Below, one piece after another: positions 1 to 64,000 of a DNA stretch of 64,000 bases. Under the pieces are notes generated by a model, which saw only the letters and a list, made by a program, of their open reading frames with translations, was not told the DNA's origin and searched no databases. How positions within the stretch are numbered: the first letter of the stretch is position 1; every line of letters starts with the position of its first letter. A program made the translations under genes and the position numbers. This stretch comes from Bacteroidia bacterium (lineage in GTDB: Bacteria > Bacteroidota > Bacteroidia > J057): positions 1,550 to 65,549 of the forward strand of contig JAWKNL010000032.1 of NCBI GenBank assembly GCA_041391725.1, in the 5' to 3' direction.

Positions 1-1
1 G

Positions 2-160
2 GAAGTATTTGACCTGGGAATCAAAAATTTTAACCCTGATTTGCTGGAAAAACTGGCGATTAAGGTTAAGGAAGTAACAAATATTACAACCCGGATGACC
101 GATAAAGATTTTCTCGAAACCATCCTCCGCGACTACAATCATGTGTATGGAAAAGAATAA
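2..160 (+). CDS. 3' end of an unidentified gene entering from the left edge
   Basis: Frame 2 is open from the window edge (EVFDLGIKNFNPDLLEKLAIKV...HVYGKE) to TAA at 158-160. No family recognised. Confidence 0.3.
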   Translation, partial: EVFDLGIKNFNPDLLEKLAIKVKEVTNITTRMTDKDFLETILRDYNHVYGKE

Positions 161-406
161 TCAGATCATATTTTGAGCAAAGATTATTCCCCCCGACTAA
201 AAAAAGTAGTTAATACAATTTTTGTATTAAATTTTTTAGCAATACGCGGTGTGAAAAATAGAATTTTCAGAAAATAACAGGTAAGATTTGATTATTCACA
301 TAAATAATGTCTATATTCATACCTGTTTCCCATCGTCCCCAACGTTCAGCCGATTTTTGAGTTCCGGTATCAGGCAAAGCGATACGAATTAATCTTTAAC
401 CTTGCT

Positions 407-1276
407 GTGAGTATGAAGCATGTATTTACCCCTCTTATCGTATTATTTCTTGGAATAAATTGCCTGGCACAACCCGTTTCGTTTTCGGAAAAAATCAAAT
501 GGGACACCCCTCAGTTCCCCAGGTCGTTTATTCTTCGCAAAGATATAAAAGCTATTCATGTCAAAAGCTTTGTAGGAAAATCAACGCCCGCAGGTGTATC
601 GGATTCTGGAGTTACCTACGAATATGACACCAAAGGGAATCTCATCCAGGTAGTCGAAGTTGCCAGCAAAGACACCAGCCGCATTTATGATTACAAATAT
701 ACGGCCAGTGGCGTTTTGGGATGGCAACACCTCAAAGACAATGTCTGGAACAAAAGCTACAAATCAGGCTACAGGTTCAACTCTCACCGAAAAGTATTTC
801 AGGTTAAATCCTACGAAATGCTCCACAACAATGAGGTGATGCTCCTCCACACCAAAGAATATGTCTATGACGACGACAGCACCCTCATCGCTGTCAGGTG
901 GATGGAAAACAACCGGGTGGTCAAAGTCAACCGTTACGAATACGAAAAAGGCATGATCAAAGCCGAATCTTTCGAAAACGGAAATGGCGATCTTATCAAA
1001 AAAATTCTTTACGACTACAATTCTGATGGTCTCATCGCCATGGTGACCACCAAAAATGAGCAAAGTACGTTAGGAGAACAGTATGTTTATGATTACAACA
1101 CCCGCGGCGATATTACTCGGGTTGCCTGGAAATCTGAAGGCTCACTCCGCGGTACGGTTACTTATACTTATGACAATATGGGCATGCTTGTAAAGATGAA
1201 CCGTGAAATCATTGACCCCCGCTCGCAGGAAGCCAACCTGTGTCAGGTTTTTGAATATGAAAAATTCAGTCGCTGA
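407..1276 (+). CDS. secreted protein with short YD/RHS-like repeats
   Basis: Signal peptide MSMKHVFTPLIVLFLGINCLAQ. Recurrent YxYD motifs (YEYDTKGNL, YVYDDDSTL, LYDYNSDGL, YVYDYNTRGD, YTYDNMGML). Followed by a terminator hairpin. Confidence 0.6.
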   Translation: MSMKHVFTPLIVLFLGINCLAQPVSFSEKIKWDTPQFPRSFILRKDIKAIHVKSFVGKSTPAGVSDSGVTYEYDTKGNLIQVVEVASKDTSRIYDYKYTASGVLGWQHLKDNVWNKSYKSGYRFNSHRKVFQVKSYEMLHNNEVMLLHTKEYVYDDDSTLIAVRWMENNRVVKVNRYEYEKGMIKAESFENGNGDLIKKILYDYNSDGLIAMVTTKNEQSTLGEQYVYDYNTRGDITRVAWKSEGSLRGTVTYTYDNMGMLVKMNREIIDPRSQEANLCQVFEYEKFSR

Positions 1277-1329
1277 ATATAGATATATACTACTACTCAA
1301 TACTTGCCTCACGTGAATGACGTGTACAA

Positions 1330-1358
1330 AATCCCCGGACGAACCGGGGATTTTTTTT
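1330..1358 (+). terminator. rho-independent terminator
   Basis: Stem atccccgg / ccggggat with a 5-nt loop, followed by a T8 run. It lies inside the 5' extension of the 1317 ORF, which argues for the downstream start at 1374. Confidence 0.6.
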
Positions 1359-1373
1359 AAAACCACCAACTTT

Positions 1374-2138
1374 ATGCTGCTACAACCCATTAAAGCAATC
1401 ACTCTGATCGCATTGTCCTGCTTTCTGGCGATCTCCCTCCACATACATGCGCAGGTTCCCGATTCACCCTATAATCTTACCCTCAAAAAAGACCTTCCTA
1501 TCACTATTGGGGCTGTATCCCTTTCCATAGGCAGTCAGCAATTTCAGCGATACATAAAACCCCTGACTCCTGCTCAGCTCTCTTCCCTCGACCGTATGCA
1601 AATCAACCGTTTTGACCGGCCAACTTCTTACAACTGGCGACTTTCCGCCAAAAAAGGCAGCGATATAGTTGGAATGGGTGCGATCCTGCTCCCGGTAACC
1701 CTGCTTGCTTTTAAACCGGTAAGAGAAGATTTTCCGGAAATACTGATAATGGGCATTCAGACTATTTCTATCACCAATGGAATTACTGGATTTACAAAAG
1801 CTGCCGTACGCAGAAACCGCCCTTTCACCTATATAGATGCAACCGGCAACAGCGACCTCGCTGATGCACAATTAAAACGAGATGCAAGGTTTTCCTTTTT
1901 TTCTGGCCATACCTCGCTTAGTGCTTCCTCTACTTTTTTTCTGGCAAAAGTCTATAGTGACTATTATCCCCGATCCAGAGCAAAACCTTTTGTCTGGACC
2001 GGGGCTGTCATTTTGCCCGCAATTGTGGGTGCATTGCGGGTTCGCTCCGGCAAACACTTTCCCACAGATGTGATTACCGGCTATGTCGTCGGGGCTGCTG
2101 TGGGTTTTCTTACGCCCCAGTTACATAAAAATTTCTGA
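1374..2138 (+). CDS. PAP2-family membrane phosphatase
   Basis: The three PAP2 motifs are present: KAAVRRNRP, FSGHTS and RVRSGKHFPTDV. Several TM segments. Start moved to the ATG at 1374, after the terminator. Confidence 0.8.
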   Translation: MLLQPIKAITLIALSCFLAISLHIHAQVPDSPYNLTLKKDLPITIGAVSLSIGSQQFQRYIKPLTPAQLSSLDRMQINRFDRPTSYNWRLSAKKGSDIVGMGAILLPVTLLAFKPVREDFPEILIMGIQTISITNGITGFTKAAVRRNRPFTYIDATGNSDLADAQLKRDARFSFFSGHTSLSASSTFFLAKVYSDYYPRSRAKPFVWTGAVILPAIVGALRVRSGKHFPTDVITGYVVGAAVGFLTPQLHKNF

Positions 2139-3803
2139 TCAGTGTACCACAACCCTGCGTAGTGTTTGGCCGTTTTCTGTGCGTATCTGAAGCAGGTAAA
2201 TTCCGGCAGGAATACCCTGTACATCCACATTTTTTACCAGATGCTGCGTCTGGGCATTCCTTTCGCGGAAAATAACTTTTCCGGTCAGATCCAGCAGGCT
2301 GATATTCACCTCCTGAATTTTGTCAAGGGTTACGGAAAGAGTAAACGCACCGGAAGTTGGGTTAGGGAAAACAGAAATTTCGCGGAACCCGGCAGCCAGT
2401 TCGTCTTCAATCCCTACATAGTCGCTGATTTCGACGGAGTCTGTGACCTCACAGCCGTTTGCATCTGTGACGGTAACATAAAACACGCCACCAGAACTGC
2501 TTACACTATCGATACTATTACCTGTATCGCCGGTATCCCATAGGTAAGTATAAGGCGGGGTTCCTCCGGCAGGCGTTACAATTGCAGAGCCATAGGTTCC
2601 AAATCCGGGGTCAATCTTGCTGAAAGAAAGTGCGAGCGAATCAGGTTGCTCTACCGTGATGTTGATATCTTCCACACAACCTACCTCATCGGTGACCAGT
2701 ACCTGCACTACACCGGCGGCAAGTCCGGTAGCTGTTGCACCTGTCTGCGGAGGGGTAGTCTGCCAGTCATAAGTATAACTGCCGATACCGCCTGAAACAG
2801 CCACGGTTGCAGCACCGTCTGATTCACCGAAGCAGGAAGGTTCATCCACCTGTCCGGCACTCAGTGAAAGCGCTGCGGGTTCAGTAAGGGAAAAACTTTG
2901 CGTCGTGGCGCAGCCTACGGCGTCTGTAACCGTTACATTGTAAGAACCACCGGCAACACCTGAAAGAGTGGCCGTGGTGTCTCCGGTTGACCAGGAGTAG
3001 GAATACGCACCTGTACCTCCTGATACATTGAGGCTGATGCTTCCTCCGGCATTTCCGGCGCAGCCGGCCCAGTTGGTCGTATCCAGTGCAACAACAGGGG
3101 CATTCCCGTTGGTGCCGACATTGGCAACAAAACTACTGCTGCAACCATCGGGCCCTGTGACCAGCACAGAGTAGGCTCCCGGGGCCAGGTTGCCGATGGT
3201 AGAAGTGGTATCACCATTGCTCCAGAGAAAAGAGAAAGGCCCGGCGCCTGAGGGCGAAACCAGCGCAATACCATCATTGGCACCGCAATTGGCATCAGAG
3301 ACGGAAACAGTTGCCGATATACCCGGATTTACAATCAGGTCATAATACCCGGGAAAATTGGTTGGGATAATCTGTGGAGTACCGATAACCGTAAGATAGG
3401 TATTGGTAACAATATCTATAGAAAAAGTGTCAGCCACGGTGGCAGTTCCCGATACAAGGATACAATAGCTGGATCCACCGGGAAATACGCAGTTGGTAGG
3501 CACACACTGGTAGGTAAGTCCGGCAGGAAGCCCGGCCACACTGCTGAGAACCACAGAGTCGATCGGCACGGTGATAGGGCCAAAAGGACTGGAAAATACC
3601 GTATCTGGTGGCACAACAAGGGTAATCGAAACAGAATAAGGCGCGTTGGCGCAGGCAGGGGGAAGTACTGCAGGATATACGCCTGCAGCCGTGAAAGAAG
3701 GATCAGGTGTACATACCTGACCCAGTGCGGGAGTTGCATTACCGGCAAGGAGGAGTAAAGCTACCCAAAAAGCAGAGGGAATCAGTTTTCTCATGGAATT
3801 CAA
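2139..3803 (-). CDS. T9SS-secreted surface protein with four SprB-type repeats
   Basis: Signal peptide. Four ~70-aa repeats (C.G..DG.A.V...GG..PY.Y.W). C-terminal Por/T9SS sorting domain (FPNPTSGAFTLSV...GIYLLQIRTENGQ). Confidence 0.75.
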   Translation of the reverse strand: MNSMRKLIPSAFWVALLLLAGNATPALGQVCTPDPSFTAAGVYPAVLPPACANAPYSVSITLVVPPDTVFSSPFGPITVPIDSVVLSSVAGLPAGLTYQCVPTNCVFPGGSSYCILVSGTATVADTFSIDIVTNTYLTVIGTPQIIPTNFPGYYDLIVNPGISATVSVSDANCGANDGIALVSPSGAGPFSFLWSNGDTTSTIGNLAPGAYSVLVTGPDGCSSSFVANVGTNGNAPVVALDTTNWAGCAGNAGGSISLNVSGGTGAYSYSWSTGDTTATLSGVAGGSYNVTVTDAVGCATTQSFSLTEPAALSLSAGQVDEPSCFGESDGAATVAVSGGIGSYTYDWQTTPPQTGATATGLAAGVVQVLVTDEVGCVEDINITVEQPDSLALSFSKIDPGFGTYGSAIVTPAGGTPPYTYLWDTGDTGNSIDSVSSSGGVFYVTVTDANGCEVTDSVEISDYVGIEDELAAGFREISVFPNPTSGAFTLSVTLDKIQEVNISLLDLTGKVIFRERNAQTQHLVKNVDVQGIPAGIYLLQIRTENGQTLRRVVVH

Positions 3804-3987
3804 GGTTTGGTAAATTTTCGTGAATGATACAGCTTAATAAACAGGTTCGTTGAATGATTAAGGAAAAACGATCGTTACTTATTATGTATTTCTAATATTT
3901 TTTCGATTATGTCATACTCAAGACATCCATTTATCTGTACAGGTTGCTAATTCATATTCAAATTACATATTTAAGAACAAACCATTT

Positions 3988-4764
3988 ATGAAAAGCTCTC
4001 TTTATTTCCTTTTACCTGTTCCTGCTCTTTTTCTGTTCTTTATCAACACGGCCACTCCGGCTCTCGCTACACCCGGAAACACATTTACAACAACAGAAAC
4101 CGCGATTACCCCATCGTCCATTACTCACGCTGAATGGGACTTTTTGCTGAAAAAATACGTATCGGCAGAGGGGAAAGTAGATTATAAAGGATTCAAAGCG
4201 GATAAAGCCAAACTGGAGGTTTATCTCAAAAAACTGAGCAACAATCCACCTGCCCAGGACTGGTCAGCGAAGGACAAACTAGCCTATTGGATCAATGTAT
4301 ATAATGCCTTTACCGTCAAACTTATTGTGGACAATTATCCGCTCAAAAGCATCAAAGACATCGGCGAACCCTGGGACAAAAAGTTTATTAACATCGGTAG
4401 TAAAACCTATAGCCTCAACGAAGTGGAAAACCAGATCATTCGCAAAGAGTTTTCGGAACCGCGTATTCACTTTGCGGTCAATTGTGCTTCTTTCTCCTGT
4501 CCTGCACTCCTGAATGAAGCTTATACTGCCGATAAGCTCGAAGCCCAGTTGGAAAAGCAGACCAAAGCTTATATCAATAATGCCCTGCACAATACAATTA
4601 CGACAAACAAAGCGCAGGTTTCGCAGTTGTTCAATTGGTATGCAGATGATTTTAAGAAATCGGCAGGTTCGGTTTCTGCATTCATCAACAAATACTCAGC
4701 CGTGAAAATCAAGGATGACTCCAAACTCACCTACAAAGAATATGGCTGGAGTCTGAACGAATAA
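3988..4764 (+). CDS. DUF547 domain protein (secreted)
   Basis: Signal peptide. DUF547 hallmarks AYWINVYNAFTV and HFAVNCASFSCPAL. Confidence 0.75.
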   Translation: MKSSLYFLLPVPALFLFFINTATPALATPGNTFTTTETAITPSSITHAEWDFLLKKYVSAEGKVDYKGFKADKAKLEVYLKKLSNNPPAQDWSAKDKLAYWINVYNAFTVKLIVDNYPLKSIKDIGEPWDKKFINIGSKTYSLNEVENQIIRKEFSEPRIHFAVNCASFSCPALLNEAYTADKLEAQLEKQTKAYINNALHNTITTNKAQVSQLFNWYADDFKKSAGSVSAFINKYSAVKIKDDSKLTYKEYGWSLNE

Positions 4765-4785
4765 GATGTAGTGGATTTTTGTGAA

Positions 4786-4821
4786 AGCCGGCGCAGGTCA
4801 TCTCACCTGTGCCGGTTTTTT
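4786..4821. terminator. hairpin between convergent genes (DUF547 / rarA)
   Basis: agccggcgcaggt ... acctgtgccggtt (one mismatch) followed by T5-6. The T-run abuts the rarA stop codon at 4820-4822. Confidence 0.5.
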
Positions 4822-6115
4822 ATTGATACTTTTTCCCCCATTGTTTTTCGAGGAATTGCCTGATTTTGATTTCGCCCCCGATATTTTTGGGGAAATAAAA
4901 TTGTTTACCATTCATTTCTGCCGGCAAAAACTCCTGATGGTTTTCTTCTCCCTGAAAGTCGTGAGAATATTTATAACCCTTGCCGTAATCCATTTCCCGC
5001 ATGAGTTTTGTAGGCGCATTGCGGAGATGTAGCGGAACCGGAAAAGCCGGCTGGTCTTTTACGAAAGCCATGGCACTGTCAATGGCACTATAGGCGGCAT
5101 TGGACTTTTCACAGGTAGCGAGATAAGTAGTGGCCTGAGACAAAATGATTCTCGCCTCCGGAAGCCCGATCACATTCACAGACTGAAAGCAGGCATTTGC
5201 CAGCAAAAGCGCATTGGGGTTGGCGTTGCCAATATCTTCAGCCGCGAGAATAATCAGCCTTCGGGCCACAAATTTTACATCTTCCCCCCCGTCGAGCATC
5301 CGGGCAAGATAATACACTGCTGCATTGGGGTCCCCGCCCCGCACAGACTTGATAAATGCAGATATCAGGTCATAATGCTGTTCCCCGCTTTTATCATACA
5401 GTGCGACATGTTCCTGTGCCGCAGCAAGCAGTTCGTCATTGGTTACGACTACCTTCTCTTGTTCGGGAATGGTATTGACAAATATTTCCAGCAGGGTAAG
5501 ACTTTTGCGCGCATCCCCTCCGGCGATGCGGTAAATGGCATCAATTTCTTTGAGCTCAATCTCCCGCTTTGAAAGGAGTTCATCCTTTTTTATGGCATGG
5601 GTGAGCAACGTTCGCACATCTTCGAAGGAGAGCGGTTTCAGGGTATATACCTGGCTTCGGGAGAGCAAAGCTGCATTCACCTCAAAGGAAGGGTTTTCGG
5701 TCGTGGCGCCAATAAGCGTAATCCGTCCCTTTTCCACAGCACCGAGGAGCGAATCCTGCTGGGCTTTATTGAACCTGTGGATTTCGTCGATAAACAAAAC
5801 CGTACCCGGTCTTCCCTCTGCAAATTTCAGCACTTCGCGAACCTCCTTCACGCCGGAGGAAACGGCGCTCAGTTGCCGGAACGGCCGTTTGGAGGTCTGA
5901 GCGATAATCTGCGCAAGCGTTGTTTTGCCCACACCCGGAGGGCCCCAGAAAATCATCGACGGCAGTCGGTTGCTCTGCAACGACCGTACAAAAGGGCTGT
6001 CAGGAAAGATCAGATGGCTCTGGCCGATCACTTCATCCAGCGATTGAGGGCGGATGCGCTCGGCCAGCGGTGCCGTATGAGAAGGCGAGGGTGATGGGGT
6101 ATGGAAAAGATCCAT
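4820..6115 (-). CDS. rarA: replication-associated recombination protein A (AAA+ ATPase)
   Basis: LAERIRPQSLDEVIGQ, Walker A FWGPPGVGKTTLA, Walker B LFIDEIHRFNKAQQD, MgsA C-terminal helical domain. Confidence 0.9.
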   Translation of the reverse strand: MDLFHTPSPSPSHTAPLAERIRPQSLDEVIGQSHLIFPDSPFVRSLQSNRLPSMIFWGPPGVGKTTLAQIIAQTSKRPFRQLSAVSSGVKEVREVLKFAEGRPGTVLFIDEIHRFNKAQQDSLLGAVEKGRITLIGATTENPSFEVNAALLSRSQVYTLKPLSFEDVRTLLTHAIKKDELLSKREIELKEIDAIYRIAGGDARKSLTLLEIFVNTIPEQEKVVVTNDELLAAAQEHVALYDKSGEQHYDLISAFIKSVRGGDPNAAVYYLARMLDGGEDVKFVARRLIILAAEDIGNANPNALLLANACFQSVNVIGLPEARIILSQATTYLATCEKSNAAYSAIDSAMAFVKDQPAFPVPLHLRNAPTKLMREMDYGKGYKYSHDFQGEENHQEFLPAEMNGKQFYFPKNIGGEIKIRQFLEKQWGKKYQ

Positions 6116-6218
6116 TGTTGATACCGGTTTTTTGCAATTTACAAACTTTCTTCCGGTAGTATTTTGGGAAAGGTTGTTTAAATTGCGTTCGCTTTTATCA
6201 AATCAGAACCCCCGTATT

Positions 6219-7304
6219 ATGTCCCGGAAAACAGAACTCTACGCCATTCACGAACAACTCGGTGCCAAACTTATTCCCTTTGCCGGTTATGACATGCCGG
6301 TGCGTTATCAGAGCGACAAGGCCGAACACCTGGCGGTAAGGGAAGCCGCGGGTATTTTTGATGTTTCACATATGGGCGAATTTATTGTCAGGGGGCCGAA
6401 AGCACTGGAGCTGATCCAGAAAATCTCTTCCAATGATGCGTCAAAGCTGGAGCCGGGAAAAGCGCAATACTGTTGTATGCCCAACCATGAAGGGGGAATA
6501 GTGGATGATATGATCGTCTATTATATCCGGGAAGACCAGTATATGATCGTGGTAAATGCCTCCAATATTGAAAAGGACTGGAACTGGATCAGCCAAAGCA
6601 ATACCATGGGAGCAGAAATGATCAATATTTCTGACGAAACCTCCCTGATCGCTGTCTCAGGCCCCAAAGCTGAAGCCATTGTACAGCAGTTTACCACCTA
6701 CGATCTTTCGCAGATGGGAACCTATTATTGTTTTAAAGGCACATTTGACGGGGCAGAAAAATCAATGGTAGCGACTACCGGATACACCGGCGAGAGAACC
6801 TTTGAAATATTTGTATATAACCAGCATGCAGTCCGAATCTGGAATAATCTGATGGAAGCAGGACAGGCCCACGGGCTTATTCCTGCGGGTCTGGGCGCCC
6901 GCGACACGCTGCGACTGGAAATGGGCTATATGCTTTACGGCAACGATATCAACGATACCACCTCGCCGCTGGAAGCGGGTCTGGGCTGGATTACCAGGCT
7001 CGGTAAAGGCCCATTCAACGGGTCGGAGGCACTCAACCGGCAAAAGGCCGAAGGCCTCCGCCGCAAACTCGTAGGGTTTGAAATGGTTGACAAAGGCATT
7101 CCCCGCCATGGATATAAAGTCGCGGTAAACGGCCAGGAAATAGGGGAAGTTACCTCGGGTACCATCAGCCCGCTGCGCAATATTGGTATAGGCATGGCTT
7201 ATGTACCTACAGAGTTTTCGGCCCTCGATACGGAAATTGATATTGTGATCAGAGACAAAGCGGTAAAAGCAAAAGTGGCCAGACGACCGTTTATTCAAAA
7301 ATAA
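6219..7304 (+). CDS. gcvT: glycine cleavage system aminomethyltransferase T
   Basis: MSRKTELYAIHEQLGAKLIPFAGYDMPVRY...FDVSHMGEF..., full-length GcvT pattern. Start set at the ATG at 6219 rather than the ORF-track start. Confidence 0.9.
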   Translation: MSRKTELYAIHEQLGAKLIPFAGYDMPVRYQSDKAEHLAVREAAGIFDVSHMGEFIVRGPKALELIQKISSNDASKLEPGKAQYCCMPNHEGGIVDDMIVYYIREDQYMIVVNASNIEKDWNWISQSNTMGAEMINISDETSLIAVSGPKAEAIVQQFTTYDLSQMGTYYCFKGTFDGAEKSMVATTGYTGERTFEIFVYNQHAVRIWNNLMEAGQAHGLIPAGLGARDTLRLEMGYMLYGNDINDTTSPLEAGLGWITRLGKGPFNGSEALNRQKAEGLRRKLVGFEMVDKGIPRHGYKVAVNGQEIGEVTSGTISPLRNIGIGMAYVPTEFSALDTEIDIVIRDKAVKAKVARRPFIQK

Positions 7305-7477
7305 CACGCATCTGTTAAGAGATTCGCTTTTTGCACAACTTCTCATAGCAAAAATCCGTATTTCTTAAGCATATACGCCTCCCGCAGCAAGGTATATTCT
7401 CTGAATACTTCGTAAGATAATAATATAAAAAAACCGGAATTAAACCCGGGCAACTGGCGAACTTTGTCTCACAGCTT

Positions 7478-10400
7478 ATGCGACAAAAACTACCCATATG
7501 GATTTCGATCGCCTTCGGCATTGCCCTGATCGTGCTCGCCACGCTGTACTCTACTGCACCACGGGAACGCACCATTTCAGCTCCCTTTCTGGATGAAAAT
7601 TCGCGGTGGGCGGATTCTGTGCTGCGAAAAATGACCATTTACGAAAAAATCGGCCAACTGCTGATGGTCGTTGCCGAGCCCGATACCACAGAAAGAGAAT
7701 TCCCCCTGACACACCTCCTCACCGAATTTCATGTCGGCGGTGTCGCTTTCAGAGATTATGATGCCACACAGCAATGGCAACGCTCGCATATATACCAGCA
7801 GGTTTCCTCGCGCCCGCTTCTTGTGGGAATGTACAGTTCACCCGCACAGGATGATCTGGTGGCTATGCCTGCCGATATTTCCCTGGCTGCCATTGACAAT
7901 GATTCGCTGATATCACGCATCGGAAAAAACCTCGCGGTTCAGTCCAATAAGATGGGCGTCCATCTGTATTTTACCCCTTTCATCGCCAAAGATCAGCGAC
8001 CCGAAAACCGAAGGCAAATCATGAGAAAGGTACTCGCGGTGTCGGAAGCGCTGCAACAACAGTGGGTGATGTCCTGTCCGGGGTATGCAGAAGTATATTT
8101 CCCGCTGGAAACCGATTCTTTGCTCATCGACAGCCTGCTTTCGCCTTATGATACCCTTGCAGACAGAGGTGTATCCGGGTTTCTGATAGGAGGGGAGGAA
8201 CTGGATAAAGTAAAAATCAATTCTGCCAAAGAGGAACTGGTGCGCTCCTATCTTTCTGCCCATACGACTTTCAGAGGATTGCTGATAGCCGAAGCTACAG
8301 GGCCAGATCGCACCTCGGTTGAGGATCGCGCCAAAAAAGCCATGAAAGCAGGGGCAGACATGTTGGTTGCGGCCAAAAAAGATATTCCACTGGTGTATCA
8401 GGTACTGGTAGAAATGGCAGGAAGGGAAAAGCTGACCGAAGAAATCCTGAATGAAAAAGTTCACCGCATCCTGCTCGCCAAGTCGTGGGCACACGCGCCT
8501 GCTTCTTATGCCGAGGCAGACTTCCGCAAAGAACTGCCTTTAAATCCGGAGCTCAACCGGGTGTTTAACCGACAGGTAGCCGAAGCGTCTATTACCCTTC
8601 TGCGCGACGACCATCAGCTTATTCCCTTCAGACAACTCCGGGAAAAAAAATTCCACCTGCTGACTATCGGGGATGAGACCATAGACATGCTCAATCAGCT
8701 CCGCTGGTATGCGCCTTTCAGCCGCTCAAGGCTTACCCGTAAAAACGACGGTGCCCTTCCGCGCCTTGACGTCAGGTTTTTCTCAGGTTACAATCCTGTG
8801 ATTGTCGCTTTCCATCGGGAAGCTCCCGATCCTTCCCGTGATTCTCTGTTTTTGCAGACGCTCAATCAACTGATGGCCCGCACACCGGTAGTCATTGTGA
8901 ACCTGGGCGATCCGCATCATCTCGACCAGATACCACAGGCAGAGACGATGGTGCAGGTTTACGGCGATACCCATCAGAATGAGGCGCTTGCCGCGCAGCT
9001 TCTGTTTGGCGGTATCTCTTCAGGAGGACGAATACCGTGGCATATAAGCGATACCCTTGCTTACCGGCAGGGACTTTCACGGGCGGTTACAAGATTGACC
9101 TATATCCAGCCAGAAGCTGCCGGGATGGACAGCAGGATACTTTCCCGAATTGATTCGATCGTATATGAAGGGATAGGCACTTTTGCTATGCCCGGCTGTC
9201 AGGTATTTGTCGCCAAAAGCGGGAAAGTGGTATATCACAAATCCTTTGGCCATCCGACCTACGCCTCTCCGGTCTGGGTCAACCCGACCGATATGTATGA
9301 CATCGCCTCTGTCACCAAAGTTGCCGCCACCACTGTGGCTGCCATGTATCTGGTTGACAAAAAACGCATCAGTCCGGCTGACCCGCTGGGAAGATTTTTT
9401 AAAGATCAGATGATCATTACTGACTCCGTATATCGGCGCGACACCCTTTTTATTGTTGATTCGCTATATGTGGCCGAATCTCCCTCGGAACCTTTTGAAG
9501 AAACAGATTCAACAGAAACCGGAAAATCGCCCTTTATCCTTGTGGCACAACGGCAGCCCGATCCTTCCACCCGGGTTGATACATTCCGCAAAGGCGATTC
9601 GCTGATGGTGATACGCTCCTATCTCCGGGGAAAAATGCGGGTTAAGTCGCCTGTTTTTTCCCTCACCCTTGAAGAGCTGATGACCCACCATTCGGGGCTT
9701 CCGGCAGGGCTTCCTATTTTGCCTTATCTGCGTTACCGCAATAAGTTTGTAGGGCGTTTTGACCGGTATTTCAAACCACGGGAAGACAGTCTGTACAATA
9801 TTGAAGTGGCCAACGGATTTTATCTGCGGCATGATTACAGAGATTCGCTGTGGAAGGCCGCCAAGTCTATGTCCATCAACCCCAAAAAGACTTACGAATA
9901 CAGCGACGCCAATATGATTCTGGTGCAGATGGCTATCGATTCGCTTACAGAGGAATCTATCGGCAGTTTTCTCGCAAGGGAAATCTACGAACCGCTGGGT
10001 ATGCAAAACGCCCGGTTTAATCCGCGGAAAACCGTTGATCCGGAGCGGCTTATTCCCACCGAATACGACAACAACTGGCGGGGGCAGTTGCTCAAGGGGA
10101 ATGTACACGATCCCACCGCCGCCCTCCTCGGCGGGGAGGCAGGCAACGCAGGCTTGTTTACCAATGCCAACGACCTGGGTATTTTGTTTCAGATGATTCT
10201 GAACGGCGGTTCTTACGGCGGAGAAACCTATATGAGTCCGCAGACCGTATCCATGTTTACCAACGCTGTAAAAGGCAACCGCGGGCTGGGTTTTGACAAA
10301 CCCCCGCTTTACGGAGAATATATCATCGGAAGCAGGGCGTCTCAGGCCTCCTTTGGGCATACCGGCTTTACCGGTACATGCGTATGGGTTGACCCGGAAT

Positions 10401-10540
10401 CTGAACTGGTATATATATTCCTTTCCAACCGCGTACATCCCAAAAGCAATAACTGGAAACTCAACACGCTGCAAATCCGGCAGCGCATCCACGACGTGAT
10501 TTACGAGGCGATGGATGCAGGTGTGCAATCTTCTCTTTAG
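7478..10540 (+). CDS. fusion protein: GH3-like N-terminal domain plus beta-lactamase-related serine hydrolase
   Basis: N-terminal TM/signal anchor. NagZ/GH3-like N-terminal region. C-terminal half has SxxK (ASVTKV), YSDAN and HTG (GHTGFTGT) motifs of the class C/PBP4*-like hydrolases. Confidence 0.7.
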   Translation: MRQKLPIWISIAFGIALIVLATLYSTAPRERTISAPFLDENSRWADSVLRKMTIYEKIGQLLMVVAEPDTTEREFPLTHLLTEFHVGGVAFRDYDATQQWQRSHIYQQVSSRPLLVGMYSSPAQDDLVAMPADISLAAIDNDSLISRIGKNLAVQSNKMGVHLYFTPFIAKDQRPENRRQIMRKVLAVSEALQQQWVMSCPGYAEVYFPLETDSLLIDSLLSPYDTLADRGVSGFLIGGEELDKVKINSAKEELVRSYLSAHTTFRGLLIAEATGPDRTSVEDRAKKAMKAGADMLVAAKKDIPLVYQVLVEMAGREKLTEEILNEKVHRILLAKSWAHAPASYAEADFRKELPLNPELNRVFNRQVAEASITLLRDDHQLIPFRQLREKKFHLLTIGDETIDMLNQLRWYAPFSRSRLTRKNDGALPRLDVRFFSGYNPVIVAFHREAPDPSRDSLFLQTLNQLMARTPVVIVNLGDPHHLDQIPQAETMVQVYGDTHQNEALAAQLLFGGISSGGRIPWHISDTLAYRQGLSRAVTRLTYIQPEAAGMDSRILSRIDSIVYEGIGTFAMPGCQVFVAKSGKVVYHKSFGHPTYASPVWVNPTDMYDIASVTKVAATTVAAMYLVDKKRISPADPLGRFFKDQMIITDSVYRRDTLFIVDSLYVAESPSEPFEETDSTETGKSPFILVAQRQPDPSTRVDTFRKGDSLMVIRSYLRGKMRVKSPVFSLTLEELMTHHSGLPAGLPILPYLRYRNKFVGRFDRYFKPREDSLYNIEVANGFYLRHDYRDSLWKAAKSMSINPKKTYEYSDANMILVQMAIDSLTEESIGSFLAREIYEPLGMQNARFNPRKTVDPERLIPTEYDNNWRGQLLKGNVHDPTAALLGGEAGNAGLFTNANDLGILFQMILNGGSYGGETYMSPQTVSMFTNAVKGNRGLGFDKPPLYGEYIIGSRASQASFGHTGFTGTCVWVDPESELVYIFLSNRVHPKSNNWKLNTLQIRQRIHDVIYEAMDAGVQSSL

Positions 10541-10594
10541 ATTACTGGAGTACCTGATGTTTTTGCCTGATCAGATTTCAGATTATATTGATGC

Positions 10595-12101
10595 GTGATC
10601 CCTCAAAAAGTCTATTCGTTGCGATTTCCATTACGCTGGATTTTGGTTTGCCTTCCGGTGCTTTGGGCATGTGGCCTCGGCGACTGGGTAAGTCAGCCGC
10701 CACTGGGTGTACACCAATGGCGGCAGGCCGATGGCGCTGCGATGATGTGGTTTTATTATCAGGGAAATAGCTTTTTTCAGCCTGAAATCTTCAATCTGGA
10801 AACCACTGACTACGGGTATGCGGTGGGAGAACTTCCATTTACCTACTGGATAGCCGGTAAAATTGCTGTTATCACCGGCTGGAATGTCTCCCTGTTGCGC
10901 TGGGTACACCTGGTGATTTTTCTGGCAGGCATCGGGAGCCTCGTATGGATACTGCGTCAGACACCAACCGATCACCTGTTATTAGTTTTGGTGGTAAACA
11001 TATTGGTGAGCACACCTGTAATTGCTTATTACAGCGCCAATTATCTTCCTGACAGCCCGGCACTGAGTCTGGTATTTGTTTCATGGGCATTGTTGTTTCA
11101 GGGATATAGGAGAAATCAGAACAGATGGTTATATGCAGCTGCTGTTGTCGCAGCGCTGGCCGCCTGCTTAAAACTTACCCTGGCGGTAAGTTGGGTAGCG
11201 ACGGCGCTTACATTGGCCTTAGTTCCGGGAAAATTTCAGCACATCAGCACAGCCCTCAGGCGGCATTTTTTGCTGTCAACTTTTTTCTGGGGAATATTGA
11301 TTGCGGGTTGCAGGATATGGATTATGCGGTACAATACCCAATTTGACAGCACCTATTTTCTCGCGTCCCTTCGCCCGGTATGGCAGTACAGTGTTTCAGA
11401 CATTTATAATATTCTGCTGGGTCTGAAGTACGAGTTGAAAGGCATATTATCACCCGGAACAGGCATAGGCATGGCGTGGGTAGTTTATTTGCTGGTGAAA
11501 AACCACAGGCAAATCCATTCCGGACTTTTGGTACTTATCCTGCTGCATATTGCCGGGCTAGTGACAATTGTGTTGTTGTTTTTCAGGATGTACAGGGAGC
11601 ACGACTATTACACGCTGGCACTCTGGGTGTCGCCGGTGCTGATGGTACGACGATCATGCCCGTGATGAGTCAAAGAAAAGTATCATTGGGGTGCTGGTAT
11701 TTTTGCTGATTGTCAATGTCTTGTGGACAAACCGGATATTACATTCCCGGGCAGAAGTTGCGGTTTCGCACCCATTCACTGAGGCCGTGAGGCATGGCAC
11801 AAAAGACCGGGACTGGCTTTCAGGGAATGGAATTGCGCCGGAGGCACGGCTATTTTGTCCGGAGGACCCGTCACCCAACATTCTGCTTTTTGCGCTCAAC
11901 CGGCAGGGCTGGACCGCTTACAATTTTGGCCCCCGGCCAGACAGCGCCGCGCTTGAGAGCTACCGCTCAGAGGAGCTGGAATATCTGGTACTCACAGGCT
12001 CCCGGCATTACACGGGGATATATCCTTCGCTTTTTCCCGGAGAAAGTGATGGAATCGAAGGGATTGTGATTTATGGAGGAGGCGATGGGGAGAGGAAGTA
12101 G
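10595..12101 (+). pseudogene. polytopic membrane protein interrupted by one frameshift near 11640-11690
   Basis: ORFs 10595-11665 and 11691-12101 are both hydrophobic/TM-rich. The downstream frame is already open from about 11641, so they read as one ~500-aa protein with a 1-nt shift. No family assigned. Confidence 0.45.
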
Positions 12102-12119
12102 CGATGAACTTACAGGTGG

Positions 12120-15100
12120 TTAGCCGAGTCCGGGATAGTCAATCATGCGCTTCATCAATTCAATCATGCCTATTTTATACGCTTCGTCAGTTACCCACTT
12201 TTTGTATTCTTCGACATTGGCTTTTCTTTTTGCTAAAAACACTTCGTCCATGATTTTTTTCAAAGCTATCTCGCTGTTCTGCATGTCCGAATTATTTTTC
12301 ACTTTTGATTCATAATCCTTATGCTGGGTTACATTTCTGAAAAAAGAGATTGTCCTGATTCGCGACTCTTCAGGGTTTCATCCCGAGCCTGAGTAAACCT
12401 TTCATTAAATGTCCTGATAATTTCATCCAACGGATCGACTTCTTCCTGCCGCCATGCGCACCTCTGGGGTTGGGATTTTGGGGCTTCTAATTCTGTTTTT
12501 GAATCATCTAACGCAATCGAATGGTTGAGTTTGGTGCGTTCCAATCCGTAAGTGGATAGATCCACCGATTCCAATAATTCGTCAATCAATTCATCTTCTT
12601 TCGTTTTAACAACCAGTTTTGGAATAAGGAATTTTAAAAACCAGAATAGTTTTTCCCCATTCTATTTTTTCATATTCATGATAGATGCCATTTGACCATA
12701 GATTTTTACAAATTGTTTGGCCTTAATCTTAAAGTCTGCTTTTTCATCATCTTCCAGATTTAATCATGGTTGAATCTGTTGGCTGCAACATCAATAAGAG
12801 GACTCAATAATTGCGCATCTACTCCTTCAAAGTACTTTTCTACGAAGGTTTCTACTTCCGCCCATTCGTAAACGCCCACGTCATCCAGTATTCCTTTCAG
12901 TTCATGCAATACATTGATGTCTGTTTCCCGGCTAAGGGTGGTTGATGTATAGAATGGGTCAAAGGAAGCTTATGTCTTCTACTTGATTAAAGAAGTCCAA
13001 AACGAACAGGTCTTCTGTTTTTTACCCAGTTTATCGGTTGCGCGGTTCAACCGGCTCAATGCCTGCACCGCCAATACGCCTTGCAGTTTTTTGTCCACAT
13101 ACATGGTGCAAAGTTTGGGCTGGTCAAACCCGGTCAGAGTTTGTTTGCCACCACCAATAAACGGTAATCGTCTGAATCAAATTTGTCTCTGGTGTCTTTT
13201 TCTGCGAAAAAACCGTTTAAATCTCCTTCGGTGTATTCTACGCCATCGACCGCCTTTGTCCTGAAAATGCAATGGCGATTTTAAACGGATTACCTTTATC
13301 CCTTAAAATGCTTTTGATCGCCAAATAGTAGCGAATGGCCGACTCGATGTTTTGTGTAACCACCATGCCTTTGGCTAAGCCTTTGAGTTTTTGGTAAGTT
13401 GTACACATTGCGGATAAAATGCTCCATCATGATCTCAGCTTTGGTGGCAATGGTGCGTTTATCCCGCCTTGACATAAGCCCGCAATTTTTTTCTGCGCTT
13501 TTCTGTGTCAAAAAGTGGATTGTCTTCTATGGACTTTTCTATTTCATAATAGCTTTTTTTGTAGGTGGTGTAGTTGGCCAGTACATCCAGAATAAAACCT
13601 TCTTCAATGGCCTGCTTCATGGAGTAGAGATGGAAAGGTTTGAAAGAACCGTCTTCCTTGTTTAATGCCAAAACGCCCAGGGTAGCATTTTGGGGGTGGC
13701 TGCAAATGCTAGGTAGCGAGGCATTGCCCTTCATTTTTCGGGCTTTCATGGCTTTCAGATTTTGTTTGTGCATCTTCTTCCTCTTCTTCATTTGCGTCAG
13801 GCCCATGAATTTATTCATATTGTCTGAAGCGATCCGCTTGTGAATCGTGGGTTTTCAATTTGTCAATAATTACGTAAATCGCTTATCACTTAAATCGGCA
13901 ATGCCGTCTACAATAAAAGGAAACTTTTGAATGGTGGTAATGATGATCTTCTTTTGCTGCTCCAGGCTGTCTTTTTAATTCTTTGAGGAAAAAGCCGGGG
14001 CGACAGCTATTCTTGACTTCTGAAATTCTCATCAGCTTCTCGCGTAGTTGTTTGTCCAGCAATCTTCTATCTGTTACCACAATTACCGAATCAAACAACG
14101 GATGCTGAATGCCTTTGGAAACCGGGAAGATCTTCGCTTTCGGGATAGGTTTCTATGAGTTGATAGGCCCAGGTAATAGAGTTGGATTTGCCCGAACCGG
14201 CAGAGTGCTGAATCAAATAGGTATGTCCTACTCCTTTTTGCGAAGCATGGCTCAATATTTTACGCACCACATCTATTTGCATCGGGAAAAATAAGGTGCG
14301 TTTGTTTAAGACATCTGTGGGTTTGCTGTCAAACCGCACAAAGTGCTGGATGATTAATGTGGCTTCATGGCTGAATACTTCTCTCCAAAGATAGTCTGTC
14401 TTATGACCGTGCAAGTAGCGGATTGCCTTGCTCTGTTGTGTCCCTTGCTGAATGGCAGGAAGTAGCGAGTTAGTCTCACAGTTTTGCACGAGAGTATAAT
14501 TCTTCATCTGGTATCTACGTGAAAATGCACAATTACAGCGCCCAAAATTACAATGGTTGCTGTATATTCCGGTCTTCTTTGGTATTGTTTTATGCCATGT
14601 GCCCTGGCAGTTTGCCCTGTCCATGGGTTTTTGAGTTCGAGTTGCGACGATGGCCAAACCATTGACAAATACCACCATGTCGATGCTTTCGCGGTATTTT
14701 CCTGCTGTAGCGAACCTGACGGGTGACGCTGAACTCGTTTTTCTCAAAATTGTCTTTTACCGTCTGGCTGCTGCTGGCCATGGGCAATTGGTAGAGCATG
14801 GTAAAATGGGCATCTTCGACTTCCAGTCCTTTGCGGAGGACACGGAGCACACCGTATTTTTTGACCATGCGGTCATAACGTTCCAGAATTTTGAGTTTCC
14901 AGTCGGATGATCGCTTGAGTTTTTCGAGTTCTTCTGCTTGAGTCGTTTCCAGAAAATGCCAGAAGCGCGTTTCGTCTATGGCGTATTTGGGATTGAAGTC
15001 ATTGGGATTGCCGATGTAATACCCGTTGCCCGAGCGGTAAGGTGCGACAGGCTCACCCATCGCCAGGGTTTCCGGTGTGCGGTTTAGTTCTTCCAGGCAA

Positions 15101-15162
15101 GTGCCGGTTAAGGCTTTTTCTATGGCGGCTTCGAGCGCCCGTTCATTGGTTTGAGAGGGCAT
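12120..15162 (-). pseudogene. hsdR: type I restriction enzyme R subunit, full length but broken by many frameshifts/stops
   Basis: N-terminus MPSQTNERALEAAIEKALTG. Helicase motif I QHSAGSGKSNSITW. FDSVIVVTDRRLLDKQL. C-terminal ...FVLDFFNQVEDI..., DPLDEIIRTFNERF. These pieces lie in at least 8 different frame segments over ~3.04 kb (ORFs 14590-15162, 14091-14747, 13886-14098, 13459-13818, 13296-13511, 12329-12589, 12120-12302, plus unlisted short pieces). Confidence 0.85.
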
Positions 15163-15173
15163 GGATGTATCTG

Positions 15174-16130
15174 TTAGTTTTTCATATGTTTACCAAAATA
15201 CCCAATATGTACTTTCTTCTCTGACGGATCGGGATAAAAGTGGAGCCGGAAGGCTCCGCTGAAGTTCTTGATATGAAAGCCGAAAAACTGCTTTTCTGAT
15301 CCAACTGTAAAGGTTCGCAAATTGCTCAACTTAGGATTGTTTTTCACAGTGTCCGACTCATCAGATATCGTCAATTTCGTTTCAGCCTTGAGCGATGCGA
15401 GCGAAAAATCTTGCCCTTTTTCGCAGTAGTCATTCAAGGCTGTTAATGCGCCATATAGCTGATGATAGACAGTTGTTGAGACAGACATATGCTTAAGTTG
15501 AGATTTTGTTTGTCCGCAGAATACAAGATGAGGAAATTCTGCTTCGCGATTGTCCCAAAGCTCAGATCCTTTTCTCAGGCTGTCCCGCCGCTCTTCGGTT
15601 ATTCGATCTTTAAATACTTGCCACTGAGCAGCAGAGACACAATGGTGGACATCTAAAGCCGCTTCCTGATCTCCATCTGATGTTAATTCCCTATGCCATA
15701 GAGAGATGATCGCCGGTTGCCAGCGGGTGTGGGAGTCAAAACTGAGGGCCAGCTGGCCCAGCAGACTTGCTGCGCCCAATGAGGGTACCGATACGCTCCG
15801 ATCGTCAAAGAGAACAAATTCAGACAATGAAAATCGCTCCGCAATGACGATCTCCTCCTCCGGAATTTGAGGAACAGCAGCTTTCGTGATGAAGGATTTT
15901 ACCTTTCTTTTGTACTCCAACTCCTGCTTCTCAAACCAGGTCCGAAAGGGATATTCTGGAGCGAGGGGTATTTCATACCAGCTTTGGCCAAAACTACCGG
16001 AAAGTAATATGGCTTTGAAATGGCTGTCAAATGCGCTATTGACAATGGCCAGGCATGCAGGAAATTTCTGATCCGCCTCCTGGCGATCGTGATACGGGAT
16101 AGAAGCCTCATTCAGAATCAAATATTCCAT
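15174..16130 (-). CDS. orphan 318-aa protein, third gene of the hsdS-hsdR passenger cassette
   Basis: Intact ORF. ATG lies 8 nt after the ATPase stop, and its stop lies 11 nt before the hsdR ATG. No signal peptide, TM segment or catalytic motif that I recognise. Confidence 0.7.
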   Translation of the reverse strand: MEYLILNEASIPYHDRQEADQKFPACLAIVNSAFDSHFKAILLSGSFGQSWYEIPLAPEYPFRTWFEKQELEYKRKVKSFITKAAVPQIPEEEIVIAERFSLSEFVLFDDRSVSVPSLGAASLLGQLALSFDSHTRWQPAIISLWHRELTSDGDQEAALDVHHCVSAAQWQVFKDRITEERRDSLRKGSELWDNREAEFPHLVFCGQTKSQLKHMSVSTTVYHQLYGALTALNDYCEKGQDFSLASLKAETKLTISDESDTVKNNPKLSNLRTFTVGSEKQFFGFHIKNFSGAFRLHFYPDPSEKKVHIGYFGKHMKN

Positions 16131-16138
16131 AGCAGATG

Positions 16139-17257
16139 TTATTCCAGAAGCAGATCCAATTGTTTATCCCATTCGTCAAAAAAACCATCAGGCCACTCAT
16201 CTGCCCGGCCGGTAGCATCTATATGTATAGGAATAACACGGCTCGAATGATCGGGAGATTCAGCTTCTCGCTGGAAGTAATAGACTTTTGTATCCTCGTG
16301 TGAAAGCACGCCCTGCTTGATAGCCACCCTGATACCGTTCAGGATATGATCGCTGTGCGACTCCAACATAATTTGAGTGCCAGAGGCGGCTGCCAGTGCA
16401 CAAAGACGAGCGATCCTGGCCTGGCCTGCCGGATGCAGGTGCGACTCTGGGTTTTCGATGATCAATAACCCGCCGGGAGGCATCATCAACAATGCAGTGA
16501 TGATGGGCAGTACATAGGTGAGACCAAACCCCACATTGGTCGGTTTAAAACTTTCGGTATATCCGTTCTGTAACTCAAAGCTATAGGACAGGCTGGCAAC
16601 CTCCAGTTTTTCATGATAGGTCGCATTTACTTTTACTCCCGGAGATATTTCTGATAACCAGGCACTTACATTGTCCAGGAGAGTATCAGATTTAGCATCG
16701 GGATGCTGCAAATCCGGATTTGGCAGCGGACGGTTCTGGTGCCGGGCCAGATAATGCACGGTGTATTCGCCCTCTTTGCCCAGGGACACCAAATTATCTA
16801 CATGGTAAGTCGAGGTTTTATACTGCGTTTGCGGATTAATCCGGTTAGCGCCCAGGTAGTGGGTGTTGTCTGAAAACATAAAAGCCGCACCTAAGTCAAA
16901 GTCCTCGCTCCTTTCCCGCTTCGCTAAGGGCAATACATCCTTTTCAGCCGCCTGGTGAAAAGAAACTTCGAGTGTATGTGTATAATCCCACTCCAGCTCA
17001 AATGTTAATAACGCTTCGGCCGGGGCACCTATCGAAAAAACATCCTTGCCAAGGCCCAGGCTGAGCAAGTCATCGTCTTTGAGAAACAATCCCCGCTCAA
17101 AATCGCCGTTTCGCAGCGATTGCTGAAGCAACAACAAGGGCTGAATCGCTGAAGATTTACCTACGGCATTAATACCTGTGAACAGGTTGAGACGACCCAG
17201 TGAAAAGTCACCTTCAAGGATAGACTTAAAGTTCCTGATTTTCAGATTAGTAAGCAT
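16139..17257 (-). CDS. SMC/ABC-like AAA ATPase with DUF3696-type C-terminus
   Basis: NLKIRNFKSI...LFTGINAVGKSS (Walker A), LLIIENPESHLHP (Walker B/D-loop), ESHSDHILNG, C-terminal WPDGFFDEW. Start overlaps the upstream gene by 11 nt. Confidence 0.8.
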   Translation of the reverse strand: MLTNLKIRNFKSILEGDFSLGRLNLFTGINAVGKSSAIQPLLLLQQSLRNGDFERGLFLKDDDLLSLGLGKDVFSIGAPAEALLTFELEWDYTHTLEVSFHQAAEKDVLPLAKRERSEDFDLGAAFMFSDNTHYLGANRINPQTQYKTSTYHVDNLVSLGKEGEYTVHYLARHQNRPLPNPDLQHPDAKSDTLLDNVSAWLSEISPGVKVNATYHEKLEVASLSYSFELQNGYTESFKPTNVGFGLTYVLPIITALLMMPPGGLLIIENPESHLHPAGQARIARLCALAAASGTQIMLESHSDHILNGIRVAIKQGVLSHEDTKVYYFQREAESPDHSSRVIPIHIDATGRADEWPDGFFDEWDKQLDLLLE

Positions 17258-18356
17258 GGCCTGTATATTGGGTGATCAGTTTTTGTAACTCCCGGTGGCG
17301 CAACACTACGCTTTCCACCCGGTTGGTATTGGCCGTAATCGCAGCCTCAAAGTCTGGCTTACGCATCATGCCCAGGTAGCCAGAGATAAAGGCTTCTTTT
17401 TGGGACAGCAGTCGCTCCATCCCGGCATCTGTCAGATGGGCAAGATTTACCGCAGTCGTTTCAAACAGCGAGCGGTTGATCACGGGCTTGCCTTCCGGAT
17501 GGAGCAGCGCCTTGCTAAACATGTTCTGACCGAATAGCTGGTCGGCACGAACCAAGCTCCGGTGACAGGCTGCTGCCCATGCTGAACGCTCGGCATCGGT
17601 CGCTACCTCGTTGAGGTGCTCCATTTCCTCATCCAGAAACATACGCAGCGAAGGCTGATACTCGGCAGGTCCTCGCCGGTAGAAGGCAATAAACCTCAGC
17701 AACAATTCCCGGTCCAGCATACGCTTAGGCGATACCCCCAGATACTGTCTGAACCACGGCTCTTCGGCCACCTGATTCAAAAACCGGGTGGCAGGCCCCT
17801 GGTTCAGGGCATGCCGGATCTCCTGGGCGGTCATCTTGAGGCCCGCAGTATTGATACGATAAAACAGGTTCGTAAGCACTTTTTTAGGGGTGCCCTTCCT
17901 GATTTTAAAGAGCGTTACCTGGGTCCCTTCGATGCGGCGCTGCAAGGTGCGGTCCAGGCCGTCGTATTTTTTCCCTTCCAGCTCCTTCAAAAACTCCATG
18001 TGGCTCAGTTTCAGGTTTTTGTCCACCATAAACCGTTTAAAAGTAGAGAGCCGCTGTAAGCCATCCACCACCACCCATTTGTCGTCATTGGCTACGTCCA
18101 TGTAAAAAGCGGGAAGAGGAAGCTTGATCAGGATAGACTCGATAAGCTGGCTCATGCGCGTATTGTCCCACAGATTGGTGCTGCGCTGAAACTCAGGAAA
18201 GAGGTCTATTTCACCATGTCGGATCCTGTCCACCAGCGTAGCAACAGTGGCAGGCTCGACCGTAATGTCCACCTGCTTAGGGTCAAACGGAACCTGGATG
18301 GTAAACTCTCCTTCCTGATCGTCCTCTATGTCAAGGTATAGTTCGTTTTCTTTCAT
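17247..18356 (-). CDS. DUF262 (GmrSD N-terminal / ParB-Srx fold) protein without a DUF1524/HNH half
   Basis: IDLFPEFQR, VVVDGLQRLSTF (DGQQR motif), FYRINTAGLKMTAQEIRHAL. The helical C-terminal ~170 aa has no His-Me/HNH motif. Confidence 0.8.
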   Translation of the reverse strand: MKENELYLDIEDDQEGEFTIQVPFDPKQVDITVEPATVATLVDRIRHGEIDLFPEFQRSTNLWDNTRMSQLIESILIKLPLPAFYMDVANDDKWVVVDGLQRLSTFKRFMVDKNLKLSHMEFLKELEGKKYDGLDRTLQRRIEGTQVTLFKIRKGTPKKVLTNLFYRINTAGLKMTAQEIRHALNQGPATRFLNQVAEEPWFRQYLGVSPKRMLDRELLLRFIAFYRRGPAEYQPSLRMFLDEEMEHLNEVATDAERSAWAAACHRSLVRADQLFGQNMFSKALLHPEGKPVINRSLFETTAVNLAHLTDAGMERLLSQKEAFISGYLGMMRKPDFEAAITANTNRVESVVLRHRELQKLITQYTGHAY

Positions 18357-18391
18357 GCCTTAGGGGGTACTCATCGTATAGGTAAAGATAA

Positions 18392-19765
18392 TCAAGATTG
18401 GGAAGTTTCATCCGTCACTTTTATTTTCCCCGTCACCGCACTATCGATCAGCGTGGCTTTGTATTCCTTGAGTTTTTCGATCTGGGTCTGCTGGAGGGTG
18501 ATGGCCTGGTCGATTTTGGCGGATTGGGTTTCGATGTGGGCGACGATTCCTAATTGCTCATTCTGAGGCGGAAGTACTGTTTGCAATTGTTTGAATTCAT
18601 CCCAATAAAGCCTTTTTCTAAAGTCTGTAATTCCCTTTGAATTTCTATTCATTTGCTGAATAAAAGAGTCAGTTCTATACTGATATTCAAAATATGATGC
18701 CACGATCTTTTTGTTAGGTTTTGCCACTACATAGGCAGGACTTACCATACCCTCAACACGAACCGCTCCAATTGCTCCTTGCCAGGCTCTCATCATATTA
18801 AAAACAATATCATTTATCGCTACATACTTGTAATTACTCTTGTCTTCAATCTTAATTAGCCCACGAATATTATCTTCATCAGATAATTCCTCAGAAGAAA
18901 CGGCTGAGTGAATAGAAACAGATAACAGTGGTAAATCCTCTCTGCCTGGTTCTTTTCGTTCTTTGAATAATATTCTGTTGGCTACCACCTCCCATCCCAC
19001 CGGAATCTGCCCAATCCATTCCACGCCTGAGTCTTTGAGTTTTTCTTTGGGAGTCATTGACCATTGACCATTCACCATTGACCATTTCCCCGTTACGGCA
19101 TTTTGGATGAGGATCTGTTTGCGTTCTTTGAGCAGGGCGATGAGTTTTTCTTTTTGGGTGATGGCCTGGTCTATTTTGGCGGTTTTGTCGTCGAGGAAGT
19201 TGGCGATGGCGGTTTGCTCTTCGGCATTTGGAAACCAAAAAGTAACGGTCTTTAATAATGTTTGGGTAATACTAAATACTTTAACCCCTTTAACTCGCGA
19301 TCTTATTTGATTGCGGAAACTTTGAGAAGTAATTACATAAGCTGCAAACCTTTCATTAACATGTATTTTTAATCTTGCTATTACAGTATGATAACCGGCA
19401 AATGTGCTTAGGTCACTATTCAAATAAGTGAAGTTCCCAGACCCTTCAATATCTTCAGATGTATCTGCGAAAACAAAATCTCCTTTACTAAGTAGTGAGT
19501 TCGAATCACTAAGCAAATATTCCTCGCTTACACATTTCAACTCATGAATTTCAGGATTGACTTCAAACCCAAATTTTGAATGTATTTCCCCATAATTGAC
19601 ACAATAAACGCCTTCCTCTTGTAGGTTTTCCTTCGTTATCGTTAAGCCCTTGCTGAAAGAGAAAATGTTTCTTAGGCGACTAACCTCCCAATGCTCCGGA
19701 ATCTCCCCGAGCCATTGCACGCCCGAATCTTTATATCGATCATATTTTTTAAACTGCATCATCAT
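18392..19765 (-). CDS. hsdS: type I R-M specificity subunit, two TRDs, intact
   Basis: Two half-repeats, each starting KDSGV(Q/E)W(L/I)G.IP..WEV. Conserved helical spacers (FLDDKTAKIDQAITQKEKLIALLKERKQ.. and KIDQAITLQQTQIEKLKEYK..). Start taken at the ATGATGATG cluster. Confidence 0.85.
   Translation of the reverse strand: MMMQFKKYDRYKDSGVQWLGEIPEHWEVSRLRNIFSFSKGLTITKENLQEEGVYCVNYGEIHSKFGFEVNPEIHELKCVSEEYLLSDSNSLLSKGDFVFADTSEDIEGSGNFTYLNSDLSTFAGYHTVIARLKIHVNERFAAYVITSQSFRNQIRSRVKGVKVFSITQTLLKTVTFWFPNAEEQTAIANFLDDKTAKIDQAITQKEKLIALLKERKQILIQNAVTGKWSMVNGQWSMTPKEKLKDSGVEWIGQIPVGWEVVANRILFKERKEPGREDLPLLSVSIHSAVSSEELSDEDNIRGLIKIEDKSNYKYVAINDIVFNMMRAWQGAIGAVRVEGMVSPAYVVAKPNKKIVASYFEYQYRTDSFIQQMNRNSKGITDFRKRLYWDEFKQLQTVLPPQNEQLGIVAHIETQSAKIDQAITLQQTQIEKLKEYKATLIDSAVTGKIKVTDETSQS
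19055..19089. repeat. heptanucleotide tandem repeat inside hsdS (CATTGAC x2, CATTCAC, CATTGAC, CATTTCC)
   Basis: Read directly. Encodes the GKWSMVNGQWSM linker between the central helix and TRD2. Confidence 0.9.
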
Positions 19766-19798
19766 TAGCAATTGACCATTAACAATTAACCATTAAAA
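19764..19798. repeat. heptanucleotide repeat (CATTAGC AATTGAC CATTAAC AATTAAC CATTAAA) overlapping the hsdS start
   Basis: Read directly. Same 7-nt register and family as 19055-19089 and the start of the 39173 array. Confidence 0.8.
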
Positions 19799-19858
19799 AA
19801 TCCATTCCACGCCGGAGTCTTGGTAAGCAGGATAGCTTGGGTAGTTATGCGTCGTCAT
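19793..19858 (-). pseudogene. 21-codon relic of an hsdS N-terminus (MTTHNYPSYPAYQDSGVEWIF*)
   Basis: 19799-19823 matches 19013-19037 (start of TRD2) at 23 of 25 nt. The reading frame is cut off by the heptamer array. Its ATG is embedded in the RayT 3' end. Confidence 0.55.
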
Positions 19859-20507
19859 GGTCGGGATTGTTTGGGTGATAGCGGTCGTCTCCCCAGCGTT
19901 GGGGATTTTGCCGGATATAGAATTCGACGCGGTCATAAGAGGCCTGGTCGCGGATGATGTGGTCATAAAACCGTTCCTGCCAGTTAAAATCAGGGGTGGT
20001 TTTCCTGATTTCAAAGGTACAGCGCCCCTTGTACCAGCGCATCACGCGGGATAGGTTGTCGTACAGCATGGGGTTGTGGTGGCCGGTGATGCCGCCGGGA
20101 TCACGGACGGTTGTATGATCCGTAGAGACGCGATTAATCGCGTCTCTACCAGGCGGATCATCAGGATGATCGATGATCACGATGCCGTGGATGTGATTGG
20201 GCATCACGACCCATTCCCCCAGACGGGCATAGGGAAATCGTTCGGGGATTTCCTGCCAGTGCCGTGCCGCGATTTCGCCTGGTTCGGACAATTGGACGCG
20301 GAATTGGGTTGGGTCGGTTGGTTCCGTTGGTAGAGACGCGATTAATCGCGTCTCTACAGGGGGATCGGTGATTGGTACGACGTCCGCGAAATGACACCGG
20401 TGGTCTATGACGCAAATGGTGACAAAATAGGCGGCGTTCCAGCCGTAGTCCCACCAAGGGGCACGGGCGGAGGGGATTCGGTATTTGCCGTTGAATTTTT
20501 CTGCCAT
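19845..20507 (-). CDS. REP-associated tyrosine transposase-like (Y1/HUH, IS200-like fold)
   Basis: YFVTICV, HUH motif MPNHIHGIV, NLSRVMRWYKGRCTFEIRK, WQERFYDHIIRD, catalytic-Tyr region FYIRQNPQRW. ATG lies 2 nt after the hsdM stop. Confidence 0.8.
   Translation of the reverse strand: MAEKFNGKYRIPSARAPWWDYGWNAAYFVTICVIDHRCHFADVVPITDPPVETRLIASLPTEPTDPTQFRVQLSEPGEIAARHWQEIPERFPYARLGEWVVMPNHIHGIVIIDHPDDPPGRDAINRVSTDHTTVRDPGGITGHHNPMLYDNLSRVMRWYKGRCTFEIRKTTPDFNWQERFYDHIIRDQASYDRVEFYIRQNPQRWGDDRYHPNNPDHDDA
20122..20149. repeat. 28-bp perfect palindrome GTAGAGACGCGATTAATCGCGTCTCTAC (copy 1)
   Basis: Read directly. Lies in the RayT ORF and is translated as RDAINRVST. Confidence 0.95.
20330..20357. 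repeat. 28-bp perfect palindrome GTAGAGACGCGATTAATCGCGTCTCTAC (copy 2)
   Basis: Identical to copy 1. Lies in the RayT ORF but is read in another frame as VETRLIASL. Both copies are preceded (coding sense) by GATCC(G/C)CCT. Confidence 0.95.
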
Positions 20508-20509
20508 GT

Positions 20510-22843
20510 CTATTTCCCTAAAATGTCCCTGATCAGTCCATCGCTTTCTTTGTCCAGCGCCAGGATTTCGGCGCTGACTTCCTCTATACTCCGCAGGGGC
20601 TTATGCTGGTAGAAGTATTTATTGAAGCTGATTTCATAACCGATTTTGGTTTTGTCGAGGTCGATCCAGGCTTCGGGCACGTGGGGTTTTACCTCGCGCA
20701 GGAAATAATCGTAGATGCTTTCTTCCAGCGGCACATTTTCGCTGTCGCGGAGGTCGGTTTGGTTTTCGTAAATGATGTATTCGTCCCTGTTTCCGCTGGG
20801 GTAGTATCCAAAGTCAGGCAATTGCGCCACCGTACAATCGAGGTGAAACAGGAGTTGGTCAAGTTTCTCACCACTGAGCTTTTGGGTTTTTTTGATCACC
20901 TTTTCAGCACTTTCATCATACCAGCTCACAGCTTGCAGGATGGCATTTTTTTCACTGGCAGAAAGTTTGGATTTACTCGCTTTGAGGTTCATCATCCACC
21001 CATTTGGCAAACACATTAAAATCGCTGTATTCCTGGTTGCCAATGGTTTCCATCAGTTTTGTGGCAGTGTTTAATATTTCTTTTTGTTTTTTCCATGTAG
21101 CAGCAGACGTGAGGGTTTTGCGCTTTTTGGCGTTCAGATCGATGTCGTTTTTCTCGCACCATTCCGGGAGTGCTTTTTCAATAGACTTCAGGTCTGAATA
21201 CACCTTTTCGCCAAAGGTTTCCAGGCCCATTGCATCGGTTCTTTGAGTGTTTTATCGAATCGAAGATCCGCAATACGTTCGGTAAACTGCGCTTTCAGTC
21301 TCGCCGGGCGGTCAATGGTTACTTTATAATATAAATCACTGTTGTTAAATACTATGGCGGCCAGGCCGTCTTCGCCTTGCCGCTCAATTGTTTCAAAATT
21401 CAGATACGCATCCTGGATTTCTTTGATGTGCTGTGGGCTCAATTCACAGTTTTTGTTACCCAGGTTTTTGCGCAGTTTGGCAAAACGTTGGGAAGCATCA
21501 ATGAGCAATACTTTGCCTTTACGCTTAGTTTCTTTATTGTTATGCAATAGCCAGATATACGTAGTAATACCTGTATTATAAAACAGGTTGTTGGGGAGTT
21601 GGATGATGCAGTCCAGCCAATCATTTTCAATGATGTATCTTCTGATATTGCTTTCCACCACCGGCATCACCCGTAAACAGACTGGAACCATTGTGTACCA
21701 GGCAATACGCGAACCCAGTGGGCTTTGGTGGAGGGGCTTCATTTTATTGACCATCTCCATCAGGATGAGCAATTGCCCGTCAGACGAACGAGGGGTAGCA
21801 TCCGCTTCTTCTGCATTATCCCAATAATCTTTTAGGGTAACCACAAAGCAGGGTCAATGATGCTGTTGCCGTCTTTGATGTATTTTACTTCGCTGCTCCA
21901 GGACTTGCCATAGGGTGGATTGGAGAGCATGAAGTCGAAATTGTGGCCGGAAAACTCATCGGTGGAAAGGGTAGAACCCACGCGGATATTTTCAGGGTTG
22001 TTGCCCTTAATCATCATATCCGATTTGCAAATGGCGTAGGTTTCGTCATTGATTTCCTTGCCGTATAAATACACATCACCCTTAGCACGGATTTCGCCTT
22101 CTTCGTCTTTGATGAAATTCTGCGATTCAGTCAGCATGCCACCCGAACCACAAGCTAGGTCGTAGATGGTCATCACCGGCGGCAATTGATCTTTGATCGG
22201 GTCAAACACAATATGGGTCATCAGATCAATTACTTCACGGGGCGTAAAGTGTTCTCCGCTTCTTCGTTGTTTTCTTCGTTGAATTTTCGGATAAGCTCTT
22301 CAAAGACATACCCCATTCCGAGATTGGAAAGAAGGGGTTGTTTTCTTCCGTCAGGGTCTTCTTTTCAAAAGGAGTGAGGTTGATGTGAGGAGAAGTGAAT
22401 TTTTCAAGGACATCGAGAAGCACATCTTTTGAAGCCATGTGCCGGATCTGACTTTTGAGCTTAAATTTCTCAATAATTTCCTTCACGTTTTGGCTAAAGC
22501 CATTGAGATATTCTTCAAAGTTGGCTTGCAAAATTTGCTGGCTGTTGGTAGCAGTTTCACATAGTCTTTGCAAAGTCCATTCGCTGGTATTGTAAAATAC
22601 ATAGCCACTTGCATCGCGCAGGCCCGCTTCGTCACATTCAGCAAGGCCGACTTCGTCTCGTTGGAAAGCGAATTCTTCCAAAACGGCTTCTTTGGTAGGT
22701 TCGAGCAAAGCATCTAATCTTCTCAAGACTACCATGGGCAGAATAACGTCTCTGTATTTCCCTCTTACATATACGTCTCTAAGACAATCGTCCGCTATGG
22801 ACCAGATAAAGGATATCAGTCTATTGTGTACAGATTGGTTCAT
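20510..22843 (-). pseudogene. hsdM: type I R-M DNA methyltransferase subunit, broken by multiple frameshifts
   Basis: HsdM_N start MNQSVHNRLISFIWSIADDCLRDVY..VILPMVVLRRLD. GEHFTPREVIDLMTHIV. DLACGSGGML (motif I). FDFMLSNPPYG (motif IV). NNLFYNTGITTYIWLL. C-terminal GYEISFNKYFY. These are spread over at least 6 frame segments (ORFs 22235-22843, 21832-22221, 21188-21844, 20973-21230, 20510-21043). Confidence 0.85.
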
Positions 22844-22990
22844 TCTTGCTTTCTATTTAAAATCAGGTTTACAATCTCCCAAAAATCCCCCATTCCCCCA
22901 AAATATTTTCCGATGTATTGCCTGATCGGTGGTTTCCCCATAAATGCGTATCTTTCTGCCTGTAAATTGCGCACGCTAAAACAAAATGTA

Positions 22991-23728
22991 ATGAATACGT
23001 TTTTTTTCAGGCTGCTTCTCGCTACACTCCTGACCGGAACTTTCTGTGTGGAGGCACTTGCACAGAAAGAACCTGATATTCACCTCAGTTCCATCCGCCA
23101 TTCGCCCTACAAAAAAGTAACGGATGCCGGAGTACAGGGAGACAGCGCGTTTCTTGAATACGCGATCCGAAACCTGCTCGACGGAGCGCAGGATATGATA
23201 TTTATTTCCAACCGCGACCTGCTCACGCCGCTTTGTGTCAAACACTGCGGGGCCGCCGAAGTCATTTTTCACGATACGCTCAGGGGAGGAATTGAAGTTG
23301 ACATTCACCTGAAAACCATTCCTTTTGATTCTACTACCCACACTTACACCTGGTTTGAAGGAGAGGACAGCCTGGTGGAGACCATCGACGGCCTGCCCGC
23401 CTACGGTGCGCTGAAGGGAAAACCCAGACAACGCATTGATTCACTGGTAATTTCGATTGATGGGAAAGTGCTTACCATACCGCGGGAGGCATTTGCAGAT
23501 TTGTACGACCCGAGCCTCTGCGATGACGGATTGTTTTTGCAGCCGGCCATGGTTTATCCCTCACTCAGCGGGAAGTTTTTGTATCTGTATATCTTCGGCG
23601 GGGAGGGGGTGAATACCTATTTTGCCAAGCTGATATTTGACCGGGACAGATATCTGAAGAAAATTGTGGCGGAGTACGACGACCTGATTCTGTTTGACTC
23701 GTTCCGCTGGGATTTTATCGGATACTAA
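22991..23728 (+). CDS. secreted hypothetical protein
   Basis: Start moved to the ATG at 22991, giving signal peptide MNTFFFRLLLATLLTGTFCVEALAQ. No family recognised. Confidence 0.55.
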   Translation: MNTFFFRLLLATLLTGTFCVEALAQKEPDIHLSSIRHSPYKKVTDAGVQGDSAFLEYAIRNLLDGAQDMIFISNRDLLTPLCVKHCGAAEVIFHDTLRGGIEVDIHLKTIPFDSTTHTYTWFEGEDSLVETIDGLPAYGALKGKPRQRIDSLVISIDGKVLTIPREAFADLYDPSLCDDGLFLQPAMVYPSLSGKFLYLYIFGGEGVNTYFAKLIFDRDRYLKKIVAEYDDLILFDSFRWDFIGY

Positions 23729-23751
23729 TTGCCGGGCTCATATTTTAGGAC

Positions 23752-24057
23752 TCAGACGGGCATATCCATTTCGTGAAGAACCAGAACGATGAGTACCCGG
23801 TCGCGGAAAACCTGGAAAATGACCACAAATTCTTCGGCAATGATAGCTTCACGGTAGTCACCGGCGCCGAGTTTTATGGTTTCACAGAGGGGAAACTGCT
23901 GGGGGAAGCGGGGGATTTCATCAAAACCCACGTCCAGAAAATCGTTGATAAACAACTCTGCTTCTGCATTTTCACCTTCGGACAAAAAGTAATTATAAAT
24001 TTCTGCGACCTGTAAGCTTGCAGTTTTGGTCAGGACAACTTTTCTTTTTGCCGCCAT
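23752..24057 (-). CDS. ParE/RelE-superfamily toxin
   Basis: ~100 aa with a ParE-like pattern (A..QV.EIYNYF......AE.F...F......I..FP..FP.......YRE......FVVIFQV..D.V.IV.VLH). Confidence 0.6.
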   Translation of the reverse strand: MAAKRKVVLTKTASLQVAEIYNYFLSEGENAEAELFINDFLDVGFDEIPRFPQQFPLCETIKLGAGDYREAIIAEEFVVIFQVFRDRVLIVLVLHEMDMPV

Positions 24058-24344
24058 TGGGGATTTTGTTGGAAAAAAACAGATGCAGAAATCTCGCCAC
24101 TGGCTTTAGCTTCGCGTATGAGTGCGTGAAAAGCCTCCCTCGTCATCGGGCCTTTGGATGGGTATGATCGTTTTGCGTCAGAGACATTCGATTTTTCTGT
24201 CTCAGCTACCCTTTTGATAGCCCCTACCAGATGATAGATATCTGCAGCAAGATCGGGGTTTCCTTTTACGTCCACCCGAATTTCCGTAATATTTCCTTTG
24301 CGGTCTTTGATCAGTTCAATTCCCTGCATTTGACTAGAATTCAT
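24030..24344 (-). CDS. putative antitoxin partner of ParE-like toxin
   Basis: Small ORF immediately upstream whose 3' end overlaps the toxin start by 28 nt. Start taken at MNSSQMQG. No fold recognised. Confidence 0.45.
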   Translation of the reverse strand: MNSSQMQGIELIKDRKGNITEIRVDVKGNPDLAADIYHLVGAIKRVAETEKSNVSDAKRSYPSKGPMTREAFHALIREAKASGEISASVFFQQNPQWRQKEKLS

Positions 24345-24375
24345 ATTTAAAGATATACATTTCCTGAGAAAAAAC

Positions 24376-26646
24376 CTACTCTTTGTCTGCCAGCAAATCA
24401 TTTTGAAACAGTGAAGAAATCATCACAAACGCTTCCTGGTTTTTGGGGGCAAAAATGGCTTTCCTGATATTTTCCTTCTCCCGCTGAGTCAGATGAAGGC
24501 TGAGTGAGGCGGGATTATCATTAGTTTCACGGGGATACTGGATGGGAATAACTTCCACATATCCGTCATACCATTCTCTGACAAACTCCAGCAGATAATC
24601 GTTGGACATATCCCTTGATTCGGTCATAGAATAATATCCGCCACCCAATGGCGCCAGCATCCGGCCTGCGATTCCTTTTCTGCTTTTGTCTTTGATCGGG
24701 TCTTCCCTTTCATTGTCTCTGATCTGTACGAAAATGACTCCTTCGGTATTTTTTTCAAACCACTCGCGAAACTCAAACAGATAACGGAGTGCCGTAGGTG
24801 TGCCGTAGTTGTCAATCGCCCCGGCGTCCATTACTTCCATCGGCGGCGCGCTCGGAAGCTCTACGATGGGCAGCACATACGGGAAAGTCGCATTCATACG
24901 GAGAGCGGTTGTCATAAAGAGCGAATCGGCCTCCTGGTTTTCAAACATGCGGCGAAACTCTACTCCTTCCGATTTTGATACATGGCGGTCTGTAATATGA
25001 TTGGGGCGGGTGAGAAACGAAACCGGGGAGGATGAAATATAGAGTTTCCGGCCCTGATTCAGGATGGATGGCGTAAGGATGAGCGGAGGTATCGTACCTG
25101 CTTCTTCGGCGAGACGGTAGTCTCCCAGCCTTTTGCCGGCTATTTCGGGAAGGTTGATGGCGAGTTGCTGATCAAAAGAATAACCGGTTTCCCTGTCATA
25201 GCGTTTTTCGCCAATGTCTATTTTGCGGTTGGGCAGGAAAACGTCTGTGTACATTTTGAAAAAGATCCGGTTGAGGAGGTCTTTGGATATATTTTCCTGA
25301 TACTGATTATCCTGAATGGTTGGGATCGCACCCATATTTCGGTTCATGGCCAGTTCGCGGTAATAAGCGAGGCCAAACATACCGCCCGAAGCGCCTGTCA
25401 TCAGCCTGATTTCATCATATATCCGACCTTCGGTCAGGCTGTCGAGGTATTGCATCGACCGGAAAGTCCAGAATGCCGAACGCAACCCGCCACCAGAGGC
25501 AGTGACAAATACGGCCTTAGGTTTGGCGTAGGGGCCATATTTCTCCTGGTAATTGGTTTTCCACTTTTCCAGCATGGCAAGGGTTTCTGCCCGGTCGCTG
25601 TTGTAGATGCGTCTGGTGGTGATAGAGTCCAGCTTTCCCCGCGAATAGCTGGCTGGCTCGGTTTCATATTCAAGACCAAAAGCCTGATTTTTTTCGCTTA
25701 GAAAGTCAACCTTGTCATAGATAAAAAGTCCTCCGGCAATCACAATCAGCGTAATTATCCCCGACCGGTAAACCCAGAAAGTAATAGCGCCGATAATCAT
25801 CATGGCCAGGGAGCAGAATAAAAGGAAACTTGCAGCAGCCGGAAACTGGAAATACCGGTTTCCCTCAACGAGTCCCAGTCCTGCAATAAACAGGAAAGTC
25901 AGAATCTGCATGAGCAGAAGTTTTCCGTGGTGCTGATGCAAAAATGCCACTACGTTATAGAGCTCGGGTTCGGGTGCATGATCGACCTTCCTGATATGAA
26001 AAGGGAATGTCACATAATAATCTGTACGCTGCGGGTTGCGGATGCTGGCACGGGCTTTTCCGATAATCAGCCAGCGGTTGCGGCGGTTTTTTTTGCCGGT
26101 AATGCCCTCTTCAAGTTTTTTGCCGTAACGCTGGATGAATGACCGGTTGGCAAAAAAATAGGTTACAGAAATCAGAAACACCAGCCCGACTCCCATCAGG
26201 AGACCAATCGTTTTTTCGACCACCAGCCAGGTCAGGCCATCTGAAACAGAAATATGGTAGCGCAAAAACCGCCAGAAATATATCATCAGGAAAAACCCCG
26301 GGATCAGCATATTGTTGAAGGCAAAAGTGTAAAACGGGCTGTGCGTCTTTCCTACAAAATGGAATTTATGGCTTTCATTGATATAAACCGTAATCATGTA
26401 GGCAAACAGAAAGGCGCCCAGGGCAGAACCCACAATAAATACACTCCAGAAATTTTCCCTCCCCAGATACTCCGGATCGAGAAAAAGATGGTAACCGCCA
26501 AAACCTTTTCCGATAGCCCCGGAGATAAAGCCCAGCGGAATCAGCCAGAAAGCGATAAGTGTCTTTCTGTGGTGGATCTGCCTCACCAGTAGCTGTACCG
26601 GGAAGGAGAAATATACCGCTGATATGATATCTCTCAGTTTGTGCAT
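24376..26646 (-). CDS. patatin-like phospholipase with large N-terminal polytopic membrane domain
   Basis: ~300 aa of TM helices, then the patatin motifs SGGGLRS (oxyanion), GASGG (GxSxG) and DAGAIDN (catalytic Asp). Start uncertain (26646 vs 26739). Confidence 0.7.
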   Translation of the reverse strand: MHKLRDIISAVYFSFPVQLLVRQIHHRKTLIAFWLIPLGFISGAIGKGFGGYHLFLDPEYLGRENFWSVFIVGSALGAFLFAYMITVYINESHKFHFVGKTHSPFYTFAFNNMLIPGFFLMIYFWRFLRYHISVSDGLTWLVVEKTIGLLMGVGLVFLISVTYFFANRSFIQRYGKKLEEGITGKKNRRNRWLIIGKARASIRNPQRTDYYVTFPFHIRKVDHAPEPELYNVVAFLHQHHGKLLLMQILTFLFIAGLGLVEGNRYFQFPAAASFLLFCSLAMMIIGAITFWVYRSGIITLIVIAGGLFIYDKVDFLSEKNQAFGLEYETEPASYSRGKLDSITTRRIYNSDRAETLAMLEKWKTNYQEKYGPYAKPKAVFVTASGGGLRSAFWTFRSMQYLDSLTEGRIYDEIRLMTGASGGMFGLAYYRELAMNRNMGAIPTIQDNQYQENISKDLLNRIFFKMYTDVFLPNRKIDIGEKRYDRETGYSFDQQLAINLPEIAGKRLGDYRLAEEAGTIPPLILTPSILNQGRKLYISSSPVSFLTRPNHITDRHVSKSEGVEFRRMFENQEADSLFMTTALRMNATFPYVLPIVELPSAPPMEVMDAGAIDNYGTPTALRYLFEFREWFEKNTEGVIFVQIRDNEREDPIKDKSRKGIAGRMLAPLGGGYYSMTESRDMSNDYLLEFVREWYDGYVEVIPIQYPRETNDNPASLSLHLTQREKENIRKAIFAPKNQEAFVMISSLFQNDLLADKE

Positions 26647-26883
26647 AAGAACAAATAGCCGGAGGGGAAAGAAGACAAAACGAACGGCTTCGTCTCTTAA
26701 CCTTACGGTATAGAAACAGATCATCCGGCACAATTCCACACCGGAAAAATAATTTTCATAACGTAAATTATCCCCTTGTAAGATATTCTAAGTTTATATA
26801 CGGCAAAAGTGCGGAAAGGGTAGCCCGATCCGCACACAAATAATAACTTTTCAGACGCGAAAATTCAGAAAACGCCCACGGGC

Positions 26884-28265
26884 TTACCCGACCATGTGCT
26901 CGGGAACGACGATTCTGTCAAACTCATCTTCTGTCAGATAACCCAGTTTTATTGCGGTTTCCTTCAGCGTCGAATTTTCGGCGTAAGCGGTTTTTGCAAT
27001 TTTAGCGGCCTTATCGTAACCGATATGCGTATTCAGCGCAGTAACCAGCATCAGGGAGTTGTTGAGGTTTTGCCTGATTCTTACATAGTTGGGTTCGATA
27101 CCGACAGCGAGGTGATCGTTGAATGATTCACAGGCGTCTCCCAGAATGCGGGCCGACATCAGGAGATTGTAAATCATGACCGGCTTAAACACATTCAGTT
27201 GAAAATGGCCGTGTGTACCGGCTACGGCTACGGCAGCATCATTGCCGATAACCTGGGCACAAACCATTGTCAAAGCTTCTGCCTGGGTAGGGTTTACTTT
27301 TCCGGGCATAATGGAGCTGCCGGGTTCATTTTCGGGGATGAGGATTTCGCCGATACCGCAACGGGGCCCGGAGGCGAGGAGGCGGATATTATTGGCGATA
27401 GCCATGAGGCTCACTGCCGCGCGACGGAGTGCGCCCGAAGCCTCCACGACGGCGTCGTGGGCTGAAAGCGCCTCATATTTGTTGGCAGCGGTGACAAAAG
27501 GATGGCCCGAAAGTTCTGCGATCACAGCGGCAACCCGCGCTGCATATCCTTTGGGGGTGTTGAGCCCGGTGCCGACTGCAGTGCCGCCCAGCGCCAGTTC
27601 GGTCAGGTGGCGGAGACTGTCTTCGATGGTCTCCATGCTGCGCTGCAATTGCATAGCATAACCCGAAAACTCCTGCCCCAGGGTCAGTGGCGTGGCATCC
27701 ATCAGGTGGGTACGACCGATTTTCACCACTTCCATAAACGCCTGTGATTTGGCACTCAGGGTTTCCTGAAGTTTTTGATACGGGGAAGGGTATGCGTGGC
27801 AATCAGATCATAAGCCGCAATATGCATGGCCGTAGGGAAGGTGTCGTTGGATGACTGCGATTTGTTGACGTCATCATTGGGGTGAATGGGCGTTTTGCTA
27901 CCCATTTCTCCGCCCAGTATCTCAATGGCCCGGTTGGAAATTACCTCATTCACATTCATGTTGGACTGGGTTCCCGACCCGGTCTGCCACACTACGAGGG
28001 GAAAATGGTCGTCGAGTTTCCCGGCCAGAATTTCGTCGCAAACCTGCGAAATGACTTTTGTTTTATCTGCCGAAAAACCGGCAAGCTCAGTATTGGTGAT
28101 AGCTGAGGCTTTTTTCAGAATGGCGAATGCGCGGATAAGCTCAATGGGCATCCGGTGGCCGCCAATTTTGAAGTTTTCTACTGAACGCTGGGTCTGAGCG
28201 CCCCAATACTTGTCTGAGGGAACTTTTACTTCCCCCATTGTGTCCTTTTCTATTCTATAGCTCAT
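26884..28265 (-). pseudogene. fumC: class II fumarate hydratase split by a single -1 nt event at a homopolymer
   Basis: N-terminal ORF 27756-28265 ([28 protein letters not shown]...) and C-terminal ORF 26884-27735 ([35 protein letters not shown]). The frame [22 protein letters not shown] continues upstream if the T5 at 27772-27776 were T6. Confidence 0.85.
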
Positions 28266-28294
28266 ACGTTTTTACTTGTTTCTCCTGAATTTTC

Positions 28295-28343
28295 TCCGAC
28301 GGTGTCGGTGGCTGAGGCTCCCGAAGTCACCGACACCGTCGGA
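28295..28343. repeat. 16-bp perfect-stem hairpin (tccgacggtgtcggtg / caccgacaccgtcgga, 17-nt loop)
   Basis: Read directly. Lies between the lipoprotein gene stop (28348) and the fumC start (28265). Confidence 0.8.
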
Positions 28344-28347
28344 AATT

Positions 28348-28797
28348 TTATTTCAACCGCAGATCATAATAATCTCCTTCTGTGAGGAAGCTAAGCCAAA
28401 GCGCGTCTTCTGTAAGGCGAAGAATATCCATATAAAGAAGTCTGGTTTCACCGCTTACAGGATCTTTTGCATCAAACGTAATTTTGATCTGCTCTTTTAC
28501 ACTTGCCAGTTCCCAGTCACCTGTGACAATCACCGGGTCGATCTGCCCCTCTTTCTGGATTGTCCAGGTCAGTCTTCCCGCCTTACTGAAGGTCATGGCG
28601 TAAACCGTAAAATCTTTGGTTTCATCAATATCGTTGCGAAAAACCGCTTCGGCGCGCCAGTCGTTGGCTACACGCGACTGCTTGGAGAGAAAACTAATGG
28701 TTGGCCCATCTTCGTATTTTCTGCATCCGCTGAAAATAACTGTGAAGGAAAGAAGAAGGATAGAGATTCCTGCGATGATCCGGTTTTTATTCATCAT
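28348..28797 (-). CDS. lipoprotein, unknown function
   Basis: Lipobox signal MMNKNRIIAGISILLLSFTVIFSGC. Confidence 0.6.
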   Translation of the reverse strand: MMNKNRIIAGISILLLSFTVIFSGCRKYEDGPTISFLSKQSRVANDWRAEAVFRNDIDETKDFTVYAMTFSKAGRLTWTIQKEGQIDPVIVTGDWELASVKEQIKITFDAKDPVSGETRLLYMDILRLTEDALWLSFLTEGDYYDLRLK

Positions 28798-28893
28798 ATT
28801 TGGTTTTTATTGCTGGCGTACAAATATAGTAAACTGTCCCTTTTGACGGATTATTTTTTAGGTAACGAAATTTAGCGTAAAATTTGCACCGCT

Positions 28894-29355
28894 ATGGAAT
28901 CCGAAATTCTGAAAAAAATCTACCAGTACTGCGCCTATCAGGACCGAAGCACGGCAGAAGTCAGAAAAAAACTCACGGAGTGGGATGTTTCCAGAGAAGA
29001 ACAGGAAAATATTATCGCTCATCTGGAAGCAGAGCGTTTTCTGGATGAAGAACGGTTTACCCGCAGTTTTGTCAGAGGCAAATTTTTTCACAAGTCCTGG
29101 GGCCGCACCAAAATCCGCCATGAACTACGCCTGCGCACCATCCCGGCGGCTGTTATTGAGCGCGTGATGAATCAGGAAATTCCCCCCGAAACCTACCAGC
29201 AGACCATAGAAACACTTATCACACGCAAGCGCAGCGAATACCGCAGCGATTCGCCTGAAAAACAAAAGGAAAAAATCTTCCGGTTTTTGCTTCAAAAAGG
29301 ATTCGAAAGTGCGTACATTCTCCCTGTTTTACATGCCGATGCTGACGATGATTAA
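28894..29355 (+). CDS. recX: RecA regulator RecX
   Basis: KIYQYCAYQDRSTAEVRKKL...HLEAERFLDEERF..SFVRGKF, with the three-repeat helical pattern typical of RecX. Confidence 0.8.
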   Translation: MESEILKKIYQYCAYQDRSTAEVRKKLTEWDVSREEQENIIAHLEAERFLDEERFTRSFVRGKFFHKSWGRTKIRHELRLRTIPAAVIERVMNQEIPPETYQQTIETLITRKRSEYRSDSPEKQKEKIFRFLLQKGFESAYILPVLHADADDD

Positions 29356-31240
29356 TCGCAAAAAAGCAGGGATTCTATTCGCAGCAACCCTGATCACCGC
29401 CAATCTGCTGCTCAGGTGTTCACCCAAACCCGACACCTTTCTCAACCTCGATCCGAAGGTAAAATATACGGGTACCCAATCCTGCCAGCCCTGCCATAAA
29501 AAAATTTATCAGTCTTTCATTGAAACCGGAATGGGGAAATCTCTATACCGGCCCGATACCAGCCGTGTGATCGAATCATTTGGCCCTGATGCTGTCACTA
29601 CCGACCCAAAGAGCGATTTTGCCTACTTCCCATTCTGGCTGGGCGGAGAAATGTTGGTCAGAGAATTTCGCCTCAGCGGCAAGGATACCATTTATCAGCG
29701 CACCGAAAAGGTGGATTATGTTGTCGGCTCCGGCCATCAGACCCGATCATACCTGATGGAGCGAAACGGGTATCTGTATGAATTTCCCATCACCTGGTAT
29801 GTCAGTAAACAAATCTGGGATCTCAGCCCGGGTTATCACGAAAACAATACCCGCTTTGGCAGAGAAATAGGGAAGGAATGTATGAACTGCCACACCGGTT
29901 ATACAGAATATATAGAAGGAAGCAAAAACAGGTATAAATTTATTTCAGAAGGCATTGACTGCGAAAAGTGCCACGGGCCGGGAGAAGAACATATTCGCCT
30001 GACAGAAGCCGGGCAGTTGATTGATGTGGGAGAAAAAACAGACTATTCCATCGTCAATCCGGGCAAATTGCCGCTTGACCTTCAGTTTGATGTATGTCAG
30101 CAATGCCATCTTCAGGGAATCAACGTACTGGCAGAAGGCAAATCAATAGATGATTTTCGCCCGGGAACCCCACTTTCGGCCACATTTGATGTATTTATTG
30201 AGCGGCAGGCAGATGAAAATATGTTTGGGATCGCCTCCCATGCCGAGCGGTTGCAGCAGTCGCGCTGTTTTATCGCTTCAGAAGGTAAACTCACCTGTAC
30301 AACCTGTCACGATCCCCATAAAAGCGTTACGCTGGCAGGGCCCGAAGTATATATTCTCCAATGTAACCGGTGTCATGAAAAAATGAATACACCGGCCTGC
30401 AGCGCACCCGAAGCAGACAAACATGCGACAGGCAACAACTGCGTTTCCTGCCATATGCCTGCCGGCGGTACGAGCGACATTCCTCACGTGCGGTTTCACG
30501 ACCACAGGATCAGGGTGGTCGCACAGCAGCCCGACGCGCCGGTGGATTCGGTGAAGGCCTGGCTGAAGCTGGCCACACGGAAGGAGGTCGGAGGCCGGGT
30601 ATGGGGAGAAGCCTGGCTGCTGTATTTTGAGCAGCACAACCAGTCGGTTGAATATCTGAATCGTGCGGCAGCTTATTCGGCGCAAATGAACCCTTACGAT
30701 CAGGCGAGAGTTGCCTTTTATCAGCAAAATTATCCTTTGGCGCTTTCATTTGCAGATTCGGCACTAGCAGCAGGGGACGACCATTCGCTTATATGGTTTC
30801 TTAAAGGAGAAATTCTGGAGGCACAGACAAAATATGCAGAAGCCGCCGCTGCTTACCGGCGATCTTTTGAGGAAAACCCGGAGGGAACGGATGCAGGCCT
30901 GAAGGCCGGAACCATGTTGCTGAGAGCCCGGCAGGGCGACCGGGCAGTGCTTCCGGAGGTTCGGATGTGGTTTGAGAATCTGTTAAAAACCAAACCATTT
31001 GACGAAAGGCTGCTCACCAACCTGGGTTTTGTGGTAATGAATGAGGGCGATTATACCCGGGCGGAGAGGTTGTTTCAGGAGGCTTTGTCCTTTGACCCTG
31101 ACAATATCGCAGCATTGGAAAATATGATATTGCTGCAACTGATCAGCGGGAACAGGGAAATGGCGGAGAAATTTTTGAAACATCTGGAAAGAAAACATCC
31201 CGGATATAGCGGACTTGAGCGGTTGCAAAGCGCATTCTGA
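29348..31240 (+). CDS. heptaheme c-type cytochrome fused to C-terminal TPR domain
   Basis: Seven CxxCH motifs: CQPCH, CMNCH, CEKCH, CQQCH, CTTCH, CNRCH, CVSCH. The C-terminal ~200 aa are TPR-like. N-terminal signal/lipobox-like LLLRCS. The ATG at 29348 overlaps the recX stop (ATGATTAA). Confidence 0.75.
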   Translation: MINRKKAGILFAATLITANLLLRCSPKPDTFLNLDPKVKYTGTQSCQPCHKKIYQSFIETGMGKSLYRPDTSRVIESFGPDAVTTDPKSDFAYFPFWLGGEMLVREFRLSGKDTIYQRTEKVDYVVGSGHQTRSYLMERNGYLYEFPITWYVSKQIWDLSPGYHENNTRFGREIGKECMNCHTGYTEYIEGSKNRYKFISEGIDCEKCHGPGEEHIRLTEAGQLIDVGEKTDYSIVNPGKLPLDLQFDVCQQCHLQGINVLAEGKSIDDFRPGTPLSATFDVFIERQADENMFGIASHAERLQQSRCFIASEGKLTCTTCHDPHKSVTLAGPEVYILQCNRCHEKMNTPACSAPEADKHATGNNCVSCHMPAGGTSDIPHVRFHDHRIRVVAQQPDAPVDSVKAWLKLATRKEVGGRVWGEAWLLYFEQHNQSVEYLNRAAAYSAQMNPYDQARVAFYQQNYPLALSFADSALAAGDDHSLIWFLKGEILEAQTKYAEAAAAYRRSFEENPEGTDAGLKAGTMLLRARQGDRAVLPEVRMWFENLLKTKPFDERLLTNLGFVVMNEGDYTRAERLFQEALSFDPDNIAALENMILLQLISGNREMAEKFLKHLERKHPGYSGLERLQSAF

Positions 31241-31292
31241 ACAAGAAAGAAAACAAGCCCCTCAGGATGTTGCGAATTGCGCCGGAAAGTAC

Positions 31293-31300
31293 TAAATTTG
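31293..31300 (+). promoter_or_regulatory. Bacteroidetes-type -7 box TAAATTTG upstream of tsf
   Basis: Matches TAnnTTTG. A TTG lies 23 nt upstream (31270-31272). The box is 47 nt before the tsf ATG. Confidence 0.45.
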
Positions 31301-31346
31301 CAGCGATTTTCAGGAATCCTAATATTCAATCTTATATAATCATACA

Positions 31347-32186
31347 ATGGCAATTACTGCAAATGACGTAAACAACTTGCGTACAGCTACCGGTGCAGGC
31401 ATGATGGATTGCAAGAAAGCGCTGGTTGAGGCCGAAGGCGATTTTGATCTGGCGGTGGAAATTCTTCGTAAAAAAGGACAAAAAGTATCTGCAAAACGCG
31501 CAGACCGCGATGCAAAGGAAGGCGCAGTTTTCATCAAAACCAATGAAAATTCTACAGAAGCAGCGATCATTGAGCTGAATGCTGAGACAGACTTTGTCGC
31601 AAGAAACCAGGATTTTCAGAACCTGGGTGAATCCATCGTCAACCTCGCTTCTGCCCAAACACCTGCTGATCTCGACGCGCTCAAGGCACTTTCTATCGAT
31701 GGAAGAACGGTAGCAGACCATCTCACAGATGCAATGGCCCGTATCGGAGAAAAAATTGACGTCAGCAAATATGAAAGAATCTCGGGTGACCAGGTAGTTG
31801 CATATATCCACCCCGGTGCACGTATCGGTGTAGTGGTAGCATTTGCAGGTATTGATGGAAAAGATGCCGGTGACGTAGGAAAAGATGTCGCTATGCAGAT
31901 TGCGGCTATGAGCCCCCTTGCTATTGACAAAGACGGAATTTCGGAAGACGTAGTGAACAAGGAAGTCGAAATCGGTATGGAACTCGCCCGCAATGAGGGC
32001 AAACCCGAAGCGATGCTGGAAAAAATTGCCCGCGGAAAACTGAACAAGTTTTACAAAGACAATACCCTCATCAATCAGGATTTTGTAAAAGATACATCCA
32101 AAACCGTAGGTCAGTATATTAAAGAACAACTGGGTGCCGACGCTACTGTAACCGGTTTCAAACGGGTACAACTCGGAGCCAACTGA
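31347..32186 (+). CDS. tsf: translation elongation factor Ts
   Basis: MAITANDVNNLRTATGAGMMDCKKALVEAEGDFDLAVEILRKKG, canonical EF-Ts N-terminus and length. Confidence 0.95.
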   Translation: MAITANDVNNLRTATGAGMMDCKKALVEAEGDFDLAVEILRKKGQKVSAKRADRDAKEGAVFIKTNENSTEAAIIELNAETDFVARNQDFQNLGESIVNLASAQTPADLDALKALSIDGRTVADHLTDAMARIGEKIDVSKYERISGDQVVAYIHPGARIGVVVAFAGIDGKDAGDVGKDVAMQIAAMSPLAIDKDGISEDVVNKEVEIGMELARNEGKPEAMLEKIARGKLNKFYKDNTLINQDFVKDTSKTVGQYIKEQLGADATVTGFKRVQLGAN

Positions 32187-32207
32187 TCAGGTAATGAATA
32201 GAAAGAA

Positions 32208-32236
32208 AAGAGAGTTTAAAAAACTCTCTTTTTTTT
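32208..32236 (+). terminator. rho-independent terminator after tsf
   Basis: aagagagtt / aactctctt stem followed by a T9 run. Confidence 0.7.
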
Positions 32237-32258
32237 TAACTACGCATAAACGCTGGCG

Positions 32259-32266
32259 ATATTTTT
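32259..32266 (+). promoter_or_regulatory. -7 box TATTTTTG upstream of pyrH
   Basis: Matches TAnnTTTG, 51 nt before the pyrH ATG. No clear -33 TTG. Confidence 0.35.
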
Positions 32267-32316
32267 GTTAGTAAATCCTGTCTAATTTCCGCTGAACAAT
32301 GTAACTTCCCTCTATT

Positions 32317-33033
32317 ATGAATCATACCACCAAATACAAGCGCATACTCTTAAAACTCAGCGGCGAGGCACTCATGGGAAAACAGTCCTACGGGATTGAA
32401 AATGAAACCCTTCACCGTTATGCCCGCCAGATTGTCGAACTCACCCATCTGGGGGTGGAAGTAGCCGTCGTGGTTGGCGGTGGCAATATTTTCAGGGGTA
32501 TTCAGGGGGTAGGCGAAGGAATGGGCCGCGCCCATGCAGACTATATGGGCATGCTCGCCACAGTTATCAACGGCATGGCACTTCAGGATGCCCTTGAAAG
32601 CCAGGGCGGGCTGTGCAGGTTGCAGTCTGCGATCGGCATGGAAAAAATTTGCGAACCCTATATCCGACGCAGAGCCATTCGCCACCTCGAAAAGGGCCGT
32701 ATCGTAGTATTTGCTGCAGGTACTGGCAACCCGTTTTTTACCACTGACACAGCCGCCTCTCTCCGTGCAATCGAAATTGACGCCGACGTCGTGCTCAAAG
32801 GTACCCGTGTGGACGGTGTTTATACCGCCGACCCTGAAAAAGATGCCACAGCAGTCAAGTTTGACACCATATCCTTTGCCGATGTGCTGGCCAACCGCCT
32901 GAATGTCATGGATATGACTGCATTTACCATCTGTCAGGAAAACGAACTGCCCATCATCGTATTCAACATCAATGAGCCTGAAAACCTGATGCGGATTGTT
33001 AAGGGCGAAATGATCGGCACACTGGTAAGCTAA
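32317..33033 (+). CDS. pyrH: UMP kinase
   Basis: [15 protein letters not shown]...[10 protein letters not shown]...[19 protein letters not shown]...[16 protein letters not shown]. Confidence 0.95.
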
Positions 33034-33083
33034 AAAACCACAAAAAAAAATCAAAAACCCTTGCAGGAATGGTCTGCGCCTAC

Positions 33084-33091
33084 TACATTTG
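33084..33091 (+). promoter_or_regulatory. -7 box TACATTTG (with TTG at 33061-33063) upstream of tRNA-Phe
   Basis: Matches TAnnTTTG, 20 nt before the tRNA 5' end. TTG lies 23 nt upstream. Confidence 0.45.
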
Positions 33092-33111
33092 CAAACCATT
33101 CTTGAAAGGCC

Positions 33112-33184
33112 GGTGCGGTAGCTCAGTTGGTAGAGCAATGGACTGAAAATCCATGTGTCGGCGGTTCGATTCCGCCCTGCACCA
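33112..33184 (+). tRNA. tRNA-Phe (GAA)
   Basis: Cloverleaf by eye: acceptor GGTGCGG/CTGCACC (one G-U), D-arm GCTCAGTTGGTAGAGC, anticodon loop CTGAAAA, T-arm GGCGGTTCGATTCCGCC, discriminator A. CCA is not encoded. Confidence 0.9.
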
Positions 33185-33198
33185 CAAGAAAAGACGAT

Positions 33199-33239
33199 AA
33201 CTCCCTGATAATTAATTTATTGGGGAGTTTTTTGTTTTT
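33199..33239 (+). terminator. hairpin plus T-run after tRNA-Phe
   Basis: aactccc ... gggagtt with an AT-rich loop, followed by TTTTTTGTTTTT. Confidence 0.45.
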
Positions 33240-33398
33240 GCAGGGGACACTATTTTTACCTTGACTATTGAGTATTCATCCGTTGCATTGGTTTTACAAA
33301 GTTTTACCTATCCTTTACACTTCTTTACATTTAAAAAGCTTCAGGATAGCTGATGCCCGATATCTTTGCGTTATTGTTTCACCTAAATCATTACAGCA

Positions 33399-34405
33399 AT
33401 GAATATCTACAATCTCTCTTTCTTATTTCTTTTTCAATTCTTATTCGCTTCTGAGGAGCAGTTAGCATTGACTCCGTCATCTGATCTCCGAAATGTCTGT
33501 CGGAACAAAACAGCGGTAACGCGAAAACTGCAAACCTTGTTTTTACATCTTCCGATGGCGGACAAACCTGGCAGGACATAAGCGCAGGGTTGCCCGAGCC
33601 GGTGAAAGATGATTATGGTGTAAACAAGATCTTTTCGTTTGCCGATGATCATGGACTCATGTATCTGTCGGGGATGGATATACTACAATAAACCCTATTC
33701 TAAAGCTCCTTTTGGAAGAAAGATATTTTCCCCGACAATCACTGCAATATCGCTCCCGGAAAGGCCGGCATATTTGCATACAATTACTGGAGCAACGGAG
33801 TTTTCCAAAAAATATGGAACGAACGCATGGGCGCCGGCATTCGCAAATTTCCAGGAGAAACAGGTGTATAGCGTTTTTGAAACAGCCGCAGGCACTATTT
33901 TCATCAACTCCGAAAAAGGTCTTTTAGATCCACCAACAGTGGGAAATCATGGAAACATGTTGGCGGCATGGTCGGAGAATTGGTAGAGTCGAATGGCGTA
34001 CTGCTGGGGACCACCTCGAAAGGGATCGTAAGATCGACCGATAATGGTGAAACCTGGGCGTTGGTAATCAGCGAAGGCGGCGCAGGCATCGAGGTAGAAC
34101 GCATCGAAGGTGGATTTGCTGCGATCACATTCAATGGAAAGTCGAGAACCCGAAGAGTGCGAACATCTTACGACGGTGGTATAACCTGGCAGCCCATTGA
34201 TGCTGGCCTTCCGCCGCAGCTTTCCATTGCTTCCATCATACAGGTTGGTGAAAACTTCTTTTGTGGCCATCCCAAAGGCATTTTCAGATCATCGGACAAG
34301 GGAAAAACCTGGAAACTGTTACTTCCTTCCATAGAAGACAAGGTTTTCAATTTACAAGTTTCAGGCAACGTGATTTATGCCATACCCATAAATGGAGGAT
34401 GCTGA
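33399..34405 (+). pseudogene. BNR/Asp-box repeat (sialidase/Ycf48-like beta-propeller) protein, frameshifted
   Basis: Signal peptide MNIYNLSFLFLFQFLFAS. Asp-boxes SSDGGQTW, STNSGKSW, STDNGETW, SYDGGITW and SSDKGKTW are distributed over at least 4 frame segments. Confidence 0.7.
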
Positions 34406-34548
34406 AGATTTCCTGTACAGCGGCTCAACCTCATGCAGGTAAGCTACTTGTAAGTCTGAGTAAAAGAAAGGATATTCGTAATCATCAATGAGGAGATATA
34501 GGCCCGCGTGTATATGGATTTAGCGATAACACAAAAAACCCTGCCGTT

Positions 34549-34734
34549 ATGGTGTACCATATTTTAAACGGAGACTCCCTGGCTTATAGTTTTCCTGACG
34601 CCGGTATTGAAGGGGAGATGATTGCTGCCAGATAAGCGCTTATTGACGGAGATCTGTCAGGCATCAATCTCCGGGACTTCTGGCAAACCAGAGCCAGATA
34701 CCACCGGGTAAGCGAAGCAGAATACAAACATTAA
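34549..34734 (+). pseudogene. truncated DUF1835-like gene fragment with in-frame TAA
   Basis: MVYHILNGDSLAYSFPDAGIEGEMIAAR*ALIDGDLSGINLRDFWQTRARY... Only ~60 codons, TAA at 34633-34635. Family call is from memory of DUF1835 N-termini. Confidence 0.35.
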
Positions 34735-34738
34735 TGAT

Positions 34739-35800
34739 ATGAAAATAATCAACATTCAAATATCAAGTGTAGCACTGCTGCTCCTGGTAATTTCTGCATG
34801 GGCCCAGCAAAGTCTCGGGAAACGACTACCTAATATTGTTTATATTTTTGCCGAAGATTTGGGATACGGCGATATTGGCAGCTTTGGAGCAAAAGATATT
34901 CAAACACCTCATATCGACAGATTCGAAAGCGAAGGCAAGAATTTTACTAATAAACTTACCATAGATGGAAGTACTTTGGAATACACCATCGAAGGAGAAG
35001 GGATTCCCTGTCTGGTGATTGGTTCCTCGATTTATTATCCCCGAACGTTTTCAGCTAATTTACGGCGGCATTTGAAAATGTACTTCGTGGATATGAAATG
35101 GTTTGCAAAGGGATATGCCAAAGAAGATCTGAACCAGGTTACCATTGAGACTATTGTGGAAGACATCGAACAGATACGGGCGGCCCTTGGCCTGGAAAAG
35201 CCGCTGATTATGGGGCATAGCATCCATGGCACCATGGCCACAGAGTATGTCAAAAAATATGGAGAAAAAGTATCCGGGCTAATTGTGATAGGATCACCTG
35301 CCGAATGGGGTAATGCTACTTATCAGGAAAAGGCTGCGGCCCTTTGGGCAACCGCCTCACCAAAACGGAAACAACTTCAGGAAAAAAACTGGGGGCAAAC
35401 AAAAGAAATCGACCGGCTGACAGGACAAAAAGAGGCGGCTGCGCGATACAACAATATGGCTCCTCAGTATTGGTACGACCCGGAATACGATGCCGGCTGG
35501 CTTTGGAAAGATATGACTGTGCATTCTGAAGTGACGCAGCACATTTTCACGCGTGTTTTCCTTGATTACAACATGTTTGAGCCACCCATACCTATCAGCG
35601 TTCCTGTGTTTGTAGCTTTAGGAAAGTATGATTATGTGATTCCCTATACTCTATGGAACTCCACCTATCCCAATGTCCCGGATTTCAAATTGGTACTTTT
35701 TGAAAAGAGTGGTCATACGCCTCAACTAGAAGAATCCAAACGGTTTGATAGAGAACTTCTGGGCTGGAGCAATCAAAAAATCAAAAGAACGGACAAATGA
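34739..35800 (+). CDS. alpha/beta hydrolase carrying an arylsulfatase-type leader and N-terminus (chimeric ORF)
   Basis: aa 1-65: signal peptide plus LPNIVYIFAEDLGYGDIGSFGAKDIQTPHIDRF (sulfatase metal-binding N-terminus), but no C/S-x-P-x-R motif follows. The rest is an alpha/beta hydrolase (IPCLVIGSS, nucleophile elbow GHSIHG, C-terminal GHTPQLEE). Confidence 0.65.
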   Translation: MKIINIQISSVALLLLVISAWAQQSLGKRLPNIVYIFAEDLGYGDIGSFGAKDIQTPHIDRFESEGKNFTNKLTIDGSTLEYTIEGEGIPCLVIGSSIYYPRTFSANLRRHLKMYFVDMKWFAKGYAKEDLNQVTIETIVEDIEQIRAALGLEKPLIMGHSIHGTMATEYVKKYGEKVSGLIVIGSPAEWGNATYQEKAAALWATASPKRKQLQEKNWGQTKEIDRLTGQKEAAARYNNMAPQYWYDPEYDAGWLWKDMTVHSEVTQHIFTRVFLDYNMFEPPIPISVPVFVALGKYDYVIPYTLWNSTYPNVPDFKLVLFEKSGHTPQLEESKRFDRELLGWSNQKIKRTDK

Positions 35801-36603
35801 AAAGAAGACAATTCATTACCAATACCCTGGCGGCAGCAGGTGCGCTAAGTCTTGGATCCATGGGCTTGGTTATTGATCCCCAAAAAACTCATCTTTTGTC
35901 TCTAAGTTTTGACGATGGTTTCAAAAAATCCTTTTACCGGATAGCAGAGATTCATGAAAACTACGGTTTGAAGGCTTGTTTGAATGTGATTGCAACAGGG
36001 CATCTAAAAAGCTTCAACACTGAGCCTAAATGGATTCCTCAAAATCTGTTGGGTGACTTCAATGATTGGAACAAGCTAAAAGAACGGGGGCATGAAGTTA
36101 TGCCTCATACATGGGAACACCTGAACCTCTCTGAAATCCCCATTGAAAAAGCTAAGGAAAATATCGAAAAATGCCTCGACTATTTTGAAAATAACCTTCA
36201 AGGATACACTTCCGACGGCGCCGTTTATAACTTCGCCTACAATGCCTCCACGCCAGAACTGGAAGACTTTGCACTGACCAAAGTATCCGCTATTCGAACA
36301 GGAGGCTGGTTGGTTTTGAAAGATACTATAGTTAATGCCGTTCCCGTCAAAGAGCAGCCCCTCCGTCTGGGATGTTGGGGTCATGGTCCTGATTTTTGCG
36401 ATGACTACGTAGAACAGGAAATCAACAAATTCTTAGCCACTGAGGGAGGTTGGCTGATTTTGAATCTTCATGGATTGGATGAAGAAGGTTGGGGCCCCGT
36501 TCACGCTGAATATCTTGACAATTTACTTAAACGGTTAGTTAAGATTGACTTTTTGTCCGTACTGCCAACCGGAGAAATTGTGAAACAGATAGGTAAAAAG
36601 TAA
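35797..36603 (+). CDS. polysaccharide deacetylase (NodB/CE4-like), Tat-type signal
   Basis: MKRRQFITNTLAAAGALSLG, LSFDDGF, HTWEH. ATGA overlap with the upstream gene. Confidence 0.65.
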   Translation: MKRRQFITNTLAAAGALSLGSMGLVIDPQKTHLLSLSFDDGFKKSFYRIAEIHENYGLKACLNVIATGHLKSFNTEPKWIPQNLLGDFNDWNKLKERGHEVMPHTWEHLNLSEIPIEKAKENIEKCLDYFENNLQGYTSDGAVYNFAYNASTPELEDFALTKVSAIRTGGWLVLKDTIVNAVPVKEQPLRLGCWGHGPDFCDDYVEQEINKFLATEGGWLILNLHGLDEEGWGPVHAEYLDNLLKRLVKIDFLSVLPTGEIVKQIGKK

Positions 36604-36701
36604 AACGTCCAACATGGTATATGCGATAGTACTCGCTAAACGATCCACCACATAAACAACACATTTACTTTTTATCACAAACAAAAAGGGAAAGCAGGCT
36701 T

Positions 36702-37736
36702 TTACCTGCTTACCCTTCCCGATCCGTCGCCTTCCATCAGCTTTTCGACTTCGTCAACGGTTACCATATTAAAGTCGCCGTGAATCGTATGCTTCAGACA
36801 TGACGCAGCAACCGCAAAATCGAGCGCTTTCTGGTCGTCGCCTGTATAAGTGAGCAATCCGTAAATCAGCCCTCCCATAAACGAATCTCCCCCGCCGACA
36901 CGATCCACAATATGGGTTATCTGGTAAGTTGGGGCGCTGAAAAGTTGTTTTCCGTCCCAAAGTACGCCTGACCAGCTATTGTGTGAAGCAGAAACAGAAC
37001 CGCGAAGGGTAATGATCACTTTCTTTGCCCGGGGAAACCGCGCCATCAGTTGTCGTCCTACCGATTCGTAAGCCTCGCCTTCGACGTGCCCGCTGGTTAC
37101 GTCCACGCCTTCGGGGTGAATGTTGAATACTTTTTCGGCATCTTCTTCATTCCCCAGGATAATATCACACCCTTCTACCAGTTCGGCCATGACTTCGCTG
37201 GCTTTTTTGCCGTATTTCCAAAGGTTTTTGCGGTAATTGAGGTCCGTAGAAACAGTAACGCCCATACGGTTGGCCGTCTGAATGCCTTCCAGACACACAT
37301 CGGCTGCACTCTGGGAAATGGCGGGGGTAATTCCTGTCCAGTGAAACCAGCCTGCATCGGCCAGTACACTTTCCCAGTCGATCATGCCTTTCTTTATTTC
37401 TGCGATAGATGAATGCGCCCGGTCATAAACGACTTTGCTTCCGCGGCTGACGGCTCCGTGTTCGAGGAAATAAATGCCCAGCCTTTCTCCGCCAAAGATG
37501 ATATGGTTGACGCCGACATTGTACTTGCGGAGGTTGGCTACGGCAGCATGCCCCAGATCGTTGTTGGGGAGTCGGGTGACATATTCGGTGGGGATTCCAT
37601 AATTGGCAAGGGAAACCGATACGTTGGATTCGCCACCTCCATAGGTAGCTTCAAATGTTGACGCCTGCACAAACCGCTGAAAGCCCGGTGTAGAGAGGCG
37701 AAGCATGATTTCGCCAAAGGTTACTACTTTTTTCAT
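36702..37736 (-). CDS. kdgK: 2-dehydro-3-deoxygluconokinase (PfkB family)
   Basis: MKKVVTFGEIMLRLSTPG..RF.QA..FE.TYGGGESNV, C-terminal DRVGGGDSF motif. Genomic context with uxuA. Confidence 0.85.
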   Translation of the reverse strand: MKKVVTFGEIMLRLSTPGFQRFVQASTFEATYGGGESNVSVSLANYGIPTEYVTRLPNNDLGHAAVANLRKYNVGVNHIIFGGERLGIYFLEHGAVSRGSKVVYDRAHSSIAEIKKGMIDWESVLADAGWFHWTGITPAISQSAADVCLEGIQTANRMGVTVSTDLNYRKNLWKYGKKASEVMAELVEGCDIILGNEEDAEKVFNIHPEGVDVTSGHVEGEAYESVGRQLMARFPRAKKVIITLRGSVSASHNSWSGVLWDGKQLFSAPTYQITHIVDRVGGGDSFMGGLIYGLLTYTGDDQKALDFAVAASCLKHTIHGDFNMVTVDEVEKLMEGDGSGRVSR

Positions 37737-37745
37737 TATTGTATG

Positions 37746-39164
37746 TTAAAGCCTTCTGATTTTGATACTGCGATAATGTACTTCATCTCCATGGTCCTGA
37801 AGGAGAATATGGCCGCTTTGCCAGTTGCCAAAATCCTTCCATTCTGCGTATTTGCTTCGCGCAACTAACGCGCCAAAAGCCTGGTCTCCGCGCTCATAAG
37901 ACAAAACTTTCCGGTGGTTGAGCCAGTGCTCGACATGCGCGCCCTTAAATTCGGTTTTTTCCAGATTATTTCCCTTTGGCCATTCCTCTACCCTTACACC
38001 ACTTACCACGATACGGGCATGGTTCCACTGCCCGGGTTCGTTTACGATTTTTCCCTTGTTGGCGGGAATAAGGTCGTAAAGGGAGGCAATTGTACGGTTT
38101 CCTGCAGAGCCCATGGCCGCATCGGGGTGTTTGGCATCATCGAGTATCTGATATTCAAGCCCGATCGCCGAACCTGCATTGGGATTGTTTTTGAGGTATT
38201 GTTCGGTGATAAAATATTTGATCCCGCTGTTGGCTCCGGGGGTAATCATAAATTCGAGTTCAAGCTCGAAAGTGCTGTATTCATCAACCGTGACCACATC
38301 TCCGCCGTTTTGTGATTCGGCTCCTTTTCCGCCCATGACGATGAGTTCGCCGTTTTCAACTTTCCAGCCTTTAGCCGGAAATTGTGTTTTGTGCGCGCCA
38401 CGCCAGCCGTTGGTAGTTTTTCCGTCAAACAACAACTGCCATCCCTGCGCTCTTTCCTGAGGCGAAAGGTAATTGGGCACATTGTTGACGATGTGGATAT
38501 CGGTCCAGGGACTGGGCTTGAGGTTTTCGGTCTGGATAAAAATATTTCTCCATTTGATCTGCCTTCCTTCCGGATCTTCTTCTCTGATGGCATGCACCTG
38601 AAGGGCGATAAAACCTTCTGCTGTCATGTCGTCGATAAGATCAGCGGCAGGGATGCCATTCACCCAGGTGCGGATAGAGTTGCCGATAGCTTCGATGCGG
38701 TAATGGTTCCACTGGTTGTTTTTGAAAGCCGTGCGCGCACCGGGATTGTGATCCATAGGGTAAAGCCATCCGCGGCGGGCTTCATCGTAAATGCCGCCAC
38801 TCCATCCTCTTTCAGAAGGATCGATTTCTACCTGATAACCATGCACCCTCCCTTCTTTATATTCGGGGAGGCTGTTGGAGCGAATCTGAATTCCGGAATT
38901 CATTTCGGGATCCACCCAGAATTCCAATTCCAGAATAAAATCGCTGTACATTTTTTCGGTAACCATAAAGCTGTTGGGCGTGCCGCGTACGGTTGTTCCC
39001 ACAACGGCGCCATCTTCAACGGCATATTTTGCCTGCCCGTTGAGTTGTTTCCAGCCTGTAAAATCTTTTCCATTAAACAAAGCCTTCCATTCTCCCTGCC
39101 CGAAAACAGAAAAAGAAAGACATAGAAAAAGTGTGATCAGGGGGGAAATTCGAAAATGTCGCAT
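37746..39164 (-). CDS. secreted protein with two DUF1080 (3-keto-disaccharide hydrolase-like) domains
   Basis: Signal peptide. Two copies of W..LFNGKD..GW...G...Y.VEDG... FE..FEF..... NSGI. ending LQDHGDEVHYRSI. Confidence 0.75.
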   Translation of the reverse strand: MRHFRISPLITLFLCLSFSVFGQGEWKALFNGKDFTGWKQLNGQAKYAVEDGAVVGTTVRGTPNSFMVTEKMYSDFILELEFWVDPEMNSGIQIRSNSLPEYKEGRVHGYQVEIDPSERGWSGGIYDEARRGWLYPMDHNPGARTAFKNNQWNHYRIEAIGNSIRTWVNGIPAADLIDDMTAEGFIALQVHAIREEDPEGRQIKWRNIFIQTENLKPSPWTDIHIVNNVPNYLSPQERAQGWQLLFDGKTTNGWRGAHKTQFPAKGWKVENGELIVMGGKGAESQNGGDVVTVDEYSTFELELEFMITPGANSGIKYFITEQYLKNNPNAGSAIGLEYQILDDAKHPDAAMGSAGNRTIASLYDLIPANKGKIVNEPGQWNHARIVVSGVRVEEWPKGNNLEKTEFKGAHVEHWLNHRKVLSYERGDQAFGALVARSKYAEWKDFGNWQSGHILLQDHGDEVHYRSIKIRRL

Positions 39165-39172
39165 AGTAGTAG

Positions 39173-39354
39173 TTAATTGTTAATGGTTAATGGATGTTGG
39201 CTTTTGGTTTTTGGCTGTTGGCTGTTGGCTGTTGGCTGTTGGCTTTTGGTTTTTGGCTGTTGGCTTTTGGTTTTTGGCTGTTGGTTTTTGGCTGTTGGCT
39301 GTTGGCTAATAGCTAACGGCCAAAAGCTAATAGCTAATAGCTAATAGCTAAAGG
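39173..39354. repeat. 26 contiguous heptanucleotide units in perfect 7-nt register
   Basis: TTAATTG, TTAATGG x2, ATGTTGG, then CTGTTGG/CTTTTGG/TTTTTGG x15, then CTAATAG/CTAACGG/CCAAAAG/CTAAAGG x7. The last two units supply the final codons and stop of uxuA. Confidence 0.95.
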
Positions 39355-40543
39355 CTCGTTTGATTCCCAGTTCGAGGCCGCGAAGTTCGGCGAGGCCGCG
39401 GAGTCTTCCGATGGCTGAGTAGCCGGGGTTTGTCTTTTTGTGGAGGTCGTCGAGCATAAGATGGCCGTGATCAGGGCGCATGGGTATGAGCGAGTCTTTT
39501 CGTCCACTATTTTTTCTTTTGGTTTCTTCTTCTACGAGCGCCTTTATCACTTCGTACATATCCACGTCGCCGTCGAGGTGATCGGCTTCGAAAAAATTGC
39601 CTTCTGCATCGCGCCGGGTGCTTCTGAGGTGGATAAAGTGAATACGGTCGCCCAGCCTTTTTACCATGCCGGCAAGATCATTGTCGTCTCTCACGCCATA
39701 GGAGCCGGTACAGAAAGTAAGTCCGTTGGCGGGAGAATTAACTGCATCCAGCAAAAACCGCGCATCGCGTTCGGTACTTACAATCCGGGGCAGTCCCAGA
39801 ATGGAAAAAGGCGGGTCGTCGGGGTGAATGGCCATTCGCACGCCGGATTCTTCAGCGACGGGGACAATTTCACCGAGGAAATAGGCGAGATTTTCACGAA
39901 GCCTGTCCTCGTTTACATCGTGATAGGCATTCAGTACCGTTTGCAACTGATCAAGGGTATAACCTTCATCTGAGCCGGGAAGCCCGGCAATAATATTTTG
40001 CTGAAGCTGCACTTTGTCGGCTTCGGTCAGTTGGTCAAATTTATCTTTTGCCTTCCGCCGTTCTTCTTCTGTGTATAGATCCTCCGCTCCCGGTCTTTTC
40101 AACATATACAGCTCAAAAGCGGCAAAGGCCATACGGTCAAACCGAAGCGCTTTTGATCCGTCGGGTACTTCGTAGAGGAGGTCGGTGCGGGTCCAGTCGA
40201 GGACAGGCATAAAGTTGTAACAGACAATATGCACGCCGCAGGCAGCGAGGTTGCGGATGCTTTGTTTGTAGTTTTCGATCATCCGTTTCCGTTCGGGGCT
40301 GCCCGTTTTGATCGGGTCAGGTACGGGGATACTTTCCACCACTTCCCAGGAAAGGTTGCGGGGTTTATTTTTTACCTCATCCCATTCGATCATGCGTTTG
40401 CGAAGATTGATTTCTTCGACAGACCATACTTCCCCGTTGGGGATATGGTGGAGGGCAGTTACAATACCGGTTGCACCGGCCTGCATGACATCGGATAGGC
40501 TCACAGGGTCTTTGGGGCCATACCATCGCCAGGATTGAAGCAT
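39341..40543 (-). CDS. uxuA: mannonate dehydratase
   Basis: [40 protein letters not shown]..., canonical UxuA N-terminus and length. Confidence 0.9.
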
Positions 40544-40584
40544 AATTGAAACGAATTAAAAAATGAATAAAGTAAAAATAATCG

Positions 40585-41400
40585 TTATACACCAGTCCAC
40601 GCGCTGAATCCGCCGTCGATAGGCACGACAATTCCCGTCACAAACCGGGATGCGTCGCTGCAGAGCCACTGTATGGTGCCATTGAGTTCTTCGGCTTCGC
40701 CAAATCTGCCCATGGGTGTATGCGAAATAATGGTTTTACCGCGATCGGTCAGGCTTCCGTCTTCATTGAGCAGGAGGGCGCGGTTTTGGTCGCCGATAAA
40801 AAAGCCCGGAGCGATGGCGTTTACCCGCATACCTTCGCCAAACTTTAAGGCCATTTCTACGGCCATCCATCGGGTAAAATTATCAATTGCGGCTTTTGAA
40901 GCCGAATAACCCACTACGCGGCTGATGGCACGCTGGGCGGTCATGGAGGAGATATTGATGATTACCCCTTTTTTCTGGGCAGCCATTTGCTCTCCAAAGA
41001 CCAGGGAAGGCAGAACAGAGCCATTGAGGTTGAGATCGGAGACTTTTTTAAATGCCTCGATGGAGAGGTCGAATATCGTCTGATCGGGGCTGATGGTTGC
41101 GCCAGGCATATTTCCTCCGGCTGCATTAATCAGCACATCTGTTTTTCCCCATCTGGCAAGAATCGAATCCCGGGCCTGGGTCAGGCTGGATTTATCCAGC
41201 ACATTGGTTTCAATCGCCACGGCTTCTCCACCGCTTTGCGTGATCAGGTCAACCACCGGTTGAGCCAGGGCCGGGCGGAGGTCGAGAATGGCAATTTTTG
41301 CCCCGGCAGAAGCCAGGTTTTTTGCCATGGAGCCACCCAAAGCACCCGAACCTCCGGTAATGGCGACAACTTTCCCGGAAACATCAAATGGGTTTTGCAT
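40585..41400 (-). CDS. SDR-family oxidoreductase, probable D-mannonate/fructuronate reductase
   Basis: TGGSGALG Rossmann motif, NAAG, YSASKAA catalytic tetrad. Adjacent to uxuA. Confidence 0.7.
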   Translation of the reverse strand: MQNPFDVSGKVVAITGGSGALGGSMAKNLASAGAKIAILDLRPALAQPVVDLITQSGGEAVAIETNVLDKSSLTQARDSILARWGKTDVLINAAGGNMPGATISPDQTIFDLSIEAFKKVSDLNLNGSVLPSLVFGEQMAAQKKGVIINISSMTAQRAISRVVGYSASKAAIDNFTRWMAVEMALKFGEGMRVNAIAPGFFIGDQNRALLLNEDGSLTDRGKTIISHTPMGRFGEAEELNGTIQWLCSDASRFVTGIVVPIDGGFSAWTGV

Positions 41401-41712
41401 ACAACGTATTTCTTTGAAAAAATCTCAAAGCGATTTAATAAAAGAAAAATTACTGACAAAGGGTTTATTTTCAGCAGGTTAAGTTTCTTGTTTTGGGAAC
41501 GGTTGCAGAAGGGAAGTCGGCAAAAATTTTGGGGAAATATATTCGCTTTGCCGGGTCTGGCTGTGCAGATGACTATTCTATTCCCGGCTGATTCGCAAAC
41601 CAGATAAATAGAGTATTTTAAAAAACAACCCAAAACGGAACACGCGATATAGCCTACCCCTAAACCCATTCCCAAATTCCAGGCGAAAATTGTTTCCCAC
41701 TCCCCTGAAATT

Positions 41713-41720
41713 TACTTTTG
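41713..41720 (+). promoter_or_regulatory. -7 box TACTTTTG upstream of SDR gene
   Basis: Matches TAnnTTTG, 20 nt before the ATG at 41740. Confidence 0.35.
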
Positions 41721-41739
41721 CCTGTCCTTAATTTTCCGA

Positions 41740-42474
41740 ATGAAACAAAACATCCTCATCCTCGGTGCAACCTCCGACATTGCCCGCGCGATTGCCCACC
41801 GTTATGCGCGCGAAGGTGCTGTTATCTTCCTCGCAGCTCGCGACGCCCAAAAAGTGGAGGCTGATGCCGCCGATATTCGCATTCGCTACCAGGTGGCTGT
41901 AACTACCCTGCCATTTGATGCCGAAGATTTTGACAGCCACGCAGATTTTTGTACCCGGCTGCCTGCCATTCCCGATGTGGTTTTTTGTGTATTTGGCTAC
42001 CTCGGCGATCAAAAGACGGCAGAAAAAGACGCTGTTATGGCACTCAGGATCGCAAATGTCAACTATACCGGCGCGGTTTCGGTGCTTTCTCTCATTGCGA
42101 ATATGCTGGAAGAAAAGGGCAGTGGAACCATCGTCGGAATCAGTTCGGTAGCGGGGGAAAGAGGCCGGGCCAGTAACTATTTTTACGGCAGCGCCAAGGC
42201 CGGATTTACGGCCTTTCTTTCTGGACTGAGAAACCGTCTGTCCCATAAGGGGATTCACGTACTGACCGTAAAACCCGGGTATGTAAATACTGCCATGACT
42301 GCCGGAATGCAGTTGCCCGGCCCGCTCACTTCTCAGCCCGACGCCGTAGCACAGGCGGTTTATACCGCCGTAAAAAAGAAAAAGAATGTGATATATGTAA
42401 GCGGCGTGTGGCGAATCATTATGCTGATCATCAGGAATATCCCTGAATTCATTTTTAAGAAGCTGAAGCTTTAA
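41740..42474 (+). CDS. SDR-family oxidoreductase
   Basis: ILGATSDIARA, YGSAKAG, membrane-anchoring C-terminal helix. Confidence 0.75.
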   Translation: MKQNILILGATSDIARAIAHRYAREGAVIFLAARDAQKVEADAADIRIRYQVAVTTLPFDAEDFDSHADFCTRLPAIPDVVFCVFGYLGDQKTAEKDAVMALRIANVNYTGAVSVLSLIANMLEEKGSGTIVGISSVAGERGRASNYFYGSAKAGFTAFLSGLRNRLSHKGIHVLTVKPGYVNTAMTAGMQLPGPLTSQPDAVAQAVYTAVKKKKNVIYVSGVWRIIMLIIRNIPEFIFKKLKL

Positions 42475-42536
42475 TGAAGGGGATTGGACGAAAGCCGGTT
42501 GCGATTTCCGGATTTTCGGGATAACTCATTTTTTGT

Positions 42537-42567
42537 AAATAGTTTCTTTGGTAGAAAGAAACTATTT
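42537..42567 (+). terminator. 13-bp perfect-stem hairpin, 5-nt loop (terminator or operator)
   Basis: aaatagtttcttt ggtag aaagaaactattt followed by GCTATTTTTA. Lies 63 nt after the SDR stop and 30 nt before the next ATG. Confidence 0.4.
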
Positions 42568-42596
42568 GCTATTTTTATCCCTACGGAAAAGAAAGT

Positions 42597-43874
42597 ATGG
42601 ATAAAAAAATAGCCTTTCAGGAATTAATCGCCGACTTTATGCGCAGGCCTGACCGAAAGGTGAAAGCCCGCGAGCTTGCCATTCCTCATGACATACCCAA
42701 AATTATCTCCCTCCTCGGGCCCAGGCGCGCAGGCAAAACCTATATTCTGTTTTCCCTGATTGAGAAACTAAAAAAAACGATTCCTACGGACAGGCTTGTG
42801 TATATCAATTTTGAAGATGACCGGCTTTTTCCTTTAAAGCTGGAAGACATGGACCGTTTGATCAAAGGTTATTATGAAATGTTTCCCGACAATAAAGATC
42901 ATACCGTCTATTTCTTTTTCGACGAGATTCAGGAAGTAGATCAGTGGGAAAAGTTTATCAGGCGAATTCACGATCAGGAAAACTGCCAGATATTTATTAC
43001 CGGATCATCTTCCCGACTGCTGAGCCTGGAACTGGCGACAAGCCTGCGCGGCCGCACACTTTCGTTTGAGGTATTTCCATTGAGCTTTAGCGAATTCCTT
43101 TCATTCCGAGACGTTGACTACGATATTTTTAGCTCGAAAGGGCAGGCAGTTCTTTCCAGTGAATTAAATAAATACGTGCTGCAGGGGGGATTTCCGGAAC
43201 TGATCTTTCTACCGGAAGAATTGCATAAAGAAGTCATCAATGAGTATATCAACCTGATGCTTTATCGGGACCTTACAGAACGCTTTTCCCTCAAACATCC
43301 TCATCTGATCAAATACCTGCTCAAATTTCTGCTGACAAATATGAGCAGATCGGTAAGTGTCAACAAAATTTACCTTGATCTTAAGTCCCAGGGATATACT
43401 GTTGGAAAAAATACAGTGTATGACTACACCTCTTACCTGGAAGAAGCTTTTATTATTTTCAGAGTTGACCTTTTCAGTCATTCCATTCGCAGACAAACCA
43501 TCAATCCCAGTAAAGTTTATGGAATTGACCCCGCATTTAAATATGCCATGAGTTTTGCCGGGGATAAAGGCCAGATATTTGAAAATACAGTTTTTATGGA
43601 GCTTCGGCGCAGAAAAAAACTTCCCTTTTATCTGCTGGAAAAACAGGAAACCGATTTTTATACCGAAGAAGGCCTGCTGATAAATGCCTGTATGGATATT
43701 ACCCATCCGGAAACAAGGAAAAGAGAAATCAATAGTCTTTGGGAATCCATGAATAATAGGGGTTTGTCTGAAAGTCAGTTGATTACCAATGACAAAAAAG
43801 AAGAAATTGAAATAGCAGGAAAAAAGATCTGGGTGCGACCGCTGTGGGAATTTCTACTCGACACGGAATGGTAA
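42597..43874 (+). CDS. AAA ATPase of the AAA_14/DUF4143 type
   Basis: Walker A LLGPRRAGKTY, Walker B FFFDEIQEV, C-terminal DUF4143-like region (KVYGIDP..). Confidence 0.7.
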   Translation: MDKKIAFQELIADFMRRPDRKVKARELAIPHDIPKIISLLGPRRAGKTYILFSLIEKLKKTIPTDRLVYINFEDDRLFPLKLEDMDRLIKGYYEMFPDNKDHTVYFFFDEIQEVDQWEKFIRRIHDQENCQIFITGSSSRLLSLELATSLRGRTLSFEVFPLSFSEFLSFRDVDYDIFSSKGQAVLSSELNKYVLQGGFPELIFLPEELHKEVINEYINLMLYRDLTERFSLKHPHLIKYLLKFLLTNMSRSVSVNKIYLDLKSQGYTVGKNTVYDYTSYLEEAFIIFRVDLFSHSIRRQTINPSKVYGIDPAFKYAMSFAGDKGQIFENTVFMELRRRKKLPFYLLEKQETDFYTEEGLLINACMDITHPETRKREINSLWESMNNRGLSESQLITNDKKEEIEIAGKKIWVRPLWEFLLDTEW

Positions 43875-44062
43875 AACCCCATAGGCATAGCTAAAAAATT
43901 AAATTTTTAACAAAAAAAATTTCTACCTTCATTTGATACAGCGCACAAAAATCTCGTCCTGAACCCGTAGCCGGTTTACTTTCGTTCTTCCATTGATTGT
44001 TTCACCAACCCCACCTGCCTATGCCAGTGTTTGGACTACTCCGCGCAAAACGCGCTGCAGCA

Positions 44063-44641
44063 ATGGATAAAATGGACGATCTCCAACTGATTCGTCTCTA
44101 CCATTCCGGAAATCAGGAAGCCATCGCCATTATTTTCAAGCGATACTATGAAGAACTGTTTCACCTGGGCTTCTCCATTCTGATTGATAAAATCCACATA
44201 GATGAAATCATTTCCCAGGTGCTGGAGACCTATCTCCGCACTCCGAGAAAAGAGCGCAAACATAAATACAACATTACCTCTAACGTAAGAGGATTCCTCC
44301 GTCGTACGATCGTACGACGCTGCATAGACTTCAACCGCCTGAAGGCAAACCAGATTCGCCGCTCTCAGCTCGATACCCTGCCCTCAGGAGAAAAATCTAA
44401 TGCCCGAATATGGCAAGCGCAGGAAACCGAAAATGCCGAGCTTACCGGATTTGAGGTCGAACAACTGCTGGAGCGTATTCTCTCCCAGTTGGAGGGAAAA
44501 GAAAAGCAGGTTTTTGACCTCCACGTACAGGGTTATTCGCATCAGGAAATCTGCGAACTGCTCAATATCACTACGACACGCAATGTGAGCAGTACACTTT
44601 ACAATGCCCGGCAAAAAGCTAAATCCATTTTATCACTATGA
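44063..44641 (+). CDS. ECF-type sigma-70 family factor
   Basis: Region 2 (LIRLYHSGNQEAIAIIFKRYYEELF) and region 4 HTH (EKQVFDLHVQGYSHQEICELLNIT..). Start at the ATG at 44063. Confidence 0.75.
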   Translation: MDKMDDLQLIRLYHSGNQEAIAIIFKRYYEELFHLGFSILIDKIHIDEIISQVLETYLRTPRKERKHKYNITSNVRGFLRRTIVRRCIDFNRLKANQIRRSQLDTLPSGEKSNARIWQAQETENAELTGFEVEQLLERILSQLEGKEKQVFDLHVQGYSHQEICELLNITTTRNVSSTLYNARQKAKSILSL

Positions 44642-45450
44642 ACCACAATCACTCAGATTACTCACTACATTCGCAGATCGAAAGCGACACCCTTCTGGCC
44701 TATATATATGGCGATCTGCCAGAGGAACTGAACCGTGCCCTTACTGCTGAAATTGCGCAGAATATCGGCCTGCGGATGATGGTGAACGGGATGATTCAGG
44801 TAAAAGAAACCAAAGGATTTATTTCTCAGGAAGAACACCGCCAATGGCTTGAAAAACGCAGTGCCGCGGTGGACGCGGTTTTGTTTCACCATCAGCGCAC
44901 CCTTCGCAATCAGCGACTGCGGATGGTGCTCGCCTTTGCCTCCGTCATTTTGCTGATCGTATATCTGCTCAATCTCCCGCTGTTTTCCAGCCCTAAGCTC
45001 TATAAAAAATACCAGGCAAAACCGGAAATCACCCTGGCAAAAGCCGAAACCTGGCCGCTGCAAAATCCCGCCTTATTTACCTCCTATTACACAGACAATC
45101 AGTACCTCCGCGTGCTGGAAGAATGTAACCGCATGCTTTCCGTTGACTCGACGCTCCTGGATCTTCGCCTTTATACGGGGTTTTGTTACCTCGAACTCAA
45201 CGATCCGCAAAAAGCGATGGAGGAGTTTTCCCGTATCATGGTTGCCGCCAGCGACGATGATTTGTGCACGGAAGCTACCTGGCAATACGGACTGGCCTAT
45301 ATCAAAGCCCGCGACTTCGAGCACGCCATACAGATATTTGATACCCTGAAAGGAAGCGGGCGAATGGACAAAAAGGTGAAGAATATACGCTGGCGCGCAA
45401 GAATCCGTAATTTTGTCCTCCAAAATATTGTCCACAGGAACCGCGCATAA
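44638..45450 (+). CDS. membrane-anchored TPR protein, putative anti-sigma factor
   Basis: ATGA overlap with the sigma gene. Single TM (MVLAFASVILLIVYLLNLPLF). C-terminal TPR-like repeats. Confidence 0.45.
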   Translation: MNHNHSDYSLHSQIESDTLLAYIYGDLPEELNRALTAEIAQNIGLRMMVNGMIQVKETKGFISQEEHRQWLEKRSAAVDAVLFHHQRTLRNQRLRMVLAFASVILLIVYLLNLPLFSSPKLYKKYQAKPEITLAKAETWPLQNPALFTSYYTDNQYLRVLEECNRMLSVDSTLLDLRLYTGFCYLELNDPQKAMEEFSRIMVAASDDDLCTEATWQYGLAYIKARDFEHAIQIFDTLKGSGRMDKKVKNIRWRARIRNFVLQNIVHRNRA

Positions 45451-45477
45451 ACTCCGCAAAAAAACGTAAATTGCACT

Positions 45478-46680
45478 ATGTTTTCGCGTATCCGGAAATA
45501 TATTGAGCGGCAAAAAGTCATAGGAATGGTCGGCTCCTTCGATGAAGCCGGGCTTATTGCTGCCGTAGAGGAATCCAACCGGGAAGCACTTACCATTCTG
45601 CTCAAAAACCGTATCTCTCCCGACGCCCTTACCCATAGAGGCCTGCCCGCACTTTCGCTGGCCATCAGAAAAGGTGATCTGCCCGTGGTCAGGATTCTTG
45701 CAGAAGCAAAAGCCGATATCGATGCGCAGGATAAAGACGGTCGCACCCCCCTTATGCGTGCCATTGAAAGCGGCAACCGCCATATTTTCGCCTATCTGAT
45801 CGATCTGGAACCCGAGCTGGAAATCGAAGACAAAGACGGAGAAACCGTACTCTTTAAAGCGGTGCGGGACGGAAATACAACTTTTTGCCGCAAACTTATC
45901 GATATGGGCGCCAATGTGGAAGCCATCAGCCACAGCGGGCTTACGCCACTTATGTTAGCCGTAGATCAGGGCCGCACCGGCATTGTCAGGTCTTTGCTCC
46001 AGACAGGAGCCGATCCTATGGTCAGAGACGGAGAAGGGAAAACGGTAATGGAAAGATACCACGGCAATACCCGCGTTACCCAACTGCTCAAAGAAGCACT
46101 TTCCCGCAGGGGAATAAAAGAAAAACCGTCTTTGCCTACATTGCCCCTTCCGGGAATTTCACTTGCCGGTTTTTCCCCCTCAGAAATCATGCTCAGTCAG
46201 TTGCCCCAACTAGGTTCGATGCTCATCGGCCTTGCCGAAGGCATGCTGGAATCGCTCGGCGCTACATCCAATCTGTCGCAGGCCGAACAAAAAACGCGGG
46301 CCCTGATGGACCAGTTAAACCTCGATTTTCTTACGGAGGGAAATGCTGTAACTCCAGCAAATGAAAAAGCCGTGTTATGGCTGAAAGAACAGATTCGCCG
46401 CACGCTGCAACTGCTTATTGAAATCCGAACCGCAGGCAACCGGGTTTCAGCATTACTGGCCCGGAGAAATGCCGAATCACCCGGCGCAGTCGGTGCGGAA
46501 GTAAGCGGTTACCTCAACAAGGCCCTGCTGGAAGCGGCGGCTTCGGGACACCGCGAACTGGTAGCCCTTCTTATCGCCGCAGGCGCCGACCCTGCCTCCA
46601 CCGATGAAAACGGCAAAACAGCCCGCGACCTCGCACTGGCGGGCGAATTTTACGAAATAGTTCAATTACTGAAAGTATGA
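45478..46680 (+). CDS. ankyrin-repeat protein
   Basis: Five or more ANK repeats (G.T.LM.A...G......L...GA...) in the N-terminal half and one at the C-terminus. Confidence 0.8.
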   Translation: MFSRIRKYIERQKVIGMVGSFDEAGLIAAVEESNREALTILLKNRISPDALTHRGLPALSLAIRKGDLPVVRILAEAKADIDAQDKDGRTPLMRAIESGNRHIFAYLIDLEPELEIEDKDGETVLFKAVRDGNTTFCRKLIDMGANVEAISHSGLTPLMLAVDQGRTGIVRSLLQTGADPMVRDGEGKTVMERYHGNTRVTQLLKEALSRRGIKEKPSLPTLPLPGISLAGFSPSEIMLSQLPQLGSMLIGLAEGMLESLGATSNLSQAEQKTRALMDQLNLDFLTEGNAVTPANEKAVLWLKEQIRRTLQLLIEIRTAGNRVSALLARRNAESPGAVGAEVSGYLNKALLEAAASGHRELVALLIAAGADPASTDENGKTARDLALAGEFYEIVQLLKV

Positions 46681-47204
46681 AAATAAGGTTGTGGTTGCTG
46701 CTTCTGCTTATCCACACAGGAGTATTGTATGCTCAGGACAGCCTGATGGCAGACTTTCCCCGGCAGTGGGAGGGAGAGTGGGCGGGCGAACTGGAAATCT
46801 TCAGCGGAAAAGGCAAGGTACAGACATTACCCATGAAACTGCTGATCAGACCAGATGAAAAAAACGAGGTATGGAAATGGACCATCGTATATCAGACTGA
46901 CACACCGGACGTAAGAGAATACGAACTGATCGTTTCCGACCGGGAGAAAGGGCATTTTATCATCGACGAAAAAAACTCCATCCTGCTCGACGGGTGGTTG
47001 CTGGGCAATGTGCTCAGTTGCCGGTTTTCGGTAGGGAAAAGTCTTCTTCTGGTGAATTATGCTTTCGAAAGAGATTTTATCCGGTTTGATATATTTGCCG
47101 GAAATAAGAGCGAACCCCGCCTCACAGGAGCCGAAGTGGAAGACGTGGGAGAAATTTATAATTATCCGGTTACCACCATGCAACGGGCCGTGCTGAGACG
47201 CTGA
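46677..47204 (+). CDS. secreted hypothetical protein
   Basis: ATGA overlap with the ankyrin gene. Signal peptide MKIRLWLLLLLIHTGVLYAQ. Confidence 0.55.
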   Translation: MKIRLWLLLLLIHTGVLYAQDSLMADFPRQWEGEWAGELEIFSGKGKVQTLPMKLLIRPDEKNEVWKWTIVYQTDTPDVREYELIVSDREKGHFIIDEKNSILLDGWLLGNVLSCRFSVGKSLLLVNYAFERDFIRFDIFAGNKSEPRLTGAEVEDVGEIYNYPVTTMQRAVLRR

Positions 47205-47422
47205 GAGCCGAAATAAGCCCATGCAGCAGGGTAAGTATTAATGGTTTGTTAACTGATTATTAACAAGCCAGGTGTTTTGTGGTTTTGGAAGCCTCAAACG
47301 ACAACTTCATTTATAGTTTCTTAACATTCCGTTATTCTAATTAATCAATCCTTAATATTGCGGTCAACTTCAGGTTATTGCCTTCTGCGAGTTTTGCAGG
47401 CGAAACTCGAAATAACGGACAC

Positions 47423-50307
47423 ATGAATTTCAAAACATTATTCTCTCTGGTTTTTTGCAGCCTGTTTTCTCTCCAGATTTTTGCAGCAGGCCCCGGAACC
47501 ATCCGCGGGAAAGTGACGAATGGCCAGACCGGAGAAGTGCTCCTCGGAGCAACCGTACGTCTGATTCAGGACGGACAGATCAAAGGTGGTGCATACACCG
47601 ACATCGAAGGAAACTACACGATCAAAGCTGAGGCGGGAAATTATTCGATGATTATTTCCTTTGTCTCTTTTGTCAATGATACATTAGATGTATTAGTGGA
47701 AGAAGGCGCAGTGGTATATAATGAAACCCTCCTCTTTGAAAGCCTGGCAACCCGCGAGGATCTCAAAGTCGAAATCACAGCCAAACGCAACCAGGCCAGT
47801 ACAGTTACCCTGTACAATGTAAAACGCACTTCGCTGAATACCATGGACGGGATCTCCAACGACCTGATCAAACGCACCGGCGACAATGATGCCGCTTCTG
47901 CCATGTCAAGGGTTACGGGTGTAACCGTCGAAGGCGGGAAGTACGTGTATATCCGCGGACTTGGAGACCGCTATTCCAATACCCTTTAAATGGAGCTGCT
48001 ATCCCCAGCCTTGACCCCAACTGTAACTCCGTTCAGTTGGATATTTTCCCTTCCCAACTGATCGACAATATCGTGGTTTATAAAACATTTACCCCTGACC
48101 TCCCAGCCAACTTCTCCGGAGGTCTGGTAAATGTCATCACCAAAGACTTTCCCGACCGCCTGCGGATCAATTTCTCCGCCTCTGCAACCTACAACCCACA
48201 GGCAAACCTGATCGACAACTTCCTGACCTATGAAACCGGGAAAAAAGACTGGCAGGGACGCGACGACGGCACAAGAGCACTTCCCGCTGAAATAGCCACT
48301 CTGCCGGGTTCAATTCCAGATAAAACATTTAATGTCAACAATCTCGAAGACATTAATACCATCACCCGGGTGAGTAACTCTTTCAAAACAACGATGGTTC
48401 CGACCACCAAAACCTCTCCGCTGGGACAGAACTATCAGTTTTCTCTTGGAAACCAGAACCTGATTTTTGGCAGACCGTTTGGATACATCGCCAGCCTTTC
48501 TTACCGCACCGAATACAATGCCTATGACGATGGCAGCGTAGCCCGATGGAAAAACACATCTTCTGCAAGAGACGGTATCATCGCCGACGGTCTCACCAAT
48601 GAGCGGTCGCACAAAGTCGTCAGCGGCTCCGAAGAAGTTCTCTGGGGCGGACTGGTAAAATTGTCTTACAAGCCATTTAACCATCACAAATTTGGGGTAA
48701 ATCTGATGCACAATCAGAGTGGCGCTTCTTCGGCCCGGACGCTGGAAGGTCCGATTCCGCTGGATGCCGTAGGGCTGATTTTCCAGACCCGTGTATTGGG
48801 TTATCTTCAGCGTTCGATTGATATATACCAGGTACAGGGTGATCACGCGTTTGGCAAGCTGGGTGCTCACTGGATCGTTTCCAGCAGCCGCTCCCTACAA
48901 AGCGAACCCGATCTGCGCTTTTTCAGCAATGACTATACGCTGCAGGGCGAAACCAGAGTTTATGACCTTCAACCCAACCTTTACCCTGAGCCTAACCGCT
49001 TTTACCGTGATCTGGATGAAACCAATAACGATGCCCGCCTCAATTTTGATTTGCCCATTGATATATGGAAAGAGCTTCAGGCGAAAATCAAGTTTGGCGG
49101 AGCTTATACCACCAAAGACCGGACATTCTCTGAAAACCGCTATCTGATCACACAGGGCAACAAAAGCGCAGACTACAATGGCGATGCCTCCGCTTATTTT
49201 GGTCCTGCCAACACAGGTAGCTTCATCGATACCATTGTATTCAGAGGACAGGAGTATTATCAGGTTAATTACAAAAACACCGTTCAGGATGTATCCGAAC
49301 TGCGCAACAGATATAGTGGTTCTGAGCGAATCCAGGCTGCTTATGCGATGATTGAACTGCCCGTCAGCGAAAGGCTGAAATTTGTAGGTGGGGCTCGTTA
49401 CGAAGGAACCCAGATTGAAACACAATCCGAAGATCCCAATGTGGCAGGTGGACTGATCGATCTGCACGATATTCTGCCTGCAATCAGCACCCTGTACCAG
49501 ATAAAAGAAAATCTCAATCTCCGCGGAAGTTATGCCCGCACCATCGCCCGCCCTACCTTCCGCGAGTTTGCGCCTTTCGTTTCATTTGACTTCGTGGGAG
49601 ACTACAATCTGGTTGGTAATCCCAACCTTACCCGCACCCTGATCGATAATGCCGATCTTCGCCTGGAATGGTATCCCACACCCGGAGAGCTGATCTCGGT
49701 GAGTGGATTTTACAAAAACTTCCAGAATCCGATCGAAAAAGTACTCGTGCCCCAGGCTGCCAATACCGAGCTGACCTATCGCAACGTGCCCAACGGTACT
49801 GCTTATGGACTGGAGTTTGAATTTAGAAAGCTTTTAGGCTTTATAGCTCCGGGTTCTGTGCTGGACAATTTCCAGGTAGGAGGAAACTTCTCGCTGATTC
49901 ACTCAGAAGTGGACATTGCCAATGATGAGTATCAGAAAATGATCGACGTTGATCCGACCCGCTCCAGAACCCGCCCGATATTTGGTCAGTCCCCTTATGC
50001 TGTCAATGGCGAACTGGCTTATATCAACGATTCACTGGGAACCAAAATCAGCCTCAACTACAATATCTTTGGTCAGCGTCTGGTGCTGGTCGGCGGTGTA
50101 AACCCCGATGTATATGAGCAACCCCGCGGCCTGCTCAACTTCTCACTCAGCCAGAAAATCAAATACGGATTATCCGTAACCATCCGCGCCAACAACCTGC
50201 TCAACCCGGAATACAAGCAGACACAAGTATATAAAGAAACCGAATATATATTCCAGAACTATCGCCTCGGGCGGTCATTCTCCCTGGGGATTTCGTATAG
50301 TTTGTGA
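47423..50307 (+). pseudogene. TonB-dependent receptor (CarboxypepD_reg N-terminus) split by a 1-nt loss at 47985-47990
   Basis: Signal peptide MNFKTLFSLVFCSLFSLQIFA, GTIRGKVTNGQTGEVLLGATV, plug YIRGLGDRYSNTL|LNGAAIPSLDPN..VQLDIFPS. The junction is restored if TTT at 47985-47987 were TTTT. C-terminal beta-barrel ends ...LGISYSL. Confidence 0.85.
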
Positions 50308-50330
50308 AGCAAGTAGTAGTATAAAGCGTA

Positions 50331-50360
50331 CCCCCTGAAGTTTCTTCAGGGGGTTTTTTG
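50331..50360 (+). terminator. rho-independent terminator after TonB receptor
   Basis: ccccctgaag / cttcaggggg stem followed by TTTTTTGTTTG. Confidence 0.75.
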
Positions 50361-50557
50361 TTTGTGCCAAATCCTGTCAGGTCTTCCGCTATCGTTAACC
50401 TTCCGGTAATATAAAACTCATTTTATGGTAACGTTTTGGTAATCAAAACTTCAACCGGTCATTAAGTTACCTTAACTTTTGATGGGTTGTTTTGCCTCAG
50501 AGATCAGGTTCTCCCTGCTCTCATTTGTATTTAATTTCCTTATCAAACCTGGCAAAA

Positions 50558-53500
50558 ATGAAAAACCTTTATGCTTTATTGATTGCCGTTCTGTTTGTCG
50601 GTTTTGTGCATGGCCAAGCCACCAAAACCATTCAGGACAACGGAAACGGAACAGGTACAGTTACCTGGTCAAATGACACAACCTACATTCTTGATGGATT
50701 TGTATTTGTCAACTCCGGTCAGACCCTGACTATCGAAGCAGGAACAGTTGTAAAAGGCAAACCCGGTCAGACGACCGACGCCTCAGCGCTGGTTGTTGCC
50801 CGCGGGGGCAAAATTATGGCTCAGGGTACTGCCGATGCGCCTATCATCTTCACGGCAGAAGCTGATGACGTAACCAACCCTTTTGACATTCCGGAAAATA
50901 CTACCGGCCTTTGGGGTGGTGTGATCATCCTGGGAAATGCACAACTCAACTCCTCTCCCGGTGAGTCGGCTATCGAAGGTATTCCAACCACCGAAACCCG
51001 TGGTCTTTACGGTGCGATCGACACCAATGGCGACACCATTCCCGATTCATGGAATGATTTCGACAACTCAGGTGTTTTCAGTTATTGCTCCATTCGCTAT
51101 GGAGGAACTGACATCGGTGCGGGAAATGAAATCAACGGCCTTACCCTGGGTGGTGTAGGTGCAGGAACAAAAGTTGACCACGTAGAAGTTATGTTTAATT
51201 TCGATGACGGGGTTGAATTCTTCGGAGGAACAGTCAACACCAGCCATATGATTACCGCTTTCTGTGGAGATGACGCGTTTGACTACGACGAAGGTTTCCG
51301 CGGAAAAGGCCAGTTTTGGGTTGTAATCCAGTCTGACTCTGCCGGCTCCGATCGTGGAGGTGAATTTGACGGCGGTACAGATCCCGAGCTTGGTCAGCCT
51401 TTTGCTACCCCGACGATATACAATGCTACTTTTATCGGTCGTGCTCAGGCAGCCAATACCGGCAGCCGTGCCATGACTATCCGCGACAATGCAGGCGGCT
51501 ATTTCTACAATTCTATTTTCTATGACTATGGCCGTGGGGTAGATGTCGAAATACTCGGCAACAGCGATGACAGCTACAAAATGTATCAGGATGGTTTTCT
51601 GAAACTGGAAAACAATCTCTTCTGGAATGTTGCCGGAAACGATCCCTCAAAAGTATTTACGATCACCGCTGCCAGCTTTGGTGGTATCAGCCTTCCTGAC
51701 TCTACCGCTACCGTGGATGCAGCCAAAGCTGATATGCAGGCTTATTTTGTAGGTGGAGGAAATGACGTAGCCAATCCGCAGTTCTACTCTATTGGCAGGG
51801 AAGCAGGTACTGGCGAACTCGACCCTCGTCCGATGCCCGGAAGCGCGGCTTACAGCAATCTCGCTTCTTACCCAAATGACAATTTTATCAAAACGGTAAA
51901 CTACAAAGGTGCTTTCAGTTCTTCTTCCGATTTATGGGCAAAAGGTTGGACTCTTCTCGATGAGATGGGCTATTTACCTGATTTCACACCCGGTACAGTT
52001 ACAGTTACTGATAATGGCAGCGGAACAGGAACCACCACATGGACCAGCAATAATACCTATATCCTCGATGGATTTGTGTTTGTAAACTCAGGTGATACCC
52101 TGAATATCGAAGCCGGTACAGTAATCAAAGGTAAACCCGGACAGACTACAGAGGCTTCAGCACTGGTCGTAGCCCGCGGTGCTTACATCAACGCAATTGG
52201 TACCCGTGAAGATCCCATCATCTTTACAGCTGAAGCTGACGACGTAACCAACCCATTTGATATTCCGCTCAATACTACAGGGCTTTGGGGAGGACTGATT
52301 ATCCTCGGAAATGCCCAGCTCAACTCTTCTCCCGGCGAATCCGCTATCGAAGGTATTCCTACCACTGAAATCCGCGGACTTTATGGCGCCATTGACACCA
52401 ACGGCGACACCATCCCCGATTCATGGGATGACAATGACAACTCCGGGCACCTGAGCTATATCTCTATTCGCCATGGCGGTACAGATATTGGTGCAGGTAA
52501 CGAAATCAATGGTATGACTTTCGGTGGTGTGGGCGCCGGTACAACGGTTGACCACATTGAAGTAATTTTCAACTTCGATGACGGATACGAATTTTTCGGA
52601 GGAACTGTCAACACCAAAAACCTGATCGCTGCATACTGTGGTGATGATGCATTTGACTACGACGAAGGTTTCCGTGGAAAAGGCCAGTTCTGGGTTGTAT
52701 TTCAATCAGACTCCGCAGGTTCTGACCGTGGCGGTGAATTTGACGGCGGTACTGACCCCGAAACTGGTCAGCCTTTTGCCATACCTACCATTTACAACGC
52801 TACTTTTATTGGCCGTAGTGGTACAGGCAGCAGCCGTGCAATGACGATCCGCGACAACGCAGGTGGTATCTTCCGCAACTCGATCTTCGCTGAATATGGC
52901 CGGGGCGTGGATATCGAAATTCTCGGTAACAGCGACGACAGCTACAAAATGTATCAGGATGGCCTGCTCAAACTGGAAAACAATATTTTCTGGAACATTG
53001 CCGGCAATGATGCTTCAAAGCAGTTTACAATTACTGCTGCCAGCTTTGGTGGTATAAGCCTCCCCGACTCTACGGCAACTGTAGATGCTGCCAAAACAGA
53101 TGTTGCAGCTTACTTCGGCACCGCCAATAACACCGTAGCTGACCCGCTCTTCCCCTCTCTTAGCTGGATCAACAACGAACAACTCGATCCTCGGCCTTCC
53201 AACCAGGGCCCTGCTTACCAGAACCTGGCTGCCTTGCCGACAGGTGATGACTTCTTCACCGTTGTTGATTACAAAGGTGCTTTCAGCAACTCTACTGACC
53301 TTTGGGCTACCCAATGGACCCTGATGGATGCGCTGGGTTACTTCCCGCTGGGCAATACCCTCACCGCCATCGACAAAGACCTCGAAATTCTGACCGCTAT
53401 TACCGTTTACCCCAACCCCAACAACGGTATGTTTAACATCAGAATTCAGGATGCCAAGCCCGAGGCTGTATCTCTGGTAATCTTCGATATGATGGGCAAA

Positions 53501-53644
53501 GTGGTATTCGACCAGCAGGTTCGCCCTGTTGACGGAAATGTTGAAACTGAAGTTGACCTTTCGCAGATGCCCGCCGGCATGTATATCATGCGCGCAACTC
53601 AGGTACAAAATGTGATTGGCGTTAGCAGAATTATCAAGCAATAA
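50558..53644 (+). CDS. T9SS-secreted protein made of two ~460-aa tandem modules
   Basis: Signal peptide MKNLYALLIAVLFVGFVHGQ. Two near-identical modules (DGFVFVNSG.TL.IEAGTV.KGKPGQTT.ASALVVARG...). C-terminal sorting domain (VYPNPNNGMFNIRI...PAGMYIMRATQ). Confidence 0.8.
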   Translation: MKNLYALLIAVLFVGFVHGQATKTIQDNGNGTGTVTWSNDTTYILDGFVFVNSGQTLTIEAGTVVKGKPGQTTDASALVVARGGKIMAQGTADAPIIFTAEADDVTNPFDIPENTTGLWGGVIILGNAQLNSSPGESAIEGIPTTETRGLYGAIDTNGDTIPDSWNDFDNSGVFSYCSIRYGGTDIGAGNEINGLTLGGVGAGTKVDHVEVMFNFDDGVEFFGGTVNTSHMITAFCGDDAFDYDEGFRGKGQFWVVIQSDSAGSDRGGEFDGGTDPELGQPFATPTIYNATFIGRAQAANTGSRAMTIRDNAGGYFYNSIFYDYGRGVDVEILGNSDDSYKMYQDGFLKLENNLFWNVAGNDPSKVFTITAASFGGISLPDSTATVDAAKADMQAYFVGGGNDVANPQFYSIGREAGTGELDPRPMPGSAAYSNLASYPNDNFIKTVNYKGAFSSSSDLWAKGWTLLDEMGYLPDFTPGTVTVTDNGSGTGTTTWTSNNTYILDGFVFVNSGDTLNIEAGTVIKGKPGQTTEASALVVARGAYINAIGTREDPIIFTAEADDVTNPFDIPLNTTGLWGGLIILGNAQLNSSPGESAIEGIPTTEIRGLYGAIDTNGDTIPDSWDDNDNSGHLSYISIRHGGTDIGAGNEINGMTFGGVGAGTTVDHIEVIFNFDDGYEFFGGTVNTKNLIAAYCGDDAFDYDEGFRGKGQFWVVFQSDSAGSDRGGEFDGGTDPETGQPFAIPTIYNATFIGRSGTGSSRAMTIRDNAGGIFRNSIFAEYGRGVDIEILGNSDDSYKMYQDGLLKLENNIFWNIAGNDASKQFTITAASFGGISLPDSTATVDAAKTDVAAYFGTANNTVADPLFPSLSWINNEQLDPRPSNQGPAYQNLAALPTGDDFFTVVDYKGAFSNSTDLWATQWTLMDALGYFPLGNTLTAIDKDLEILTAITVYPNPNNGMFNIRIQDAKPEAVSLVIFDMMGKVVFDQQVRPVDGNVETEVDLSQMPAGMYIMRATQVQNVIGVSRIIKQ

Positions 53645-53670
53645 CGCTTTTAAAGATAGGTTAAGGTTAC

Positions 53671-53701
53671 GGGCTGCCTGCACAGGCAGCCCGTTTTTTT
53701 T
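53671..53701 (+). terminator. rho-independent terminator
   Basis: gggctgcc tgcaca ggcagccc followed by a T9 run. Supports the downstream start at 53724. Confidence 0.75.
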
Positions 53702-53723
53702 ATATTGGCAGAAAATTTCTCCT

Positions 53724-54410
53724 ATGCATACCGTTTGTATCAACCTGCCTGTTTTTTTTCTGAGTAAAACGCCCCGCCTGCTTGAAAACCTGGGTTTCGT
53801 TCCTTTGGGAAAAGATTTGCTCGGGCAGACCCTGCTTTCCGACGGAGAAGTGATGATACGCCTTGATGCGGAATCCGAATACGGGGCGGGTATTTTGTAT
53901 TTCTCCGAAAACATGCCTTCCATGCCTTTGGGACAAATGGCCTCTGATGAAGCGGAAGCCGACTGGGCGAGAGAATGGAAATCGCCGGAAGGGGTTTCCC
54001 TTTCAATGTTGTATGCTACTGCGGACACCGTTCCCGATTATTCTCCTGCGGGAGAACTGCCCTACGGTAAGTTTTATGAAGTAAGTCTGATGACCACTGA
54101 CTTTTCCGATTCTCTGGTGTGGTGGATGAAGGCTGGATTTGAATTAACCTACGGAGACCCGGAAACAGGCAGTTTTGTGACTCTCTCTGATGGAAAAATC
54201 AGGGTAGGTTTGTACAAACCCGGATCGTGTCCCCATATTTTCAATAATCCGGCAGTTACTTATTTTGATCCATCCATGAAAGAGAAAATTGCGAAAGCCC
54301 GGGAGGCAGGAATCCTGTTTGCTCAGGAAATCCCCGACAAAACCGGAGAAGTTGTGGATGCCATTATCGAAACAGAGGAGGGATGGCATATATTTTTGTT
54401 TACTGCATAA
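53724..54410 (+). CDS. hypothetical protein, possibly VOC/glyoxalase-fold (two-module)
   Basis: Two LGF/AGF ... dG.i.v.L segments typical of VOC-fold halves. Weak call. Confidence 0.35.
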   Translation: MHTVCINLPVFFLSKTPRLLENLGFVPLGKDLLGQTLLSDGEVMIRLDAESEYGAGILYFSENMPSMPLGQMASDEAEADWAREWKSPEGVSLSMLYATADTVPDYSPAGELPYGKFYEVSLMTTDFSDSLVWWMKAGFELTYGDPETGSFVTLSDGKIRVGLYKPGSCPHIFNNPAVTYFDPSMKEKIAKAREAGILFAQEIPDKTGEVVDAIIETEEGWHIFLFTA

Positions 54411-55146
54411 TCACCCGCGCCAGAGCCAGTACCACGCCCGTATCCGCCTGCACAATTTCGTGTACGAATGTATGTTCGGCCTCCTTCTCCTTCGCCACAC
54501 GGGAGATAATGGTGTCACCGAATCCGCATTCCGCCTTGATGATAAGGTCGATGTTTTTTACCTGCCGGTCGCGGAGAATATCGTGAGGAAGCGCTTCCAG
54601 TGCCCACTGAAAATAAAGCATATTGTTGACATGCCCGTTGGGATCGAGGTCGTGCCAGCGAGTGGCGAATCGTTTTTCTCCCGTAATTTCTCCCTGCGGG
54701 ATTTCAAGTCGGTCTGCAGCACGGTGGAGGGGCGTGCAACCTTCAGGTGCACGTGTATGCGGCATAAGCGATTCAGGAAGCCGCGAAATCCGTCGCTGCA
54801 CAAAATCCAGCACAATCCATGTACTGGTAGCTTCTGCAAGCAACACCCCCGAATCATCCCATATCCTGTAATCGCGGTACACAAATGCACGGGCACTTCC
54901 CGAAGGCCAGGTTTCGACCCATATTTTCTGCCGGTGTACAGGCAACAAATAAACAGAAAGTTTCATCCGGATAATGGCCCAGGTGAGCCCCAAATCCTGC
55001 AGATCATAGACAGACGCACCGAGATATTCGGTATTGTTCCATGCCGTGTCCTGCATCAGATTGACCAGAGCGGGAAGTTTGATGCTGCGGTTGAGCCCGA
55101 TCTCGTCTGACCTTACGATATGAGGTTCTTTAGTGGAAAGTGACAT
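54400..55146 (-). CDS. acyl-ACP thioesterase
   Basis: IRSDEIG, LMQDTAWNNTE, WHDLDPNGHVNNMLYFQWALEALP (hot-dog fold Fat-type thioesterase). Start at MSLSTKE (55146), because the ORF-track extension is just translated DnaA boxes. Confidence 0.75.
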   Translation of the reverse strand: MSLSTKEPHIVRSDEIGLNRSIKLPALVNLMQDTAWNNTEYLGASVYDLQDLGLTWAIIRMKLSVYLLPVHRQKIWVETWPSGSARAFVYRDYRIWDDSGVLLAEATSTWIVLDFVQRRISRLPESLMPHTRAPEGCTPLHRAADRLEIPQGEITGEKRFATRWHDLDPNGHVNNMLYFQWALEALPHDILRDRQVKNIDLIIKAECGFGDTIISRVAKEKEAEHTFVHEIVQADTGVVLALARVIMQ

Positions 55147-55178
55147 GGGCGGATGCTGATGTGAGGGTTGTAATTTGT

Positions 55179-55223
55179 TTTTCCACAGGTTTATCCACAG
55201 GCTTATCCACAGAGTTATCCACA
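55179..55223 (+). promoter_or_regulatory. array of four direct DnaA boxes at 12-bp phasing
   Basis: TTTTCCACA (55179-87), then TTATCCACA at 55191-99, 55203-11 and 55215-23, separated by GGT/GGC/GAG. The last three match the TTATNCACA consensus perfectly. Followed by CCCCGGG and an AT-rich stretch. Confidence 0.6.
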
Positions 55224-55340
55224 TTTCCCCGGGAGATGGTGCAAAATAGGCAAATGCTGTTTTTGCCGCACACTTTAGCTGCGATTTTTTTGCAGAAAAA
55301 GTAAAAACCTCTATAATAAACCCCGAAATGATGTAGTTTG

Positions 55341-55348
55341 TATATTTG
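55341..55348 (+). promoter_or_regulatory. -7 box TATATTTG upstream of caspase-like gene
   Basis: Matches TAnnTTTG, 18 nt before the ATG at 55366. Confidence 0.35.
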
Positions 55349-55365
55349 TAAAATCCGGAATAAAT

Positions 55366-56613
55366 ATGCGTATATCCCCAAGAATTTTCCTTCCCCTCCT
55401 CTTGTCTTTTCTTTTATCCGTTGTTTCTGCAAAACCAACTTCTGCTCCCGATCTTATGTACAACGGAATGTACCAATCCGCCAAAATTGGTTTTTTAGGC
55501 AACCTGCACTGTTACCTGAAATTTTATGCAAATGGCACAGTCATCCGCACTTTTTCCAATCTGGATCAGGAGTCGCCCAAAGTGGTTGCGTCGCGCATGA
55601 ACCTGCTGGAAGCATTAAAATTTGAAACCAATGTCAGCTCCGGGAAATTTGTCAGGATCGGCAACCTCGTTACGGCGACATTCACCAATCCCAATTCATC
55701 CGAAACCTATACGCTCAATATCATCGATTTTGGGTTAATGGGACAATATAAGGGCATACTGGCCACCCGCGACGAGCGTTATACCTTCCTGCCCGAACTG
55801 ACAGACCCCAATACGCTGTTTAATACACCGGCGGTTACCTCCACGCCATCTCCTTCATCTTCTTCAACTTACGGCAGTCTTTCTCTCCGCCCCTCACCCA
55901 AAGTATATGCAGTAGTGGTAGGTGTAGCCAATTATGCTCATATCAACAGTCTCAATTATACCGATGACGATGCCTTCCGCTTTTATGCCTGGCTGAAAAG
56001 CCCCGAAGGCGGAGCCTTGCCCGACGAACAAATCTCCCTGTACATCGACGAAGCAGCCCGTCGCGATGATATTCTTTCAGGCCTGAGATCGCAGTTTGGC
56101 AAGGCAGGGACGAATGACCTGATATTGTTTTATTTTTCCGGCCATGGCGCTCCGGGGGCGTTTATGCCCGCCGATTTTGACGGCAATAGCCGCGAACTTA
56201 CCCACGCCAGCATCCGGCAGATATTTGACCAGAGCAAGGCCCGTTATAAAGTATGTATCGCCGACGCCTGTCATTCGGGAAGCCTTGACAAAGGCGTAAA
56301 AGGCGCCTTCGACGGCGTGTACGATTCTTATTACACGGCACTGTCCAATTCTTCCGGAGGAATGGCGCTTTTTATGTCTTCCAAAGCCGAAGAAACCTCT
56401 CTGGAAATAGGTGGGTTGCGCCAGAGTGTGTTTACCTATTATCTGTTGGAAGGACTGAAAGGCAAAGCTGATTATAACAGCAATAAAGTCGTCTCCATTC
56501 AGGAGCTGTACAATTACGTGGCGGAGAATGTAAAACGCTATACTGCCAATCGACAGAGCCCTGTAATCAACGGCAATTACGACAAGGATATGCCTGTAGG
56601 GGTGCTGAGGTGA
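55366..56613 (+). CDS. secreted caspase-family (peptidase C14) protein with unknown N-terminal domain
   Basis: Signal peptide. ~170-aa N-terminal domain. S/P-rich linker. C14 domain with the catalytic dyad contexts YFSGHG (His) and IADACHSGS (Cys). Confidence 0.75.
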   Translation: MRISPRIFLPLLLSFLLSVVSAKPTSAPDLMYNGMYQSAKIGFLGNLHCYLKFYANGTVIRTFSNLDQESPKVVASRMNLLEALKFETNVSSGKFVRIGNLVTATFTNPNSSETYTLNIIDFGLMGQYKGILATRDERYTFLPELTDPNTLFNTPAVTSTPSPSSSSTYGSLSLRPSPKVYAVVVGVANYAHINSLNYTDDDAFRFYAWLKSPEGGALPDEQISLYIDEAARRDDILSGLRSQFGKAGTNDLILFYFSGHGAPGAFMPADFDGNSRELTHASIRQIFDQSKARYKVCIADACHSGSLDKGVKGAFDGVYDSYYTALSNSSGGMALFMSSKAEETSLEIGGLRQSVFTYYLLEGLKGKADYNSNKVVSIQELYNYVAENVKRYTANRQSPVINGNYDKDMPVGVLR

Positions 56614-56688
56614 GGTAGGGAGGTAATGGAGATATAATGAGCCTTTTTCAATTTCTTCCGTATATTTAGGATAGAAATCATTGGTATT

Positions 56689-56935
56689 ATGATCATCGAA
56701 ATTCCAGACAGATTGCTTCAGGGAGTGAGTGAGGCTGACTTAAAGCTGAAAATTGCAATAAGTCTTTTTCAGGATGAAATATTCACTTTGGCTCAGGCCA
56801 GCCGTTTTGCTGGAATGCCGCGAAGGGATTTTCAGAAGGAATTGGAAACGTAAAATCCCAGTTCATTATGGAATTGAGGAATTGGATCAGGATATGAAAA
56901 ACTTAGATGAGTTATTCGGTGATCGTCGTAAGTGA
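56689..56935 (+). pseudogene. UPF0175-type antitoxin, frameshifted
   Basis: MIIEIPDRLLQGVSEADLKLKIAISLFQDEIFTLAQASRFAGMPRRDFQKELET* at 56851-53, then RKIPVHYGIEELDQDMKNL.. continues in another frame. Confidence 0.55.
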
Positions 56936-57425
56936 TACTTCTCCTATAAGTAATTTGATTGATTTAGGACAGTTAACTCTGTTAAGGGCACTCTTCAATC
57001 AGGTAGTCATACCTACTGCGGTAGAAAGTGAATTATTGCAAGTTGAAGACCCCCAATTCCGTCACTCTTACTTACAATCCCGAGAATCGGGTTGGTTAAT
57101 CGTAAAATCCCCTGTTAACTTATCGAAGTTAATCGCTTAAAACAAATACTTGACCCAGGAGAAGCTGAAGCTATTTCACTTGCATTGGAATTGAATGCCC
57201 AAACATTGCTTATTGATGAAAGAATGGGGTATAAGGTCGCACATCAAAGCCATTTGCGCGCAGTAGGTGTTTTAGGTATCCTGATTGAGGCCAAAGAAGG
57301 GCTTGATTCCTGATGTGCGCTCATACCTTGACAAGCTAAAATACGAGATTGGCTTTGGGGTTTCAGATAATGTATATAGGCATGTATTGAATCTTGCAGA
57401 TGAGCCTAATACCTGCCAGTTATAA
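56907..57425 (+). pseudogene. DUF3368/PIN-like toxin, two frameshifts
   Basis: VIVVSDTSPISNLIDLGQLTLLRALF..VVIPTAV..EL | ..LDPGEAEAISLALEL....LLIDERMGYKVA....RAVGVLGILIEAKE | GLIPDVRSYLDKLKYEIGF.VSDNVY, in three frames. Confidence 0.55.
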
Positions 57426-57541
57426 ATAAAATTTCCCGAACCACCAGCCAAAATTGCAGAAAACAGTCCCATCTGACAGCACTTGTTGGATGGGATTTTT
57501 TATACTATATATTTATTCTTCTTTCCGGGAAAGAAATAGAA

Positions 57542-57868
57542 ATGCATAATTATCTCGGACAATTTGAAGAACTCGTTCTCCTCACCGTAGCCCTGCTCGG
57601 AGAGGAGGCTTATGGTGTGGCGATCAAAGACCAGTTGGAAACCCATACGGGCAACAGCGCCAGTATCGGAGCCCTCCACGCCGCACTTGACCGAATGGAG
57701 CGAAAAGGGTTTCTGGTTTCGACTACCGGCGGCACGACAGCCGAGCGCGGCGGCAGGCGGAAACGCTATTTCTCCGTCACCAGCCTCGGAAAAGATGCCC
57801 TGAAGGAAGCCCGCACCCTGCGTGAGTCTCTCTGGGAAAACCTCCCGCCTCATTTTGCGATTGACTAG
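57542..57868 (+). CDS. PadR-family transcriptional regulator
   Basis: FEELVLLTVALLGEEAYGVAIKDQLE...GALHAALDRMERKGFL. Confidence 0.8.
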   Translation: MHNYLGQFEELVLLTVALLGEEAYGVAIKDQLETHTGNSASIGALHAALDRMERKGFLVSTTGGTTAERGGRRKRYFSVTSLGKDALKEARTLRESLWENLPPHFAID

Positions 57869-57875
57869 CTGAACA

Positions 57876-60503
57876 ATGAAAAATTTACCCTCACCTCCCC
57901 TGTGGATTCAGCGATTTTTTCGCTGGTATTGCAATCAAAGCCACCAGGAACATCTGGAGGGGGATTTGTTTGAGCTCTTTGAACGAAGGGTAAACACACA
58001 TGGTCTCCGCCGCGCAAAATGGTACTATTTCAGGGATGTAATAGACCTGGTTCGCCCCTTCACCCTTCGAAGAAATATCTCTCCTTATTATCCTTTTATC
58101 TACCCGGATATGTTTTTTCACCAGCTAAAAACCGTCCTCCGCAACATGCGGAGAAATGCCTCATTCACCCTCATCAATGTTCTGGGGCTTACCCTGAGTC
58201 TGATTGCCACACTGGTAATCTTTCTCAAAGTGGGGCACGACCTCAACTTTGATCGAAGCATGCCCGCCGCCGGATATATTTTCCGGGTACTTGCCGACGG
58301 AAGCGATCACTACCACGCAGGTATTCCTGAACCGGTGTATGAAGTGATTCGAACCAATTTTCCTCAGATCGAAGCTATGGCGGTGATTGACCGCAATTTT
58401 GAAGTGCCGGTACTCACGATAACCGATGAAAACGGGCAGAAAAAACAGTTTAAGGAAGAACAGGTAGCCATGGTATGGCCTGAATACTTAAAGATATTTA
58501 CCTATGAATGGATTGCCGGAAATCCTCTCACAGCGCTGGAAAATCCGCATTCAGCAGTGATTGCCCGCAGTATGGCTGAGCGGATGTATGGGACATCGGA
58601 TGTAGTAGGAAAAACATTCAGCCTCAATCAGGAAACGGAAATGCTGATTACCGGCGTTTACAACGACCCGCCGCTGTCCACCAATTTTCCGTTCCTCCTG
58701 CTGATGTCCAAAAGCGGAGATCTGGTACCACCATGGCTCAAAGGGCAGTGGAATTCATTTGCAGAAACGTTTCAGCTTTATGTAAAAATAAACCCCCACG
58801 CAGATATAGACAGCCTGAATGCCCACCTGGCAGGCATTCTTAAAACTGCCGCACCGAAGGAGGAGAATATCCTTTACACCCTCCGCCTGCAACCGCTGAA
58901 AGACATCCACCTCGATACACGGCATTATGCCATCGGAAAACCTGCCATAAGCCGAACGACCCTCGGCGCGCTGGTACTGATTGCTGTTTTCCTGCTTATT
59001 TCCGCCTGTATAAATTTTATCAACCTCAACACTTCCCTTATTTTCCAGCGGGCAAAAGAGGTAGGTCTGAGAAAAGTACTGGGCAGCCAGAACGGGAATA
59101 TATTCCGCTTTTTTATGCTGGAAACCGGCGTATTGGTAATCATCTCCTTTTTTATTGCCATTGCCCTTACACCGTTAGTACTCCGGCAGGCTGAATTTAT
59201 TCTGGGCGAAAAACTGCCAATTTCCCTGGTAGGCCAGCTCGGTTTGTGGCCCTGGATTCTGGCATTTTTTGTTTTGGTCTGCCTGCTGGCAGGATTATAT
59301 CCGGCTTTTTTGCTTTCCCGGATCAATCCGGTAATCGCACTGAAAAACAAAGTGGAGAAAAGTTATGGCAAGGGAATGTCGCTTCGCAAAGGATTGATGG
59401 TGATGCAGTTTTCCATCAGCCAGATGCTGATCATCTGTATGCTGGTGGCGATGCAGCAGATGCAGTTTTTTCATAATGCGCCAATGGGTTTTGACCATAC
59501 GGCATTGATCGAGGTGAAAACCCCTGCCAATGATTTTCAAAAGCTGAAACAGATCAAGGAGGCATTTTTACAGGACCCGTCGATCCGCTCGGTGTGTTTT
59601 TCCAACAATGGCGCTGCAGCAGACGGATACTGGCAATACGACTTTGCCTATCTTCCGCAGGACTCACAAAAGACTGAAATCAAGGGAAACACACATATTA
59701 AAATTGTTGACAATGACTATATCTCAACCTACGGAATTGAGCTGGTCGCAGGTGCGCCTTTCGCTGAATGGGATACCCTTTCCTACACCATCATCAATGA
59801 AACCCTGCTGAAAATGATCGGGCTGAATGATGGGAATGAAGCGCTGGGACAAATAATCACTATCGGTGGTCAGAAATACCAGATTCAGGGGGTAGTGAAG
59901 GATTTTCACCTGCAATCGCTTCATTCGGAGATCGCACCGGCTGTACTAATCTGTGATATCCATAATACTTATACCTGTGGTATAAAAATTAAGGGACAAA
60001 ACCTGAATAAAACATTAGCCCACATAAGCTTTACCTGGGAAGAAACTTTTCCGGGGAATGTATTTGAATATCGTTTCCTTGACGATATCATTGCCAGTTT
60101 TTATGAAAATGAAAAGCGGGTAATGGAGTTGTTTCAGCTTGCGGCGATCATTGCGATCTGCATCGGCGCACTGGGACTGTTTGGACTGATATCGCTTATC
60201 GCTGCCCAGCGAAACAAGGAAATCGGCATACGAAAGGTATTGGGCGCCTCGGTGGGCAATATCCTTGCGATATTTTCGGCAGACTTTGGATGGCTGGTAT
60301 TGCTGGGATTTGTGATCGCCGCTCCTTTTGCCACCTGGGCGATGTTAAGCTGGCTGGAAAATTTTGCCTATCGGATTCCGCTTCAACTGGGCGTATTTGT
60401 ACTGGCCCTGCTGGCTTCGGGGCTAATCATGCTGCTCAGCATAGGCTGGAAGACTTTTCGCGTGGCGTCTATGAATCCTGTGGATGCCATCCGGGATGAA
60501 TGA
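57876..60503 (+). CDS. FtsX/MacB-like ABC transporter permease (duplicated FtsX domains)
   Basis: N-terminal 'permease prefix' typical of PadR-linked FtsX proteins. Two 4-TM FtsX modules (EVGLRKVLGSQ.., EIGIRKVLGAS..). Confidence 0.8.
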   Translation: MKNLPSPPLWIQRFFRWYCNQSHQEHLEGDLFELFERRVNTHGLRRAKWYYFRDVIDLVRPFTLRRNISPYYPFIYPDMFFHQLKTVLRNMRRNASFTLINVLGLTLSLIATLVIFLKVGHDLNFDRSMPAAGYIFRVLADGSDHYHAGIPEPVYEVIRTNFPQIEAMAVIDRNFEVPVLTITDENGQKKQFKEEQVAMVWPEYLKIFTYEWIAGNPLTALENPHSAVIARSMAERMYGTSDVVGKTFSLNQETEMLITGVYNDPPLSTNFPFLLLMSKSGDLVPPWLKGQWNSFAETFQLYVKINPHADIDSLNAHLAGILKTAAPKEENILYTLRLQPLKDIHLDTRHYAIGKPAISRTTLGALVLIAVFLLISACINFINLNTSLIFQRAKEVGLRKVLGSQNGNIFRFFMLETGVLVIISFFIAIALTPLVLRQAEFILGEKLPISLVGQLGLWPWILAFFVLVCLLAGLYPAFLLSRINPVIALKNKVEKSYGKGMSLRKGLMVMQFSISQMLIICMLVAMQQMQFFHNAPMGFDHTALIEVKTPANDFQKLKQIKEAFLQDPSIRSVCFSNNGAAADGYWQYDFAYLPQDSQKTEIKGNTHIKIVDNDYISTYGIELVAGAPFAEWDTLSYTIINETLLKMIGLNDGNEALGQIITIGGQKYQIQGVVKDFHLQSLHSEIAPAVLICDIHNTYTCGIKIKGQNLNKTLAHISFTWEETFPGNVFEYRFLDDIIASFYENEKRVMELFQLAAIIAICIGALGLFGLISLIAAQRNKEIGIRKVLGASVGNILAIFSADFGWLVLLGFVIAAPFATWAMLSWLENFAYRIPLQLGVFVLALLASGLIMLLSIGWKTFRVASMNPVDAIRDE

Positions 60504-60708
60504 CAGGAAGAAAGTATTCCTGACTTTGGCAAAAATTGCCAGTGGAGAAAATCTGTTTTGGGAAAAAATACTAGTAACTGCCTGGCTTCAATGATTCTTC
60601 GCCTGGAGTGGCTGGAACTGCTTTAAGTTTTCCGGAATCTGGTAACAATCGATTGGTACGGGTTCAGAGGAGAAGATAATTTTGGATATGATTCATTTAA
60701 AAAAGAAA

Positions 60709-61611
60709 ATGATGAAACGTTCAGAGTTATTCTTCCGCCTGATAGCACTTCTTTTTGTGCTTTCCATCTCCTTGGTACATGCTCAGGTCTCTGACCCCAA
60801 TACCGGCTCAGAGGATAAAAAAGCAGGAATCGTGCTTAAAAATGATGGTACCGAGTTTGTCGGTTATATTCTTTCTGATGATACAAGAGAAGTACTGATT
60901 GAAACCAGTGAGCTTGGGAAAGTGATTATTCCCAAACACGAAATTAAATCCATCAAATACATTGATGCGAATGATAAGCTGATGATCAACTCAGTCGGCC
61001 GGAACCGGTTTGCCTCGCGCTATTTTCTCACTACCAACGGCCTGCCGATAGAGAAGGGAGAAGATTACGCGATGTTTAGTATTTACGGCCCGGAAATTCA
61101 CTTTGCAGTAAGTGACAATTTGTCTCTGGGAGTAATGACCACCTGGATGTTTGCGCCTCTGGTAGGATCAGCAAAATACTCTGTCCCGCTGGGGAAAAAT
61201 ATTAATCTGGGTGTAGGTGTCCTTGCAGGTGGAATATTCTACAGCTTCGCTCCCGGGGTAGGTGCTTTGGGATATGGCTCTCTGACTATCGGCGACAGAA
61301 CCTCCAACTTTACTGTATCTGCCGGGTACGCAGGTGTCACCGAGGTGGGTTATGGCGAATATAACTCCAGCGGTTCCGCCCCCCTGATGTCAGTTGCATT
61401 CATGGCTAAGGTCGGGAAAAATATGTCCTTTGTAGGTGATTCGTTTATCTATATGGCAGAGGGCGATAAATTTGCCCTGATCATGCCCGGCTTGAGGTTT
61501 TCCGACAATCCCAAACGCGCTTTCCAGATTGGAGTGGGAATGATTGTCGTGGATAATGAAGTTATTCCTTCGCCCATACCGGTAGTCAGTTGGTTCCGGG
61601 CGCTCAACTAA
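60709..61611 (+). CDS. secreted hypothetical protein (Gly/Ala/Val-rich C-terminal half, possibly beta-barrel)
   Basis: Signal peptide MMKRSELFFRLIALLFVLSISLVHAQ from the ATG at 60709. No family recognised. Confidence 0.5.
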   Translation: MMKRSELFFRLIALLFVLSISLVHAQVSDPNTGSEDKKAGIVLKNDGTEFVGYILSDDTREVLIETSELGKVIIPKHEIKSIKYIDANDKLMINSVGRNRFASRYFLTTNGLPIEKGEDYAMFSIYGPEIHFAVSDNLSLGVMTTWMFAPLVGSAKYSVPLGKNINLGVGVLAGGIFYSFAPGVGALGYGSLTIGDRTSNFTVSAGYAGVTEVGYGEYNSSGSAPLMSVAFMAKVGKNMSFVGDSFIYMAEGDKFALIMPGLRFSDNPKRAFQIGVGMIVVDNEVIPSPIPVVSWFRALN

Positions 61612-61712
61612 AAAGCATGTATTATCCCCCTGATTCCCTCAAAAAGAAAAATCAGAAAACAGAAACCGCAGAATAATCGTAATTTTAGGGGTAACCGGAA
61701 AACTAAGTTGTA

Positions 61713-62420
61713 ATGAAAAATCTGTTACCCCTTCCTTTGATGATTCTGATGGCCACAACCGGCCTCATCTCTTCCTGTGAAAACACACATTCATCTTCAA
61801 AAACATCTGCGTCAGGAGACGCTATCCATACAGCGGGGTCGGTAGAAAGTGCAACTGCCGATCCCGCTTCCTATAAAGACAAGGCAGGCACAGACACAGC
61901 CTATTTTGCCAGTGGCTGCTTCTGGTGCGTAGAAGCGGTGTATGAAAGTGTAAATGGTGTATATGAATCCATCTCCGGCTATTCGGGCGGCCACACCAAA
62001 AATCCTACCTATGAAGCCAGCAATACCGGAAAAACCGGCCATGCCGAGGCGGTAGAAGTGATTTACGACTCCACTGTGGTAAGTTATGCCACGCTGGTAG
62101 ATGTTTATTTCGGCTCACAAAATCCCACACAGGTCAACGGCCAGGGTCCCGATATAGGTTCACAATACCGCTCCATTATCTTCTACCGCAACGAAACGGA
62201 GAAAAAAATTGCGGAAGACAAAAAGGCGCAACTCGCCAAAGAACTTAACGCGCCGGTGGCTGCCGAAATCGTTGCTTTTGAGGTATTCTGGATAGCCGAA
62301 GATTATCACCAGAATTACGAAAGACTCCACCCCGATCAGCCCTATATCCAACGGGTGTCTCTTCCCCGGCTCAACCGGTTTAAGGAGAAGTTTCCGGCGC
62401 TATTGAAGCAGGGGCATTAA
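61713..62420 (+). CDS. msrA: peptide-methionine (S)-S-oxide reductase, lipoprotein form
   Basis: Lipobox LISSC. Catalytic GCFWCVE. GHAEAVEV, YHQNY. Confidence 0.9.
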   Translation: MKNLLPLPLMILMATTGLISSCENTHSSSKTSASGDAIHTAGSVESATADPASYKDKAGTDTAYFASGCFWCVEAVYESVNGVYESISGYSGGHTKNPTYEASNTGKTGHAEAVEVIYDSTVVSYATLVDVYFGSQNPTQVNGQGPDIGSQYRSIIFYRNETEKKIAEDKKAQLAKELNAPVAAEIVAFEVFWIAEDYHQNYERLHPDQPYIQRVSLPRLNRFKEKFPALLKQGH

Positions 62421-63220
62421 TGATCTGCTACAGCCGCCACCACGCGTAAAGGGCCGCCACTACCGCCTTTGATTTTCATGGGTAATGCAACGACCCATGC
62501 TCCTTTTGCGGGTAGTAAGTCCAGGTTTGCAAGATTTTCAAACCCCAGTATATTTTCCTGGTATAAAATCCGGTGACTTTCAAACAGCGTGGATTGTCCG
62601 TAGTCAATGCTGGGAGTATCGAGTCCTACTGCCTTGAGCTTGCGGTTTTGCGCCAGCCAGGTGGCTAAAGCGGGGTCTATTCCGGGAAAGTGTAGTTTGG
62701 CAACGGCTTCCGGCCCGCGTTCATCTGTGCCCATATAAGATACCCGGTCGGGCCAGAACTTACCATAACCCGTCCGGAAAAATACCATGGCATCCTCCGG
62801 AATGGCGCCATTTTCAGCTTCCCAGCGCGCGACATCTTCAACTGAAATCTGGTAATCAGGATTGTTTTTCGCACCTTCGGAGACATCAATAACCACTGCC
62901 TCTCCGATACCTTTTTCCACCGGGATTTCATTTACCGCCCATTTTCCCTCAGCAAAGTGAACCGGTGCATCCAGATGCGTTCCTCCATGTTCGGCAAGAC
63001 AAAACTGAAAAGCCGAATAATAATATCCGCCTTCCGTCTTTCCTGCAAATACCGTGTCCAGTTTAAATGATTCGGCAGTAGGCCAGAAGATCGTGTTTTC
63101 ATCAAAATCATGCGTGAGGTCTATCCATTTTCCCTGTGGGAATGTGCTATTGTTTTCGTTTTTAACAGGGGTACAGGCGACCCAAAAGATAATTACCGGG
63201 AGGATAAATGCATTTTTCAT
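62417..63220 (-). CDS. cyclase-family protein / kynurenine formamidase-like
   Basis: Signal peptide. Zn-binding HGGTHLDAPVHF motif. 4-nt convergent overlap with msrA. Confidence 0.75.
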   Translation of the reverse strand: MKNAFILPVIIFWVACTPVKNENNSTFPQGKWIDLTHDFDENTIFWPTAESFKLDTVFAGKTEGGYYYSAFQFCLAEHGGTHLDAPVHFAEGKWAVNEIPVEKGIGEAVVIDVSEGAKNNPDYQISVEDVARWEAENGAIPEDAMVFFRTGYGKFWPDRVSYMGTDERGPEAVAKLHFPGIDPALATWLAQNRKLKAVGLDTPSIDYGQSTLFESHRILYQENILGFENLANLDLLPAKGAWVVALPMKIKGGSGGPLRVVAAVADH

Positions 63221-63272
63221 AAACCTGATTGATTTAGTTTTAATAGTAATAAAAGTGGCATTCTACCCAATC

Positions 63273-64000
63273 TCACCCAGACTGTATATCCTCTTCATCG
63301 AGGATGAGTCCTGGCCGCTGCCATATTTTCCTGCAAATGGGAAACGGAAGATGTACCCGGAATCGGCAACATGACGGGGAATGCGCCAGCAGCCAGGCAA
63401 TGGCAATCTGATAAACCGTCGTTTTATGTTTTTGGGCGATTTATTGCAACACTTTATTTTCGAGGTCTCCTGCATCGAGGGGGTACTCAGGAATAACAAG
63501 CCACATCATTTTTCACACCACTTAAGCACTGATTCCAGTTGCGGTAGCGCAGGGAGTAGCGATTCTGACACTGACGAAGTCGATGTGTTTGACGGATTCG
63601 TTGAGATCTTTTTCATTTACCTCCGACAGCCCCAGGTGGCGGATCAGTCCCGCCTGCTGAAGTTCGCGGAGTTTGCCGAGGGTTTCGCCATAGGTACCCC
63701 TGATCAAACCGGTGGAGCTGGTATAGGTCGATGCGTTCCAGCTTCAGCCGTTTGAGACTGCCTTGCGTGCATTTTCGATATATTCGGGATCGGCTTTGGC
63801 GTCCAGCGGTTGGGGGGCCCTGACGGGTAAGACCACCTTGGTCGCGATCACAAGTCCTTCCGGATAAGGGTATAATGCTTCGGCAATAAGATTTTCGGAA
63901 ACTTCGGGCCCATAAGCATCAGCGGTATCGATAAAGTTTACCCCCAGATTCACACAGGTTTTGAGCACATTGAGTGCACCAGCTTTGTCGGCGGGTGGCC
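63273..64000 (-). pseudogene. aldo/keto reductase, multiply frameshifted; 5' end beyond window
   Basis: GVNFIDTADAYG..SE.LI..AL, IATK|GGLTR, RLKLERIDLYQLHR, ELQQAGLIRHLGLSEV, QIAIAWLL..SP.MLPIPGTSS..HLQENM are found in at least 4 alternating frames. Confidence 0.65.

Follow-up and report, generated by a model that had tools for sequence, protein, structure and literature searches.

A probably complete Menshen (NsnABC) operon lies within a decayed type I restriction-modification locus of an uncultured Bacteroidia bacterium

The window analysed here, a stretch of 64,000 nt from the metagenome-assembled genome (MAG) of an uncultured member of the Bacteroidia, contains a type I restriction-modification (R-M) operon that surrounds a cassette of three genes. 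All features of the operon lie on the minus strand. Read in the direction of the genes, they comprise an hsdM pseudogene (20510..22843), a 220-aa ORF (19845..20507), an hsdS ORF for a type I specificity subunit (18392..19771; 459 aa), the cassette genes nsnA (17247..18356; 369 aa), nsnB (16139..17257; 372 aa) and nsnC (15174..16130; 318 aa), and an hsdR pseudogene (12120..15162). The ORF list bears out the layout drawn in a first-pass annotation: three packed ORFs between hsdS and a fragmented hsdR, with an 11-nt overlap between the first two (17247-17257), an 8-nt gap before the third (16131-16138), 35 nt between the hsdS stop and the nsnA ATG, and 11 nt between the nsnC stop and the ATG of the first hsdR fragment at 15162. 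All the peptide motifs quoted there for the cassette proteins were found. A promoter for nsnABC was not found; sigma-70-like matches occurred at chance level, with a tool that has no coverage of Bacteroidota promoters.

Full-length matches to PADLOC models link each gene to a component of the Menshen defence system. Gene 1 matches NsnA (PDLC03877, 5.2e-116; residues 9-366 against model positions 25-384 of 385), gene 2 matches NsnB (PDLC03878, 4.4e-115; residues 1-371 against positions 1-343 of 345) and gene 3 matches NsnC (PDLC03879, 6.4e-58; residues 4-317 against positions 5-304 of 305), with a further NsnC match to PDLC03912 (2.6e-50). The next-best systems are far weaker: PD-T4-2_A for NsnA (9.2e-34), and HEC-03B (1.3e-39) and PDC-M55A (1e-26) for NsnB. 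The candidate systems PD-T4-2 and HEC-03/PDC-M55 use related DUF262 and DUF3696-ATPase building blocks, and were rejected as identities for the cassette, their scores being 70-80 orders of magnitude below those of the Nsn models and gene 3 being unmatched by their models. Thus, the cassette is in all likelihood a complete Menshen operon, a passenger flanked by hsdS and hsdR. It is assigned to the "Type I" form because NsnA has no additional N-terminal sensor domain. The first-pass annotation had suspected that the trio might be the Menshen system of Millman et al. 2022, and this was right, as was its broader description of the cassette as a defence module that has three components, depends on NTP and is a passenger of a type I R-M operon. 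It had also named a match of the whole trio to an already characterised system as the result that would count against novelty; with full-length matches to all three models, novelty therefore fails, and by sequence the copy is the standard form of a named system.

Li et al. 2025 (NAR, PMC12065111) credit Millman 2022 with the demonstration that Menshen is anti-phage; according to that citation, the system of Solibacillus silvestris guards against phages T2, T4, T6 and Fado. Li et al. also collected 1997 Menshen operons and dissected the family bioinformatically (PMC12065111). Neither the PDB nor the literature searched yielded biochemical or structural work on a Menshen protein. The operon described here shares with that of S. 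silvestris StLB046 and the 1997 collected operons its three genes and their order, a nuclease-free NsnA made of DUF262 and a C-terminal helical domain with no N-terminal sensor, an ABC ATPase, NsnB, that ends in a DUF3696 tail and has the EN Walker B and a GxG motif, and an NsnC effector of two domains, the C-terminal one bearing H-R-H. Family members embedded in type I R-M operons have likewise been described (PMC12065111). The differences lie in the host, in the pseudogene state of hsdM and hsdR, and in the last residues of NsnC.

NsnA was described at first pass as a DUF262 protein without the DUF1524/HNH nuclease half, and Pfam agrees, returning GmrSD_N/DUF262 (6.7e-20, residues 39-183) and no DUF1524/HNH match. 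The protein combines this ParB-like NTP-binding domain, with the motifs QRSTNLW at 57, DGLQR at 98 and FYRIN at 165, with the C-terminal helical domain named ParBDB in Li et al. 2025 (PMC12065111). A ParB-like DUF262 NTPase module with QR..W, DGxQR and FxxxN motifs is also found at the N-terminus of GmrSD, SspE and BrxU, and the helical domain that follows is common to them too (Li et al., PMC12065111). These, however, are DUF262-DUF1524 type IV enzymes, whereas NsnA has no fused DUF1524/HNH nuclease and the Menshen effector is a separate protein reached via an ABC ATPase. That ATPase, NsnB, is of the ABC/OLD type with a DUF3696 tail, as had been proposed (Pfam AAA_21 4.6e-23, AAA_15 2.9e-17, DUF3696 8.5e-17 at residues 319-368). 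It carries a Walker A GINAVGKS at 28, GFG at 243, SHS at 300 and WPDGFF at 355, and its Walker B variant LLIIEN at 264, in which EN replaces DE, is the NsnB-specific form described by Li et al. (PMC12065111). By analogy, NsnB is predicted to be the transducer that holds NsnC.

Gene 3 had been called an orphan without recognisable motif in a module whose effector was not obvious. It indeed has no match in Pfam or NCBIfam, but PADLOC identifies it as NsnC, and its invariant residues H286, R295 and H315 fit the effector described by Li et al. 2025. In that study NsnC consists of an inactive-PIN (inPIN) domain, with subfamilies numbered 1-35, and a nuclease effector that is most often a BECR RNase (PMC12065111). 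The family is large, with 2571 representatives of 50%-identity clusters at E<=1e-3; among the matches listed, nearly all the best ones are full length, at about 310-325 aa. An AF2 model of the whole protein (pLDDT 93.5) contains an alpha/beta N-domain (about residues 1-165; 15636..16130), a helical linker and a small C-terminal alpha+beta module (about residues 200-318; 15174..15533), the predicted effector. The N-domain alternates strands (E) and helices (H): E3-6, H16-35, E40-42, E55-57, H62-82, H94-101, E103-107, H116-124 and E127-129. It has no invariant acidic residue in the homologue alignment. Asn7 is at the end of strand 1, which we take to be the site of the first catalytic Asp in PIN domains. 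Foldseek with the NsnC model did not return PIN folds for this region. The N-domain is probably the inPIN, to which Li et al. 2025 assign NsnB docking and target recognition.

In the C-terminal module, E258, S259, R272, H286, R295, Y311, G313 and H315 are invariant across 50 homologues. The invariance of H286, R295 and H315 matches the H-R-H triad reported for the PB-BECR1 domain (Li et al., PMC12065111) and therefore fits the RelE/YafQ-like (BECR) effector described for Menshen. Modelled alone (AF2, pLDDT 92), the module folds as helices followed by a sheet of strands, for which HigB, RelE and YoeB were the sole recurring Foldseek matches with a coherent fold; these were non-significant (best probability 0.66-0.72, TM about 0.45-0.58, E 0.3-2). 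A BECR assignment of this domain is without statistical support in Foldseek (all E > 0.1) or in sequence profiles. We predict from the conserved residues that it is a RelE/YafQ-like RNase with an H-R-H triad, a prediction that the fold searches weakly favour. Several PADLOC NsnC models match the C-terminal 60-190 residues alone, and PDLC03879, PDLC03912 and PDLC03895 reach into the N-domain; this pattern fits a common effector module on variable N-domains. A Streptomyces protein carries the same module behind an unrelated N-terminal part.

An alternative is that Menshen is a split type IV-like restriction system, in which NsnA recognises modified phage DNA and the effector degrades phage DNA, not RNA. 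DUF262 senses modified DNA in GmrSD and SspE (PMC12065111, from earlier literature), and the validated Menshen holds off the glucosyl-hmC phages T2, T4 and T6; other NsnC variants have Toprim or PLD-type nucleases that possibly act on DNA (PMC12065111). We nevertheless consider this unlikely. Pfam finds DUF1524/HNH in none of the three proteins, the C-module has the H-R-H residues, and those of its fold matches that are coherent all belong to ribosome-dependent RNase toxins. As to sensing, this alternative is compatible with the RNase reading that we prefer; the two differ solely in the target, DNA or RNA.

Unlike the cassette, the flanking hsdM and hsdR are broken, as first reported. Both hop between frames when compared with the intact proteins of a related MAG (L001), and no surviving piece exceeds 218 aa, whereas intact HsdM has 781 aa and intact HsdR 1017 aa. 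hsdM is split into 5-6 ORF fragments that need frames -1/-3/-2/-1 to follow the intact protein, with about seven frameshifting indels at 78% nt identity (MAFFT); its fragments still match HsdM_N (2e-25, 22235-22843) and N6_Mtase (6.9e-23, 21832-22221) in Pfam and MTase_I in PADLOC (3e-53). hsdR is in at least eight ORF fragments. A tblastn search with the 1017-aa L001 HsdR covered residues 1-1016 by hopping among three frames, and MAFFT placed about 35 non-multiple-of-3 indels at 71% nt identity. GC has fallen from 0.502 in the intact orthologue to 0.446 in hsdM and from 0.487 to 0.431 in hsdR, a loss of about 5.6 points that the Menshen genes do not share. These two genes are AT-drifted pseudogenes. 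The hsdS ORF is full length (Pfam Methylase_S 5.3e-16; PADLOC Specificity_I 3.7e-96, residues 3-455), with 37% aa identity to L001 HsdS and different target-recognition domains. A remnant of an older start, MTTHNYPSYPAYQDSGVEWIF followed by a stop, is present at about 19797-19857, internal repeats were also seen, and the original 5' end of the gene appears rearranged.

The 220-aa ORF between hsdM and hsdS is a second passenger. It resembles an IS200/RAYT-type Y1 transposase, with a Pfam Y1_Tnp match under the cut-off (1.1e-3), and has a 244-aa orthologue at the equivalent position in L001 (62% aa identity). It contains a perfect 28-nt palindrome, GTAGAGACGCGATTAATCGCGTCTCTAC, twice in frame, at 20122 and 20330, where no match is expected by chance.

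In L001 the same hsdM-orf-hsdS-nsnABC-hsdR island is fully intact, which allows a gene-by-gene comparison. NsnA is 93.8% identical in amino acids, and nsnA and nsnB have no indels, frameshifting or other, against 7 in hsdM and about 35 in hsdR. At the hsdM density of 3.0 indels per kb, 9.5 would be expected in the 3183 nt of the cassette (Poisson probability of none, about 7e-5). The claim that all three genes are intact holds for nsnA and nsnB; nsnC is free of indels up to its last codons, where a 13-nt deletion replaces LPTAT by MKN directly after the invariant His315. Loss of this conserved Leu-Pro tail could impair the effector. In 150-nt sliding windows, identity is 0.88-0.97 within a block of at least 90% nt identity (15290..18440) that coincides with the cassette, except for a dip to 79-81% in the NsnC N-domain region (15737-16036). 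Beyond its edges identity drops to <=0.62 towards hsdS and 0.67-0.79 towards hsdR. We regard this block as a putative unit of recombination or transfer, and its intactness could alternatively stem from recent recombinational replacement.

Such a replacement raises the possibility that the cassette is on its way out, an unexpressed remnant recently copied in and not kept by selection. With dS of 0.20-0.37, the sharp block postdates its flanks and, by a wide margin, the genome background (1.0-2.1 for housekeeping genes); nsnC has already suffered its frameshifting deletion, the upstream hsdM is dead with no promoter found, and the window contains further broken genes (a split fumC and a possibly split PMT_2-like gene). 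We judge this improbable, as the catalytic and nucleotide-binding motifs are all intact and the cassette extends over 3.18 kb without an internal stop or frameshift. His315 is itself kept, and a homologue (P0052) ends in GKHL, one residue past that histidine. The dN/dS values of 0.13 (nsnA), 0.13 (nsnB) and 0.23 (nsnC) indicate constraint over the period that yielded 6-12% nucleotide divergence, although they integrate both lineages and are no proof of selection after R-M decay.

Homologues of nsnA, nsnB and nsnC are collinear in all 18 independent related loci with enough sequence, so that the proposed co-occurrence held, and the order is kept across Bacteroidota, Desulfobacterota, Proteobacteria and Methanosarcinaceae. 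The hsdS-nsnABC-hsdR arrangement recurs as well: L001 has it, as do two further contigs from Bacteroidota (L007, L009) and a Desulfobacteraceae MAG (L019) whose type I genes belong to a very different family (HsdM 28% identity). The link is already published: 27.9% of Menshen operons adjoin BREX, type I/III R-M systems or methylases (Li et al. Fig. 7D, PMC12065111). Together with the 35-nt and 11-nt junctions, whose tightness makes a transcript shared with hsdS and hsdR likely, this recurrence could be taken to mean that Menshen guards or backs up the R-M enzyme, or once did so, like PrrC with EcoprrI. HsdMSR would silence Menshen, a phage anti-restriction protein that disables the enzyme would make it fire, and Menshen would depend on the R-M operon for its function. 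PrrC/RloC and the rlo genes are also hsd-operon passengers that couple an ABC-type ATPase with an effector that cleaves RNA, as predicted here. However, PrrC joins ATPase and anticodon nuclease in one polypeptide silenced by the R-M enzyme, whereas Menshen consists of three proteins, none with a Pfam AAA_13/PrrC-type match, and the cassette outlives the enzyme. If HsdMSR had been the silencer, now lost, Menshen should have become toxic and been selected against; instead it is intact beside dead R-M genes. The majority of related Menshen loci have no type I genes detectable by tblastn within 10 kb (for example L004, L008, L011-L016, L018 and L020-L026), and the validated S. silvestris system is active as a three-gene operon (PMC12065111). 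In L019 the pattern is reversed, with Menshen decayed and R-M ORFs apparently intact, which suggests that the two modules decay independently. We therefore hold a guard function to be very improbable.

The mechanism that we propose is by analogy only, with Li et al. 2025 (PMC12065111) and with the homologous modules of GmrSD/SspE, Gabija, Septu and PARIS. NsnA would sense invading phage DNA through its ParB-like DUF262 NTP-binding domain and C-terminal DNA-binding domain, and thereby cause an oligomer of the NsnB ABC-ATPase to switch its nucleotide state. The DUF3696 tails of this oligomer would hold the NsnC N-domain; an NsnB4-NsnC2 complex with Gabija-like tetramer geometry was predicted by Li et al. 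(PMC12065111). An OLD/ABC-type ATPase oligomer similarly holds or regulates a nuclease effector in PARIS (AriA/AriB), Septu (PtuA/PtuB) and Gabija (GajA), and NsnB weakly matches the PADLOC models of AriA (6e-22), GajA (2e-10) and Old. Unlike those systems, Menshen has a dedicated DUF262 sensor protein, NsnC docks via DUF3696 tails, and the effector here is a predicted BECR-like RNase module instead of a Toprim or HNH nuclease. Once released or allosterically activated, the C-module of NsnC (H286, R295, H315) would cleave RNA and halt translation of phage and/or host messages, resulting in abortive infection or direct phage inhibition. Menshen would thus function without an R-M enzyme. From the sequence comparisons, it is quite probable that the cassette is autonomous from the R-M system around it, and was retained intact while hsdM and hsdR became pseudogenes.

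The three minus-strand genes between hsdS and the hsdR pseudogene constitute a complete Menshen system, because PADLOC models match all three proteins over nearly their full lengths. NsnA (369 aa, 17247–18356) matches the NsnA model at 5.2e-116 across residues 9–366, NsnB (372 aa, 16139–17257) the NsnB model at 4.4e-115 across residues 1–371, and NsnC (318 aa, 15174–16130) the NsnC model PDLC03879 at 6.4e-58 across residues 4–317, with seven more NsnC models also matching. The next-best PADLOC systems are far weaker (HEC-03B, 1e-39; PD-T4-2_A, 9e-34), as are the other DUF262 models when compared with NsnA, and NCBIfam gave only sub-threshold ATPase matches for the three proteins. The first-pass annotation had proposed a new system whose effector was not obvious, a claim that the PADLOC matches overturn; its caveat that the genes might represent Menshen proved to be the correct identification. 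Its description of the layout holds throughout: genes 1 and 2 overlap by 11 nt, genes 2 and 3 are separated by 8 nt, the hsdS stop lies 35 nt before the cassette, the ATG of the first hsdR fragment follows 11 nt after it, and every peptide motif quoted occurs in the translated ORFs.

The domain content is likewise as first described. NsnA is a DUF262 protein lacking a DUF1524/HNH half, with GmrSD_N as its sole Pfam family at E ≤ 0.1 (6.7e-20); NsnB combines AAA_21 and AAA_15 with DUF3696; and NsnC has no Pfam match. The motifs listed for the family (QR..W, DGxQR and FxxxN in NsnA; Walker A, an EN Walker B, GxG and a His switch in NsnB; Li et al. 2025, PMC12065111) are intact: NsnA carries QRSTNLW at 57 (with a spacer one residue longer), DGLQR at 98 and FYRIN at 165, and NsnB carries GINAVGKS, LLIIEN (the unusual EN Walker B), GFG, SHS (the His switch) and WPDGFF. 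NsnA ends in a C-terminal helical domain. Since only a 38-residue leader precedes its DUF262, we assign the system to Type I, in which NsnA has no extra N-terminal sensor domain. In GmrSD, SspE and BrxU, by contrast, DUF262 is fused to the HNH-type DUF1524 in one polypeptide, and the absence of DUF1524 from all three proteins (Pfam) rules out a GmrSD-type enzyme. PrrC and RloC share the location in a type I restriction–modification (R-M) operon, but each joins an ABC/AAA_13 ATPase at the N-terminus to a C-terminal anticodon nuclease within a single protein; the three separate proteins encoded here exclude that architecture, and the AAA_13/PrrC family is absent among their Pfam matches and top PADLOC matches.

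Menshen is a named and catalogued family, of which this is a canonical member in a setting already reported. The S. silvestris system protects against phages T2, T4, T6 and Fado, according to Millman et al. 2022 as cited by Li et al. (PMC12065111), who catalogued 1997 Menshen operons and found 27.9% of them adjoining BREX, type I or III R-M systems, or methylases. These authors proposed that NsnA is the sensor, NsnB the transducer and NsnC the effector, with an NsnB4–NsnC2 complex joined through the DUF3696 tails in an AlphaFold 3 prediction. They describe NsnC as an inactive PIN domain linked to one of 15 effector families, the commonest being PB-BECR1, an RNase with a RelE/YafQ-like fold and an H-R-H triad. 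For Menshen, neither an experimentally determined mechanism nor a solved structure turned up in the literature or the PDB, and PDB sequence searches with NsnA, with NsnB and with profiles of full-length NsnC and of its C-terminus returned no Menshen or BECR (RelE/YafQ-like) structure, the sole match being an OLD-family ATPase for NsnB (6e-5).

Comparison with an intact island in a related MAG (L001, GCA_033764335.1) separates the fate of the cassette from that of its host operon. There, hsdM (781 aa), a 244-aa ORF, hsdS, nsnA, nsnB, nsnC and hsdR (1017 aa) are all intact and follow the same order as in the window. The first-pass annotation had called the flanking hsdR and hsdM shredded, and indeed both can be traced against the L001 proteins only through repeated frame changes. 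In a nucleotide alignment to L001, hsdM (78% identity) has 7 frameshifting indels and hsdR (71% identity) approximately 35, versus none for nsnA (93.2%) or nsnB (94.0%). An hsdM-like indel density predicts 9.5 indels for the 3183-nt cassette, and by our own arithmetic the Poisson probability of none is approximately 7e-5. The two pseudogenes have fallen about 5.6 GC points below their intact orthologues; the nsn genes are unchanged. Relative to L001, dN/dS is 0.13 for nsnA, 0.13 for nsnB and 0.23 for nsnC, values that average over both lineages. The decay and GC drift of hsdM and hsdR, the absence of indels from nsnA and nsnB and the low dN/dS thus support the earlier proposal that maintenance of the cassette does not depend on restriction. 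That proposal is tempered by the span of dN/dS across both lineages and by the 3' end of nsnC, where a 13-nt deletion turns LPTAT into MKN just past His315.

Could the frameshifts reflect general assembly noise? We rule this out because other parts of the window contain intact ORFs of 750–1050 aa, and it is also contradicted by the greater divergence and AT drift of the broken genes; yet the window also has a split fumC and a PMT_2-like gene that may be split. The class II fumarase gene fumC (26884–28265, minus strand) is represented by two ORFs in different frames, one of 169 aa corresponding to Lyase_1 positions 1–139 and one of 283 aa corresponding to Lyase_1 151–312 plus FumaraseC_C; either this housekeeping gene has truly decayed or the assembly is wrong here. 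Beside the hsdR pseudogene, a PMT_2-like membrane glycosyltransferase (10595–12101, plus strand) comprises a 356-aa ORF and, 25 nt on, a 136-aa ORF, which may be one frameshifted gene.

The type I R-M system of the window lacks a full functional set, hsdS being a full-length ORF and hsdM and hsdR multiply frameshifted. The hsdS ORF is full length though the hsdM density predicts about 4 indels (Poisson probability of none approximately 0.016, own arithmetic). The hsdS target-recognition domains share only 37% identity with their L001 counterparts, a divergence that suggests hsdS recombination. The 5' end of hsdS is apparently rearranged (19760–19860 and 19013–19100): just upstream of the present ORF, an older start codon precedes MTTHNYPSYPAYQDSGVEWIF and a stop, a 23-nt segment at 19799–19821 is 96% identical to a mid-hsdS repeat at 19013–19035, and heptamer-like (CATTGAC)n runs flank both copies. 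A scan for sigma-70 promoters and terminators gave hits at chance level; its models do not cover Bacteroidota promoters.

Other elements accompany the operon. Between hsdM and hsdS, a 220-aa ORF (19845–20507, minus strand) resembles IS200/RAYT-type Y1 transposases at a sub-cut-off Pfam score (Y1_Tnp, 1.1e-3) and contains two identical in-frame 28-nt perfect palindromes, GTAGAGACGCGATTAATCGCGTCTCTAC, at 20122–20149 and 20330–20357, with no further copy in the window; the core of the palindrome also occurs twice in the orthologous 244-aa ORF of L001. About 0.9 kb past the hsdM pseudogene lies a ParE-family toxin ORF (23752–24057, minus strand; Pfam ParE_toxin, 8e-6), beside ORFs of 300 and 787 aa that have no Pfam or PADLOC match.

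Looking beyond this pair of genomes, nsnA, nsnB and nsnC co-occur, collinear and on one strand, in 18 loci from Bacteroidota, Desulfobacterota, Alpha- and Gammaproteobacteria and Methanosarcinaceae archaea. The hsdS–hsdR junction is also occupied by Menshen in L001 and in three further loci (L007, L009 and L019), the last with a type I family very different from that of the window; in most other Menshen loci, tblastn detected no type I genes within 10 kb, and the detected associations are a lower bound. In L019 (Desulfobacteraceae MAG JABZFQ010000054, 5420–15103), hsdM, hsdS and nsnA are present, nsnB has been deleted and nsnC survives only as a 130-aa C-terminal fragment, followed by two ORFs and an hsdR-like ORF. 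Here the R-M ORFs look intact and Menshen is decayed, the reverse of the window. Together, the patterns in L001, the window and L019 argue that the Menshen and R-M modules are functionally independent. An alternative, that Menshen acts as a PrrC-like guard of the type I R-M enzyme with which it shares an operon, is counted against by the same loci, as the window keeps Menshen without hsdM and hsdR, and L019 keeps R-M ORFs without a full Menshen. The patterns in L001, the window and L019 also suggest that the unit of inheritance or exchange is the cassette itself.

The third gene, initially considered an orphan, belongs to a common NsnC type: beyond the PADLOC matches, an exhaustive profile search at E ≤ 1e-3 yielded 2571 cluster representatives, and almost all the best matches among those listed are of similar length (~310–325 aa). 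A homologue search found 55 sequences, with a 100% match to hypothetical protein R3C61_25790 of a Bacteroidia bacterium MAG; looking up contigs by the exact NsnC sequence gave no record. Among 50 of the sequences, 11 residues never vary, and 8 of these lie within the final 61 (E258, S259, R272, H286, R295, Y311, G313 and H315). In the AlphaFold2 model (pLDDT 93.5), an N-domain of alternating strands and helices leads through a long helical linker into a C-terminal module of helices plus a sheet. Foldseek found nothing in the PDB at E ≤ 0.001 for the full model or the C-domain model; the only recurring coherent matches were the RNase toxins HigB, RelE and YoeB (probability ≤ 0.72, TM approximately 0.5, all E > 0.1), and nothing coherent was found among viral structures. 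Pfam, searched with each half separately at E ≤ 10, had no meaningful match, NsnC profiles did not match solved BECR proteins, and a word-indexed C-domain profile search returned 10 short fragments only, with no link to the S. silvestris protein. The invariant H286, R295 and H315 would fit the H-R-H triad of PB-BECR1, and the C-terminal module is a putative RelE/YafQ-like RNase effector. The N-domain has no invariant acidic residue, and Asn7, in strand 1, is where the first catalytic Asp of a PIN domain would lie. No PIN structure was among the best 50 Foldseek matches for NsnC. The inactive PIN fold described for this domain lacks the D-E-D-D catalytic residues (PMC12065111).

The effector module also appears outside Menshen. 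In Streptomyces sp. CAU 1734 (L025, 8456–10234), a 592-aa protein carries the signature (ES..V, R, H, RLHF, GYLGKHLP) at its C-terminus behind an unrelated N-terminal region, with NsnA and NsnB not detectable nearby, and two other actinobacterial loci (L027 and L028) match the effector module only. A C-terminal module on an unrelated N-terminus is a pattern typical of a portable toxin domain. In a Bacteroidales MAG (CAXXXS010000001; L013, 10001–11878), nsnC is broken after residue 202 by an insert of about 0.9 kb with a 271-aa opposite-strand ORF, probably an insertion element, and its C-terminal part restarts at 11525.

What the sequences show directly is the identity of the domains and the integrity of their motifs. 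The signalling steps are drawn by analogy with GmrSD/SspE, Gabija, Septu and PARIS, following the argument of Li et al.: NsnA would use DUF262 and the adjoining domain to bind both nucleotide and phage DNA. Binding would alter the ATP state of an NsnB oligomer holding NsnC by the DUF3696 tails; NsnC, once freed or activated, would cut RNA with its H286/R295/H315 module and block translation.

The island has a different history from its surroundings. Housekeeping genes common to the two MAGs have dS of 1.0–2.1; relative to L001, dS is 0.20–0.23 for nsnA and nsnB and 0.37 for nsnC. The PfkB, 3-keto-disaccharide hydrolase and SDR genes shared by the window (36702–41400) and L001 (14211–18828) lie directly after hsdR in L001 and approximately 21 kb from the island in the window, and the island is oriented oppositely relative to them. 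Since distance and orientation both differ, the island is not syntenic between the two MAGs, and this, together with nsn dS far below the housekeeping values, indicates that it is younger than the species split. The block with ≥90% identity to L001 starts in the final 50 nt of hsdS and stops near the nsnC stop; within it, identity dips to 79–81% in the region of the NsnC N-domain, a domain described as fast-diversifying (PMC12065111). The island flanks have diverged beyond the neutral decay expected since the nsnA/nsnB split, which is compatible with cassette-level recombination. One rather unlikely scenario is that the cassette is a discrete exchangeable block that moves between type I R-M operons at the hsdS–hsdR junction, possibly by homologous recombination through conserved hsdS 3' and hsdR 5' ends, and that can outlive its host operon. 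Compatible with it are the sharp edges of the ≥90% block, which lie no more than about 50 nt from the ends of the cassette, the dS of 0.2 against a background of 1–2, the excess divergence of the flanks, occupation of the same junction in the very different type I family of L019, and the full-length hsdS. More speculatively still, the intact hsdS may have been kept because it serves Menshen, as promoter carrier or DNA-recognition partner.

As a system nothing here is new, the architecture being the commonest for Menshen and the link to type I R-M already published. What is of interest is that Menshen has outlasted the R-M operon that houses it, together with the sharp edges of the cassette block. 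The modest value of the case is that of a natural experiment: the L001 lineage has an intact island, a sister lineage lost hsdM and hsdR and kept Menshen, and L019 shows the reverse. This suggests that R-M-embedded Menshen, unlike PrrC-type guards, is independent of the R-M enzyme, and the pair of loci offers a convenient starting point for testing its autonomy.

Follow-up and report, generated by a model that had tools for sequence, protein, structure and literature searches.

NsnC of a Menshen cassette from a Bacteroidia bacterium and its predicted RelE-like C-terminal domain

The nsnABC cassette and its surroundings

The gene examined here lies on the minus strand of a 64,000-nucleotide stretch of DNA from a Bacteroidia bacterium (the window). 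The features of the locus are collected in Table 1. As the first-pass annotation had reported, the ORF is intact: it runs from ATG to TAA and encodes 318 amino acids, the last of which (FGFHIKNFSGAFRLHFYPDPSEKKVHIGYFGKHMKN) match the tail quoted in that annotation exactly when the DNA is translated. The earlier reading of a protein without a transmembrane segment or a signal peptide also stands. The maximal Kyte-Doolittle mean over 19 residues was 1.39 and the N-terminus was acidic, and on these grounds a membrane or secreted protein was rejected.

Table 1. Positions of the genes, domains and conserved codons discussed in the text, numbered from the first nucleotide of the window.
Feature	Coordinates	Strand	Size or residues	Description and basis
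nsnC	15174..16130	minus	318 aa	Menshen third component; stop codon 15174-15176; ORF, PADLOC NsnC PDLC03879
NsnC N-terminal domain	15546..16130	minus	residues 1-195	alpha/beta, Rossmann-like; AlphaFold2 (AF2)
NsnC C-terminal domain	15177..15545	minus	residues 196-318	RelE/YafQ-like BECR-fold predicted RNase (PB-BECR1-like)
E258-S259...R272 motif	15315..15359	minus	residues 258-272	ISDESDxVKNNPKLxxxR; conservation in 166 representatives
H286 codon	15273..15275	minus	H286	first His of H-R-H; K288 two residues on; 100% of 166
R295 codon	15246..15248	minus	R295	Arg of H-R-H; 100% of 166
H315 codon	15186..15188	minus	H315	last His of H-R-H, in GYFGKH; 99% of 166
nsnB	16139..17257	minus	372 aa	ABC-type ATPase with C-terminal DUF3696; Pfam, PADLOC
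nsnA	17247..18356	minus	369 aa	ParB/DUF262; 11-nt overlap with nsnB; Pfam, PADLOC
hsdS	18392..19771	minus		intact specificity subunit directly upstream of nsnA; Pfam Methylase_S 5.3e-16
RayT-like (IS200/Y1) transposase gene	19845-20507			intact, between hsdM and hsdS
hsdM	20510-22843	minus		further upstream; at least 3 lesions in the assembly sequence
hsdR remnants	12120..15162	minus		directly downstream of nsnC; at least 7 frame changes; tblastn

Is this protein truly an orphan that cannot be placed in a family, as had been stated? Searches of Pfam and NCBIfam with the full-length sequence, with each of its halves (E <= 10) and with 50 homologues returned nothing meaningful (a match to MgrB at E = 0.11 was noise), and all of the named homologues are annotated as "hypothetical protein". 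The PADLOC model for NsnC (PDLC03879), however, matched residues 4-317 over model positions 5-304 of 305 with an E-value of 6.4e-58, and the two upstream genes matched NsnA (5.2e-116) and NsnB (4.4e-115), each match being near full length. From these sequence models, we assign the protein to NsnC, the third protein of the named Menshen (NsnA-NsnB-NsnC) anti-phage system, the effector architecture of which was published in 2025 (PMC12065111). The claim of an orphan must therefore be withdrawn; that status is a gap in Pfam and NCBI annotation, not in the literature. Because the 369-aa NsnA carries no extra N-terminal sensor domain, the cassette is classed as Type I Menshen.

The two partner proteins were examined for domains that might execute the defense. 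In Pfam, NsnA matched GmrSD_N (DUF262) alone (6.7e-20), with no DUF1524/HNH domain, and its translation contains FQRSTNLW and DGLQRL motifs. NsnB matched AAA_21 (4.6e-23), AAA_15 (2.9e-17) and DUF3696 (8.5e-17), and its translation displays the Walker A sequence GINAVGKSS and a LLIIENPESHLHP motif. Pfam detected no nuclease domain in either protein, just as had been noted earlier, and since both lack one, NsnC is left as the only candidate effector of the cassette, also in keeping with the earlier view.

The spacing of the genes is close. Eight nucleotides separate the nsnB stop codon from the nsnC ATG, and 11 nucleotides separate the nsnC stop codon from the first hsdR ATG; on account of these spacings, the genes are tightly packed in the manner of an operon. 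At related loci, the spacing between the genes is retained within a range from an overlap of about 1 nt to a gap of 8 nt. The proposed translational coupling of nsnC to the ATPase gene is thus only partly upheld: it is plausible at a distance of 8 nt, but there is no overlap with nsnB.

A sequence search returned 55 NsnC homologues. Compared with its closest relative, L001, nsnC has a dN/dS of 0.23 (0.13 for both nsnA and nsnB), and it is a real gene under purifying selection. NsnC diverges faster than its partners: identities to L001 are 94% for NsnA, 94% for NsnB and 86% for NsnC, and those to the more distant L016 are 41%, 45% and 27%, respectively. NsnC is present in three of 41 related genomes, a patchy distribution that is typical of defense cargo.

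The cassette lies between hsdS and hsdR in a Type I restriction-modification (R-M) operon. In the assembly, hsdR and hsdM are full-length pseudogenes, and the genes between them (hsdS, the RayT-like gene and nsnABC) are intact. When the intact 1017-aa HsdR of L001 was used as a tblastn query, the remnants were covered over their full length in alternating frames. Long genes nearby are intact, e.g. a 1020-aa ORF at 7478-10540. L001, which comes from the same genus, has the order hsdM-RAYT-hsdS-nsnABC-hsdR; there, hsdR is intact and hsdM stays open up to the edge of the locus. The RayT-like gene of L001 (1641-2375; 62% amino-acid identity) has the same position, and for this reason the transposase gene in the window is probably an old resident of the operon rather than a recent insertion.

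These circumstances allowed us to ask whether the cassette is maintained together with the R-M enzyme. The lesion density in hsdM and hsdR combined is ~2 per kb, and a rough Poisson estimate puts the chance of a lesion-free, 3.2-kb nsnABC under uniform decay at ~0.002. Because nsnABC is free of lesions amid this decay, the maintenance of Menshen appears not to depend on the R-M enzyme, and the decayed genes around the intact cassette furnish a small piece of evidence that Menshen also works independently of that enzyme. Alternatively, the position of the cassette could itself be functional, with HsdS kept as a DNA-specificity partner, e.g. for NsnA. The adjacency of hsdS and nsnA recurs in L001, L005 and L015. 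Against this idea, only three of the ~20 NsnC-seeded loci (see below) that have nsnA contain a match to the window's hsdS upstream, and a rough Poisson estimate of ~0.06 makes the intactness of the 1.4-kb hsdS a marginal surprise at most. We consider a functional partnership with HsdS improbable.

Predicted structure and conserved residues of NsnC

The AF2 model of full-length NsnC, calculated from a 50-sequence alignment, had a pLDDT of 93.5 and a pTM of 0.79 and comprises two domains. Residues 1-195 form alternating beta-strands and alpha-helices and end in a long helix (167-193). Residues 196-318 form helices followed by an antiparallel sheet; modeled alone, this C-terminal domain had a pLDDT of 92.1 and a pTM of 0.85.

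Foldseek was used to compare the models with the PDB. For the 123-aa C-terminal domain, nearly all of the top 40 matches were RelE, YoeB, HigB, HigB2, HP0892, PfiT or ParE-type toxins. The best were E. coli RelE (2kc8 and 4fxe; probability 0.97, target-normalized TM 0.55-0.65), Pyrococcus RelE (1wmi, 0.93) and ribosome-bound RelE (4v7k, 0.90). The E-values were weak (0.02-0.5), but the match list was coherent. With the full-length model, only E. coli HigB and RelE exceeded a probability of 0.5; Esa1 and DnaK, which topped that list, were dismissed as junk (TM 0.12, rmsd 17). The BFVD viral library contained no structural match.

Sequence comparisons did not reveal this relationship. PDB sequence and profile searches with NsnC found nothing relevant, a match to Bre2 at E = 0.05 being a low-complexity chance match. 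When the C-domain profile was aligned by hhalign with E. coli RelE (sequence from MG1655), with YafQ and with an alignment of 28 ParE/RelE sequences taken from genomes of this phylum, the probabilities were 0.1-2%, which is not significant. The best gapless register places NsnC H286, K288, R295, K314 and H315 on RelE K52, K54, R61, K80 and R81; of the latter, K52, K54, R61 and R81 have a catalytic role. This register is likewise not significant, as 467 of 2000 shuffles reach its score. The C-terminal domain is therefore RelE-like by its fold and its pattern of residues, and it is not a sequence-level member of the RelE/ParE (PF05016) or YafQ families.

We examined conservation at two depths. 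In the 50-sequence alignment, E258, S259, R272, H286, R295, Y311, G313 and H315 are invariant in the C-terminal domain, and K288, N289, F290 and K314 are each conserved in more than 90% of the sequences. A profile of the domain (E <= 1e-3, 1.84 billion proteins) retrieved 2218 cluster representatives. Among the 150 matches listed, the domain extends to the C-terminus in nearly every case, and the lengths of the host proteins mostly fall between 260 and 330 aa. In 63 of 166 full-length representatives, the N-terminal domain lacks BLAST similarity to that of NsnC; all 33 representatives of 240-279 aa fall in this group. Even so diverse a set retains R272 (100%), E258 and G313 (99% each) and S259 (98%), together with the residues of the C-terminal His/Lys/Tyr run for which conservation mapping had been proposed: H286 (100%), H315 (99%), Y311 (97%) and K288 (87%). 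R295 is present in every one of the 166. H286 is invariant in alignments A1 and A2 as well. The residues H286, R295 and H315 match the "H-R-H triad", the defining feature of PB-BECR1, which is the most common effector domain of Menshen (PMC12065111).

These results bear on two statements about the C-terminus. The first-pass annotation had seen a small, beta-rich, toxin-like tail there (R.HF......I.IGY.GKH), and it saw well: in the model, this segment is predicted to form the beta-sheet core of a RelE/YafQ-like (BECR) fold. It had also found none of the nuclease or protease motifs that it looked for. Taken literally, this is borne out, for the sole Rx4-6H match is REAEFPH (residues 195-201), the His of which is Asn in most homologues; a HEPN reading was rejected on that basis. 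The implied absence of any catalytic signature, on the other hand, does not hold, as the tail forms the core of a predicted RNase domain with a RelE fold and invariant His, Arg and His residues.

The E258-S259...R272 motif is the family's most conserved stretch and apparently has no counterpart in the shorter RelE. In the model, its residues fall within the short helical and strand elements that lie between the long helix and the core sheet. The motif may help to complete the active site, or it may act as a contact for regulation.

Among the 50 homologues, no Asp or Glu is invariant in the alpha/beta N-terminal domain; the invariant residues are W51, W65 and S130. No PIN protein appeared in the top 50 full-length Foldseek matches. 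A published proposal holds that the N-terminal domain of NsnC is an inactive PIN-like (inPIN) domain that docks on the DUF3696 domains of NsnB (PMC12065111).

Does the C-terminal domain cleave, or does it only bind? The ParE members of the RelE/ParE fold are not nucleases, and ParE-type entries occur in our Foldseek list. NsnC could accordingly be a non-catalytic adaptor or sensor whose RelE/ParE-like domain only binds RNA, the ribosome or gyrase, with the defense executed by the neighboring R-M enzyme or by NsnA/NsnB. The lack of a sequence-level match to the catalytic RelE or YafQ families and the embedding of nsnABC in an R-M operon are compatible with such a role. We nonetheless regard it as unlikely. 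The invariance of His, Arg and His on the core sheet in 166 diverse proteins is the pattern of a catalytic BECR RNase, and hsdR and hsdM are broken here beside an intact nsnABC. Further, in other Menshen systems, nuclease domains of the Toprim, PLD or other BECR types occupy the equivalent position, and an R-M neighbor is lacking at most Menshen loci (PMC12065111). The protein had been proposed to be either the effector or a specificity/sensor subunit; the evidence favors the former.

If NsnC is a nuclease, its target could in principle be DNA. NsnA carries the N-terminal DUF262 of GmrSD, which recognizes modified DNA in GmrSD and SspE, and the cassette resides in a restriction locus; Menshen might then be a GmrSD/Type IV restriction system whose functions are divided among three proteins, with NsnC as its DNA-directed nuclease. 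NsnC has no HNH, PD-(D/E)xK, Toprim or PLD signature, however, and its structural matches are toxins of the RelE superfamily, most of which are mRNA interferases. Those BECR-fold proteins that are catalytic act as RNases (PMC12065111). A DNA-directed NsnC thus seems to us very improbable, and an RNase the preferred reading.

Distribution of the cassette and of the effector module

The conservation of the three-gene arrangement was examined in two samples. A pattern scan seeded with NsnC, limited to one genome per species, yielded 24 loci. Most of those with enough flanking sequence and a full-length match keep the order NsnA-NsnB-NsnC; they derive from Bacteroidota, Desulfobacterales, Gammaproteobacteria and three Methanosarcinaceae archaea. 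L015, which has lost nsnB, is an exception. The second sample, which is free of the bias of NsnC seeding, was seeded with NsnB in 401 genomes of the phylum. Each of the 10 NsnA-NsnB pairs found there is followed immediately, on the same strand, by a gene for a protein of 266-347 aa; in no case was a third gene absent from a DUF262+DUF3696 pair, an absence that the first-pass annotation had put forward as evidence against its reading. Four of these 10 third genes encode the C-terminal domain studied here, and the remaining ones end differently. Such varied tails reproduce the "polymorphic NsnC" of Li et al. (PMC12065111).

This synteny also bears on whether nsnC might be the toxin gene of an unrelated toxin-antitoxin pair that came to lie beside a DUF262/ATPase pair by chance. 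The RelE-like fold would suit such a toxin. Yet the flanking gaps of 8 and 11 nt, with nsnB and hsdR as the neighbors, leave no room for a small antitoxin gene, and the three-gene order is kept across phyla and across the boundary between bacteria and archaea. Moreover, the toxin domain shares its polypeptide with a 195-aa N-terminal domain, and the protein fits the PADLOC NsnC model over its full length. We give this explanation hardly any credence and retain the assignment to Menshen.

Several other arrangements were observed. Complete nsnABC cassettes occur in MAGs of Methanosarcinaceae/ANME-type archaea (L010, L011 and L013), whose NsnA and NsnB share 41-47% identity with those of the window; these sequences point to a probable transfer between bacteria and archaea. 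Two loci hold decayed copies of Menshen. At L009 (6001-6618), NsnC is cut to 205 aa and has no effector domain; at L015 (4810-6435), nsnB has been lost along with the first half of nsnC, and the last 130 codons of nsnC directly follow nsnA. In one genus of the same phylum (L072-L080), tandem genes encode DUF3696-type ATPases of ~670-690 aa and ~515-530 aa, after which comes a protein of 336-364 aa ending in ...HLHYW......FPHDN.DIPE; the stretches examined, which end just upstream of the first ATPase gene, contain no NsnA-like ORF.

Proteins of 491-626 aa in Actinobacteria (L021, 4456-6234; L023, 4747-6222; L024, 3292-5172) end in an NsnC-like module (ES..R..R.F...H.[RK]I...PR.HFYDD...KV..GY.GKHLP). 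Their N-terminal parts are unrelated, appear by eye to be coiled coils and have no Pfam match. Two DndB-like (ParB-related) genes flank the one in L023. The predicted RNase module is thus seemingly also used outside NsnABC, again beside ParB-like proteins.

Proposed function and comparison with known systems

In our judgment, the ORF very probably encodes NsnC, the effector of a Type I Menshen system, with an N-terminal alpha/beta domain and a C-terminal RelE/YafQ-like BECR domain that is predicted to be an RNase. Beyond the gene identity, synteny, fold and residue conservation that were observed, we infer RNase activity, its substrate, regulation by NsnB and sensing by NsnA, along the lines of the published sensing/ATPase/effector model of Menshen (PMC12065111). 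NsnA (ParB/DUF262 plus a DNA-binding domain) would sense phage DNA. A tetramer of NsnB would hold NsnC by its N-terminal domain between two DUF3696 domains until a change in nucleotide state (ATP binding or hydrolysis) activated or released it. The BECR domain would then cleave RNA, either mRNA or tRNA, without the need for a metal; the two His residues may serve as general acid and base, with Arg/Lys stabilizing the transition state. Cleavage of RNA would stop translation and thereby abort the infection. In the literature, we found no published experiment that demonstrates RNase activity for any NsnC; a preprint on Menshen reports only the formation of higher-order complexes.

What does this locus contribute? 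Menshen, the logic of its three parts and the architecture of this effector had already been published, and our finding is correct but ordinary. Its practical use lies in annotation: the "hypothetical protein" can be relabeled as NsnC with a predicted RelE-fold RNase domain. The gain for biology is small; RNase activity, the RNA substrate and control by NsnA/NsnB are questions for the entire family and not for this locus.

The closest known system is the Menshen archetype from Solibacillus silvestris StLB046 (Millman et al. 2022); the domains of NsnC were analyzed by Li, Tan, Basu, Corbett and Zhang (NAR 2025, PMC12065111). Menshen was named in 2022, and protection against phage (T2, T4, T6 and Fado) has been shown only for the S. 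silvestris system, according to the citation in PMC12065111. The published NsnC architecture is an N-terminal inPIN domain without the D-E-D-D catalytic residues, followed by a C-terminal BECR RNase with H-R-H (PMC12065111). The window's cassette resembles the archetype in that its third gene follows a DUF262 NsnA and an ABC-ATPase/DUF3696 NsnB, in its two-domain NsnC and, going by the paper's description (PMC12065111), in its RelE/YafQ-like BECR C-terminal domain with H-R-H. It differs in coming from Bacteroidota; its closest public relative is 86% identical. According to the same paper, 27.9% of Menshen operons adjoin BREX, Type I/III R-M or methylase genes (PMC12065111). The present cassette, in a Type I R-M locus, conforms to this habit, but the adjoining hsdR and hsdM are pseudogenes.

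With RelE, YafQ, HigB and YoeB, the C-terminal domain shares its predicted fold (Foldseek probability up to 0.97, TM 0.45-0.65), and its basic and His residues lie on the same strands. It nevertheless lacks significant sequence or profile similarity to these toxins. RelE-type toxins stand alone at ~90 aa, whereas the NsnC domain is fused behind a 195-aa domain; nsnC has no antitoxin gene, and control is presumably exerted by the NsnB ATPase. Compared with RelE itself, NsnC has the extra, highly conserved E258-S259...R272 insert and has no counterpart of the C-terminal Tyr87.

Similarities also exist to systems that pair an ATPase with a nuclease. NsnB weakly matches the PADLOC models for AriA of PARIS (AriA/AriB), GajA of Gabija and Old-type proteins. 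In the published AF3 model of Menshen, an ATPase dimer clamps one effector, as in PARIS and Septu (PMC12065111). The effectors themselves are dissimilar: that of Menshen is a predicted BECR RNase, and those of PARIS, Septu (PtuA/PtuB) and Gabija are Toprim or HNH nucleases. Menshen also adds a third, ParB-like protein that is predicted to be a sensor.

Finally, the PrrC/RloC anticodon nucleases are associated with Type I R-M loci, and Menshen at this locus resembles them in that an ATPase-linked RNase module, a predicted one in its case, is situated within such an operon. PrrC consists of one polypeptide that is kept latent by EcoprrI, while Menshen is made up of three proteins. Here, nsnABC is intact though hsdR and hsdM are broken, and because of this, a dependence of nsnABC on the R-M enzyme is not supported. 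On a modest reading, the locus may be a natural experiment in which Menshen is seen not to be a PrrC-like guard that fires upon loss of the R-M enzyme.

Follow-up and report, generated by a model that had tools for sequence, protein, structure and literature searches.

Enzymes of TnpA-REP subclass 2.4, which corresponds to RAYT group 4 of Bertels et al. (2017), occur chiefly in Cyanobacteria and Bacteroidetes (PMC6006769) and are characterized by the motifs NH[IFV]H, WQ and YIxNNP (PMC6006769, Table 1). [quoted passage not shown] The β3–αC insertion of these proteins is highly variable in length owing to short DNA repeats, and the β3–αC region lies away from the DNA-binding and catalytic sites in a structural model (PMC6006769). 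In-gene REPs in subclass 2.4 have thus already been published by Quentin, Siguier, Chandler and Fichant (2018, BMC Genomics 19:475). Repeats associated with RAYT group 4 are reported to be scarce, the flanking 16-mer occurring about 14 times in a replicon (PMC5581495).

Here we analysed a stretch of 64,000 nt from a Bacteroidia bacterium (GCA_041391725.1), hereafter the window, in which a RayT gene contains two copies of a palindrome. Similar to subclass 2.4 (PMC6006769), this gene comes from a Bacteroidota host, has matching HuH, W-Q and Y motifs, and carries a GTAG...CTAC REP in frame in the β3–αC region between HuH and Y (site 2), a region whose length is varied by short DNA repeats. Different from the published description of the subclass, it has a second REP in the β1–αA hairpin loop (site 1), which is rarely filled among the relatives sampled below. 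Also unlike typical members, the window gene is packed between hsdM and hsdS and has no flanking REPs in 64 kb.

The best structure and sequence match of the window protein is E. coli TnpA-REP of the REP-BIME system (4ER8; RAYT group 2, subclass 2.2), with which it shares the HUH/Y1 fold and, as substrate logic, the GTAG tetranucleotide at the foot of the hairpin. However, E. coli has bulged REPs with a single foot, which are high-copy and extragenic and are not known to occur inside the tnpA-REP gene, and the window protein scores below the NCBIfam equivalog cut-off. The TnpA proteins of IS200/IS605 (IS608, ISDra2) also have the Y1 HUH catalytic domain, a domain that acts on single-stranded-DNA hairpins, but their LE/RE hairpins lie outside the ORF and bound a mobile unit that includes the gene, whereas the window hairpins are inside the ORF and nothing indicates movement of the gene itself. 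GTAG REPs inside other genes were documented by Di Nocera et al. (2013), who also described the Rickettsia repeats RPE-4 and RPE-6, which are in-frame and intragenic, as related to CGTC-type repeats. Rickettsia palindromic elements (RPEs; Ogata et al. 2000, as cited in PMC3733652) resemble the window REPs in being short palindromic repeats, in frame at tolerated protein positions where they add 10–30 residues, but they are longer and reside in many unrelated host genes. In the window, by contrast, the repeats sit in the gene of the very enzyme presumed to mobilise them, and one and the same loop is filled family-wide. No paper came up in a full-text literature search for the peptides and the DNA core.

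The locus offers a clean case, accompanied by an ortholog, of a published curiosity, namely a domesticated-type transposase gene that hosts its own substrate repeats in frame. What is added here is quantitative and concerns no new kind of system: one loop is occupied by the core hairpin in most subclass members, in either open frame, intragenic copies track the local flanking variant, and copy number and 9-nt arrays shift between near-identical genes with the ORF unbroken. The site-1 insertion with its 9-nt arrays is a further addition to the published picture. These numbers on occupancy, variants and turnover make it testable whether the repeats are passengers or selected cis elements.

The RayT gene and its operon

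By its motifs and modelled fold, the 220-aa ORF encodes a REP-associated tyrosine transposase of TnpA-REP subclass 2.4, or RAYT group 4, an intact single-strand-DNA enzyme of the HUH/Y1 type (Table 1). Its HUH motif PNHIHGIV at residues 103–110, with H105 and H107, fits the NH[IFV]H definition, and the W-Q motif is present as NWQERF (W176, Q177). The Y motif YIRQNP (Y197...N201, P202) has a single deviation from the YIxNNP shown by relatives, with Q replacing the first N. In a family alignment of 65 sequences, P103, H105 and H107 are invariant, and every residue that is invariant there is kept in the window protein. A profile of 65 homologues had E. coli TnpA-REP 4ER8 as its sole match in the PDB (E 8e-7), and the AF2 model (pLDDT 83) had 4ER8 as its best Foldseek match (E 1.3e-5), followed by IS608, ISDra2 and IS200 TnpA. 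A protein search also returned a 100% identical protein (P0001, 'MAG: transposase [Bacteroidia bacterium]').

REP_Tyr_transpos and Y1_Tnp were the only family matches of the window protein, and both were sub-threshold: NCBIfam NF047646 gave 45 bits (cut-off 80) and Pfam PF01797 gave 19.5 bits (cut-off 23). After in silico excision of both inserts the scores, 48 and 18 bits, were still below the cut-offs, and insert-poor relatives reached 51–57 bits, which indicates that subclass divergence, not the inserts, lowers the HMM scores. On these scores, subclass 2.4 as a whole, and not this gene alone, falls outside the NF047646 equivalog model.

In the AF2 model, site 1 is at the low-confidence tip (residues 46–68) of a β-hairpin formed by strands 41–45 and 69–73, between β1 and αA. 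Site 2 is in a low-confidence loop (residues 113–151) between the HUH strand (105–112) and a helix (152–167), and is the β3–αC variable region of subclass 2.4.

Table 1. Features of the RayT locus (coordinates counted from the first nucleotide of the window)
Feature	Position	Strand	Remarks
hsdS (type I specificity subunit)	18392..19771	-	downstream of RayT
RayT / TnpA-REP gene, assigned to subclass 2.4 (RAYT group 4), 220 aa	19845..20507	-	assignment from motifs, profile and AF2 fold
Extended imperfect hairpin round site-2 REP	20115..20161	.	fold −19.1 kcal/mol, z = −8.1
REP site 2	20122..20149	.	CDS nt 359–386, codons 120–129 = G120 then RDAINRVST
GATCCGCCT+G flank, site-2 counterpart of GATCCCCCT	20150–20159		coding-strand reading
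9-nt tandem repeat, 2.7 units	20308..20331	.	codes PTE/PTD; adjoins site-1 REP
REP site 1	20330..20357	.	CDS nt 151–178, codons 51–59 = VETRLIASL; 28/28 identical in ortholog L228
GATCCCCCT flank, ahead of site-1 REP on coding strand	20358..20366	-	codes DPP
hsdM C-terminal piece (type I R-M methylase), 177 aa	20510..21043	-	stop 20510–20512

The gene resides in a type I restriction–modification (R-M) operon in which hsdM is broken into at least four ORFs. The RayT ATG (20505–20507) lies 2 nt past the stop of the C-terminal hsdM ORF, a spacing that the sequence-only reading had taken as a sign of very precise insertion. The coordinates hold, and the stop is that of the hsdM C-terminal piece, but the arrangement is not a recent one. 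The closest relative of the window protein (P0002, locus L228), with about 92% core identity, has the same hsdM–RayT–hsdS–GmrSD–AAA synteny, and the junction TAGACATG between the hsdM stop and the RayT ATG is identical there, which indicates an inherited operon arrangement without a fresh insertion scar. The GC content of the RayT gene is 55–57%, versus 36–49% for its R-M neighbours. In a Cyclobacterium locus the slot between hsdM and hsdS is occupied by another gene, with an ORF6N domain, and no empty hsdM–hsdS site was found among the closest contexts retrieved (this locus and ortholog L228). In a plasmid collection of 72,556 records, just four weak protein matches (26–36% identity) were obtained, and nothing there points to an element carried by plasmids.

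Two palindromes in two reading frames

The sequence GTAGAGACGCGATTAATCGCGTCTCTAC is a perfect 28-nt palindrome (14+14), and its two exact copies both lie inside the RayT ORF. Their starts are 208 nt apart, and considered as inverted repeats they match over 30 nt with 176 nt in between. Because 208 is not a multiple of 3, the two copies are translated in different frames, as VETRLIASL at site 1 and RDAINRVST at site 2. The third frame has a TAG on both strands, so only two ORF readings of the palindrome are possible. On the coding strand both copies are preceded by a common flank, GATCC(C/G)CCT, with one additional G at site 2; the repeat unit of about 37 nt is real, with a 1-nt offset between the sites. 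The palindromes, their spacing, the two translated peptides and the flanks had all been pointed out from the sequence alone, and each was recovered here as described apart from the extra G. The overlapping noise ORFs mentioned in the same reading, 20076–20333(+) and 20161–20457(-), do contain RDAINRVST.

The palindrome is built as GTAG-AGACGCGAT-TA-ATCGCGTCT-CTAC, that is, as a GC-rich hairpin with the guide tetranucleotide GTAG at its 5′ foot and a mirrored CTAC, and it therefore has the 5′ GT[AG]G, the 3′ C[TC]AC and the GC-rich hairpin by which double-foot REPs are recognized (PMC6006769). DNA folds of the two palindrome regions gave −13.9 and −19.1 kcal/mol (z = −6.6 and −8.1). In the hairpin round site 2, an outer stem ATGATCCG/CGGATCAT pairs 20154–20161 with 20115–20122, and there is a 5-nt bulge. 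No Rfam family matched across 19500–20800 at E ≤ 1, and hence the palindrome region is not a known structured RNA.

No further copy of GTAGAGACGCGATTAATCGCGTCTCTAC was found in the 64-kb window, even with three mismatches allowed (shuffles expect 0), nor was there a half-site cluster anywhere in it, or any flanking REP within about 1 kb of the gene, as would make a REPtron. Since the repeats of RAYT group 4 are reportedly of low abundance, the absence of extragenic copies from the window is weak evidence against a putative genomic REP population in the source organism.

Occupancy, dispersal and turnover of the repeat

The first protein search was word-indexed and could have favoured palindrome-coded peptides; the family was therefore re-sampled by the C-terminal 83–87 residues only. 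One sample, drawn from metagenome contigs, comprised 69 complete genes found via C-terminal motifs only, in which a core copy was defined as GACGCGAT..ATCGCGTC with at most two mismatches. A second sample consisted of 64 full-length proteins that are 50%-identity representatives.

At least one core copy of the palindrome was present in 61 of the 69 metagenome genes, almost always at site 2, the loop that follows the HUH strand. In 3/69 there was also a copy at site 1, and no REP was seen at other positions in these 69 genes. The commonest intragenic form was the exact 28-mer of the window (24/99 copies). Among the 64 representatives, a clear REP-coded peptide follows the HUH motif in 28 and precedes it in three; decayed REP remnants were found in many, and no trace in about 17. 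Site 2 is found in each of the two open frames: the 50%-identity representatives have 22 peptides in the RDAINRVST frame (F3) versus 14 in the VETRLIASL frame (F1), F1 is the majority frame in the metagenome sample, and the reading frame is mostly common to nearest neighbours.

The same repeat also flanks many of these genes, with arrays within about 500 nt of 49 of the 69 metagenome genes. In this sample the flanking copies cluster beside the RayT gene, and repeat density is 2.2 copies/kb within RayT genes versus 0.4/kb over all flanking sequence.

Beyond RayT genes, the same stem is dispersed over many phyla and is mostly extragenic. Searched as GTAGAGACGCG-N6-CGCGTCTCTAC, it occurred in at least 120 loci of a genome collection, from Cyanobacteria, Bacteroidota, Chloroflexi, CPR phyla and others, and in 27 contigs of a viral collection, none of which (0/27) has a RayT gene nearby. 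Only 4 of the 124 copies among the matches listed for the genome loci were inside RayT genes, and four more had a RayT match in the locus, three at no more than 100 nt and one at about 2.5 kb. Open frames of at least 200 codons contained 22% of the dispersed copies listed, versus 73% of random positions. Loop sequences differ among the matches listed (ATTAAT, ATGCAT, CCATGG, AAATTT and more), most being palindromic in their own right; about 7% of the dispersed copies lie within longer palindromes. The flanks of 151 distinct dispersed copies had T at −1 (54%) as their sole consensus, and an IS608-like target motif was not found in them. Because the flanks are otherwise unrelated, the repeat unit of these copies is essentially a 28–30-mer. 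None of the 120 loci listed has the window's pair of copies in a RayT gene at the 208-nt spacing.

These data bear on further proposals of the sequence-only reading. The family trait that it suggested for RayTs of Bacteroidota and cyanobacteria exists, as most relatives have the palindrome in that one loop, whichever of the two open frames is used. Its suggestion that a REP-like hairpin of the gene's own family sits in loops with the frame intact is supported by the subclass 2.4 identity of the gene and the GTAG...CTAC double foot. Its alternative, that the hairpins may be retained as cis elements for autoregulation or transposition, is weighed below. Of the two outcomes that it had named as contrary, the first, a one-off palindrome, is not the case given the flanking arrays and the dispersed, mostly extragenic copies in many genomes, and neither is the second, since palindromy is maintained in relatives.

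A comparison with the ortholog in L228 shows how the inserts change. At site 1 the palindrome itself is unchanged, and its flanks have been remodelled by 9-nt tandem repeats: downstream there are 23 units of CCAACCGAC, translated as (PTD/PTE)n, versus 2.7 units in the window, and upstream there are several GATCCSCCG-type units, one of which corresponds to the GATCCCCCT flank of the window. At site 2 the ortholog has three REP copies, of which two are decayed, where the window has one. The ORF is still open, at 329 aa. The same structure in many independent assemblies and in the ortholog led us to reject an assembly artefact. The differences in copy number and in 9-nt arrays between the window and its ortholog indicate that the inserts turn over. 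Elsewhere in the family, copy number differs between genes with 99–100% identical cores (2 versus 5, and 2 versus 3), the former being two copies in L170 versus five in L195 at 99% core identity, and L205 has no copy versus one in L208 at 90% core identity. Judging by these comparisons, occupancy of site 2 appears to be old and mostly inherited, with rapid local remodelling, and that of site 1 appears to be sporadic.

Origin and persistence of the intragenic copies

The pairwise identity of the 20-nt core is 94% across 62 genes, a value that is biased upward because copies were chosen by core similarity, whereas identity is just 55–60% at third codon positions in the best-conserved motifs (HUH, RWYKG, NPM). 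Variants of the stem are symmetric (GGGAC/GTCCC, GAGGC/GCCTC and CGCAAT/ATTGCG). Conservation therefore lies at the DNA level and not at the protein level. Within a locus, the intragenic variant is the local flanking variant, as in L215 with GTAGGGAC...GTCCCTAC and in L170 with a single-foot ATTTAT form, which suggests that local copies are exchanged or homogenised. Perfect palindromes make up 31% of intragenic versus 13% of flanking copies.

The explanation that we favour, and consider probable, is that the palindromes are cognate REPs, tolerated in permissive loops and in stop-free frames and homogenised with local copies. REP copies would build up round the RayT gene and, in subclass 2.4, within it, entering either when the RAYT inserts them into single-stranded DNA or when neighbouring copies recombine or undergo gene conversion with the gene. 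Their survival would be limited to insertion-tolerant places, namely the β1–αA hairpin tip (site 1) and the β3–αC loop (site 2), and to the two of three frames that lack TAG; this account of why copies persist, in tolerant loops and TAG-free frames, is partly demonstrated by the data above. Resident copies would then be unstable passengers, probably without a selected function, whose number changes, whose older members decay and whose adjacent 9-nt repeats expand or contract in frame. Homogenisation may keep the intragenic copies like the local REP family, and slippage may alter copy number and the neighbouring microsatellites.

Site 2 is filled almost universally, and the core is 94% identical in genes whose proteins are only about 50% identical; both exceed what purely neutral passengers would predict. 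Together with the excess of perfect intragenic copies, they leave room for selection on a DNA or RNA hairpin. The intragenic hairpins might accordingly be selected cis elements, either an operator or mRNA hairpin that limits RayT or a 'seed' (master) REP that would ensure joint inheritance and transfer of enzyme and substrate. Such a role would be in keeping with a site 2 filled in 61/69 relatives and a REP-coded peptide in the family consensus, with a core far better conserved than synonymous-type positions, and with intragenic copies that are more often perfect than flanking ones. It would also suit the window gene, which has lost or never had flanking REPs yet holds two perfect copies, the site-1 palindrome that stays constant between orthologs despite remodelled flanks, and the strong stability of the hairpins in folds. 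However, about a quarter of the diverse representatives lack the palindrome entirely and many retain only decayed remnants, copy number varies between near-identical genes, and homogenisation with flanking copies accounts for the sequence conservation without any function. We therefore judge selected cis elements to be unlikely.

A more specific form of this proposal, which we regard as quite unlikely, holds that the β3–αC REP is a maintained 'seed' or operator rather than a passenger, which would travel with RayT on every horizontal transfer and through which RayT may sense or limit its own expression. If true, it would explain how the 20-nt core keeps 94% identity in different phyla although the protein has diverged to about 50%, and why two perfect copies are found in a RayT stripped of flanking REPs within an R-M operon.

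It is very improbable that the palindrome is unrelated to RayT, whether as an independent miniature element or as the product of a slippage or template-switching hotspot. Most dispersed copies have no RayT inside the 8-kb loci retrieved (among the matches listed), 9-nt slippage arrays adjoin the site-1 copy, and some dispersed copies are embedded in longer palindromes, all of which speak for such an origin. Against this, 49/69 subclass 2.4 genes have arrays of this repeat in their flanks, clustered by the gene, at the densities given above, local variants co-vary with the gene locus, and what defines a TnpA-REP substrate is a GTAG foot by a hairpin (PMC6006769; 4ER8).

That the segments are ordinary conserved protein, with a functional GRDAINRVST motif and incidental DNA palindromy, is scarcely credible even though RDAINRVST belongs to the family alignment's majority consensus: relatives use two different frames at the same site, as the window gene does for its two copies, the identical 28-mer is common outside RayT genes and mostly extragenic, stem variants change symmetrically, and AF2 puts both segments in low-confidence loops, and conservation at the protein level was rejected on the two-frame usage and the extragenic copies.

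The palindrome is also an annotation hazard: it yields peptides that recur (RDAINRVST, VETRLIASL) and spurious ORFs that overlap the gene, and these, like the sub-threshold HMM scores, can mislead annotation.

Inverted REP copies within RayT and the 11-bp stem

The two REP copies within RayT, the transposase gene lying between hsdM and hsdS, form perfect inverted arms of 30 nt, and the HUH motif is encoded in the 176-nt spacer between them. Their arrangement is REPIN-like, and excision or inversion between them, both hypothetical events, would inactivate the gene. In several RayT relatives (L154, L159, L163, L178, L213, and L219), the intragenic site-2 palindrome is perfect to 44–52 nt, with outer arms beyond GTAG/CTAC that are lineage-specific. 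About 7% of the dispersed REP copies also lie within longer palindromes. Such extended palindromes might have arisen by template switching or by insertion into existing hairpins.

Among the genome-collection matches listed, an identical 11-bp REP stem was identified in very distant phyla (L037–L107 and others), the groups including Cyanobacteria, Bacteroidota, Chloroflexi, Parcubacteria, Moranbacteria, Gracilibacteria, Binatia, and Spirochaetes; these dispersed copies vary in their central 6 nt, which nonetheless are mostly palindromic. Because REPs are normally lineage-specific, this cross-phylum identity is unusual.

Site-1 REP is flanked by 9-nt tandem repeats, of which the window has 2.7 units and L228, the locus of the closest RayT ortholog, has 23. 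All units are in frame, and the L228 unit CCAACCGAC encodes a (PTD/PTE)n tract. The units upstream of the REP approximate the reverse complement of those downstream, so that the REP forms the midpoint of a larger quasi-palindrome.

Genomic surroundings of RayT

Downstream of hsdS, genes encoding a GmrSD_N-domain protein and an AAA_21/AAA_15/DUF3696 ATPase were identified, and RayT is therefore located in a defence island. This gene order recurs in L228 and, in part, in Cyclobacterium jeungdonense (L230, JAUFQS010000017.1). In the latter, a related type I restriction-modification operon carries an ORF6N-domain gene and no RayT in the hsdM–hsdS slot, suggesting that accessory genes land repeatedly at this junction.

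In the window, the hsdM gene, which encodes 646 aa in the ortholog, is split into at least four to five ORFs, reflecting either a pseudogene or assembly frameshift errors. A remnant of the hsdS N-terminus, intact in L228 where the hsdS ATG and RayT stop overlap by 14 nt, precedes the working hsdS, which has a fresh start farther downstream; recombination thus seems to have exchanged the N-terminal part of hsdS.

Coordinates of features in and around RayT (window unless stated)
Feature	Position	Strand	Remark
ATPase gene	16139-17257	-
GmrSD_N-domain gene	17247-18356	-
Working hsdS	18392-19771
hsdS N-terminus remnant	19793-19858	-	'...MTTHNYPSYPAYQDSGVEWIF*'; directly after and overlapping RayT stop
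REP arms	20122-20151 and 20328-20357
9-nt repeats	20308-20331; L228 5692-5744 and 5773-5982
Broken hsdM	20510-22843	-
hsdM, C-terminal pieces	20510-21043 and 20973-21230	-
hsdM, N6_Mtase pieces	21188-21844 and 21832-22221	-
hsdM, HsdM_N ORF	22235-22843	-
hsdS ATG/RayT stop overlap	L228 6527-6540
ORF6N-domain gene	L230 4665-5540
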